Assembly (NCBI GenBank): GCA_965202585.1
Contig: OZ241831.1
Span: 17,918,001-17,982,000 of the forward strand
DNA length: 64,000 bases
Direction of reading: 5' to 3'
Origin: Thalia democratica
Lineage: Eukaryota
Below, in pieces: positions 1-64,000 of the stretch; the first letter of the stretch is position 1; every line of letters starts with the position of its first letter. A program made the position numbers and the translations under genes. Under the pieces are notes generated by a model that did not search any database, was not told the origin of the DNA, and saw only the letters and a list, made by a program, of their open reading frames with translations.

Positions 1-132
1 AAAGGTTTATAATAATTAAACTAACATTCCTTTTTAACATTCTATCTTAAACAGAAACCAAAAAAAAATTAAAACATTTTGACGATAGTGAAATGAAACA
101 GTTTAGTACAGATAAATATCAAAAAGTATAAT

Positions 133-284
133 CTACTCAATATAGTCGAGATCTTCAGGTATTCCGAACTGCTTGTCAATTTGCTTCTCGTCGATTGGAA
201 ACTTTTTCTTTATCCACGATTTCAATTGGAACAAATTATCTGTCCACTTGTTTGCTGCCTCTTTTGATTCTTCGATTTCCGAAG
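133..284 (-). CDS. MND1: MND1 last coding exon ([50 protein letters not shown])
   Basis: Acceptor tttctag| at 286-285, TAG stop at 135-133, phase 1 matches the upstream donor. The translation matches the MND1 C-terminus (KEAANRWTDNIF...FGIPEDFDY in human). Confidence 0.95.
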
Positions 285-631
285 CTAGAAATGTTTTGTT
301 AGCTTGCAAGCTTTTTTGACAGGCATGAATGTTAAATTAACATGGTTTAAATTTCTATCAACAGTTTTTCAGAATTTGTTCCTAAACTTTCACTAAACGT
401 AAAGTATCTATCACAACAAATACAAAAAATTTAATTTATGAGAAAATTTTTGCTATATTACAAACATAATTTAACTTCAATTAAAAAACACAAAAAAATC
501 CAAGTATTAGTAAAACAAAAAAAAAAAGCACTTTTTATTACTTCATAATATTTAGTAACGGAAATATGATTGTATAAACCAAATAAATAATTACAGTAAT
601 GAACTTATTTGAAAAATATAGGGTTAATTAA

Positions 632-889
632 CAGGGTTGCCACTTATATCGGAGCAAAAAATCTGTCTGATTTACATTAAACTAGCTGGAGTTTATAAGA
701 ACATTGGAAATAAGTTGAAAGATGAAAAAACTAAAAAATTTCTGTTTAACTAGTTAAACTACTTATTTAATCAATTACAAAAGTCAAAGTACTTTAAAGT
801 GTAATTTTTAAGAAAACAAATTAAATTCAAAAAAAATTGCGCAACTTTTAGGAAATAAAAACAAACTACCCTGTTGTGTGGCAACCCTG
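632..889. mobile_element. MITE with CAGGGTTGCCAC termini (hAT-like), in MND1 intron
   Basis: TIR cagggttgccac (632) / gtggcaaccctg (ends 889); flanks aattaa / aagtaa (6-bp TSD, 1 mismatch). Confidence 0.8.
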
Positions 890-1029
890 AAGTAAGATAA
901 CAAATACTAGTTTAAATAATTAATTAGAAAACCTAAAAATAATCTTCTTAAATGAGTAAAAGCAAAATTATATGATATTAAGTTTTATATATATACTTTT
1001 TTTTTAATTATTTGATGTAAACACCATAC

Positions 1030-1144
1030 CAATTTTATCTAATAATTCTGGATCATTGTCTTTAAGTGATTCAAGTTCAATTGTAGCTTTTTCATGTTTT
1101 TCAGTGAGCTGTTTCAATTCTTGTAACACTTGTCTTCTGTGGTC
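1030..1144 (-). CDS. MND1: MND1 internal exon (DHRRQVLQELKQLTEKHEKATIELESLKDNDPELLDKI)
   Basis: caaag|GAC acceptor, G|gtatgg donor; phase 0 in and phase 1 out fit the neighbouring exons; coiled-coil ending in DP-E as in MND1. Confidence 0.92.
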
Positions 1145-2016
1145 CTTTGTTATTAAAAAGAAAAGCAAACATTAATATGAACTTTTTGGAAAGTACAACA
1201 TACTAAAACATACTAACTAAAGTAAATAAAATTAAGTATGAATATTTAAAGTTAAACGTTAAGCTTTGATTTTTTATTTGCTTATTAATTAGTTTTTTTT
1301 TAACTATCATTAAATCTATTGACTTGATCTTTAAAAATTTTGTTTAATAAGGATAATAAAGAAAAAAAATATATTGCAAACTCATAAAATTAGATTATCG
1401 TTTAAAACTGATGAGCAATAATCTTAGAATTATCTATTTTAAATTAAATAGTAGAACTTTATTTTAACAGAAATACTTTAAAAAAGCATATCTCAAAATA
1501 TTCTGTATCTGAAATGTGTAACATTAGTTGATAAAATATCATTGCTGCTTTATTGAAAACTCAATGGTTATGGCAACTTATATTAATACAAGAAGTAATT
1601 CTTGTATATTAATACAAGAAACTTATACTTATAAAATAGGTAATTCTAAAAGATAACTTATTTTACGAAGTTTTGGCTAAACAAATAAACACTACTCAGC
1701 ATGAGTCAATAACAATAACATAAACTTTATTTCATTAGTTTTATAACAAAAAGTTCAGTAATTGTGTACACAACTTTTTAACAAAAAACTTAGTGTTTAA
1801 AATGCAGTTTTTTCAACTATTTTTGTTAGCTTTATAAATTGCTGTTCAACGTTTGTTAGACACAAAAAGATAAATTAATTAAAATGAACATAAACCGTAT
1901 TAACAGTACAGGAATTTATATAATATATATCTTTTACTTAGCTTTATCGTTAGAATTTTTTTTTTTATTTTAGCAAAAAATAATATTATAAAACATGAAT
2001 GATATTAAATACTAAC

Positions 2017-2240
2017 ATTCTCAACTCTAACTGCTTGTGCTGCCTTAATGTTCTTCTCTACCGATGCTAATTTTTTCTCATATTCAGCCAGCTTTTCCTG
2101 CATTGCGTTCATCCGGTTATTTCTGGTGTTGATAGCAGTACTAGGAAAGGCCCAGTAGTAAGAACTGGTGCCAACTTTCTCACAAACAACCATGTCATCG
2201 TCCACAAGACCTTTCAGTACGTCCTTTACAGACATAGGGG
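2017..2240 (-). CDS. MND1: MND1 internal exon (PMSVKDVLKGLVDDDMVVCEKVGTSSYYWAFPS...VRVEN)
   Basis: ttttag| acceptor, AAT|gttagt donor; carries the MND1 winged-helix signature MSVK-VL--LVDD-MV-CE--GTS-YYWAFPS. Confidence 0.96.
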
Positions 2241-2659
2241 CTAAAATTATTATATGGTAAAAATCTACTCAAAATAAAATATCTAGTTAAAAACTCTATT
2301 TTTATCTAAAAACAGTCGTATAATATAAACTAAGTTTAAAAACTCAATCAAATCAATTTATAACTAAGGTAAATGCTTTTTGATACTTCAGAATCTTCAT
2401 TTTTTTATTTGTCCTTTTTCAAAGATTTATGTTGATATAATTATGATTTAATTAAAAATTAGTTCAATTTATTTAAAGATGATTAACTAAACTTTATAGG
2501 ATTTCGTAAAACTGTGCATTTTTAATATACAGCGAAACACCATTACTTATGGCGTTTCGCTGTATATTAAATTTTTACTAACCAACCCTTTAATATCACT
2601 CTATTTCAATTTAATAAAAAAAAATTACCTAATCTTGACTATACATCATTTGTTCATAT

Positions 2660-2666
<7 letters not shown>

Positions 2667-2698
<32 letters not shown>
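2667..2698. repeat. (AT)16 microsatellite
   Basis: Uninterrupted AT dinucleotide run. Confidence 0.95.
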
Positions 2699-2701
<3 letters not shown>

Positions 2702-2887
2702 TTCTAAACTCTATTTTTATTTTTTTGTTTGTAAATAAAATTTTGAAAAGGATGATGGCAGAAAAAAATATATATATTATATAGACTAAAATACACTGGA
2801 GAACACAAAAACATCCAAAATATAAAAGAAAATGTAAAACTAGTATGACTCATTAGTTCACAAACATGATAATGATAGAGTTTAGAA

Positions 2888-3151
2888 CAGGGATTCCCAA
2901 AGTAGGCCAAGTGGCCCCCTTGGGGGCCATGACAAATACTCAGGGGCCACGAGCAGCAAAGGGGTAAGAGGGGAGCCATGAGGTCATAATTTGAAACTTA
3001 AACTAGATATTCTCGAGTTGCAGATGAAGAGCAAAAAAAAGGTTATAGGTGTTTTTTTTATGGTAGTTTTTGAGTAATCTTGTTGAAGGGGGCCATGGCT
3101 TTTTTTATTTCTGTAAAGGGTTGGGATTGCAAAAAAGTTTGGGAAACCCTG
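2888..3151. mobile_element. hAT (Charlie-like) MITE
   Basis: TIR cagggattcccaaa / tttgggaaaccctg; flanks gtttagaa / ttctagaa resemble the NTCTAGAN hAT-Charlie target. Confidence 0.8.
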
Positions 3152-3730
3152 TTCTAGAATAATCTAGGTTAACCTTTGGTTTCTAAAAGGATTTTATAAT
3201 AAAAATATATTGATTTTTTTTAGTAAAAACGTAAAAAGAAAACAAACAAAGATATTAAAAAACTTTAACTTAATCAAATTATTTTTTTTTGCTTAAACAA
3301 AAATTTAAGTCATGTATATGTAAAAATTATAAAAAAAAAAAAAATTTGAGGTAAAAAACAGTTTCATATCCAAAATGTTAGATTTTAGGTAAATGTTGAT
3401 TAAAAACTTATTAGTGAAATAAAACTAAAAATTTTAAACAACAAATCAATTGTAAGTTAATTCAAATTTGCAATTTTTTTAGAATTAAAAAGTAAATGTT
3501 TTTCGAAAAAAACTAAATTCAATGTTTTTAAAAATTAGACAACATTTTCTTTTTCTTTTTTATACTAATGCAAATGATTTTGCAACCAAGTTTGCTTTAT
3601 AAATTAAAATACCAATTCATTATCAAAATAAAATATATTTTAATAAACCTTTTTGTGACTGATAAATTGTAAAGTCTTCATAGTGAAAACAGCTGCTTTA
3701 ATAAACTATATATATATAATTAGTTAAAAC

Positions 3731-3962
3731 CAGAGTTTCCCAATGTAAGCCATATGGCCTGACCATAAGCTGCAAATGGGCCAAAGAGGGGGGCATGAGT
3801 AGTAAAGGAGCCAAAGAGGATCTATGAGGCCACAATTTAAAACTTTCACTAGATATTCTGAAGTTGAGGTAAAAAGCAAAAAAAGGTCTTGGTTGCTTTT
3901 ATGGGTAGTTTTAAAACTTACACTAAACAAGGACTAAGGGGGCCATAAGGCCATAATTTGAA
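3731..3962. mobile_element. Truncated, diverged second copy of the 2888 hAT MITE
   Basis: Starts cagagtttcccaa and shares internal blocks (ataatttgaaa, ctagatattct, agcaaaaaaagg) with 2888-3151; no right TIR seen. Confidence 0.65.
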
Positions 3963-4482
3963 AGTTATCTTTCTTATAATGAACATATGCCCAAAAAACA
4001 AAAATATAAAAATAGATATATAAAATTATTTTAGTTATATAATTGTTTATAGTACATAAAATCAACAAGAATAATAATTATTCAGAATAGTAAATCAAAA
4101 CAAAAGTGATAAAACATAAGTTTTTTCACCAAAAATAAATAAGACAACCGTAAACAGTAACAGTTATTTTAAGAAAAATAGTTGCCTATTACACTTTTAC
4201 CAGGCTTCTATTAAAAATCATTAAAGTAAAGATTACCATTCAATCATAATTGATTTTTTTAAATTAGTAATATTAAAAAAAAATTAAGCTTAATGATCAT
4301 TACAGTTTTTAAAATTGGGTTTAGCTTTTAAAACCCATTTCAAAAATTTACTAATTACAAAAAGCAATATTTTTATACCTTTTTTTATTTGGCAAATATT
4401 AAAATAAGTTAAGCTCAATTTTTTTTTTTTATTTACTGAAAGTTATTAGTTTTAAGGCTCCTACTAAAATTCTAAAACTCAC

Positions 4483-4606
4483 TTATTCCTTTTTGTTTAG
4501 GAGCTATTTTCTCTAATTCTTTTAAGTGAAAAAATTCTTTTTTCTCGTAAAAAATTTCCATCATTCTCTTTCTCTTTTCATCTAAACTCAAACCACGCTT
4601 TTTTGA
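4483..4606 (-). CDS. MND1: MND1 second exon ([41 protein letters not shown])
   Basis: ttttgcag|TCA acceptor, A|gtgag donor; matches the MND1 N-terminus SKKKGLS-EEKR-RMMEIF. The four exons plus Met total 205 aa. Confidence 0.95.
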
Positions 4607-6063
4607 CTGCAAAAAAAAATATCTAAAATAATACAAGTAGTATTATAAATAAGTTTAGTGAGGTTCACAAAATACAGTAACAAGATATTTTAATTATTTC
4701 ATAAAACACTTAAGAGACAATACAATAAAATGCAACTAATAATTTAAATATGACTCTATCAAAATTTTTAATACTTGACCTTTAATGCATGAGTAAAAGT
4801 CCTAGATATACAAACCAAAAAGGCCTGACCATGTTTTAGCAACTTTAAGGCTTAATTTATTTAACACAAAACTTATTTATGAACACCTAGCGAGATTACT
4901 TCATGATACTAAGAAATATCAGTTTACAAAAAATTGTAGTTTAATGAGCAATAAACCTAAGACTAAAAACAAAAAATATATTATATAAAAAACAATAGTT
5001 TAAATAGTCTGAGACCTCTGTTTTTTGCTTAGTGTTTACTATTTTAAATACTATTTTTAATAAAGTTATTTTTAACTTCTAACATGTTACAAAAAATGCA
5101 AACAAATTTTAAACTTGATTAAAAATTTTACTAAATTAAATTTAATTTCAGTTTTAAAACATGCAAAAAAAAAAGTGATAATTTTCTTAACTTTTTAAGT
5201 ATTTTTAATCAAACCCAAAATTTAGTAATTATCATTAAAAACTCTTAAAAAGCTAAATAAATTTAGTCCTATACAAGTAAAAAAAAACAACTTCAAGAAA
5301 TTCATTTAAACAATATTAGATTTTTAAATTTTATAGTTGAACATGAAAACTTTTTTCTCCTTTAGATAGTAAAACGCTAAATTTTATCCACATAAACAAA
5401 AATTTTACGTTTGTAAACTGTAAGAGTGTTAACAAAAAAACTAAAATTGACCTTTTTAAATGCAAAACCTTTAGTTTTAAACAATTTTTCAATTTATAGA
5501 ATAATTCATAAAAAAGTAAAGTTCTTGCATTTGAAAAGGTTCATCTAAAATTAGAGTTATAAACCTAAATTATCTATAGAGTGCATCCTAGCTTATGCAG
5601 TTACTTGCTTATCCCACCAGTTTCAGTCAAGAATATAATTTGATAAAATAAGAAAAAACTTAAAATCAATATAAATTAAATTGTTTAGGTGTAATTTATT
5701 TTCATTAACTTAGTTTTAGATATAAAAAATTTAAGCTTAGTTTTTATTTTGCTTTGTTTTAACTGATTGGTTTGTTAAAAAATGAAAATAAATAACATTA
5801 TCATATAATTTAGTGTCTGTTTTTGTATAAGCGTTGCGTAATATAAAAAAGGTATATTTTTTGAAGAAAACTAATGCTTTGTTCTAATCTGACCTAAGGC
5901 TAATTTAGCAATAATTTTAAAAAAAGCTTGTCCAACATGGCCAAATTAGCAAGGAAGCACTGCACTTTTAAAAAAATATTTGTTGCCACTCTTTGAAGCC
6001 AAAAAACAGTCTGAGTTTAATAAACCATCTTTAATCTAATAAGCATTATGAACAATAGTATAC

Positions 6064-6981
6064 CAGGGTTGCCATTAGTTTTAGAGAAATTTCTTCCAGG
6101 TCTTCTGAATTTCTTCCAAGTTTTTGAAAGTACACACTTTTAACTCTATTTTTAGTTTAAAGTTTAAGGTTAAAAACAGTATTAAGTGGGTCACTTGTGC
6201 ACAAAGACACTTTTGTACGTGCAGACAATTTTGCATGGAGACATTTTTGCACGGGTTGATTTTTTTTTTTAATTATTTTTTTTACTAATTAATTTTTTTT
6301 TTTAATTATCACTGTTACCCTTGGTTGGTAACTTTTTTTTAATTAATTATTTTTCTTATTTTTTTTTACTATCACAGTTACCCCTTACCCTCGGTAAATA
6401 TCTTTTTATCTTTCTAATTAATTATTGTTTTTTTTTTCTAATAATTTTTATTAGTTATTATTTTATTTTCATTATTACTATCACTGTTACCCCTAACCCT
6501 TACCCTTGGTCAGTAACTTTTTTTTTCTTTTATTAATTTATCTTTTAGTTTTTTTTCTGTATTTTTTTATATTTATTTTTCTATTTTTTTTACTATCGTG
6601 CAAAAATGTAACTAGGGCAAAATTGACCGTTGGTGTAAAATTGTTTTTGTGAAATTTTGTGCCCTCTTACAAATTGTCTTTGTGTGAAACTATCTTCAAG
6701 CAATTTTGTTCTAGTGCAATTTAGTCTCCTTGTGCAATTTAGTAATCTTGTGCAATTTTGACCCGTTCCTGTCTTAAGTAGTATAATAACATTGAAAAGA
6801 TAGTGTAAAGCTACTTTAAATGTGTTTTTTAATAAAAAAAAATGATGATGACAAAAAAAATTATTGTTATGATTGATTTTTGGTGTTAAATCAACATTTC
6901 ACTACTTAACATGTAAAAATTGTTTAAGACTACAGGTTTTTTAGCCTAAATTGTCATATTTAAGGTTTTGTGACAACCCTG
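6064..6981. mobile_element. CAGGGTTG-ended MITE interrupted by a nested MULE-like element
   Basis: cagggttgcca (6064) / tgacaaccctg (ends 6981); flanks gtatac / gtatgc. The internal sequence 6771-6980 aligns with the 60940-61278 copy. Confidence 0.75.
6188..6770. mobile_element. Non-autonomous Mutator-like (foldback-type) element, nested
   Basis: Right end gcaattttgacccgttcc; inverted subterminal TTGCAC/GTGCAA arrays; 9-bp flanks gtattaagt / gtcttaagt; internal accctaacccttaccct units. Confidence 0.75.
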
Positions 6982-8421
6982 GTATGCATTTAATCTATTT
7001 TAGTGTAAACATTAAAAACTTTTAAGTTTAGTAAATTAAGTATATATGTATGTTTAACTTTTGACCATCTAAAAGAAAATCAACAATTTTTAGTGGTCAT
7101 GCAGTTATGAAGATAAGTAAATCTTTAATAGCATTTTTAGTAAGTAAAATAGTTTAAATTACCTACTGTGAACAAAAATTTATCAGCAACTTACTATGCA
7201 CACTTTATTCAGTGATACACTGTGCTGTGCACGAATGAAACATACTTGGGTAGGAGTTAAGTTTTTTTGATCTGTTAAAATTACTGACTGGATCAACTTG
7301 AAACCAAAAAATTTTATATTTTCTAAAGTACGGACACTCATTTACATAACTATATATGCAGTAAATTTGGAAAAACTGTCCACTGACAAAAAGTATTTTA
7401 AAAAACTAGTCTGAGTTTGAGGAAAAAAATTAAACTAGTCTGATTATTGCATTATAACCCAGATAATGTCCCAACAAGACATTAAAGGGTATCCTTGTGT
7501 GCAAATCAACAACTGAAATGCTTTTTTATGCACTAGGTCCTAGGACCAAATATTTTGAGTGTTTTTTTTTTGTACAATAATTTATATATATACAAAAAAA
7601 ATTTTATTTAAACTGAACAGATAAACCAGCTCAAGTTGGCCTGCTTTAAGTTATCCTTAGTTTTGCTTAAATAAAACTAACCTGAGTGTGTGACAACCTA
7701 TATATATAATTCAATCAAAATATATATATAAAATTTATAGGTTACACTTTTACTACATAATAAAACTAGCTATTTATTAGCAGAACACAAAATTTTATTT
7801 TTTCTAAAGCTTAATAAGAACTTTGTAAAATTTATTTGACTTTATTTTTATTAAATAATCTAATTATAACATAAGTACAATACTTATATATAATAAAAAA
7901 TATTTGAAGACAACAAACCATTTTATTCAAATTGTTGTGTTCAGAATAGTAAGAGTTAGCTCATATGTTATCACAAGTACTTGCATTAATACTGTGTTTA
8001 GCATTTAAAAACAAATTTTTGTGCTAAAACAAAGTGTCTTAAATATTTTTGTCTTCGAAGACATATCAGTGAAAAACTTTTAGTTTATTTGTTTTACATA
8101 TATAAATTGTTTATTGGACAAAAAAAAAAAACAAAGCATGCTCAAAAAACACATTAGTGAAAAAAACCATCTCGGTCATCGAGCGCACAGCAAACTTATA
8201 ATTGATTTTAATAATATCAATTTTTAATCCCAATTATTAATTTTATAATAAATGATACCGATTATTAAAAGATATTTTTTTAAGAATTTATTGAATTCAG
8301 TAAAACAAAAAAAAACTGTAAAAAATCACAACAGATTATAATATTGTTATAGAATGATTAGAGAATATAACTATTATAGAATAAAAATTAGCTTGATTAA
8401 AATACATCTTATTCTTAACTT

Positions 8422-8990
8422 AAGCTCACTTATTACTATTAACTACATTTTTATTTAAGCAATGTTTACTTTGAAAATCAACTAGAAAAAAATAGAAAGC
8501 TATCAACAGATAATTTTATTATTATTTGTGTTGTTCTTTGATTTTGAAACTTAAGTAAAAAATTAAAAATTTGTCACAAATTCAATCTTTATATAATAAT
8601 TTAACTTATTTAGTTTTTGGGTAAAACTTTGTTTTAACTATAAGTTTTTATATAAAGCATTCGTGGGGGATTTCAAATTTTCATAGCTATTGCATCCACA
8701 AAATTGTTTAAATTTTCAATAGTTACGTCACGACTAAAATGAGCTACGTTAAAATGCACCTCAACTTTTAGCTCACTTTATTAACTACATTTTTGCTCAA
8801 TCAATTTTTACTTTGAAAATTAACTAGAAGAAAAAAGAAAGCTACATACAGCTTTTAATATTATTGTTGTTATATTGATTTTAAAACTTAACTAAAGTTT
8901 AAACTTTACCTTAAACTCAATCTTAATATTAAAATTTAATTTGTATAGTTTTTTAAGTAAAAATTTTGAGTAAAAACTTGTTTTTATTTT
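8422..8990. repeat. Degenerate local tandem duplication (~215 bp; 8422-8640 vs 8769-8990)
   Basis: Shared blocks agctcactt..tattaactacattttt..tttactttgaaaat..aactagaa..gaaagcta..tgatttt.aaacttaa in the same order. Confidence 0.75.
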
Positions 8991-9040
8991 AATTTAATTG
9001 TTTAAATGCTATTTTTCATGACTGTCACATACCTTTTCAG

Positions 9041-9094
9041 ATTTATTTTAGCACTGACGAGGTCTTTGACCGAAACTTAGTTTGTAAAATAAAT
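9041..9094 (+). ncRNA. Minimal type I hammerhead ribozyme (Penelope pLTR type)
   Basis: Core CTGACGA 9054-9060; stem II ggtc-ttt-gacc; GAAA 9072-9075; 2-bp stem III ac-tta-gt; GUU cleavage triplet 9080-9082; 12-bp stem I atttatttta(g)ca / tgtaaaataaat. Confidence 0.8.
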
Positions 9095-10319
9095 TCATTA
9101 TTTCTCCTCCAGTAGCTGAGATCTCTCTGTTTGTTTTCTTAAAACCAAAACATATAGTAACAAACTATAGTATTTATATTTACTTATAAATTTAGCAAAC
9201 TAACAGCCTTTTAAAAAATCAATTCACCTCTAGCTTGTGCTTTTTAAAAATTTTAGTTTGAAAAAAATTAGTTTTTTTTTGTCTTGCCTATGAAAAATAA
9301 GTAGTATGTTCACTAAAAATTTAGTCAAATTAATGTTTAATTTTACTTTTAATTTGCAAGTTAGGTTTCTTTTCTTACTAACTTTCTAGTGTTTGTAAAA
9401 TGACGATTTCTAAACGTTAAGAACGATGAAAAAAATTAACAAAAAGTCATTGTATACTTTTATAAAACAAGAAGTTCAATAAGTATAAGTAAAAAGTGTT
9501 TACTTTTTATTAACTATTTAAATTTTTTTTTAAAGAAGTTTGCGGTGTTTGTTTTAAATTAAAACACGAATAAAAACTTAGAAATTGCACATTATTTTAA
9601 TATTTGATTATCTAGTTTGTTTAAAAACATTAAAAAAAAATAGCTTACTTTCTTATAGCGTGCAAGCATATACATACATACTTTAAAAAAAATTAAACAC
9701 AAATTATAAGTTTAACGATTGTATGTGAAAATACTAGCAAATCTAAATTTCAAACGACACGTTTATTATAATGTGTTTATTTATTTCTATATCTTGAAAA
9801 GTTTCAAAATTTAATTATAATTCAGTTAACTAAAAACAACAATATAAGGTAATTAATTCAATCTATATTGACTTATGTTATGTATGTTATGTAGTATATC
9901 TCAAAAGGTTACCCAGGTTTTCGACTTAAAAACAACTAATTTGGTTTATCTAAAGTTTACTGAGTATCTAGATTCTAGTGTTACAAATATTTGAATAGTA
10001 TTGTAAAAATTAAAAAAGTAGTGTTGTATATCTTGATTAAAAAACCTATAAGAAATTCAATAAAATGTCATATTCTATTTAAGAAATAGAATAAATTAGT
10101 TTTAAATTGATCTTATTCCACATAATTAGAATTTACAGTTTAGATCTTAATATTTTAAACAAAATGTTCCATTTTGTAAAATTTTGGTATTTGTTAGTCT
10201 CAGTACTTTTATATTGAAGTTTTGAAACGTAACCTCTTGACGTAAAAAATTGACGAGTCGCACATTTTGTTCTTAACAATAAATATACAAAATAATTTAT
10301 ACTAAATATAAGCATAGCT

Positions 10320-10385
10320 CAGGGGTCGGTAGGCATATGGTGGTGAAAATATAACCGGGCCTAAAAAACTAAATTCTAGATTTTA
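10320..10385. mobile_element. Solo hAT terminus fragment
   Basis: caggggtcggtaggca matches the reverse complement of the right end of the 58322-60885 element; no partner end found. Confidence 0.55.
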
Positions 10386-12682
10386 TTGTTCATTTTCATA
10401 GCAAGCTTCAAAATTTTCAAGTGTATGAGTTATATCTTTCGTTTTTGTTGTAAAACATTGTGACTAAGTTATACGCTACTATCAGTTTATTGTTGTACTA
10501 GTTAAACATTCAAACATATGTCGTAACTCATAATTCATAGTTTTGCTCAATGTTAAAATCTACTAATTTGAAGAAATAAAAAATTAAATGATTAATATCA
10601 TATAATGCAATAGGTAATCAAGTTATGGTTTAAAAAATATTTAACAAAAAACAAAAATTACTTTTGTTAAATATTAAGTTTTTATTTTTGATTACGTTTT
10701 TTTTCTAAGATTTATATAGATTTTTTTGTCAAGTAGTAGCTAGTTAGTTTAAACAATACAATAAATAATAACAAAATCTAATCTTACAAGATTAAATTAC
10801 ATTTTTTAGTAGCCAATTTATCGGGACAAAATTTAACATTAATAGAACTAGTCGACTTTTAAAGTACTTTTAAAGTTTGAGTTTGAAGTCATTTAATTCT
10901 TTAATAAAATAAAACTAATAGGATCAACAGAAACAAAGTTAAAAAATAATGTTTTGTAGTGAAAAAATATAAAAGTAAACTGAAACATACAAAATTTAAG
11001 TTTTTAAAGCTCATTTTATAATTTGGATATTCAAAAAATTAAAATATATCTTAGTACACCTTTTTTTAAGCAATACTTGTAAAAGTTTCCTATGATACAA
11101 TGATGAAGGAAACCACTGTGTAAAAAGTATAAGTTACAAAAATAAAGACATAAAATTGATCATTGCTTTTTTTACTACAACATTTTTTTTATGTTTATTT
11201 TTTTTTGTTTCTCATTAGTAAGCTAAAATTAATGTTTAATGTAATTCCAAGTTTACCTTAATTTTTTAAAAGATTATGACTATACGATAGTAAAATATTC
11301 AAAATAGAAAAAATGTTTTTAAGTATTTAAGGTTCCTAAGTATTAAAAATTAGAAAATAAACTAAAGTAGACCGGCGTTCTAATTAATCAAACTTAATAA
11401 GTAGTGTGTAAATTTTATTAAAAAAAAGAGTACTTCAGCTTTTTCCATTACTGATTCTAAATGAAAAAATTTAAAAAAATTGTTTGAATTAATTATAAAA
11501 TAATGTTTGCTTAAACTTATGTTTATAAAACAGAATAGCTTCATAAAGGTGTAATAATCAAAATGCAAAAGTTAAGTATTTAAAACTTTTTGTACTAAAA
11601 TGCAGTGTTTTCTTTTTTATTAGTTACCTGTGCATAGTTCGCATTAAAGTTTAAAAAATAACTTAAATAACTTATTAAAAAATAAATTAAACTGTAAAAT
11701 ATATAATTAACTAGCACTATTTTAATCTTGTATTTTTTCTAAGTACTTAGAAGGTTTTTGTGTAGTTTAAGTATGAACTTCACTTAAATAAAACTAAAAA
11801 ATATTAGTTAATATTTTTATTTAGTAGAAAACACGCTTTCAAAATAAATCAAATAAGAAAACTGAAAATATTATAAAAATAAATGCTTGAATGCTAAATA
11901 GTTTTTACGTTGCAACATATAAAAGCAATTTTTTTTTTTTGATTTTCAGATTGTGGTTTATTTGTTAGCTTTACGTATTTTTAAATTTTAGTATCTCATT
12001 AAATATTATAAAAATAATCAATTTGCATTCTTACATCACTTTCCGTAAATAAAGCGCTCACAGTGACTATAAAAAGTAGTATGTATAATAAAGCAAACCA
12101 TTAAAAACATAAAACTAGTATTAGTTACTAGCTTTTACACTTTGAACTTTTAGTTCTATTAAGTTTACTTTAAAGCTAAAATATAAACGCAATTAAAACT
12201 TTACTTTTACTTATAAATATTTTCAGTGAAAAATTTGTTACGAATTCGCTTATAAAAGTTAAAAATAAATAATAATGATTTAAAAATTTACAAAAGTAAA
12301 ATGTTGAATGTAAAGCCTGTAGGCTTTATCAAGCAGATAAATCTAACATCATCGTAATTTGGTTCATCAACAATATTAGTTTAAATTGACAGCCGCTATT
12401 TGTTTTTGTTGTTTGGCTTTGCTTCATCATCGCACCTTGATTACATTCATTGTAACATACCGTTGAGCTTTTTAGTACGATCGATTGCGATGTTTTTTTG
12501 TACTACTATCTCTCCTTCGGTTTGAAATTTTCTTCATCTAGAAGTTAAAAAAAGCATTTTATAGCTAAAACAAAGATGAAGAAGTTTTTATTTTATACTT
12601 TCACAAAACCAACTGAGTTAATTTTTAACTTCAAAAAAAGTATTAATGTCAAACCGTATATATCAAGTTTTTCCTTCAGTAG

Positions 12683-14047
12683 TTATAAGGCAGCCTGGTT
12701 GTATGCTGACTGGGTTGAGTTGGGGAAAAACCTGTTTTTGTTGTAGTTCAGATCGTTGCCATGGTAAATCGTCGCTGCGGCCGCGCTGACGGCTTCGCTA
12801 CCCATCGAACTGATGTTGTTTTCAGAGTAGAACCTGTTGCCGAACATCTGAGAACCGCGGCAAGTGCTCGATTGATCCGACGGATCCTGAATGTACCCCT
12901 GAGCTGGCTGGGACGCGGAGTTGAAAGCTGGTCCTGGTGCTGTTGAACTGGCGCGGGAGCTCGCTCCGTCAAAAGGACTGCTCACTGACAAGTTGGAAGC
13001 TCTCGGAGAGCAACTTTTGTGACCCGTGTGCCCGTAAAACTCGTTTTTTGCAGCAAACTGCGTCGAGTGTCTGAACCCGTTACCGTTCGAAGACGGAAAC
13101 TTTTGATAAAAGTCTAAAGCTTGCTGGTTATTATAAACGCTACTTGCTTCGTTTGAAGTCTTTTGATTTGGAGACAAGTTTTGAGTTTTTGACAATGGTG
13201 AATTATTGTAGAAACTCGGATAGTCTGATGATCGGTATTTTTCTATGTGCTTGTCACTTGACTGTCTTGAGTTCAGTTGTTTGCCAGATATAGAGGTCAT
13301 TCCGATTTCATGCGTAGCGTTTGGGCTCATTTGAATCGTGTTCGACCGGGAACTTTTAGTGGAAAGAGTTGGTGATGGTTGTTTGTTTAATGACCCGTCT
13401 TCAGCTAAATTTGTCTTTGCTTGATTTTGGTTGTTCTTGGCCATATGAGTCATCCAGTGAGTGTAGTTTGGAAACATGTTTTGTTTAGACACTAAGGAGG
13501 AATAAGGATTGTTTGGCTTTTCGCCTTGTCCGTTCATAAAGTTTGCAGACATATTAGGCTTGTTGTAGATTGCCTTATCAAAACTTGAGCTTATTTGTTC
13601 GGGCTTGTTTAAAACTTTGCTTTCTTCTTTATGCTTCTGCTGATCGCAGTCTTGGTGGCTGAGCACGTTATTAACTTGCTTCAAATTTCCTTCGATGCTC
13701 AGCTTAACGTTTCCTGCGTACTTTCCTTCGTCAATTACCAAGTTGGAAGGCGAGTCGCTTTGCAGGAAGCCGTCGTCGACTTTGTTGCAGTTGACGGCCG
13801 AAGGTGAGCTTTTTATTTCCATCGAAAACTGGATGTCAGGGTTTTCGCGGTCTGAAGCGTTGCGCTTCTCGTTTTCGCTCACTTCCTTGCAGCTGTTGCT
13901 CGGACTGGACGTTGATTTCACCACTTCCTCGTTTTCGCTGCTCTTCGTGCTCTGGTCCATCTTCGACTCGTTACAGCTCGTCGCGGCCGGTTTCGCCTGC
14001 ATTTTCAGTTGGCGCCTGAGTTTCGCTCTTCGATTCTGGAACCAAAC
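12683..14047 (-). CDS. UNCX: Uncx-like homeobox gene, exon 3 (VWFQNRRAKLRRQLKMQAKPAATS...AYNQAAL*)
   Basis: tattttag|GTT TGG TTC CAG AAT CGA acceptor completes homeodomain helix 3 in phase 0; 1365-nt open frame with a long S/N/Q-rich tail ending at TAA. Confidence 0.93.
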   Translation of the reverse strand, partial: VWFQNRRAKLRRQLKMQAKPAATSCNESKMDQSTKSSENEEVVKSTSSPSNSCKEVSENEKRNASDRENPDIQFSMEIKSSPSAVNCNKVDDGFLQSDSPSNLVIDEGKYAGNVKLSIEGNLKQVNNVLSHQDCDQQKHKEESKVLNKPEQISSSFDKAIYNKPNMSANFMNGQGEKPNNPYSSLVSKQNMFPNYTHWMTHMAKNNQNQAKTNLAEDGSLNKQPSPTLSTKSSRSNTIQMSPNATHEIGMTSISGKQLNSRQSSDKHIEKYRSSDYPSFYNNSPLSKTQNLSPNQKTSNEASSVYNNQQALDFYQKFPSSNGNGFRHSTQFAAKNEFYGHTGHKSCSPRASNLSVSSPFDGASSRASSTAPGPAFNSASQPAQGYIQDPSDQSSTCRGSQMFGNRFYSENNISSMGSEAVSAAAATIYHGNDLNYNKNRFFPNSTQSAYNQAAL

Positions 14048-17000
14048 CTAAAATATTAGTTTTCGATAAAAGCTTGTTTGGATTGATTATTATCGAAATC
14101 TCTAAACAGTTTTAAAATGATAGAAGTTATTATTTAGCTTTGAAAACTAAAATAGTAACTTTTATTAAATTTATTCTGCTTACTTGTAATCAAACTGGAC
14201 TAAACTTTGAAGCTAATACAGCCTTTACTAGTAACACGTTTATAGATTGCTTTTAAAGCTTTGACCTTTTTAAACTACGGTCAAAAACTTGTATTGTATA
14301 AGGCTATTAATTAATTTTTACAAGAGTAATGAAATTATTTTTTCTGCAAGGTGTAATACAACAATAAGGTAATTGGAGTAATGCGGAAAGTCAATAATGT
14401 GCAACAAATCCGACCGTTTTTAACAAGCCGATTTTCGTATTAGCCTAAAAACGCAATTTTGTTTTGTAATCTACTTTTTTAGCATTGGACGCCTTTCATC
14501 GTTACACGGAAGAACTTTTAACGCACCGCTGACTTGCATAATTACAATTACCTTTAATAGAAATACACTTTTTAGTTTACACGAACAGAAAAAAAACTGA
14601 CTCATCAAAGGTGACGGCCCTTATAGACGGAAAGACCAGCACGAAAGTATATGATGATTTTATTTTTAAATCACGTAAAAACATTTAAGCTTTTGGCTGC
14701 GAGCTCTTTACGAGCGTAAACTTGAACAATGACTTTTTTGTATCCGCACTGTTTTCTTTGCGTTTCGCCAGTCGAATACCTGTTGCCTTTCCGCCGCTAT
14801 CAGCCCCTCGCTTCATTTCTTCAAGTATTAACAAAATTGGCCGCTCTCATGATAATGATACTGTTGCTCTCTCGACTTGGAAGCTTTCCAGCGAAAAGGC
14901 AACGAGACCGGACGGAAAAACGCGAGCATTCGACTTAATTAAGTTCGGGTCGACGCAACGGTTTCTTGCTTGTTGAGAGCATATGATGAATGATAGCTTT
15001 TTTTCAACCGCAGCAGGTTTTCGTGTAATAAACTACTAAAATAGCGCTGTAATTTATGAGATCTGGAACATTTACATTTTTTCGGTTGTTTGTTAATGTG
15101 TTGTTCGAGTTTAAAAATGTTAATTTTGTTTCTTTGAAAACACATTAACGTCAAGCTAAACTATTGCAGAGCTAAAGTATACATTTCTAGTAGTAAGCAA
15201 TTGTTTTGCTACTCAACATAAAATAACCTAAAATTCAACACAAACTAGCAGTGTATGCTATTGCAAGTGCTAATGCATATCAGAATAACCAGCCTGTGTG
15301 AGAAACATTTCTACCGTATTTACATTCTGTCTACTTAATTCGCTTTAACTCGGTAAGCCCTTCGCTCAATCGAATTGAAAATTCAAAGTGCGCTTCAACC
15401 CGATTACGGATGGGGCAGACGACAAGTTGTCTGTCAACGAAATATTTACAAGATATTCGATTTCGACTTGATCGCGGCGTAAGCTTGCAGCATTGAAAAA
15501 AGGCTTACCCGTCTAATCTAACAAGAGTAAAGTGAATTCAGTGCGAATGGCTAAGGCCGCGCGTAGCCTTTACTGCTTACATATGTCGTAAAACAGGCTA
15601 AATGTTGTTTTGTTTGTCTTTAAAGACTAAGTATGGTAACAATATTGCTGGTAGGCTACTTTTTACTTTGAAAGTGCCAGTCAAGGACTAAAAAAAAAAA
15701 AGAAACTTATTAACATATCAGTAATGTTAATTAATTGAGTGCTAAACACATTTAATTTGATTAGCCCACCAGCGGCATTTTACGCTTTTAGTTTTAACCG
15801 CGCTTAAAAGCTTTGGTGACTTAATAGTATAATTTTTTAGTACTTTAAGTGTATTAAAAATTTCTTATAGCTAGTTATAGCCTAATAACTCTTTTTAAAT
15901 TTTGTAAAATTAATTACAAAACAAGCGAAAAAGTTTAACTAAAATTTTTTTTGCTATAAAAATTATACTACCAGCTCGTGATTTAGTATTACATAAAAGT
16001 TATGCGAATAATCTATTATAAAACTGTCTTAAACATTTACATGTATATCTAAATTGTAAATCGTAAGCTTTCTTTGAGCCTATAAATATCGAAGTTAAAC
16101 TAAATTTTAAGCAAAGCAATACTTGTCTTGAAAATAATTAACAATAAAAGAAATTATGATCTTCTTCAAACTAGCCTAATTCCTTCCTGGTAAACAAAAT
16201 GGCGCCATAATCTTACAAATAATAAAAACTTACAAACATAACTTCTACTAGACTGTCTGTATTTTTTATCAAAACACTCCGTCAATCAAAATGAACTTAA
16301 GCAAAAAAGTTTAAGAAATATTTACATCTGAAGTACTTTTACTTATTGGTACTATCGATGCAAAATTATCTAAATAAAAAATGCTTCTAGTTATACCAAT
16401 TGTTTTACTAAATTTTTTTTAGTTAAATTTAAATTATAAATAAAAACTTTAAAAGCAATCTAAAATATATTTTATGAATTAGAAATGAATAAGCACAGTG
16501 GGTAAGTTTTATCGAGAGCACCATTAGTTTAATTAAAAACAAACATTGGTATTGCTATTTTTGTAACTAAATTTTAGAGGACATATTCTTTTCAAGAAAT
16601 GAATGTCATTTCTGATTTTTTTATTAAGTAGATTATTAAATGTAAAATTTTCTAAATTTTTAAAGATTAGTTTATCAAAAGTTTACTGAGGACAAATTGT
16701 AAATCTATAAACGTTTTGAATTTATGTAATATGCAATAAATTTGTAGATTTTACAAAACTATCTTTTAATTTTTCTGTTATTGATGCAATAGAAAAATCA
16801 CAAATAAAAAATTGACTTTGTCCTGGACTGATTCAAGCATTTTTAATTAATTCTGGTCGGATTTAAAAAAATTAAGTTTAAAGTTTTTAAAACACATCAA
16901 AAAACTGTTACTAATTTTTTTTAACTGAGGTTAAAGTTTTGACAAAACTATTCAATTGTTTTTCTATCTACTTAACCAGTAACTAAACTGTTTTTATTTG

Positions 17001-18517
17001 TCATCATAACAACACATTGTTTTGCACAGCCAGTTTGTAAACAAAATCGCGATGCGCACACAACATCGCTTTGATTTTCTCGCTATTTATTTGTGTTCAC
17101 TTTGTTTACACCTCACACACGCAGCTGCCCGTCGACCGGTGTTTGATGCGAAGACACATCGGTGCTTCAGACCCTCTCCTGCCCCTCTGTCCCCAACGTC
17201 GGCGCATTCAAAGGCCCATTCCATTTGAAGTTGCGCCCCGCAGCAAGTCGAGCGTGCACGCACAGCATGTTTACGTTTTGAACGAGGGGCGCGGCCGTTG
17301 GAGCAGAAAGTCGGGTAAACACAGTTGAGTGCCCCGACCGGTTGACCCCTGTGACTGATGCGTTCGGCCTTAGGAAGATTACGCGAGAGCTCAAAGCTAA
17401 CGCGCTTATTCCCGCTCGTTACGGTAATCCCGGTTTTCGGTGTTCGGGGTGTCACGCGAAGTGCAAAAGTCTGGTAATTGCCGGCCGGTTATTGAAAATT
17501 CGCATGGTCGTCTGGTAATAAGCCTGGTGTTTGGATTACAATATGACTTTATTAGGGTAGTGCAAGGGCATTTTCGCAGAACAAAAACATTTACGACTTC
17601 TAATTAAATAAGACAGCTTACAACTTTCTCAAACATAGGACTAAAAGTCCATTTGTTATATTTTACTGACAAAAGTTTACGCTACTTTATCTTACATCTA
17701 CATGAATGCTTAGTATAAACTTAGTCTACTTGGTTTTTAACAACTAGGCAACTACAGCTTTTTAAAAAATAACATGTTAACCAATAATTTTATTAGAAAT
17801 TACTGGCTAGATATTTTTAAACTAACAAAACAGAAAATTGGGAAATTAAAAGAAACATAAAAAAAATTTCTAAGAAAACAGAAGATATTAATTGGCAAGT
17901 TAGAACTAATAATTACGTCAAAAGCTATCCCGCAATGTTCTAATTTTATTTTTATACTTTATAAACATTTAAACTTAGTCTTTACAAATCTAGTCTGTAT
18001 TTTTTCCTTAGTTAAAAGTAACATTTCTTATAAGTGACAAGATACAAATTTATATTACAAAGATCTAGACGTTCCATGAGTATTAAAAGTAACATGCAGT
18101 ATTATTTTGTTTTCTGAAATTTTTATACTAAGTTAGATATTAAATAATTAGACAGTTTATTTTAATTAAGTTTATTTAAAAATTTTATGTATTAAAAGAC
18201 TTGTATGCTGTTTTCCTAATTTGTGGAAGACTTCTAAATTTTAAGTTAAGTGAAAACTTAGTCTTAAAAAGTAATAAATTAGACTCATTGCGTCTAATAA
18301 TGTTTAATTTCGTAACATTTTGTATATTTTAAAGACCCTTTATTTGTCATATTAGTATGAAATTATTTATAACTTATTAATTAAAAAAATTAAAACAACA
18401 ATAGAATCTAGTAGTTATCTAAAACTTATATTCTATGAAATAAAAATACTATGAATAGTCCGATATAATTAGGAAGTTTAATACTGTTACAGTTTACTGA
18501 TAAAACAATATAATCAC

Positions 18518-18675
18518 CTGAATTCTTGCTTCAATCAAGTCAAGTCTCAATGCAAGTGCCTCCCTCATGAAAATGTCAGGGTAGTGAGTCGCGTGAAAGG
18601 CACGTTCCAGCTCCTCGAGCTGCCACTGGCTGTAGTTTGCCCTCGCCCGCCTCTGCTTCGTGTTTTTACTGTCGT
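18518..18675 (-). CDS. UNCX: Uncx-like homeobox gene, exon 2 ([53 protein letters not shown])
   Basis: Branch-like ctaac plus cattgacag| acceptor (phase 1), CAG|gtgatt donor at the classic PRD-class codon 46/47 position. WQLEELE..F..HYPD.FMREALA.RLDL.E is the Unc-4/Uncx signature; Q50. Confidence 0.92.
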
Positions 18676-21025
18676 CTGTCAATGCAAACGACTGTTAGTC
18701 GAACTACCTTTGCCAACTTATTTTTGTTTTGTATATATGTGAAAGGCAGTACAAAAAGTAAAAAAGCATTTAAGTGTGTAATACTAAACAGCGGTATTTG
18801 TTAAACATAAATAAAGTATAATCAAAAGTGTTTAATTTTTTTTTAGGAAATATTATGAGACATAAATAAAAAGTTAAACAAAAATAGTTTCAGTATATAC
18901 TAAAATTGAGCAGCAGTAATTAAAAAATATATTTTTTTTGTTAAATTAATTTCAATTACTTACTAAAGTTCTACCATATTATGTTTAGATAAAAAATAAA
19001 ACTTCTAATATTTCTAATTAGTACATTGTTGAAAACCATATTTAAACTGTTAAGTATTACTAGAGCAGATAAAACCTGACTTTTAAAGTAGTTTTAGTGT
19101 TAATAAGTTGTTTAATAAGGTATAAAACTTTAAGTTAGTTTTGTTTTAACTTAAAATAACTTGTATTTAAAGTTAAGTTTAAAGTAAGTGCCTCATTTAA
19201 TTTAAGGTACACTTAATGCAATAATGTAGTTAACATTCATTCTAAATCTTTATATGAAACAATTATATATAAAATACATATTTTAAACTTTTTTCTTCTG
19301 AGTAAACAGAATCATGTAATAAAGTTTTTTTGTTGTTGTTTTTATTGTTGTTACGGATTTAAATAAAGTTTTTTTTTATTTGTCAATTTGAAGAAAGACT
19401 TAAGTTATAACAGCTACTTATGATAAATAAAATTTGATTTTCAAAAAGTAAAATATTTCCATTTTAACTAGACTCTACTTTTAAGCGTTAATTGCTTGTT
19501 GGCTTCGTAAATTTCGATGATTCAGCTTGAATGTATTAACAACGCAAACAAAACGAGCGATTAGATGCTAACTCGTTTTAAGAGGAACTAATCAAGACTG
19601 CAACTCTACTCATTACTAGCAGTTTTGTAACACACACGAAGAGAAATATTAATGGATGAAGAGGCACACTTTAAGATATACCTGTAAAACCTTGTTTTAC
19701 TTTTGAATACCTGTTTAAAAGCTTAATTTCTTAGTGTTAAATAGCCAAAATAGTTAATGACAGCTACACAGTTTAGTTGTCTAAATTTTCTTAATTTGAT
19801 ATTTACGTGCATAAAAAAGATAGTTTGTAGTATGACATGCTTATTTTTGTATAAATTTTCTTATTGTAAGAAAATAGAGAGCTTTTGAGTCTTTTATTTT
19901 TGTATGTAATTTTTTAAATTATAGTTTTGTCAGATTATTACCTTAATGGTATATGTTTTTTAGTGTTTAAGCAATAGTTGAAAAAAAAAATAATAAATTG
20001 TACATGTACATGCTTTTTTATTCAAACTAACAGTCGTTTTTTATGTAATTCCTAACTAATTGTGTTAAAATAAACTTATTATATACTTTAATTTTTTAAT
20101 TCTAAACTAAATTAGTGAGAATGTTACAACAGCGGAAAACGCTTTTAAATTGAATTAAGATTCTATTTGGTAACTACTGAGTATAAATTGACTTATGTTT
20201 TATAATCAGAAGTTAATAACTAACCAAGCCTTAATTTTTATAATTTTCTATGATTAATAACTTTGAATTCCTTATTTTGAGTGTAAGTCTTTATAATACT
20301 AGGTATGAATCTTTTTTAATATATATCAGTTACGTAAGTTTTTATGTGAAAAATAGGTAGTTTGAGGTATTAAAAAGTTTTTTAGTTTTAAATTAGACTT
20401 TAGTTTATAACTCTATGTATTTATTTATCAATCAACTTTTTATGTATTTTTTTAATTGGTTTAATTTACAAAATACTTATAAGTAAGTTATTTTTTTTAG
20501 TACATTTACAAAAGCTATAGTAAAAAAAAACGACGTTGTATTATTTTTTTTACAATCTCATTTTAAAGTTTTTAAACAATTTTAATTTTTATGCCGACAA
20601 TTATATTTCAAAAGTTAAAACTTTCTTATAGTCTTTATTTTATTTTATTTTTTGCATAAATTATACAAAGCGCTTACTAGTAATATTGTTTATAAAACTC
20701 AAAAATATTTTAAGGTACTCATTTATGTATAAAAGTTTAAAAAAAACAAAAAAAAAAAACTTTTAACAAAAATTTACGACAAAAACTTTCTTTGTAAACA
20801 AATAAAAAGCCATTTTTGAAAAATTGTTTGATTATTAAATCAAAATGTGTTTAAATAATTTGTCAATATCTATCCTTTCTCAACTTTAAGTTTAGCACTA
20901 AAAAAAAGCTACGATAGGTTTGTACTTAGCTTGAATATTGAACAGTTAATCTATGCCACTATCTAATTATATTACACCTCCGTTGCTAAAGTACTTTTAT
21001 ATATGTCTTCAAACTTTGTACTAAC

Positions 21026-21446
21026 CATAGTGTGAGTAGTCGTGGCCGTTAGGAGCGGCGTGGGCGCCAATCCCTCCAAATCCCGCCGCCTGCGACGCCA
21101 TCATCAGCGCTTGCTTGCATGGATCCGTGGCTGTGTAGGGCGGGAAAAGTCCCCCGGCCCCGTTCGCCACCCCGGCCATTTCGTTGTACGAGCTGTACAG
21201 GGCCGCTGCAGCCCGGTTCGCCGCGGCCGCTCCCAGTTGCTGGTTGCTCGTAGCCATGAGGTTTTGCTGGGGGTAGTAGTTGTGGTGAGTGTTGGACGGG
21301 TGACCCGCGCTGTTGCTGCCCTGCGGGGATATTGGGAATCCCCGGTGGGAGTAGAAGTTGTTCGGGTAACCGTGGGCTATCATCGAGTGAGAGCCACCGT
21401 CTACGCCAGGCACAAGTGAGTTGGATTGTCGGTATGGGTTGTACAT
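21026..21446 (-). CDS. UNCX: Uncx-like homeobox gene, first coding exon (MYNPYRQS...HDYSHY)
   Basis: GC-rich open frame from ATG, ending TAT G|gttagt; the phase 1 donor matches the exon 2 acceptor. Low-complexity A/G/N/Q-rich N-terminus typical of transcription factors. Joining to exon 2 is inferred from phase. Confidence 0.82.
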
Positions 21447-24203
21447 TGCTATGCTTTTTATAAAATTGCACTGTAAGTTTTTAAAGATTTCTTATATTTT
21501 ATAAAAACTTAAGTTTTTCTTTACAAAGTTTTTTGTATTTTTATTACGTTTATACTATGACTGACGAAATTAGTAACAGCAACATTTTTATCTTTACATT
21601 ACTTAGCGACTTTTTCGCAACTGACTAAGCATAAAACATTTTTGTTATAGCACAGGTTTTTTTGGAAAAGTTTAAAATCAACGAATAAAATTATAATCCT
21701 TTTTTCAAAAAGTTTGTATTGATTAGTACTGGACGTACTTAAACTTTAATTTTGCTTAAACATCAGTACGTTTGGTTTTCAAATATATTGATTACTGATA
21801 AATTACGTAAAAGTCTACTGATATACTCTGAAATTTATTGTTTAATTGTCTAATAAATCTTGTGTATTACAACAGGAAATTACCTTAAATTTTTCTAAGT
21901 TTTTAAACAAGTTTTTACAACAATGGTTTGCATTTTTACTGTTGTATTAATTTTTAGTAAAAACACTTTAATTTACTCAGGAAAAAATATGTTAGCAGTG
22001 AAATACTTAAACAAACTGAGTTTTAATAAAATGATTTAAGAAAATAAACTCTTTTACAAAAACATCAAAACTGTTTTCACTTAGCTTGTAATAATTTATA
22101 ACTTGGCAAAAAAAAACAATTTTATACGGTATGCTTTTATTGCTTTTTGAAAATGGACAAACTTAAATTCAAACTTTAACGGTTAATGATGAAGTAAATA
22201 CCTTAAAACGCTACAATAAAATCTATAATCTATCTAAACTACATCTGTAATTAAGATTTTTATCTTCTCTTTCCTCTTTTTTTAGTTAAACGTTAACAGA
22301 CTTTTAATATATTTTTTATTTTCAACTGTACTATTTTGACTGCACATTTATACATTAATTTTAGAAAACATGAGAAAAAAAACAATTTTTTTGTGTCTAC
22401 AACTTGAATCATAAATTTTAAAAGCATCCGTTAAAAGTCTATTTTCTATCAAAAATAATATTCTTAATGATTTGTAATGAAATGTTAAAACTATCCGCTC
22501 TTTGCATAAAAAATAATAAAACATACGGCTAAAAAGAAAACAGTAGGCTATAATTGGTGCTGAGATTTCCGTAGTCATAATCTTGATTAGTAAATTTAAT
22601 CAAGCACTTGTCTAATTAGTTTACTGTACATGCTCGTGCTCACACAATAGCAGCAAGGCCAAAGTGCCGTAGCGAAGACTGAGAAGCTCAGTTTTTCTGA
22701 CGCTAGTGAGAGAGCTCTTTGCACTGTTGCAAAAAAATCTTTATACAAAAAAAATGATACAAAGCTTTATCGTAACGTTACGCCAAATACTATTCGCAAA
22801 CAGATTAAAACACAAAACCGCTTTTCAATCCTTTTTAAAAGCTGCATATTGATGGCTTAAAACAAACTTTATAAAACTATAACAAATTTTTCGACACCTA
22901 GACCTTTAAAATGAACTGTAATATTGGTTTTAAAAAATTCAAAAAAATATTTTTTACTTTTATCTTATAAGTGAAAAGGATAAAATTAATGTAGTTTATA
23001 ACATTTATTTGATGAAAAATTGTCCTTACTTAATTTAGTGTAAATATTTATCCTTAAAGCAATTAGGTTTAGAAATTGATTAAAACAAAAGACCAGGTGT
23101 AATTGTAAACAGATATTCTTCTTTTAAGTAAAAATTTTATATATTATAATATACAATTGCTGTAACAACTGGTAAAGCATAAACTATAAAAGCAAACTTA
23201 GGTATTTGTAATTATTATTACACAACTAAATCACAAACCTATCTTTTTTTACATATAACACTAGTCTTTAGACTCTTAATTTTCAAAAATTTCTGATTAA
23301 AACTCAAAAGTTACTTACATATTTTTTTTCAAAAACAATAAATTTTAATGACTTTATCACTTAGTTGATTCAACTTTAGAAATTGTTTTATTTATAAAGT
23401 TAATTAACCACACAATCATTTTTAATCGACCATAGATCCAATTATAATACAAGGTTTTACTATAAGTACTTAATCAGACAGATTTCAATCCAGACAATTT
23501 TTTGTTTATAAAGTTACAGCTTTAAATATACTTTTAATTTTACTCTACGTAAAAATTAAGTTTTAGCAAAAAAAAAGTACTAAGTTACTAAATTCTGTTG
23601 AAACTATTTTTGTACAATATTTATAGCTTATTTTAATCTTCTAGAACTGCAAGAGATTGAGAAATCGAAAATTACACGGTAAACATCTACTAAATGCTCA
23701 CAAGCAATTATAATTACTCGATATTTTGTGATAAGGGGTTGAAGTGCGTGTTAAAATAATTAATTTACAACAGACGTCTTTTGTGCATTTTTGACGATTG
23801 TGCAGGACATTGCGGGGTTAATGTTGAACAACTTACTACATAGAGCACAATTTTGATAATGATCTGCTGTATCGTTTTTCAGTAATTGTTGGCATACTTT
23901 TTATGATGCACTTGATATACACGTACGGTAGTAAGGGATTGAGATTAATGGCTGCATCAACGGAGACAAGAGGCAAAAATGCTATTTTGAATGACATTTG
24001 CTACTGCAGTTGGTTTTTGCACTTTTTGCCTTAAATCGTAACGTTCATGAAGTTTTACTTTTTCAAGTTTTTTAAAATAAATTTTAAGTAACAGTTAAGT
24101 AGAAAAGATTTGTTTACTTTTTTTACTAATAAAACATTTACATGATAACTTTCTAAACAAGCTTACTTGATACATTTAAAGGTGACAAAAACTTAAATTT
24201 TAA

Positions 24204-24401
24204 ATGATGAGTGCCAATCAAAAAATATATCATATTAAGATCGACCAAACGGCGCCATGATAAAAAAAGACCAAAATGTATATGCATTTATCGCAAGTCG
24301 CCATCGACGAGAAACTGACAGTTGGCGCAAAGAGATCGACGAAATATTTTGTTTCCACCGACAGACATTTTGCAGTTTGCCGCTTCAAAAAAAAGAGATA
24401 A
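24204..24401 (+). other. Duplicated conserved element, copy A (CCAAT + GGCGCCAT + 41-codon sORF at 24276-24401)
   Basis: Aligns with 42211-42407; 86/90 identity over 24276-24365. Confidence 0.85.
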
Positions 24402-27400
24402 GGATCTTGCTGCGTTTAGATACATAAAACAAGACTTGTATGTGTACGCTCAGGACATTAGTAGTTTTAATTACAACAATTGTCTAAATGATGACTGTCT
24501 AAGCACATCTTGTTTAAGACAGAACGAACAACTTATATTTGGTAATAGCTAATTAAAGGTATTAATTAAAAAAGTTTTACATGATTTTAATTTTAGAGTT
24601 AAGTAATTGAACGTTATGTTAGAACGAGGCAGTTAAAACGGTTGAAATGTAGTTTACTTGTAAATTACAACACCGTTTTACTAACTTTTGCTAAATGCAG
24701 TTTACAATAAATATGTTAAGTACAAGTACTTTTATATATTGATCAAAACTAGTACATACTTTGAAAATATTCTTTTTTCAAAGTTTTACATGAGTTCTAA
24801 CATATCTGACAAAAAGATACTTCTTATGGCCGTTCCAGACATCTCAATCAAAAACTAGACAAAATCGTTTAATGAAGTGGAAGACAAAGAAATAGTTTAC
24901 ATGTTGATAGATGACGTTGTAACACAAGTAGTAGCAAGCAACGTAAACACAAACTCACTCTGCACGTCTAGTGTGTAGGGGTGAGCTAACTCAAGCAAAA
25001 ACTTAAGCTGGGGGTTCAAACCAACCTTGTATTTTGGCATCGTGCTTTCTCACGCCGTGGACCGCTTCGATTAATCTATATAGGAAGACAATACGGCAGA
25101 GATTCAAGTTTCTTTTAGTCAACAAATTTACCAATCGAGTTATCGCTTCGAGTACGTAATCTTCAAATAAATTTCAATTTGACAAGAAGTCGGTTATCTT
25201 AAACTGCGTGGTGTTTAATATCAAGAGACTTTTCAAAAAGATCAGACTTGCCTGGAAACCAACAAAGACAGGGGTGGGTAAGCGGATACTTAGTGGGGTG
25301 AATGGGAACACAAGTGAGAATGATTCGCACGTTAGGATGACATTTTCAGCGGTGTGCACGGCCGTCACTCAACACTCGGTTGCAATCACGCGTAGTTGTG
25401 ACGTATTTACTTGTACTTATTTGTTTGTAACCTTGTTTAATTGTTAAATAAAAAAATTGTGGTAAGTTATGTTTACATACGTTAAAAAACAAAAACTTTT
25501 CTCTTTGTTTGACAATATTTTTATAATTCATACAATCTAAAAAATAGACATTTTGTAAAGAAACTAAATTTACAAAATGCATAAAATTAAATAGAAATTT
25601 ATAAAAATCTTTAAACATTATAATGAAATACCTCTAATCCCATAGTTGTGGAATTGTAAGTTTAAATTTTTAGTCTTACCAGAATTTTTGATCAATTTTT
25701 TTATAACACTAGACTTTATTAGTGTGAAAAAATTGTAGTAAATAATGGAAATCTAGCAATAATTTTTTATAAGTCTTCAATCCTTATTAATTTTATTTTT
25801 TGTTTCTAATTTTAACTGTAAAATTTAAAATAAAATACTGTATAGAATGTATTTTAAAAGCGTACAATTAAAACCGGATTAAAATTTACAGTAAAAAATT
25901 ACAATATTGATAAAATTATTTCAATTGTTTTTAATAATTGATAATTAAATTTTTATACGAACATCACACTTTTTTGTAAAAGAGGTTAGTATTTAAACCT
26001 TTCCTCCTATAAAAGTTAGTGTAAAACCAACAAATTATGTTTAAAATCGAGCTTATAGTAATTACGAATAAGTTTTAATTTTCTTTTTGAATAATGATCT
26101 TCAATATAAAACTTAAGATTTAAATGAAATTTTTAAGAAACGCTAAATGCTATTCGTTATCATGTTTGGTGGTTAGCAGTAAAACGATTTTTAAGAATAA
26201 ACTAATTTAGTTATATTTTGTAAAACTTGTTAAGTAATTTTTTACTCACTAACTTAAATAGTTTTTTGTACTTGATTAGAATTCAAACTAATACTCTTTC
26301 TTAATTTAATTATGCGATAAAACACATAAGAAGCACGTTAGTAATAACTACTCTATTTAATTTCATTAAATATATTTAATTTAAACCAAAGCATTTAGTA
26401 TTAAATAAACTTAATTATTTTCAAGTTGTGCTTGTCTGTTTTACTTTTTTGTTCTATTGTTTCTTTAAATTAAAACATGGTGAAGAACTTTGACATTTGT
26501 ATTAAATGTACACAATATATTTAATATTTTTGTTTACACCAAAATTTCTGAGATAATTATCAAGTTTAATCTGTTTTCAAGTTATATGTAAAACAAAACG
26601 CTTTTCAAACTTTCTAAACGTTAAACAATGAAATAGTTGTCAAGTTATTCTAACCTACTTAAAACTTAATTGGCCGGAAAGCTTTTGTTTTTAGTTGCTT
26701 AAACAAACCAAGTAGAGTAATCAATAAATTGTTATCTGTAAAAGGTAGTTTTTAATACTTAAATAAAAAACTTTTCAAAACACTAAGTTTTGTTGAAAAA
26801 AAAATTAGATATTTATGTTACTAAACTAAAATCGAACTCCTAAAGGTGTAATATATAAAAAAAAATATTTAACTTTACCCACCATAACAATTTTACAAAT
26901 AAAAACGTTCTTAAAATTATTTTAGACTAAAACAATAGTTTAAACAAGTAATCCTATTACAAACGTAAGTGGTGCAGTTTTCTTACTAAGTTCAGTTGGT
27001 GTTATACCAATTAATTAACTGTATCAAGGTGTGTGACAATTTCTAGTCCGAGCTTTTTTGTGGCGGTGGAAATCTTATTTCCTTTTCCCTATGATCATAA
27101 TCATGGCGGCTTAATGCTGCACAAACTCATTATTATGACCAATTTTACGCTTATTTGAATGAAGTAACGAGCTAAGAGCGGCATTTTTTAGCATTAAGCC
27201 TGGTATTAGGCAAATTATCCTCTTTTCTTATAAAACGAACATTCTTCTAACAAAAATAGCCTCACACGCTGAAGTTTGAATCTTCATTGATTAGGATACA
27301 CATCTTAGAAAGTATCTTACATCTTGCTTAAACTGTTTATGACTTCAAGACGGCAAAGCTGTAAGTACACTTAAAAATAACTTTTTACAAAATATATCGT

Positions 27401-27891
27401 AAAAAAGCTTTGTAGAAAATACGGAAATAAACAAAAAACAGTTTGTAAAGTGTTTTATTTTTTATGTAAAGTATACTAACTTTACTTACGGAAACGGATA
27501 ATTTAATATTCTGTACTAAAACTAACTATTTTATTATATATGCTTTAAACTTATGTTTAATATAAAGTAACATTATTTTCTATTTTAAAGTTGTCTTTGT
27601 TTATTATTTATTCTAGTCATACAAAACACGTTTCTATAAACATACAAATAGTTTAAACATAAGCCCTTCTTTTTTATTTTTCTGAATTCAGTTTAAAAGA
27701 ACCAAGTATATGTTTCATGCTTAAAAAGCAGCCTTTTTAAAAAGCTATCAGGAATTTTTTTTTGAAATATCTAGGTAAATCGTCCTTTAAGATTTTAAAT
27801 ATGTACAGTAATTAATATAAAAAATGAAAATTTCTGCATAACAAATACAAAGTTTTTTGATTTGATTTTTTCAATTTGATATAAAAGTTTT

Positions 27892-28289
27892 GGGTAGCTG
27901 TCAAATTTGCACAAGCGTATAAAACTGCACGAATATACTTTTGCACGAAGACACTTTTGCACGAGCAGAAAATTTTGCACTGAGACATTTTTGCACAAGT
28001 TTAATTTTTTATTTATTTGTATATATATTTTTTTAATCACTGTTACCCCTAACCCTTACCCTCGGTCAGTAACATTTTTTTCTATTTTTTATTTAATAGA
28101 TTATCTTTTATTTTTTTTTATAGTTTTTTCTGTTTTTTTTTACTCTTGTGCAAAAATGTGACTTGTGCAAAATTGACCCTTGGTGCAAAATTGTCTTTGT
28201 GCAATTTTGTGCACTTGTGCAATTTTGTGCACTTGTGCCATTTTGTGCACTTGTGCAATTTTGTCTTCGTGCAATTTTGACCCGTTCCC
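27892..28289. mobile_element. Non-autonomous Mutator-like (foldback-type) element
   Basis: Termini gggtagctgtcaaatttgcac / gtgcaattttgacccgttccc; perfect 9-bp TSD aaaagtttt (27883-27891, 28290-28298). Confidence 0.88.
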
Positions 28290-31200
28290 AAAAGTTTTGT
28301 ATTCGGACTTAAATAAGCAATAAAAAGTTAAAATAGCTTTATTAACAACTAACAACAATATTAAACTTTGAGTTATTCAAAGAAAACTGTTATAATAGTT
28401 TTGATTATCTACGAAATATTTAGTTCATATCTAAAATTACAACCTTTTGTACTTCTTAAACAGCAAACAACAGTTAAGCCTATTTTTTTTTGTTTGAAAA
28501 TAAAACGATCATGTACTAGATTAATTAAAGGGTAAAAAATCCTTAACAACCAAGCTTGCTTATTTTAAATACTCAAACTTTAAAAGTTATAAAAATAAAG
28601 TTCCTTTTTTAGCATAATATGAAAAATTATATTTAATAAAAGAACATGAGGTTGTTTTATTCTTATTTGAAACGATTTTGTTAAAAAGAAAAAATGATCT
28701 ATTAAGCATTTTTAATGTGTTTGGAAATTTTGAAGTTTATATTGAAATTATAATAAATAAAATTTTATTTTCAAATGCTAAATGAAAAAATTGCAAGCAT
28801 TTGAACACAAAAGTTTATATATATTACAAAATTCTAAAAAGTACAGCAAATACAATTATACTAAGAAGTTGTGTTTTAGACAACTTTTAGAAAAAAAAAT
28901 TAAGAATTTTTTTATCAAAAATTGTACTACCCTATCGTTTTTTTTTATTAGACAACAACACATAAAACGAATGATTGCATGTAATCAAGTTTTGAAAAAG
29001 GTGTTTTTTAGGCGTAAAAATTCTAACTTTCCTGCATAAACGAAACAAATTCCTCTGCTCTGGATAGGCTCCAAGCAAATATTTGCAGTCTAAATTTTGA
29101 TGCCTGATAATATTGAAAGGGGCAGCTCTCCGATAAGAACAAGCCAACGACCTTAACCAGAAGCCGCCGATGAAAAAGCAGCAGAAGGACCCATGCCAAC
29201 ACTCTAGGGGCTCAATGTTGCCATGGAGTCTCATGCGCAGATTTCGTCATGGCAACGGAGCTCATCAATATCTCATCAGCATTTCTAACGATGCATAACG
29301 GTTACTTTTTTTCATTGAATAAGTAAGCAAATAAATAACAAATAATAAAATATTTTAATTTTTAGTCTACTAAAATATATATGTCCAGTCCAGTTATTAG
29401 CAATTTTGGTAGTTGACTTTTTAGTAAAATTTAAACGTTTTATATTCTAATCTTTCTTTAAACTTTGTCTAACATTTTCTGTTTTAGCACTAGCTTATAT
29501 GTTCTTAACTTTTTTATTAATCCTTTAATAATTGTTTTTATTTTTAAGCTAATTCAAAGCTAAATAAAATGAGTTACATTTTTTTTTTAAATTTCAGTTA
29601 CTAAGTATTTTGAACTACTTGTTATAATTTTTTGTGGTTTAGTTTAGTTTGCCGATATTTTTTGCTTTATTGTTATTATCAAGCATATTTTCCACTTTTT
29701 AACAATTTTTTACTTAATATGATACTACTTAGTACTAAAATTCAAATGAACTTCTTTTAGTGTGAACAAAATGTTTATACTTTGTTTTTATCTATAAATT
29801 ACTTATGTTTTTTTAACGTCTATTTTAACTATTTTTTATTTTTTCTTATAAAAATATGTAAATTTTTCATACATTTATTGTCTAAGTAGCGGTTAAAACA
29901 TTATAGTACAAATCTAGACTAAAAACTAACGTTCTTGATTATATGTTGTCATAGCTAAACGATTAATAAATGATGCAATTTGGAACAAAGCAGTTTGGTA
30001 TATTAATATAATGAAGTATAATTAATTTAATAAGCCATAAATACAATCCAACATCAAACAACAATACTCGCTTTTTAACGTGTTTACTATCAGATGATTG
30101 CACACTGATGAAAGAAATAGCAAAAACGGTAGCAATTTGAATTTTGCCAAAACAAACACAGCGTCAAATTAAGCGTGAAAAAATAGACTGATTGAAGATA
30201 GCTTTGGACAGGAGATACTGAGTTTGCTCGTCCGATTGATAGTGCATCAGCCACTTCAAATCGCTTGATTACCCGTGTAATTACACTCATACATTTGTGA
30301 ATATCATCAGTGCCGTGCCTTTGCAAAACAGTGCTCGACTTGCCATAATGTTAAGCTCGATCTGCTGTACTTTGATGTCTTTAGGTGAGCTACATTTTTA
30401 GGTACACTTAAATTTCTTACAAATAAATTCGCATAAACTTAATTTATGCCAGCATGAAAGTTTTGAATATATACAGTTTTTATTAACAACCTTGTGTTTT
30501 AAAATTATTTGATAAAGTTAATACGAAACTTCTAGCTCAAAGAAATCATAAAAATTTATTTATCAAATTGTTATATAGCGTGAGTTTTGAACTGTGAAAT
30601 AGCTTTTATTCTTGTATTTAAACACTAAATATGATTCAAAGAAATTTAGCTCAACATTCAAAATTAAAAACTTTTAAAGCGTATATTTTCTATAAAGAAA
30701 ACTTTCACTAACGAAAACTTAATCGGACCTTTTATAACATACGATTGTTTTAACTTTTCATGAGCTATGAAAATAAGTTGCTTTAAAACAGTGGTCTTTG
30801 AATTTGTAAAAAAAAAAACTGTACACAGTAAATTATTTGAAAATGAATAACGTGCACAATTGACTATAAAAAGTACAAATTAATGATGAAACCGCTACTT
30901 TTAATTTTCTTTTGAGTTTCTTAACGTGCGAATAACGATTTAAAAACTGGTAACTTTGGCTATACTTCTAAAAGAAAAGTATAAGACAGTTTTCATGTAA
31001 AAGGTATTTTTTCACCTTATTATGTTTTCTGTGCGCAATAAACTAACTTTTGTGCTCACTACGGTGCCCAGTTGCAAGAGTTATAAAGGGAGCTGCCTTA
31101 AACTAATTAATAAGCTTGACTAAAGTTTTTACGCTGCATAAGCTCTCACTTACTAACAACTTGAGTACAAAATGCTTCTATAAATGTGTTGCAACTACCA

Positions 31201-34200
31201 TTCTACATACTTAATTAAATTAAGCAAGTTGTTTATTAAACAAATATTTGATCTGATAATTCTTCAAGTGTAAAATTTAACAAAAAACAATATTTTACGA
31301 TAAATTGAGTTTTCTTCTTGAACTTTAAGGTTAAGTTGTTTGAAAAACTATACTGTTAAACTTTAAAAAAATCTAGCTAAATAAAAAAGTATATTCTTGA
31401 GTTTACAAAAACCGAAACTAAACTAAAGAAGGTCTTGGTTTCTTTAAAATATTGCAATCAAAGCAATATGTACGAATTATAAGCAATATAGTACTACTGT
31501 GTAATCATTGTCAATAATTTTAAAAAAAGTTCTAACAAACTTCTAAAGTTTTGATATTTCATATTCGTAATACTCATGATTTGAACTTAAAAAACTTGCA
31601 GCAAATTTGTTTCGCAGTGTGTGAGGTCTTTCTATTGTTTAGTTGTTATCAAATCGTTTAGACGGTTTTATTACAAAGGTGGTTCCGAATTAATTCCTAT
31701 TGATCTTGTCAACGTTTTATACTGCATTCAAGTCACCCACCCACAGCTGGTAGTAAAAACTTGATACTTTTAATCTGATCTAGAATTTCAACAAAAGCAA
31801 ACGATGAGTGTTCAAACATTTAATTATACGTTGATGTTTTTGATCAGGCCAAGTATGAGTATTTGTGCAGTATCAATGATAACTAGTTGTGCAATTTTTA
31901 AAACTTTGTAAATCGAGTACAACCTGATTACGCTCTTTAATAATCAGAAAACGAAAGCTTTTCAAAGTTTTTAGCTAACTAAAGCAGATGATAAAAAGCT
32001 TTAACCAAATTAATGGTTATGTTAAAAATATTATACAGCTATAAGTGATTTTTATAAATCAATTTTGTTGATTCAATTTTGATAAATTATATAACAAAAC
32101 CATAAATTTTAAATTTTTAAAACTCAAATAAAAAATTCCATAGTTACACTTTATATAAACATGTATAACTTTAGAGGTATAAAAAATAACTAAAGTGCTA
32201 ATTAATCTAATTTCTTAAGTGGTAACACAATATTAAACTAAACTTTTTTCAAATGTTTTTTAGATCTGTTATGTACTTGAATGAAGGTTATTTGTGTAAC
32301 TATATCGTAACAAAAATCATAAAACATGTAATTACTCTCCACAAAGTTTTTGAGCGGTTAAAACCTATAAACAAATTATATTTATTATAACTGTTTATAC
32401 TATAAGTTCTAAAACTAGCTCTTAGATAAACTTAAAATTATGAAGAGACAATCAATTGATAAACTTAAATCGTTTTAATCAGTGTGATTATTGTTTGTTT
32501 AAGTATTATTTTTTAAACTTATTGAAGACTTTAAAACTCATCTATTTTTAGACATTATAAGTTTAGCCTTTTACGAAAATATAAAGCTTTTAGTACAACC
32601 GAACTAAAACATATAAATTTTGCTTACCAAAATTTTCTAGAAATAGTTATTATAAATAAATAATATTAGAATTACGTTTTTGTAAATACTAAACTCTTCT
32701 TATAGTACTATAAATAAAATATACACAGATCAGACTTTTAAAGAAGATAAAGTATGTGTAAGTATTTATGTTAAAAAAAGTGTAGAACTAGTTTTAAAAA
32801 CTTATCTTAGTTTTAGAAACATAAATGTTGGTTCAGTAATACTTTTAGAAGAAAAGTTTAACAAAAACATCAAAAATTAAACAAATTTTGCTAAAGATGA
32901 AAATCTTTTTCGATTGTAAATAAATGTAAACCGACCTAACATTATCACAATTTAAAAAAATATGTATGCTTTAAGGTAAAGCTATTTTTTATTTTCTACG
33001 ATTTTTAATAATTCTAAGACATTTATTTAAACATTATATGTTTTCAAGGCGTTTAAATACTATTAAAATTCTAAAAGTCTATAAAGTACGATGCATTATT
33101 AAAACTCTAAATTTATGTGCCTAATTTTTTAGATATTTTTTTTCTTTAAAATTTAATTATTTTTTCCCTTTAATTATCCTATTTATTTAAAAATATCTAA
33201 TGTTCTTATAATTTGTTAAACGAACAAACTAAAACAAAAGTTTTAAATTCATGTAAAAAAAAATGTTTGCTGTTAAATATATAAGATAATTTTAACTTCA
33301 ATTACATAATTTATACCCAAAAAGTTGGCATAATTAATTTAATGTCGTTTGTTTAACTTTTTTAGAAATTTACCACCGAGTATACTGTTTAAAAAAATTA
33401 TCAAAAGTTTTAATGTACTAAACACTGAATAGTCTTTAGTTTAACACTACATATTGCTTTTAATCTTTTAACTTAATTTGTTCTTAAAGTTTAAACATAC
33501 TTTTTTTTTGTTATATTTAGTAATTTATTATATGTAAATTAATGCTTTATTAAATCTTATAGTTTACAAAACCCTAAATACCCTAAATAACCCTAAATAT
33601 ATTTATGTTTACTTTTTTATTGCTCCTTCTATAATTTATTTAATTGCAAGATAATAAAAAAAAATTAACCTTTAAAGTAAAATTAGCACAATATTCTCTA
33701 CTATGATAAAATCATAATGTAAAAAAGTATTTATCTTTTTTTTTATATAACATACTGTTGTGAACATCATATGTTAGCAGGTTAGCTAGTCTTACAATTT
33801 TTTAAGTAAAACTTTTCAAGTTACTTTTATTTTCAAAACTAATTTACATAATACTCCAAAAATATGTTCAGGATCATTATATTTTTTTATTTATAAGCTA
33901 AGAAGAGTCAGATAAAACAGCTAAGATGGGGTTATGTTAAGTCAAATTGAAAGACTTAACCGTCACTTCGTCATTTTTGCTTGATCAGTCAAACATATAA
34001 AGCACACACAAACATATCGGATTTACTTCAATAAACACGGTACCGCGGAACATTTCTTTTTATGTTGCCGCTAAATTTACTTAATTTTGTTTTTTATTGT
34101 ATTTGTTTCAAAATTCAAGTATATACGTAAAAAAAATTAACACAGTACTTATTTAATAAAATTCGTTGTGAATAATGTATAGGTTTCTTATAGAACATTC

Positions 34201-35342
34201 TTTGCATAACATTAATTTTTAGCTGTTTTATATCAAATTTAATTAGAATACAGCCTCTCACTTTCAATAAAAAGAAATAAAAAAGCTACTTGTTTATTCT
34301 TTTTTTTTTAAACTTTGTAGCAATTAAAGTTTTTTTTTACAAGTTTATCAGTATAAAATGACAGTTCATAAAAACTATACCTTTAAAAAAAGCGCAACAT
34401 ATAAAAATACAGAGTTATGTTTAGCTAAAAATCAAAACGTGGATATTTTTGATCGATGTTTAGATACATGATGTATTAATTTACTCAATTACTTTTATCG
34501 AACAATTTCAAGAAATTGACCATTAAGTAAAAGCCTTACAATACTTATCACAAAATTATAAAACTTTTACTTTAAAAACGACTTAGTCACGAAGCCTTGA
34601 TAATTTGAAATCATTGATATGTAGGACGTGAAATGTTTTACATAAATAAGTAAACATGACAAAATGTAGCTTGTACACGTTTTGTTGAATTACAGTTTTC
34701 CTCCATTTTAAAGGTAAAAAGTTTGAAGCCTACTTCTGATTTTTTCTGAAAAGTCAAAAACGCCATAAATTTAAAAATGAACATTTACCTTTAACTCATT
34801 TAGTAAAAAATATCATACGATTAATTTCAAAACAATATAATAATGTTTTCTTTAAAAAAAGTCCCTTAAACATGACTTACCCTTTAGTTTTTTATTTTAT
34901 TTTTTACTGAAAAGGAAGTTCTAACTTAAAATATTTTCTTTTAAACCTTTTACTGTATACTTTAAGACCTTTGTCATAACCCTTTTATTTAAAAATTCTA
35001 AATGAGAAAAAGGCTGTCTATAAAGTTTTTTTAATTTTTTTACCATTTTATTATAAGTTGTCTTATATCTGCTTTTTTGTTTAAACTACAGACTATTTGA
35101 TTTTATTTTTAAACGGTAAACCTCGTAAGATTCATTTAGAAAACTAAAAACAAATGCAAAACAAAAAGTGAAAACTATTTTTTAAAACTAACAGGGCTAA
35201 AACGCTAGTCTTAAATCAAAAAACTTACAGCTTAGTTAGTTTTATTTTTTTATTTTCTTATTGTTTAGTTATCAAACTATTAGATAAAATCCTAAATGAA
35301 TAATATATCGAAATTAAATTTTTATAGGTCAATACTAAAAAT

Positions 35343-35765
35343 GTATAGGTGTCAAATATGCACGAAAGGAGACTTTTGCACGAAGACACTTTTGCACAGA
35401 TTGAAATTTTTTTAAAATATTTTTTTTTGTTATTTTTATTTAAACTACCATTGTAACCCCTAACCCTTACCCTCGGTTAGTAACTTTTTTTTTTCTTTTT
35501 TTTTATTATTTTATTTACTTTTTTATCTTTTATTCCTTGTTTTTTCTAACAATATTTTTCATTAGTTTTTTATTTATTTTTACTATCACTGTTACCCCTA
35601 ACCCTTACCCTCGGTCAGTAATTTTTTTTTCTGCTTTTTTATTCATTAATTTATCTAATTGTAATTTTTTCTAGTTTTTTTTTGTTTTTTTCAATACTTT
35701 ATCTATTTTCTTACTATCGTGCAAAAATGACCCTTCGTGCAAAAAAGTTATTGTGACCTGTTTCC
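35343..35765. mobile_element. Non-autonomous Mutator-like element (same family as 6188 and 27892)
   Basis: ttttgcacga arrays on the left, tcgtgcaaaa on the right; two accctaacccttaccctcggt units; 9-bp flanks actaaaaat / actaaaagt. Confidence 0.78.
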
Positions 35766-38700
35766 ACTAAAAGTATTTAGAAATATTTTATGGTTCGTTA
35801 CTAAATATAAATTTATCTACTAAACATAAGATATTCTACAGTATTGCATTATGTAGACTGATAGTAAGTATAGTTGTGTTCCTTATAAAAGTTACATATT
35901 TAAGATTAAAACTACATTAGTTAATACGAATAAATACCACTTTTACGCTATGTATTATATGACCAAAACAATATTAAGAAGTTTCAGGCTATAAGTTACT
36001 GCTACGAATTACATAAAACTACAACTCTTTCAAAAAGCTTCATTAGAAAAATGTTACGTGTTTTATTTTTTTGTTATGCTTAATCTGTTACATTTTATTA
36101 AAAGAGGTAAATTTCGCCGTAAAAATTTTAGAACAATAACTATTTTCTTTTCAAAATTCAGCAACTAAATTTACGGCTTTAAAATATAAAATTTTAAGGT
36201 AAATAACAACTGTTTTAAAATAATTTTTATTCAAAACTTTTTTAAACAAAACTCCTTTCTATTATTTGAATTGTTCTGATTGTAGTATAAAATTCTGATT
36301 ACTTTTCAAATACTTATATTAAATTCTATTAAAAGTTTTATCTATATAAAAGCGATACAGTGTTTAAATTAGTAAAAATTATGAACAAGTAAGTGTTAAT
36401 AAGTTAAATAATAATTAAAAAAGTTTATAAGTTATAAAAAGTTGTAGAATTAAAGCCTGTTCATAAAATTCTTTAAAGAAAAATTTTGCTCTTTGAATTT
36501 TACTGTATTAGTTAGCTTTAAATAAGAAAAATGTAATATTTTATTTAAACATAGGGTAAAACTGTTTACGAGGTTTTTTTATTTCTATTAGTATTTTTAG
36601 AGACTTTATAAATTTTAAAACCATATTTTCAAATATTTAAGTATAAAAGAACCTAACGATTGCAAAAAATGTTAGAATATGTAAACAGCTTTACGATAAG
36701 TCTTTGAAACTTTTAGAGCGATCGAAAAAAGTAAAAGGTTTTATTTAAACATTACCTTTTAATTACGTATTTTTTAGAAACATTTTTGAAGCCTTAACTG
36801 TAAATTGTAAGTAATCAATTCTAATAACAAGGGATAAAAATAAGTAAAAATCGAGAGCTGATAATCTTATTACAATTGAAGTTTTGAAATTAGAAGACTA
36901 TAAAACCATTAACCTAGTTTTTAGATAATCAATAAGACAGCAGTTTGAATAATAGAACTGATGTGACCACATATATCTTCCGTTTAATTGATGGCGTTTT
37001 TACTTTTAAAATTTTGAAGCGTTATATTTTTTTTAAGAATAACTTAGTCTTGCAAATTTTAAATTTACAATTTTTTTTTTGACAAAATAATATAAGTTTT
37101 AAAGACTTTTTAGAAAGTATGTAAACTTTGTTAGACATTTGAAATGAATGTGATCTTTTTATATGTATTACAGCTACCCTTTGCATAAAAATTACTTATA
37201 ATTGAGTGAGTTTCAGACACTAAGACGATTTCCATATCTGATGTTCATCACATGCGACGATAAGCCATGTGGTCTCATCATCGCCGGAAAATGATCACTC
37301 TTCGATGTGAGTGATAGATCATTATGACATCATAAGGGTGAGTTTATCATGTAAAAACAATCTGCTGCGTTTCTTACAAGTTTCTGTATAAAGTATACAA
37401 AAATAACTGATAACAATAAAAAATATGATATTAAAGTTTGTTAAATAAAACACTGCTTGTTAGACGTTACTGTAGGGATTTATGATATTCTACACTTAAG
37501 TAGCAAAACGCAATATAAATACTTTCAAAAATATTCTTTTTTATTAAAAAACAACTTATTATATGTTTTAGTAAAATAGCTTTTATATTATAAACAATAT
37601 CAAAACACCTCAGCTTCATTTTCTTAAGTAAGTTATGTTTTTATTATTACTTGTTAATCAAAACCGATTTAAAGAAGTTAAAAAAATATACGTATTACGT
37701 ATTATTATTTTTTAATATTTGTAATAAATTTATATAATATTTGTGTAAAGTTGTTGTTAAAACAGCATTTAATAAGTTCAAATAAAAAGAGTGCTTAAGT
37801 AAGTTGTCGAGATGAATATACATTTACTACATATAGACTAATAGCGAGTTATGTAAATTCAACATTTGAGACTTGTTTGTTCTTCAAAGGTTGTTTTTTT
37901 CCGCAAAACTGCTTTCGATGTTTGATTAATACTTTTTTTACGTATTACACCTGTTAAAAACTTTTTGGCTGAAACACAGCATAATTATCATTAACACTTT
38001 GATTAGAAGTCTTGGAATTATTCAAATATAAATGAAAACTTTTGTATTAATCCAAATATTTTGGCAAAGTTTCAAAAGCTTAGACTTTCCGAAAATCAAA
38101 GGAAAAAGGTATAAAAGTCATATGTAGTTTAAAAGAATTGTTTTTAATAATTTATAGTTATAATTTAAATTTTATAATTGCCTTAAAATAACAATTAATC
38201 ACTTTAACACGCTAGTTTGACTTATTTAAAAGCTTTTTTATCACATAAGACTTATAGTTATAAAGTGTTTTTGACGACCTTTTTCTTTGTATTTTACATC
38301 AATAAAAGTAAAACTATCTGTAATGTAAAAACTGTTACTTGCTATAGAAAATTTTAGTCGTGTTAAGAATGAGTAAAACCTTTTTTTTTTAGCTTACTTA
38401 AAAAAACAAAGCGACGCCTTTGCTAAACAACTTAATTAGATTAATTACATATTTTACCTTTGTGGTCACATTAAGTCGTAAAGTAAATAAATAACTATAA
38501 ACTCTGTAAATTCGTGTTTATCAAAAGCAGCTAAACTCTTGTAAAACCAAACAGTTTGTGGACTTTATTAAAATTTCTTAAGGTTAAAGATTTAAAGATT
38601 TTAAATTTATTTTTTACTTTAATACTTTTTAATTAAACTTATGTTTTTGGCTTATTCAGAAAAATTTACGAGAATTATCTTCACATTTCACGTTTTAATT

Positions 38701-41700
38701 TTACTAATAATAGGTTTTAATCTTTTAGTATACTCTTAAAAAATCTGATTTTTAAAGCATAACAATTTACTTGTATAGTTTTTTATTATTTCTATAAACA
38801 ACAAAACTATGTTTTTACAAAAATGGCGCCTCTAATATTCTTTCCATGAAATTAAATTGAATCATAAACTTATATTACACATGTATAACTAAATGTATTT
38901 ATATAAATTTAACATTTAAAAAGTTTTAAACATATTATACAAGCATTCTACATAAAATCTAGATTAAAATATTACGTATTGGTTTATTAATAAAAAATAT
39001 GGTTCCAAAATTAACCTGAGGATATAGCTTCTCTGAGAATTAGAAAAGGTTAGCTATTTTTAATTTATGTCTAATAAATAAACATATATTTGAACAAATA
39101 AAAGCTCAGTAAATTGTTTTTAAATCTTCTTTGTTTTTATCGTGAAAAATATAGTATTTGTTTTCGAACTTTAGTTAATTTTTTTACGTTTTGTGAAGCT
39201 TTAAAAGCCCTTTATTTTATGATCATTGTTTAAATTTATAGATAAAATAACTTAAAACCTGTTATATTAGTAATTTAGTATTCACTTACTTCGTCATTGA
39301 ATTATAATAGTTTTAAGCACTAAAGTTTCATACATAAGATTTTTTTAAAGTTTAAGTTTATACTTAAGCAAAGTTTATTTTGTACAATAGCTGCTAAAAA
39401 CTCGTAACTTGTTTAAAAATAAAATACTTTAAAGTGTTTTAAATGCTAGAAAAAGTGCTAAACGCTGCTAATTGATCGCTGCATATATCTTTGAAAATTA
39501 CCTCTCTTAAACTTTTGCACAGTGTTTGGCGCCAAAATAAAACTGGTAACCAAAACAAATTAGGCTTAAAAAGATTATCAGCTAGCAGACAAAAATTAGC
39601 TACCGAATTTTTACGCTAATTACGAAGTGTTGATGCTGCTAAGTGAGCGGTAGTAATTGTTTCGAAGTGCAAAGTAAACGGATGCTCGACTAATGTAACT
39701 AGTTTCGCAAACAATTACTTTTAGTTAAAAATGTTTCTTTGTCTTGTTTTTTCAAGTTAGTTTGTTTAAAATTGTAAACATAAATGAAAAGATAAAAACA
39801 GAAAAACTAAAGAATTTGTTGTTTATCGATGTATAGCTTGCGCAAATTTTTTATTTGATGATTTTATGGATTTAAAATTGTTGCTCGTATGGTGAAGATT
39901 ATTAGGTCATTTTTTAGCAAATGTATTTTTAACAAAGATAAATTAATTTGAATATAAAATAATTGTATTATAGGATAATCTTGATAAAAAACAAAATTAA
40001 CATTAATTTTTATAAAACTTTACTTCTGGGTCTCAAACATCATATTTTCAATTTTTTTTTTCCATGAGTGTTTTAATAATGATAAGGAAAATTAAAAGTT
40101 TTATACTTTGTAGTAACAAATTGAGTCTGTAAAGCATATGTATTGTGAGCGATCAATCACAAAAAGTAAACATCAATCGTGCGTCGTTAACTTGTCGTTA
40201 GTGCCGGTAAACGAGATGATTTTACTTCCGATAAACGAGGGGCGACAACAAAGTATTAATGTCTAAAATTCAGAGACATCGCCGATCTTGTTCAACTTGA
40301 ACGACATTTCGAGCGAAAGTCGTGTGTGATAATGACGTAACAATTGATGATATCTTATTTCTTAAAGTATTTGTTTACTGCATGACCTTTTTCTCTCTGC
40401 GACAACAAGCGGAATAGTTTTAACATTTGAATTTATCACAACTTACCAAAGTTTAGTTTCTTTCAGATAAAACTGTAAATTTAAGCAAAAAAAAAAGCAT
40501 AAATCTAGTCTTATGTATCAAAAAGTTTAACTAATTATTGATAAAAATGAAACTATTTATTACACTTATGTTTGGTTAGTAGTGGGCAACGTACGGTATT
40601 CGAAGTACTTTTCAGCTCAAAAAAAATTGTGTAAATCAAGCAATTTTTAGCATTGCAATAAAAAATGTTTTTTAAATGAGCTCTTAATTTGATTTTAAGT
40701 GCTTAAAATGTTTATTAGATGATCATTTTATAAGTTATTCAACTTTAAAAAACTACTTTTGTAGTTTTTATCATATAGTTATTCAAAAATTTGTTCAACG
40801 GTTAAACGTTTTTTAACATAACCGGCACGCGTAGGGTTTTTCTGATAAGTTAGGTCCACCAACTAAAAAAAGTGTCCCTATGTATTTATTAAAATGGTTA
40901 TTCTAATAGTTGACATTTAATAAAATACTTTTTAACAAATTTATAGAACAAAAGATAAACTAAAAGTTTAAAAATGATTAATAATTTATTAAAAAAAATT
41001 GATTCTTAACTTGAGATATATGATAGTTACAAAATTAACTTAGTTTTTAAAACTAGTTGTGAACAATGGTTGCTAATAAAAAAAAAATTTCAATGGAATA
41101 TTATAACAAAATTTTGAAAAATTTAATTTGAAGTAATGTAAAGCTGAACTAATTTATCTATTTCCGATTTTTAACACACCTATAACTTTATATTACAAAT
41201 ATATTAATCTTTAAGTTACTTAATGTTATTTTTGTTTTATGTTAATATTTTCGTATGTTTTCTAACTAAAATACTTTAAATAAAATGCATTTGAACATAA
41301 TCTCGAATTATAATACACTAAAACAAATTTTTAATAATTAATAAATGAATAATAAAGGTTTTTTTTCTTTACTAAATATATATATTTTTTTTATATTAAG
41401 TTTATGAACTAAAAAAAAGTTAATACGAAAATTTTTAATAAAATTCTGTCTAACTTTTTGTAACATCTTGTTTTTATATAGAAATGCACATTTGATTTAA
41501 TAGCTTAAACTGAAATGAACTTTATTACCCCTATGTTTTAGTGTCTTTAAGGTTTTTAAGAACACATAACATAAATAATTATTTTTAAATATTTTTTATA
41601 TGTTTTTAGTGATTTAGACACTCTTACATGTACAGTTTTCAATTTATAGATAAATTATCGTAAAAATAAAACGTGTAACACTATAAAGTAAATAAGAAAA

Positions 41701-42210
41701 CATTTCACAAAAAATTGATTTGTAACTCAAGTAAAAATTTGTTTTTACAAAGAAAAACAAAAGAAAGTCTTCATAAAATAAAATAACTTATATACAATAC
41801 TTAACAAAAAACTTTTATAATTGAAAGTAAAACTTAAACTTAATAGTTTTAAGTTAATATGTATGCGTTTTATTGATTTAAAACTACGAACAGCGTTGTA
41901 TGGTTATAGTAGGCTTAATAAAACAAAATTAACAACTTTTTAATATTATCAGAAAGTTTGAGCTGTTAAATAAATAAAAATTAAGTTATCAAAATTGTTA
42001 TTATCCAAAAAAACATTTTATAATATTCAACTTTAGTTGAAACAAGTAAGTAATTTTTCAAACTATCTTAAACATGTAAAACTGTAGTTTAGCTAATATT
42101 ATAATAAATAACTATTAACAGCTATTGAAAAAGTATTTCTTTTATTTTTTTTTTCAAAATATTTAAATCGAAGTTTAAACCACAAAAAACTTGCTACTTG
42201 GTAACTTAGT

Positions 42211-42407
42211 ATGACGAGTGCCAATCAAACAAGCAAATTATTTTCAAAACGACCAAACGGCGCCATGAAAAAAAGACAAAAATGTATATGCATTTATCGC
42301 AAGTCGCCATCGACGAGAAACTGACAGTTGGTGCAATGAGATCGACGAAATATTTCGTTTCCACCGGCAGATTAGCTTTATTTTTCGCTGGGAATACACT
42401 ACTGTAA
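42211..42407 (+). other. Duplicated conserved element, copy B (41-codon sORF at 42282-42407)
   Basis: Paralog of 24204-24401, same orientation, offset ~18.0 kb. Confidence 0.85.
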
Positions 42408-45400
42408 ATGAAAAAAAACGCAAGACGCAAATTATTTTAATGTTTTTAAATTGCATAATTGATTTTAATTAGCTTTATTTTTATGCACATCTTTATTAAA
42501 AAACTGAATTTTATAAAACTATAGCTCTTTTACAACGTATTCATCATAAATATTTATATTAAAATAAAGGATTAAAATTAGTATATTTGTAGATTTAAAA
42601 TTATAAAAGTAGATCTAAAAGGTCTTTAATGGTAGAAAAAAATTACTTTACTTTATACTTTACTTTATAAACAGAAACTATTAAAACGAAAGATTTAGAT
42701 ACGAATCAGATGTTGATTGATAGATCAGTAACTAAAGTAGCCCAAAAGTGATGTAAATACGTTGGCCTTTTCATACGGACGGATCTTTAAACAGGGTAGG
42801 CTAACGTAAGCTTTAAACTAAAGCTGGGGAAACTTAAATCAACCTTGACTTATACCTTGAGGTTTCTCACGAGTAATCAGTAGTCTGGTACATTTACAAA
42901 GTTTTAGAAAGATAACATTTAGCAAATATGATTGAGTGTTTTAAATAGCAGCGTTTTTAAAACTAATGAATCCTGAAAATTTTAATTCCTTTAATACATT
43001 TAAATTTACGTATCTCTTTTTATTTTATATAAATAAGAAGAAAAAAAGCATGTTTTATTTTTAGTAAACTTATTTGTGTTTTTAAATAGTTTTCTAAAAC
43101 TTACATATTCTAAATTAACATGAATATGCTTTCTTCAAACAGTTACAGTTAGCCTAGAAATTGGTAACAACTATAGCATCGTCAATAAGTTTTATTTTTT
43201 ACCTAAGATTTCTGTCAATTTTATACGGTTCTTAAATTGTTTCAAAGTTTACGTCTAACACTTAAACAAATTTATAGCTTTTAATTCAGTAAGTTACAGA
43301 CAAATAGAGTTTTATTCATTGGGATCATAATCCTGTTTTATGACAACTTATTAGAAAAGCATGCTTTTAAGTAAAAACTAATCAAAAACTTCCAAATATA
43401 AACAATTCAAATTTTATTTAAACATTGATAAATAACTTACAAGTAGTTTAAAAATATCTAGTTGTAAAATCTTATAATTCAAACCTTTAAACTTTTTTAT
43501 TTCTGTGGTAAAGGCTAAATATATGCAAATATGCAACCAAACATAGTCTGTGTCACAAAATTTATTTGCAATTAAACCGAAATTAAACATGTTCAGACGG
43601 CAATTTATCTCTCTTTGGGCCGCTAATGACTTATTAACGACCGGTTGCGGCTCGTGACGTCACCATAGCGCAATTCGCTCAGTGCGAATTCTCAGACTGC
43701 AATTATTGTCAAGTCGGTAGCACTTAATCTGATTACTGACCAACGCGCATATTTAGTAAACTTTTTATTTCTAACAGCGTAGTAGCGAATTAAAACATTT
43801 TTTTTGCTATCAATAAATATTTAGTTTTCAAATGCTAGCCTGCAATAACTTTGTATTTTTATAAACTGTCACAACATGTTAGGACTTATGTATTGAAGTA
43901 TTACTTATGCAATAAATGGTACTTTTGATTAGATTTTATAGTGTTAATTAATATTTATATGTAAACAGCTTTAAAACATTTTTTAAGGCAACATTAAAAT
44001 TGCAAAAATAAATTTAGTTACAGATAAAATACAAAAATTTAATTATTAAATTATACTTTAAAAATGTACTCGTGCACTCGGTTTTTTTCTATTTATTTAA
44101 GCTAACATAAATTAAAAAGGACTAAACATGTAAGATTCTAAAACTATATCAATTTAGAACGTTTAAAGTTTATTAGGTTTTAATAGAGTTTGCACAACAA
44201 AATGAAACATGTAAAGAAATAAAGTACATTTTAAATTCTATAAAAGTATGTACTAAAGTATTTTGACATACCAAATTATACGAACTATGTTAGATAAAGC
44301 AACTAATGTTCATCAATAAAATATTATTCAGGTTATGTTACTATGAATTTTTAAACAATATGTTAGAATAAAACATATTTTTACGTAAGTATAAGTTAAA
44401 TTTAAAATAAACCATATAATATTTTTTTATTAATGTATCTATAATTTTAAAAAACTAATACGCTAATTTCAAAATTAACTTAAAATCTTATAATGCATAA
44501 AATACCACAACTATTGGTCTAAACTAAAACTATGGCATTTTATTGTTTTTTAATCTTTTATTAACTATATTTATGTGTATAACTTAACAGTCTTCTTAAT
44601 TTTAGCTTTGTATATTTGCTTTACGTATACATTATTGAAATAATAAGATAGCGATAATGTGCAAAACCTTTCATAAAGTTTTAGTTTTTTAAATTGATCA
44701 ATTCTTAATTGCTTTAATGTATTTTATATATAAAAAAAATTATTCAAATTTAATTTAACATTTGTTTTTTAAAATTCTGTTGAGTTCTGTTTAGCAAAGA
44801 AAAAAATTGTTAGATATCATGTTTAGTTTAAAAAAATAATATTCTACATTGTAAAATATTTTTGTAAGTTGCTTAATTTAAGTATACATATTTTTAATCT
44901 ACAGTTATCTACTCAAAGTCATAGTTTTGATCGCATTTATTTTGATATATTGATGATGTTAGGCGTAATACTGTGAAAAAACTGTTTTAGTTTAGTAAAA
45001 TCTGGTGCTATAAGTTGGGACTCATAAAAAATAAGCATTAATAGTTTATTTTTTTAAAAACAAAGCGTATACTTAACCTTTTTTTTTAGTTTTTATTGTT
45101 AAAAAATACTCTTAACAAGTTTTTTAAGGTTGCTAAATGAAATACACAACCAACACTAAAATGTTTTAATAACTATAACATACATAAAAACAATTAAGTT
45201 AATAGCTAAGTATTTAATAAAACTGTATTGCTACTGCTCCCGGTAAAATGCTTTAAGTAAGTTTACAACAAAAAAAAAACTTGGTTCTCAACTTTATAAC
45301 TATATAATATTTTTAATTTAGAAATATATAATCCTAACTAGAAATATCTTTAAACTTTACAAAGTTTTAAATTCGTATTTTAATTTTTTGGAACTAATAA

Positions 45401-46597
45401 CTTATGCTAGTTCTAGTTTTAAAAGTTTAAAAGTAAGTAAAACTTAAATGTTTGAAAAAATAAAACTTTGTTAAGAAATATGTTTTTAACTATATTAACA
45501 ATAAAATAACTATAAACTTTTAGTGGAGTACAGCAGTATTTTTCTTGAGTTCCCACTTTTCACCCAAAAAACGTTGTGTTTGAAGTGCAGATTTATACTT
45601 TTTAATTTATTTTTAAAAGTCTTTTTTCAGCTAATTGTTAATTAAAGAACAAATGTTTATTAAGGTCAATTCAAATATAGTCATTTTTTACAAAAAAATA
45701 AAACAAAAAGTTCAAATATACTTATAAAAATGCAAGAAAACTCAAAAAAGTTAGTGAAAATAAGAACCGTGCTTTTATATCTAAAAGTTTTATAATGAAA
45801 TACAAACAACAAAAATAAAAAGACCTTTTTAAAACTTACACAGTAAAAAATAAAAACGAACGATGTACTTTATATTAGCTTCATTTATAGTTGAAAAATG
45901 AATAAAAAAACTGTAAAGTAGGCAATGTTTAAAAACAAAATTTAAAACGAAGTAACAAACATTGAAGTTTAGTTCGAAAAGTAGATGTTTTAAAAAACAT
46001 ATCTTAACTAGTAGCTCGACTTTTAGGTCTGGCAGACTATTTTCGTTGTTGGTCAAATATTTTGAAAGTAACTAAAAGCTTAGTAAAACTTATCATAATA
46101 TCCAAACAGCAGTTTTAATTTCCGCTGAATTTACTTCTTTACTCCAAGTACAAAGACTTAGCTTAGTAAGTATGTAGTTTAATAGTTAAACATATTTAAT
46201 AGCTTCATTAGAAAGAATTGTGCTTATGAATATTTTTTTATGTTTTGTGAGTATTTATATATCTTCATAACATCATTTGATTTCAAAATATTAAAATAAG
46301 CAATTTTGTAAAAATAATTTATCATGATTTTTTGAATTCATTTTTTTTTGGTTTTGTTCAAAACTCAAAATATAGAGGAAGAAGACTGAATATCATTCCT
46401 TAGTCTACCTTCAAATAAACATAACTTGGGTTAATGTCTATTTATTTTGTTCAACTCAAATAACTTCAATTGGCAAAATAAGTTTCGGCTTAAACCGTTT
46501 TTAAAATTCATTCTTCCATAAAACTGTACTTTTTGAAATAAATTTTCTATTCTAATAGCTATAATGTTTTTGTTTGTAAAGGATAAATGGTCTAGAC

Positions 46598-49500
46598 CAG
46601 GGGTCGGCAAACTGCGGCCCGCGAGTACGTTTTTTCTTTGAACGGAATGCGGCCCGCGAAGGAAAATTTAACGGCCCGCGAGCGGGTGGGTGTCAGAATG
46701 ACACAGCGACAAAATGACACGGTGCGTCATTTTAGCACGGTGCGTCACTTCGACACGGAGGGTCACTTTGGCACGGCGACAAAATGACACGGTGCGTCAC
46801 TTTGGCACAGAGGGTCACTTTGACACGGCGACAAAATGACACGGTGCGTCAGCTTGGCACAGCGACAAAATGACACGGTGCGTCACCTTGGCACGGTGCG
46901 TCACTTTGGCACGGAGGGTCACTTTGGCACAGCGACACTTTGGCACGGAGGGTCACTTTGGCACAGCGACAAAATGACACGGTGCGTCACTTTGGCACAG
47001 AGCGTCACTTTGGCACAGCGACAAAACGACACGGTGCGTCACTTTGGCACAGCGACAAAATGACACGATGCGTCAATTTGGCACAGAGGGTCACTTTGGC
47101 ACTGCGACAAAACGACACGGTGCGTCACTTTGGCACGGAGGGTCACTTTGACACAACGACAAAACGACACGATACGTCACTTTGACACAGCGACAAAATG
47201 ACACGGTGCGTCACTATAGCATGGATTAACAAACTTATAAGGAAAACAAAACTTCTTCAGTAATATAACTTTTAAATGTAAAATTTTGATAGTAATTAGT
47301 TAAACAAAAGATTTATTATATTTTTTCCAAACTATAGTAGCTTGATACACTTGAAACTATATATGATACATTGCTTAAAATTTAAGTCATAGTATAAAAA
47401 CAAAAATATTCTTAAGTTTTATTTTTTAAGTTTCACGACTTTTCATATTTATGTAATGAATAAAATTTAGTATTTTTTGTTAAAAGTTTAATTAATTATT
47501 ATAAGGAATTGTTATAAAAAATAACTAAGATTTAATTTAATACAGAGTTATTTCGTAGTAAGAATAAGTCATGCGTGTTTTAACTCCAGTTTTTAAAAAA
47601 ACAGATGCTTTTGTAGTAACTAGCCATTTATATTAAATATGTATATATATTTATATTCAACAAAAGTTAATAAGTTAGGATGTTTACTTAAAACTCTGTA
47701 TTGAAAATATATAATAAACTTGTCTAAAAGCAAATAATTAAAATAAACGGTCCTGGTGCTAAATTTATGAAAAAGTTAAAAACAGTATTATGAACAGTTG
47801 AGAAAAAAGTAAGAGTCTGATGCAACCATTCATGCACATTTATATATTTATCACTTTAAAAAAAAATAATCACTAGAGGTTATACATATAACATTGCTGC
47901 TGCAGCCTTCTAATTAAAGCTGCAGCCATTCTATTAAAGTTAATACTATAAGTCTTTTTTATTTTTACAAAACTTTTTAGTCTAAAATATAAAAAATTAA
48001 ACTTAGAGTATGACAGATAAAATAGTATTTTTTTGCATATAAGGAATTAAATAGTATTTATATTTAATACAAAATCAGTAAATAAATTTCATAATAATAC
48101 AGTAAAAGCAGATTTTAATTTGCTAGTTAACCTTTTCTGCTACTTTATACTCTTGAGTTTTATTAAAAGTTTTAAAAAACTCGGTTTTGTCTAAACTCCG
48201 TTATGAAAATAATATTTAATTTTCTATTTTTAATCTTGCGAAAAAATAAGGAGTTTTTTGTAAAAATAAATACATTTTTTAAATTTTAAAACAATATTGT
48301 TTATTAATGAGGAGTTAACTTCTTTCTGATGAAAAAAAAAAAAGAAAAAAAATTATTTACTTTTGATATAAAATAGACAACATTTTGAAAGTATGGGGCA
48401 ATTGGGAGTAATTGGTGAAAGCGATGCTCTATTTACCCAATTATCATGGGCAACCAGTGGTCTCCAATATCTGTATTGAGACTTTGGAGACCACGGGTTG
48501 CCTGAGCTTTAGGAATATTCTAATAGGAATCAGACGCCTAATCCATTAAAAAACGGAGCGAGAAAATAATTTAGATAAATGCTAATCAATTTTTTAACGA
48601 GTTTAAAATCTTTACAATATCAATTGCGATAATGTTTTATTTTGCGAAGTTTTACTATTATAGTATTGAGAAATATTGTATTTTGTTAAAGTAAGTCTAC
48701 AATTGTATTACAAGTGTGTATTAGTGGTTTATTGAGTTTTATTTAAAGAGATGCTTGATGTAGGGAATGTTTTGCTAAAAAACTAATTTATTTGCGGTTA
48801 TTTGTACTTATACTTTTACCTATGCATTTTTAGTGCTTAGGTGCACAACTTTATTTGCGAACGAGCATTATGTTTATACTTCTAAGTGCACGATATATGT
48901 TGCAACTAACATAAGTCGCATAGAGGCGCATAATTTCGTTCTTTTAAGTCAAGTGCATAATGATTTTTTGAAGATGTTGCTACTAACGTAGGTCGTCAGG
49001 TAACGCAGTATTTTAGTTCAAAATTGCAACCTATTGAGTCGCCAAAAGAGCGCAAGTATTAATTTTTTTAAGCATAAAAACGTAAAATAAGAACCGCATT
49101 AGAATTTAGAATTACAACAGCAGAAAAGTTGTTTTCGATAACGTCTGAGTTTTAGTTTATTAAACAAATTTTCCTCTGTATTTACATCTACTAGTTTATT
49201 GTTTTGATGTGCTAAATGATTGATCTAAAATGTAGATTGTATTTTTTAAATCAGAATGTTGCTGAAGATTAAAAAGTATATTTATATGAGTTTCTATTGT
49301 TCTAGTCGTAAAATGGCAAGTCATTTTCTAATTTTTATTACTCGTTTCAAGTTCTAGTACTAAACTGTGTTTAAGTTTTTCCATTCGAAAGAAATCAAAA
49401 ATAAATTCCCTTTAATTTTGGCTTTTTATTTTGTTAAAAAAGTTGCTGCTTTTGCATCTTTGTGAACGTTGTTTGATACAAACAACTATTTGTCGTTTAT

Positions 49501-50860
49501 TAAGCGCAGCTTTCAAGTACACCTAACACCTTGCTACTCCAAAAAAATTGAGTATGTTGTTTATAAGTACGACGATGGACAATAGATGGTATAAACATTA
49601 CGTGTTTCACTTTATTTTATGAAGTCATAATCAAAAATTCCTAGGTCTTTGTTTTTAAAGTTAATCAATGTGATTGTTGCTAATTCTACAAAACCGGTTA
49701 GAAGACAAGAAACCGAAAAAATTCCTAGAAAAATAAGATCGTTGTCCATACCAATGAAAATTGAAGTTTCACAACAAATCGTTCCCTCCCTTATTAACGA
49801 CCGTGTCATTTTGTCGCTGTGCTAAAGTGACCCTCCGTGTCATTTTGTCGCTGTGCCAAAGTGACCCTCCGTGCCAAAGTGACGCACCGTGCCAAGGTGA
49901 CGTACCGTGTCATTTTGTCGCCGTGACAAAGTGATCCTCTGTGCCAAAGTGACGCACCGTGTCATTTTGTCGCTGTGCCAAAGTGACCCTCCGTGCCAAA
50001 CTGACGCACCGTGTCATTTTGTCGCTGTGCCAAAGTGACGCACCGTGTCTATTTGACGACCGTGTCATTTTGTCGCTGTGTCATTCTGACCCGCTCCCCC
50101 TCGAGCATGTGAATGTGGCCCGCTGAACAAAAGTATATTTTAAGTTATTATTTTTCCGTAATTTAGTTTTATTTAATTAATTTTTTTTTAAGTCCCTGTA
50201 TAAAAGTTTTAAATAATTAAGAGACTTTACTGATTAAGCTTAAAAACGTGAAAAAGACAGATTGGAATTCTAACAGGTTTTTTTTTCTTAGTTTCATAAC
50301 AATTTTCTTCTTACAACAGCAAGTAATTAATAATCTAAAAAAAGATTGTAAAGAGTGCTTGGATTTAGTAAGTTAGTTATTTAATACCTATTTAATAAAT
50401 AAACTAAATACAAATGTTTTCCATTTTGTACAAAACTAATGAACATTAATTAGTATTAACTAAAATGTCATTTCTTTTTAAAAGTTTTGTACACCTAAGT
50501 TTCTTTTATAGATGTTTTATCAATAAATGTTTTATTGAGTGTGCACGAAAACATTTAAAATAACATAATAACAAGAAATAAGGTTTATTTGATTTTGGTT
50601 TTGACACATTTTGATTTTTTAGTAGTTTTCTTTGTACTTTAAATTAATTTCTATGCACATCAATGTAAAAAGATTCTCATATTTTAATCCAATTTTTATT
50701 TAGTACTTAAGTAAGTTTAAGTTTATGCATAATTTTCTTACATTATTGTTTCTACACATAATATCTAAAAGTGTACAGACACATTTAAAACAATATATGT
50801 GACCTAAATTAAGACAGTTTTTGTTAGGTAAACATTTTCATTTTTCAAACAATTTTTTTT
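46598..50860 (+). mobile_element. hAT-Charlie (MER58-like terminus) non-autonomous element, interrupted and 3'-truncated
   Basis: caggggtcggcaaactgcggcccgcg preceded by the target gtctagac. Sequence 50100-50860 is colinear with 58455-59400 of the intact copy. Right TIR not found; right coordinate approximate. Confidence 0.75.
46684..50097. mobile_element. 3.4 kb foldback-type Mutator-like element nested in the hAT element
   Basis: Inverted termini gtcagaatgacacagcgacaaaatgacacgg; inverted arrays of 16/18-bp modules (46690-47215 and 49798-50088); 9-bp TSD cccgcgagc / ccctcgagc. Confidence 0.82.
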
Positions 50861-51239
50861 GGCAAGTCAAGTTATGATGTAAGTTTTTTGTCACTCAAGC
50901 TGGCTTTTTTACTGAATAGAGTGGCAAATTGAACTTATTTAATTTAAGTTTGTTCAATTTAAAAAAATAGTTAAGTATTAACTTATGAAATAAAAAAAAA
51001 ACAATTAAAAACATTGATACAAATTATTTTATTCTTTTTATTTAGTTTAAGTATAGTATTATTTTGGATACAGCTTTATTTTACTATGCAGACCATTTTT
51101 TAATATTGCAGCTTTATTTTTATTTTTCAATGTTTTAGCTTTATTTTTATTTTTCAATGTTTTAGCTTGAATTTATTATTACTTATTTTTTGATAAATTT
51201 GTTTGAAACTATTTTCCGTACATCCCAAGTACTTTAAAC

Positions 51240-51646
51240 CTTGCCCTTTAAACAAGTAATGCCTAATTTTTAATATAATAATAGAGCAACAGTAACATCC
51301 TATAAAGCAACCAAAATTGGGATCTACGGGAAATAGGTTAAAACAAATATATAAGAATCACAAATCTTCATTCAACAACATTAACAAAAGACATACAACA
51401 GAACTAGAAAACTACATTTGGAATTCAAAACATAACAAAACAGACTATAAAAATAAATGGGAGATACTAAACAGGACAAAACCTAACTTTAATACTAAAT
51501 TCGGCTGCAGACTTTGCAACTTAAAAAAGATCGAACACGATAAATCAGAAAAGACCATGACACTAAACAAGAAAAGCGAAAGACAAAGTATATGCATTCA
51601 TTACCATAAAAACTTTTTAGAAATATTAAAACTTACTAAATACTAA
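51240..51646 (+). pseudogene. Penelope-like retroelement GIY-YIG endonuclease remnant
   Basis: CPLNK*CL, YKAT..IGSTGNRLKQIYKNHKSSF..KRHTTELENYIW..KWEIL..CRLCNLKK..LNKKSE..CIH: the GIY-YIG plus C-terminal C/H pattern of PLE ORFs, with stops and frameshifts upstream. Confidence 0.82.
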
Positions 51647-54600
51647 ACCAAAGTAAAATTACGCCGCGAACACGAGCAGTTTATAACATTTTTCTAATAC
51701 AACCTTTCCAAACTTTTTAAAATAGCACAAATTGTTAAAGCAGTAACAAAACAAAAACCAGCGTATTTTTCAAACTTAGCTTACAGCACAAAAACTTTCA
51801 TTATTACACGAGCGTTAACTTAGCTCGATTAGCTTTCTTTTTGCAATTTTTAAAAAATGTCCAAACTTTAGATCCAATTATTTTCCTTATCTTTAAAGCT
51901 AACTGAGATTCTTTTTTTATTCTAGATAACGCTCCTTTGCCTTTAATTAGAAAAAATACATTGGATTGGAGTTTGACTTTTTGAGTTTGGCCCCTTAGAA
52001 AAAAAATGTTTTTTTTTTGATATTTTACTACAATCGATGTTTCAGCCAAAAAATACTAATTTTTATTTTTATTATTTTTTGATATTCTTACTTTGCTGTG
52101 TTTTCAAGGGTGGATGTTTTTTTTTCTAAATTTCTAATTTTTTAATAATATATACAAATATGCCCAATTGTAAATTGCAAAGACCCTCAATTTTCCAACG
52201 GTCACTGTATCAAAGAAAAAAAGTCTTTTTTTAATACACTTTTTAACAATGACTATTTAAATGATGTACGCTTTATTTATCTGAACTATTTTTATGTAAG
52301 ACATGACCCCTGCACGTTTTACTAAAACTGTATTTGAAAATAAAATCCCTCATAGAAAAATATGTGCTTGAATGTCATTTCTGATGTGTGGCAGGAGCTA
52401 GCTAATAACCGTGACAAATCGCGATCTTCTATATACAAAAAACTAAAAGAAAGGGAAAATCAAAACTTTAAGAAAATGAAGCAAAACAGAAATGAGATTT
52501 AAAATATTATTTCTATTTATTTGTTATTGCTGTGGTTTCATTTGCAAACGTTGGACTCAGACTAATACAAAACATTTATACAGATAGCACATAAAGAGAA
52601 AAATAAGACAGACATAGCTATAAAATGAAACAAACAAATTTAGCAAAGTTAAAAACTACCGAAAATATATTTAAGTTATTATTTTCTAAATTACTGTGTT
52701 TATAGTTGCTTTTGTTGTTGTGTATTCGATTTGTGATTAAATTTTTATTTTAAGAACAATACAATAATTGACTTCAGCTAAATAAGCATACGATTTTGGT
52801 TACATAAATGAAGAAAAAAGTTGCTAAATATCATAAAATCACTTCATCACTTGCCTTCCTACAGTTAATTGTCCACTGACCTGCTAAAATTTATTTCGCC
52901 ACTTATTGTAAACCTTGTTGTAATCTGCTCTTTCCTCAACATTTAAGGATATTAACAACTCAAAAACATTTAAAAAAGATAACAAATTGTACTGATTTAA
53001 AACTTCGAAATTTTTTACGAAAAAGTAAACTAAATAAGTCATTTTAAAATATAAAATTACTATAAAATAGTTAGTTAATTTATAACTTTATTTTGAATAA
53101 GTAACTTAAATCTTACTTTTTTCTTCTATATTTCTTTTATTTTTATAAAACGCTTAGAATTTTAATAAACTATTGTCTATATTGTTTATTAATGTAACTG
53201 AAAAATGATGTACTTTAGTAACTTTTAGTTTTTACAATCAAAAGTTATAGTCGAATATTTTTTTGTTTAAAGTATAAATTATTCTTAACTTACTTTGAAA
53301 TACTGCTTGTAATGTCATAAAAACTAAAATATTTCATTTTTGGTACATCTATTTAAAAAAATTAGAAATAAAAGTAGGTAAAAAGGTACTCTTCAGATTT
53401 TAATTTGTTAAGACGATAAAATCTAGCTAAATATTTATTGTGCTAAGGTATCGGTGGGCGACTTAAGATGTGCAAGCCGAATTCAGCCCACTAAGCAGAA
53501 ATATCATGCCTTTTCAATTTAGCTGGATTTTTTGTTTGAGTGAAAATAAATTAAGCTGAGCATTATAGTAACAAAATGGGCTATTGATTAATTCTTCAGT
53601 ACAAAGTGGCGCTTTTTTAATATCTATTTTATTAGACTTTTGTTTTAATGACTGTACTTCTAACTACTGAAATTTATTAGCAAATAATAGAATGTCTATT
53701 TTTAATTTAGCTTTTATAAATTATCTTCTTCGTCAAACAACTTCAACTGTTTCTAAAAATTCTATAAAGCAAGTAACAGTTTAGTTGTAAGTATATAGAC
53801 TTTAGTTCGCGATTTAGATTCTCAGACGTCAAAATAAAATTTTCTTACTTGTCTAACTCTTTATTGTCTTTTTAATTAATTTAAAAAAATACTGTGTTAA
53901 ATTAAGATACTATAAAGAAAACCATACTGTATGCATTAATTAAAAATATAATGAATGACAGACATTAAAGCAGCAAACAAATAATATACTTTTTTCAGCT
54001 ATGATTGAAATCGGAGTATTACAATCGAAATTGTATGTAGTATAATCAGAGGAAATACTTGACTGGGAAAGGATTGGGATGTATGTGATCTGATTGGTAA
54101 AATTTGAGAGGATGGGATAATTTAAGTGGAATTTATAACGAAATTATAAAAATTCGAGAAGGAATAGTTTGGATGGCAATTGTGCGCGGACTAGGTATAA
54201 ACATTCGCCATAAAGTCGTGCTAAATACTGTTTGACTTCATTTTACTGAAAAATTGTTTGTATCATTATTTATAAAAAGCAGAAAAAATTTTGAAAATAT
54301 ACTCCTCTGCTAAAGAGAAATAAGATCCGCTAGGCTAGAAAAATTCTTAGACATTTGATGTAAAAGTGATCATACTTATGTATTTCAAGATAGATTTTTA
54401 AAGTAAATTTTAAAATACATATGTTTAACATTTAAAGATTAGCAGAAAAACTTCAAGTTGTTTTAAAAAAGTACAAAGTATAAATAAAAAACCTAAGTTA
54501 AAATTAAAAACAGAGTCAGTCTGAATCTGTTAATAGGCTCTGTTAACTAAAACTGAATCTGTTAACTAAACTTGAAATAAGTCATGTTGCCATTTTCATA

Positions 54601-55338
54601 ATTTTATTGCATTTTAGTTGTTTAACGTACAAGTGAACAGTTTTATTTTTTGCATACACTTATGACACCTGATTTTTTTTAATGTGACCCTGGACTTAAA
54701 AGCAACAAATGCATCTTATAGTATCATTTATAGTTAGTTTAATTAATAAATCTATATAAATTCTTATTTGTTTTTAATATTGGTCAAATAATATATATGT
54801 ATACTTTATTAAATATGTAACTCATAAAACTAATGTTCAGTTACATTTTATATCACTTTAATAGAATTATAAACTAATATTTGTTTACAAAATTACTTTG
54901 TGTAATACTAGTGAAAAATAAACTAAATAGAATTTATTAAAAACAATTTCTGCTATAAAATTAATAAAAAATTTAAACACAATTTCTATTAAGAATCTAC
55001 ACCTAAAATTTAAATAAATCAACTGACTCTACTCTTTTAAAGTCAATATGTTGTATATTATAATAAACAGGTGCGTTTTTATATCTCAAGTAGTGAGTAT
55101 TATAAAATATTAAAATACCTCATTGAAAATTAAAATCGTACATTACTGAAAATAAACTACACAATTCTAGCAATTATAATTATTTTCAATATACACAAAA
55201 TATATTAGTCTAAAACTTCACTACTTTTACTGCTATGTTCATTAAAAGCTTGAATTGAATGTTCCTAACATATTTTAATCAATTACTTATCTTAAACCAA
55301 TTCGGCGCTAAAGCAACATTATATAATCACAAATAAAG

Positions 55339-55687
55339 TTAATCAGCAGCTTCAACTGATTTCGGCGAATTTTCAGCAGTTGAATCAATTTCCATTTCAG
55401 TAACTTCAACAATGCTCCCATTTTCTTCTTTTTCCAAACTTTTTTCTTTGTGTCCCTCCGAAACCGAGTCACACTTCGCTATTTTCACTTCCTTTTCCTC
55501 GGAATTTCGTGAGGTCTTCTCTTCGCTCGATTCTCGCGCCGATTTTTCCTGCGACTTGTCCCTAGACTTGTCTCGCTTCTTGTCTTTCTTCTTCGACTCC
55601 TTGCTCCTCGAGTCTTTCTTGCTTCTCTTCTTGCTCCTCGATCTCGACCGCTTCCTCTCGTCTTTCTTGCGGTGGCTCGATTTGCTT
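55339..55687 (-). CDS. SREK1: SREK1-like last exon (RS then K/E/S-rich tail, ...PKSVEAAD*)
   Basis: aatcacag|A acceptor (phase 2), open to TAA at 55341-55339; the Glu/Lys-rich tail favours SREK1 over SRSF11. Confidence 0.8.
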
Positions 55688-56651
55688 CTGTGATTTTAGT
55701 TTGTATTTACTTTAGTGATTTTTGTGTAAATTCCAGATTTTTTTAAAAATTTTTTGCTTAAATAGTCAAATTTCAGGTTTTATGGCACCCCTGTCAAAAA
55801 AAAAAAACAAGTTTGCAATACCACAAAAATACCTTATATAAGATTCGATCTGATACGAAGAGACTTTTTTAGAAACTTTGAAAAAATTCCAAAAGAAAAA
55901 TAAAATGACATAAGAAACGACGTTTTGGCTGCAAGTTTTGATACACTAATATCACTAAAACCCCAAAAATTTGTTATCCTTGTACGCAGATTCATGTTAA
56001 AAAACATATTTTAAAGGTTAAGAATACTTTTACTAAAAATTTTTATAAACCTTTTATACAATTATGACATCTAAGATAAAAAAATAAAATTTAAAAATAT
56101 TTCAAAAACTTTTAAATCGTAAAAACAATAATAATTATATGTATTTAAAAACTCAAATTAAAATGAGTGGCGAAGGTAAGTTGTGACGAAGTTATAAATC
56201 TAAAATTAATTCAATTATACACTTCTGATCATAAAGCACACAACACTAAGTAAAAACAAACATAAAAAAAAGTAAAAATGAATGCTTATTTAGCGCAGCT
56301 TCAAAAACTTGCAACTAATTTGCATATATCAAAACAAAATTTCGTTTTTTTAGATATTATTATTTTTAATCTACATCCTTATTTCTAACCCACATTACCC
56401 AAGCATATAACAAATTAAAAAGTAATAATAACAAAAATTTAAAATAACATGAAAATAAATACAAATAATCAATCTTGTTATGATATATGCAAATTAGTAG
56501 TAAGTTTTTGAAGCTACTCCTGATTAAACCTAATGACCATAGACAACTTTAATATAAATGCATATTGCTTTAAAGAAAAATTTCTTCAGCCATTATCAAT
56601 TAAAAGGGGGTTGAACTAATACAACTTATTCTTTCAAAATTTAATCAGTAA

Positions 56652-57625
56652 CAGGGTTGCCACTCTTTGAGCCAAAAAATCTTCATTGAGTGACCAAAAA
56701 TTTCCCTGAGTTTCCCTGAGTATTTTTCAAATCTTAAAGAAAAATTTTCTCTTCTAACACAAATTATTAATACCTCATTCTCATTTGTCTTCTTTAATAA
56801 TAAAAGGAAGGTTGTATGTGTATGCTTCTGCATTAAATTTATGAAAAAAGCTGTTTTAATTTAATTTAATTAAAAACTAAATTTTTGCACAACTTTGTGT
56901 AAACTTGTTAGTTAACTTTCTACATAAAAGAATAAAGTTTAATTTGTTTGACATTTTAATTGACAAAATTTAATTATACTATAATAATAATTTCACATGA
57001 AGAACTCAATTAAATGCACACATAATAACTTCATTATGACTTGTATGTCTTTCCTAATAAGTAATACAACACTAATCTGTATTCATTTTAATTTTTTTTA
57101 CTGAAAACAAGTAGTTGTAAACAAGTAACAAATAACTTTATTATTTAAAAAATAAGAACTAATAGTACAACATAGTGTTTTTTAAACTACATAAGTAACT
57201 AAAAATAAAAAGTTTATTAGAACTTTTCAATGAATAGTTAATAACAACTTTCATTTCTCTAAACTGTTTGATTTTACTTAAGTAAATATAAATTTAAAAC
57301 TTAAAAAAACTACAATGTTAATACTAAGAACATTGAAGAACTAGCCGCAAGGCTAAAAAAATTCTAAATAACCACTTAAATAATAAAAATTACTACTTTT
57401 GAACAAAATATTGAAACTGGATTAACTAAACCTCATTCTAGATCTAGAAAATAATTTCCCTGAGATTTTCAAAAATTTCCCTGAAATTTAGAGAAAAAAT
57501 CAAAACTTCCCTGAGTTTCCCTGAGTTAAAAGAAAAATTCCAAAATTCCCTGAGTTTCCTGAGATTTTCTACAGTTTGAAAATTCCCTGAGATTCCCTGA
57601 GTTCCCTGAGTGTATGGCAACCCTG
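56652..57625. mobile_element. CAGGGTTGCCA-ended MITE (974 bp) with TTCCCTGAG subterminal arrays, in SREK1 intron
   Basis: TIR cagggttgcca / tggcaaccctg; perfect 6-bp TSD cagtaa; about 2 motif copies on the left and about 8 on the right. Confidence 0.85.
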
Positions 57626-58004
57626 CAGTAAACTAAAGTTTGCTTAATGAGCCATGAGTACTTAAATCAAATTCTGAAAAGATATGTTTAAAGGTCATGG
57701 AAAAATCTGGTATGTAAACAAAAAACTTGAAGGAGATGAACTTATTTTATAATCTTGAACAACGGAGATTTAAATTTTTCACATTATCCTTGTTTAAAAT
57801 TGAACTTGTTTTTTTTTAACTTGAACACACTACTTAAATCACACAAATGTTGCTACAGATCTAATTACCTGTAAGATATAAAACTATTAGATTTGTACTT
57901 AAATACTTTCTTATTTTTTTTTTTTTTTGCTTATTATTAATTACTAAACAGATGGTACAGCTAAACTATGTTTAATAAATAAAACATTTATTCAATTTTT
58001 AAAC

Positions 58005-58247
58005 TTTTTTCGTGGTGACCGAGACCTTTTGCGTGACCTGGATCTTGACCTGCTTCGTTTACGTTTTTTATCACGTGATCTGCTTCGTCTATCACGTGAC
58101 CTGCTTCTTTTACGTGACCTGCTTCTTTTACGTGATCTACTTCTTTTGCGAGACCTACTTCTTTTGCGAGATCTACTTTTTTTACGAGACCTACTTCTTT
58201 TACGAGACCTACTTTTGCGTTTACGTTCTTTGCTTCTGCTTCTGCGA
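58005..58247 (-). CDS. SREK1: SREK1-like RS-domain exon built from 18-nt RKRSRS repeats
   Basis: ttttaacag|T acceptor (phase 2), AA|gtttaa donor (phase 2, matching the last exon); 243 nt of RS dipeptides. Confidence 0.82.
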
Positions 58248-58321
58248 CTGTTAAAATAAGTTTAATAAATTATTTACTTAGTCTATATCTAAACTTGTAA
58301 AAATATATATACAGCCTAAAA

Positions 58322-60885
58322 CAGGGGGTCGGTAAACTGCGGCCCCTGAAGGGTAAATCTGCGGCTCGCGAACAAGCTAATTTTTTGAATGGAATGCGGC
58401 CCGCGAAATAAAATAATGTATAAATAATAAATAATAATAAATAAAATAATGTGGCCCGTGAGCATGTAAATTTGCCTGCTGAACAAAACTATATTATTAG
58501 TTGTTTTTTTTTCAGTAATTAGCTGTAATTAGTTTAATATTGTTTAAAGTCCCTGTGTATAACATTTCAAAACCACTTTAAGCTTTCACTGTTTAGGCTT
58601 AAAATGTTAAGAAAACAGATTAGCGTTCTTGCAGTATTTCTTCTCAGTTTCGATAACAACTTTCTTTTTACGATAGCAGCTGCAGAACATAAACAAAGTT
58701 TTAATAGTACTTGGATTCAGTAAGTTATTTATGTAAAACTTAGTAAATAAATAGACTAAACGCAAATGGTTTCTATGTGTACAGAAGTAATTCACAGAAG
58801 TTAACTAAAACATCAGTCCTTTATAATTTACGTATTTTTTAAAATGTAATCTTTATTATATTTTCTCTTATAGATGTTTTATCATTATATACTATATTGA
58901 AATGTACACAATAACATTTTAAACAATATAATGAAAAATAAAATGAAAAATATCAGGTGTAACAGTTTATTTTGTTTTGGTTTTAACACATTTTGAATTT
59001 TCTTATAAATTATCTGTGTATTTTAAGTAAAAATTTATTCACTTCAATATACACGTACACAAACGCTCATTTTTTGAACAACTTTTTAATTAATTAATTT
59101 AATTTAGAATAAGTGTACTAAGAACGTTTCAAAGAAAAAAATTGACATGAGGTAAAACAGATTTTTGTTCAGAATACAAATTTTTTTAATAAAATTTTCT
59201 GTGCACATTAAATTAATTACTATGCACACTAATGTACACATATGCTTGTTATCAGAACCATTTTTAAACTTATACTAAGGCTAGATTAAGTGTAAATTAC
59301 TTGAAACTTTCTAACATAACTGTTTCTACATATAGTATTTAAGTGGGTACAGACACAGTTATAACAATATATGACATAAGTTAAAATAGTTTTTTGTTCA
59401 GTATACACTTTCATTTAAAAAAAATTCTTTGTTATTTATATTTAGTTATATTAGAAGCATCGCAAACTAATCAATCAGAAGGATCACGTATGATCTTTTT
59501 TGGCACTACCTACACAATGTGTGATTAATTAAGGGATGTTAGATTTATTAAGTTTGTACATTGTTAATAAAAATAGTTTAAATTGAAGCAAATAAACAAG
59601 TAAAAATTGCCACATACTCAGACTATGTCAAGTTGCCTTAATTCATGTTTCTAATGAGTTTTGTCGTTACTGATGATAATCATGTGCTTTGTTAAATTTG
59701 ACTTAAGCAATTTGGTATTTGCAATAACTACTAACTAAACATTTGTAATTCTTATAATTTGTTTTAAATTTTTCATTTACTCTTTTATAAACGTAAGATT
59801 TTAATTACAGATAAAGCAGTAAAAAATTGCCATAATGCTCAATAAAAAAAGATTTCTTTTCTATTGATGGCTTAATAAATGTTTATACTTTAAAAAAAAT
59901 ATTTTAGAAAATTATCTGTCGTTTTAAAGCTGACTTATGATAATTATTTGTTGTGCTTTTATGGTGTTTATTCATTTTAATGTTACTAAACTTCGTTATT
60001 AGATTATTTTGTGAACTATATTTTAAGCAGAGTTGCTAAGTAAACAGACTAAGAGTGTGTAAAATTTTTATTTCAATTTGTTGGAGTATTTTTTCGAATT
60101 CTCAGAATAGTTTAGGATTGTAGTTTTTAAATTGTTATTTTTTCTAGTCTAGCTACATATTATGTACTTTTTTTATGACGATGATAGTTTAGGTATTTAA
60201 ACTTGATTAACAAAAGGTTTCCCAGTTTTTGGCGTTTCAAACTTTTATTAAACTTAGGCTGATTTGCTGTAACTCAGGTATTTTTGCTTTAAAATTTGGC
60301 AACCTTGTTTGATTATTAATGAAGTATCTTATAAAAGTATTTAAGCATTAATTATATTTTAAAATTATTTTAGCATTTTAAAATACAAAAAGATATGAGT
60401 TTATTTTAGTTAACTAATTAAGATTACTTAGTTTTTTTTTTTGCAAAAGTGCAAGTTATTTAACACACAGAGATTGTTTGAATAATTAATATATAAAAAA
60501 CATGAAAAAGTTGATGATTGTATAAAAAATGTATAAAAATTACACATAAATGTTTTTTAAGCTTTGTGTTTATAGAAAGTTGGGTGGTAACTAAAAATAA
60601 ACTATCAAGTTAAAGTTAGTAAACGTTTAACATAGTAGATAGTTTAATAAAACTTAAGTATATTAGATGTAAATTTTATTCCTATAAATATGTCTAATTT
60701 AAATAAGATATCTAAGTGTAACTAAAAGTCATTTAAGTTATACAGCAAATAAAATAAAACTTTTTTTTTTGTTAGTGACTAAAACTAAAACAAATAGTTT
60801 ATAAAAATGTAACTAAAACTGCAGCCCGCGAAGATTTTAGAATTTGAAATTTAGTCCACCAGCACCAACTGCCTGCCGACCCCTG
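58322..60885 (+). mobile_element. 2.56 kb non-autonomous hAT-Charlie element in SREK1 intron
   Basis: Termini cagggggtcgg / gccgacccctg; 8-bp TSD gcctaaaa / gactaaaa; repeated gcggcccgcga subterminal motifs; no intact transposase ORF. Confidence 0.85.
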
Positions 60886-60939
60886 GACTAAAACAAAAGT
60901 TTCACCTATATAAAAATTTTTGCAAGACTTACACTTTTT

Positions 60940-61278
60940 CAGGGTTGTCAAAGGTTTTATTTATAATTTTTTTACAGATTATAAAAACAATTCCTAGGCC
61001 CATTTTTAGTAAAAAATCAAACTTAGGTTGAAAAAACAGTCTTAAATAGTGTAACACCTATAAAAATATTCTGTAAAGCTACTTTAATAGTGTTTTTTAA
61101 CAAAGAAAATTAATGATACAAAAATATTTTGATTTTTATGATAGGTTTTTCATATATAATCGAAATTTCGTTACTTTACATGTAAGAATAGTTTAAAATT
61201 CCAGGGTTTTCCTGTTTTTTTTTTCAAAATGTCTCAAATCAAGGTTTTTCAGGACTCCAGGTTTTTTTTGCAACCCTG
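60940..61278. mobile_element. CAGGGTTG-ended MITE (uninterrupted relative of 6064-6981)
   Basis: cagggttgtca / tgcaaccctg; the internal gtcttaaatagt..gtaaagctacttta..gtgttttttaa block is shared with 6771-6860; TSD degenerate. Confidence 0.75.
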
Positions 61279-61732
61279 TTCTTTATGTTTTTAAAATTTC
61301 AGTTTATATCTAAATAATACTTAAGTATTAATTTTATATTCTAATTATTTTAGTAAGAAATTTTTTGATTAATTAAAATAACCTTACTAATAATAAACAA
61401 TTTGAACCTTTTTAGAATATAACGGTATCAAAGTCTATATTATATTCTTATTAACTGTTAATATGTAGTGAGCTTAATCACTTCAATTATTATGATTCAG
61501 ATTAAAAAAAAACTGTCTTAAACTTCATTGTTATCTAAGGGCGCTGAAAAACACAGGCACACAAAATTAATGCGGGAATTTATTATTATAGTTGCGACTA
61601 TAACTAGAATTGAACGCAGAAACGTCGAAGAAAACCGAACTTCCATCGTTAGAGAATATAATTTTCAAAAGCACCCCTGGTTCCATTTCAACACTACGTG
61701 CTGCATTTAAGTTATGCTTTAAAACAACAAAC

Positions 61733-61868
61733 CGTTTATCCCGCGACCGGCGCCTGCTCCTCGACCTCTTTCTCCTCGAGCTCCTGTCTTTGCTTCTCGA
61801 ACGCCTTCTCCTGTCTCTCGATCGTGATCTCGATCGCAGCATCTTTGCTCGCTCCTTGGCCAGTTTGG
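61733..61868 (-). CDS. SREK1: SREK1-like exon (AKLAKERAKMLRSRSRSRDRRRRSRSKDR...RDKR)
   Basis: tgttgcag|CC acceptor (phase 1), CG|gtttgt donor (phase 2). Confidence 0.82.
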
Positions 61869-61937
61869 CTGCAACAAAATTTACAATTGAATTTCAGATT
61901 ATAAAAATAGTAATTGAACATTGAGTGAATCTACCAC

Positions 61938-62092
61938 CTTCACGTTCTTTGTATTTTTCAGGTTCGAGCGCTTTTGAAATCAATTTCTGAGCTTCTTTGA
62001 CGCGCAGCATCGCATCGTCCATGGCCTCAGCATCGGCCGGGTTTTTCTTAGGAGGTGGCGGCTTCACTATGATTATATTCGACGGACTTATC
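61938..62092 (-). CDS. SREK1: SREK1-like exon (ISPSNIIIVKPPPP...DAMLRVKEAQKLISKALEPEKYKERE)
   Basis: Matches the post-RRM motif of SREK1/SRSF11 (INHS-NAIVKP...MKRVREAQS-ISAAIEP); tattctag| acceptor; donor at 61937 or 61934. Confidence 0.88.
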
Positions 62093-62480
62093 CTAGAATA
62101 AGTAGCATTTTAGGGTTTATTTAGCATTTATTATATTTTTAAGTAATATTTCTTTAAACATCTATTTACCTTCAGATTTTATGCTTTATTTATACTAATT
62201 TAAAGTTTTTTTTAAGTAATAATTTATGTTTTGTAAGTCTTTTTTTTTTGAGTTTTTTTACATTACTTATTTTTATTGAATATTAATAAATTATAAAATT
62301 GATGTCTAATTGATATAACTTATTTTTTAACTCTTCGTGTGTCTTCTGTTTAAACGGCTTGGGTTTTACTACCAAGTCCAACTTTGAATAATAAACAACA
62401 ATAATATTTATAATATAGATATTTAACATTGGCAACAAATCTTTAACGGTGCAAACTTAAACTTTAAAGTGCGTTCTTAC

Positions 62481-62659
62481 TTGATAGCTCGTTCACACAG
62501 CTTTTTTCCCATGAGTTTGTGCGCCTTAGTGCAGTGGTTGATGCTTCCGAATTCTACAAATCCGTACTTGGTCTCTTTCGTCCCGTCTCCGATTAACCTC
62601 ACCGACTTCACCTCTCCAACTTGCTCAAAAAATTTCGTCAATTTTTCCGTTGTTACCAA
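62481..62659 (-). CDS. SREK1: SREK1-like RRM exon (LVTTEKLTKFFEQVGEVKSVRLIGDGTKETKYGFVEF...ERAIK); upstream exons not located in the window
   Basis: RNP1 KYGFVEF; FF.QVGEVK.VR..GD.T matches the SREK1/SRSF11 RRM; tgtttag| acceptor, AA|gtaaga donor. Confidence 0.9.
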
Positions 62660-64000
62660 CTAAACAATGTGTGCTTATTAAAAATTTACTACTGATTAAT
62701 ACATTTTTATAAATTTTAAATCTAAACCAGGCATACTCGAGAAAGAAATGAACATTTTTTAATAGTAAAAATTTAGTAAGCGTGAGGTAATACACATTTT
62801 ACTCATATTTATTTATAAACTTAATTAAATATATAAACTTGAAAATTTAATATAAGATTTTAAATTAATTATTAGCTTAATCTTTTATTATTGAAACAAT
62901 CTGCTTTAATCATAGAAATGTCTATATAAAGTCAATACTAAGGTAACGTTACTATATAAGGAAGTTCCTAAAATATGAGTGTTCAAGATCATAAAGGAGT
63001 TAAATAACTTTTTTACAACTTCATTTTATTTTGTATAACTGTAACTAAGCTACTAGTTGCTTTCTTACATATATGTAATATTCAAACAAGCTTTTGAGAT
63101 GTAGCCCATTTAAGTCAGAGAGTACAAATAAGTTCATTATGGAGGAGAAAACAAAAACTGTAAAAATCACTAAAATTTTACCTCAGCCTACATTTAGTGA
63201 AATAAAAACCTCAAATGTTCAGGAGATGTCCTTTGAAATATTTATAAAAATACTTAGTATTTTTCTTTTTTTTATAATTAAAAAAGTAAAAGATTTTCTT
63301 TATTAACTTTTAAAGAAAAAAAATTGTAAAATTTTAGCAATTCTTTACGAGATAATTTGTTAAATATTACAAGGTAATTTTCCTAAAAATTTGAGGTATC
63401 TATCTCAAAAAAACGTAAGAAGAGATAGATTTTCTAGTAATTTCTATTTATTTTCCGTTTTAGTTATCTCTTGCTATATAGAACCTATTTTTACTTTTCA
63501 ACTTAAACAAGCTATATCTCAAAAGTAAGTTAGAACATTTGAAATCTGTAAAAAGCAACTTGTAGTTTAGTTGAAACTTGACAAAATAGGATAAATGATT
63601 AAAAAATATATAACCCCCCCTGTTGCTTTAATTATAACATTTTTATTTTACTCTAATGCTAGTTTTTTTGTCTTTTATTTTACTAAAAAAAAATATTTCA
63701 AATTTTGGTTTAGTCCAGAGACTAAAAAATTCGTTTATAACTAATGAAATTATTTTGTAAATTAGTAGAAACTTTTTTGTTTACGATTTATTTCTGAGAT
63801 TGCGGACTGTAAAAATATCAAAATTATAAAAAATTTTTTGAGCTTTTATTTAAAGTTAGCTACACTTTAAAAAATTTATTTAATGTCTATTTAAAAAAAA
63901 AAATAGTATAGAATTCATACTATTATGCTTTAAAATACAAATATTAGTCATTAAATAACATCACTTAATTATTTTTCAATCATCTATACTCATTACTCAT

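Follow-up and report, generated by a model that had tools for sequence, protein, structure and literature searches.

A duplicated conserved non-coding element, probably cis-regulatory, upstream of a paired-like homeobox gene

The homeobox locus and its duplicated element

The window, by which we mean the whole stretch of 64,000 nucleotides analyzed here, was found to be very AT-rich (26.5% G+C) and to carry a homeobox gene on its minus strand (Table 1). Since the best solved relatives of its homeodomain were aristaless, Alx4, and Phox2b, the gene was assigned to the paired-like class; we take its signature to be Uncx/unc-4-like, the comparison itself supporting only the paired-like class. A 96%-identical relative of the exon-1 protein was detected in marine metagenome assemblies. 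The next gene, likewise on the minus strand, encodes an RRM protein with RS-type repeats, and the RS-type repeat stretch at 55.4–55.7 kb probably belongs to it. No convincing coding ORFs were identified between the homeobox gene and these repeats (~55.4 kb), and both copies of the element described below lie within this ~34-kb gene-free stretch. A homeobox search of the genome revealed no second Uncx-type homeobox near the copies. A remnant of a lost tandem Uncx paralog beside copy B was also considered and was rejected, as tblastn with all exons of the gene matched nothing else in the window.

Within the homeobox gene, a segment of ~230 nt (20635–20866) that follows closely on the first coding exon was absent from 8/8 related metagenome contigs spanning the site; either the window has gained it by a lineage-specific insertion or the relatives have lost it. 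A G+C-rich island (17000–17600, up to 58% G+C), situated between the homeobox exon and the last one, was shown to contain overlapping ORFs of 75–122 aa on both strands that do not resemble a part of the homeodomain protein; it may represent either a conserved intronic element or an exon that has escaped annotation.

Table 1. Features of the locus and of the duplicated element (positions in the window; L003 is the colinear metagenome contig described in the text)
Feature	Position	Strand	Remarks
Last exon of the homeobox gene, opening with the rest of the homeodomain (VWFQNRRAK)	12683..14047	-	
Homeobox exon, homeodomain positions 1–46	18497..18682	-	Pfam Homeodomain, E 4.2e-12
First coding exon (ORF) of the paired-like (Uncx-like) homeobox gene, presumed target	21021..21446	-	141-aa ORF; 93–98% conserved vs L003
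Conserved block	22501–22800		93–96% vs L003
Conserved non-coding block, unduplicated	23601..24000	.	97–99% vs L003 in 100-nt bins; three-way identical fraction 0.94–0.98
Decayed left flank of the duplication	24072..24203	.	Copy B counterpart 42099–42210; relaxed blastn extends to 24072/42099
Conserved block including copy A	24201–24600		89–96% vs L003
Copy A of the duplicated element	24204..24365	.	blastn in the window vs copy B: 89.6% identity, 163 columns, E 1e-52
Upstream invariant block with CCAAT box (GCCAATCA)	24209..24222	.	Identical in 4/4 sequences
Copy A core, highly conserved, 125 nt	24241..24365	.	Copy B counterpart 42248–42371
41-codon ORF, copy A, judged non-coding	24276..24401	+	
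Conserved sequence directly right of copy A, without counterpart beside copy B	24366..24650	.	86–96% across orthologs
Conserved non-coding block, unduplicated	24801..25400	.	94–100% vs L003
Conserved block	26601–26700		95% vs L003
Copy B of the duplicated element	42211..42371	.	Same orientation as copy A
41-codon ORF, copy B, judged non-coding	42282..42407	+	Last 11 codons unrelated to those of copy A
Next gene, RRM protein with RS-type repeats	61.5–62.7 kb	-	RRM exon

As shown in Table 1, blastn recovered the element as one pair of matching stretches, which confirmed the paralogy proposed in the original prediction. Copy A lies ~2.8 kb and copy B ~20.8 kb upstream of the ATG of the homeobox gene. 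A DNA search of the 802-Mb assembly (E<=10) returned only these two copies, and a search allowing up to 3 mismatches located a 26-nt invariant stretch of the element at 2 genomic positions only. It had been foreseen that many dispersed genomic copies would mark the element as a fragment of a transposable element; with only 2 copies genome-wide, this origin was ruled out.

The two cores were shown to differ in 8 of 125 columns when a 2-nt indel is counted as two (94–95% identity), and the CpG observed/expected ratio of the core was 1.9, compared with 1.0 for the window. Alignment of the first 90 nt of the ORFs revealed exactly the 4 differing sites that had been predicted (24326, 24331, 24350, and 24361). 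The predicted indel just before the ATG was likewise located, at 24260–24261 and 15 nt ahead of the start codon, and the CCAAT box (24214) and GGCGCCAT (24251) upstream of the ATG were present in both copies as claimed. A variable spacer of ~20 nt separates the CCAAT block from the core, and GCCAATCA occurs in the window at the two copies only.

The original prediction had further described the neighboring duplicated sequence as far more diverged. This description proved correct for the left flank, where ~130 nt of weak homology were detected by local alignment (score 25 against 16.2 +/- 2.6 in shuffles, with 3/300 dinucleotide shuffles reaching the score) and where A and B have decayed to about 60% identity. 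It did not hold for the right flanks, in which local alignment against shuffles revealed no significant homology between A and B, the similarity ending abruptly at 24365/42371.

Relatives of the element and its conservation

Two marine metagenome contigs from two related organisms were available for comparison. Contig L013 (2.25 kb), which carries the protein entry P0005, is 94% identical to window positions 22394–24650, and contig L003 (6.9 kb), one of those encoding the 96%-identical relative of the exon-1 protein, is colinear with window positions 19837–27031 at 80–87% identity. Because the genome holds only 2 copies of the element, L003 and L013 represent copy-A orthologs from other, related organisms rather than additional copies of the same genome, and the four-sequence comparison described below thus consisted of window copy A, window copy B, and these two orthologs. 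The region was also contained in public DNA runs of two labeled organisms (A and B) and in marine metagenomes; contigs from these sources showed both copies, and a shared 53-nt unitig displayed double depth in these DNA runs. A copy-B ortholog was not recovered by two exact-pattern scans of JGI metagenome contigs, by a protein word search for which the 74-aa ORF on the minus strand of copy B served as query, or by exact look-ups of ten ORFs around the copies.

Contigs L003, L013, and L004–L012 are ENA marine metagenome contigs, several of which derive from Tara Oceans PRJEB4352. The animal or its close relatives, at about 6% and about 13–20% non-coding divergence, are common enough in ocean plankton metagenomes to yield multi-kb contigs, and such contigs are usable as orthologs for phylogenetic footprinting elsewhere in this genome.

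Over the 163 columns of the element, the pairwise differences amounted to 4 (A and L013), 11 (A and L003), 17 (A and B), 15 (L013 and B), and 19 (L003 and B). When A, L003, and B were compared, 23 columns were variable, 13 of which separated B from both A sequences, while 4 were private to window A and 6 to L003; the ORF differences at 24326 and 24331 were both changes private to copy A of the window. The pattern of these differences places copy B outside the group formed by the three copy-A sequences, so that it branched off before the species split. Because of this outgroup position, the duplication is old, predating the splits among these organisms. In addition, since window A is no closer to window B than the orthologs are, no recent gene conversion has occurred in the lineage of the window, although an older conversion between the copies, predating the species splits, may have taken place.

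The neutral background has diverged from the window by about 6% in L013 and by 20–28% in L003, and the cores of A and B differ by ~6%. Across species, copy A was shown to be 3–4 times better conserved than the background, the 11 columns that distinguish it from L003 standing against about 20–28% in background bins. The 8 differing core columns, set against the 20–28% neutral divergence and the left flank at ~60% identity, indicate that the core has been under purifying selection at the DNA level in both copies, an indication that for copy B comes only from the A–B distance and the shape of the tree. The suggestion that the core is either selected or gene-converted was thus upheld as to constraint on the sequence, while recent gene conversion was contradicted by the three-lineage comparison. 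The same data bear on the view that the two copies are similar only because they arose recently, by duplication or gene conversion, and are evolving neutrally without any function. Such a history would agree with the presence of only two copies and with the restriction of the shared sequence to ~160 nt; it is scarcely tenable given that copy B lies outside the copy-A sequences of three lineages, between which neutral DNA has diverged by ~6% and 20–28% although the cores differ so little; that no sign of recent conversion was seen; and that copy A is conserved above its background.

Copy A was found to be only one part of a conserved region. Upstream of the gene, the identity to L003 runs at a background of 72–80% that is interrupted by the sharply conserved blocks listed in Table 1, and a three-way comparison with L013 agreed with this pattern. 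Copy A belongs to a 1.8-kb cluster of blocks conserved at 90–100%, of which it is not the best-conserved part. As the sequence immediately to its right (24366–24650) is equally conserved across species but absent beside copy B, it was concluded that the duplication covers only part of a conserved non-coding region that is larger than the element. The unduplicated blocks at 23601–24000 and 24801–25400 are better conserved than the element and rich in AATTA-type homeodomain sites, with a CTATATAGG motif at 25077; the main regulatory region of the homeobox gene probably resides in these blocks.

Coding, RNA, and promoter readings

The headline of the original prediction was a candidate micropeptide. 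On this reading, the 41-codon ORFs would encode paralogous micropeptides with a conserved 30-residue N-terminal part, the shared 30 codons being translated as a constant N terminus, followed by a variable tail, from two paralogous loci beside the homeobox gene. Both translations read as stated, and the tails of A and B, comprising the last 11 codons, proved unrelated by alignment as had been noted. In common with known smORF and micropeptide genes, a short ATG-initiated ORF is open in both copies, and it is open in both copy-A orthologs as well, which keep the start. That both ORFs stop at codon 42, a coincidence with a probability of ~4% by chance at this base composition, is true of the window copies but is lost in the relatives, since the poly-A run in the tail (24381–24388) changes there by non-multiples of three: it is longer by 2 nt in L013 and by 4 nt in L003, and shorter by 1 nt in organism B (deletion at 24387). 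The resulting ORF lengths were 41 codons in window copy A, 59 in L013, and 51 in L003, beside the 41 of copy B. An open frame in the core is in itself unremarkable, because 3/6 frames are open across it in both copies.

Nor did the few substitutions reveal a coding pattern. Among the four sequences, the shared 30 codons have accumulated 8 substitutions, 3 synonymous and 5 non-synonymous, distributed 0/4/4 over the three codon positions; dN/dS was nominally 0.47, a value which, coming from only 8 substitutions, is not distinguishable from 1 (p = 0.25). Conservation ignores the boundaries of the ORF, starting 35–70 nt ahead of the ATG and ending 11 codons before the stop, and is just as strong over the 35 nt that precede the start codon, as well as in the CCAAT block, which lies 60 nt ahead of it. 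Pfam yielded no match to the 41-codon peptide. A phmmer search against 1.84 billion representatives returned one real match, P0005, representing the copy A of a close relative, a second match being a low-complexity repeat protein; a word search of 5.8 billion protein clusters likewise recovered only copy A, with the limitation that small ORFs are rarely called in assemblies. Unlike in known micropeptide genes, ORF length is thus unconserved here, no significant purifying selection on codons could be discerned from the 8 substitutions, and homologs were not found in these searches. The evidence therefore disfavors translation of the shared codons, micropeptides were rejected as an explanation that is very improbable, and the 41-codon ORF is, judged by these comparisons, an accident of base composition. 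More generally, a short ORF that falls in a conserved, GC-richer island of an AT-rich genome calls for evidence from orthologs before it is taken for a micropeptide.

As an alternative, a C/D-like RNA had been proposed, and the element might more broadly be the gene of some small, structured non-coding RNA. Like C/D box snoRNAs, copy A possesses C-like and D-like boxes at a compatible spacing (ATGATGA at 24204 and CTGA at 24315, 111 nt apart), and T-runs follow soon after the conserved part in both copies. In contrast to those RNAs, no consistent terminal stem was detected, the stem comprising 2 bp in copy A and 5 bp, G-U pairs included, in copy B, where 4 bp or more is expected; the C box of copy B is altered to ATGACGA against the RUGAUGA consensus; and the conserved sequence extends for another 50 nt beyond the D box. 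No Rfam family matched the window at gathering thresholds, or the element even at E<=10. Fold energies did not surpass those of shuffled sequences (z from -0.7 to +1.3), with predicted folds that differ between the copies. Consensus folding of the four sequences with RNAalifold detected not one compensatory pair, and its covariation term was positive for either strand, several substitutions breaking predicted pairs. The C/D-like RNA was thus rejected together with structured RNAs in general on the grounds of Rfam, folding, covariation, and the terminal stem, and we see very little chance that the element is an RNA gene.

A further reading holds that each copy is the core promoter and first-exon start of an unannotated transcript, either a plus-strand non-coding RNA running divergently from the homeobox gene or a transcript of that gene with an alternative 5' exon on the minus strand; the conserved core would in that case comprise the promoter together with the 5' end of the RNA. 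The CCAAT box, the TATA-like A/T run, and the CpG richness of the core are found more typically in promoters than in distal enhancers, and the element may accordingly drive a transcript. On the plus strand, the invariant CCAAT at 24214 lies ~75 nt and an A/T-rich run at 24261 lies ~30 nt upstream of a possible start near 24288; on the minus strand, an initiator-like TCAGTT (24313–24318) has an A/T run ~30 nt upstream and ATGGCG motifs downstream. On the minus strand, too, a GTAAGC donor-like site (24162–24167) is invariant in the three copy-A orthologs. These signals are tempered by the fact that plausible motif sets, initiator-like matches among them, occur on both strands and so discriminate little in AT-rich DNA, TCAGTT itself being found 38 times in the window against 41 expected. 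Moreover, the TATA-like run is disrupted in copy B by deletion of a T, the donor-like site is not retained there, and the homeobox gene has TATA-like and initiator-like candidates of its own ~170 nt upstream of its ATG. The public runs containing the region are DNA runs with no RNA run among them, which is weak evidence in the same direction. Taken together, we regard a promoter and first exon as an unlikely, yet still realistic, account of the two copies.

A putative regulatory module and comparable systems

The two stretches are probably copies of one conserved non-coding cis-regulatory DNA element upstream of the homeobox gene, acting as an enhancer or a promoter-like module. This reading, which the original prediction had offered as a conserved regulatory module or a pair of shadow enhancers, fits the constraint on the sequence, the location, the restriction to two copies, and the lack of a coding or RNA signal. 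Factor binding and the identity of the target gene are inferred, and the element may behave either as a distal enhancer or in a promoter-like way.

Among the four sequences, invariant runs were located at 24209–24222, 24242–24259 (containing GGCGCCATG), 24273–24283, 24285–24310 (GTCGCCATCGACGA), 24312–24324 (CTGACAG), and 24332–24349 (the second ATCGACGA). The motifs invariant in 4/4 sequences were thus the CCAAT box, two CGCCAT cores, two ATCGACGA repeats, and CTGACAG. As consensus matches, these motifs can be assigned to known site types: CCAAT is the NF-Y type of site, GCCAT is the YY1/Pho core, and TGACAG is of the TALE-homeodomain type. Both ATCGACGA and GCGCCAT occur 5 times in the window against 0.7 expected, with 4 and 2 occurrences, respectively, falling inside the two copies. 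A CTCF-like or E2F-like reading of the GGCGC part was dropped, its position varying among the four sequences.

Other motifs were also noticed in the window. GGCGCC is found 8 times against 0.7 expected. A perfect palindrome, TTTGGCGCCAAA, which resembles an E2F site, is situated at 39526–39537, and another palindrome, ATGGCGCCAT, at 16199–16208; on the minus strand, GGCGCCATTTT at ~38823 (38823–38832) resembles a YY1/Pho-type site.

In the account that we favor, an old local duplication took roughly 300 nt from a larger regulatory region, which lies 2–4 kb upstream of the gene, and placed a copy of them 18 kb farther out. Subsequently ~160 nt, and especially the 125-nt core, were kept nearly unchanged at both sites while the rest decayed. 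The element would work as DNA, providing a compact platform of putative transcription-factor sites, and its two copies, being related, may supply the same gene with partly redundant input, much as shadow enhancers or promoter-like modules do.

Duplicated conserved non-coding elements (dCNEs) have been described around developmental transcription-factor genes, mainly in vertebrates (CONDOR database, PMC2020477; PMC1896008). The element resembles dCNEs in being a short non-coding sequence of high identity at two sites in a gene-poor region beside a homeobox gene, conserved at the nucleotide level and devoid of a coding or RNA-structure signal. It departs from them in that the classical examples adjoin paralogous genes arising from whole-genome duplication, whereas both copies here flank one gene with no paralog or pseudogene nearby, and in that the present comparison spans only closely related marine organisms instead of a deep phylogeny.

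The concept of shadow, or redundant, enhancers comes from work on Drosophila. As in that concept, two related cis-elements lie here in the same orientation at differing distances from one developmental gene, and both have been retained. Most shadow enhancers, however, share binding-site content and not alignable sequence, whereas these copies are 90–95% identical, and overlapping activity is in the present case putative only. Tandemly duplicated enhancers have been the subject of recent reports (PMC13696352, PMC12449766). If the regulatory reading is true, the element would join the conserved non-coding elements already known beside developmental homeobox genes without founding a new class; its alignable second copy within the same regulatory region would provide a clean natural case for redundancy between sequence-related enhancers. 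Such elements have been little studied in this kind of marine animal.

Other repeated sequences were also recorded in the window. A dispersed repeat family, which is probably a transposable element, occupies at least 4 places (6193–6941, 27926–28288, 35359–35744, and 61039–61210) at 77–88% identity. A G+C-rich tandem-repeat array with a period of roughly 35–52 nt has an inverted partner array ~3 kb away (46680–47225 and 49797–50103). Finally, the intergenic region that harbors the element contains a second, weaker direct duplication, in which ~750 nt recur 8.4 kb apart at 74–79% identity (50103–50843 / 58460–59416).
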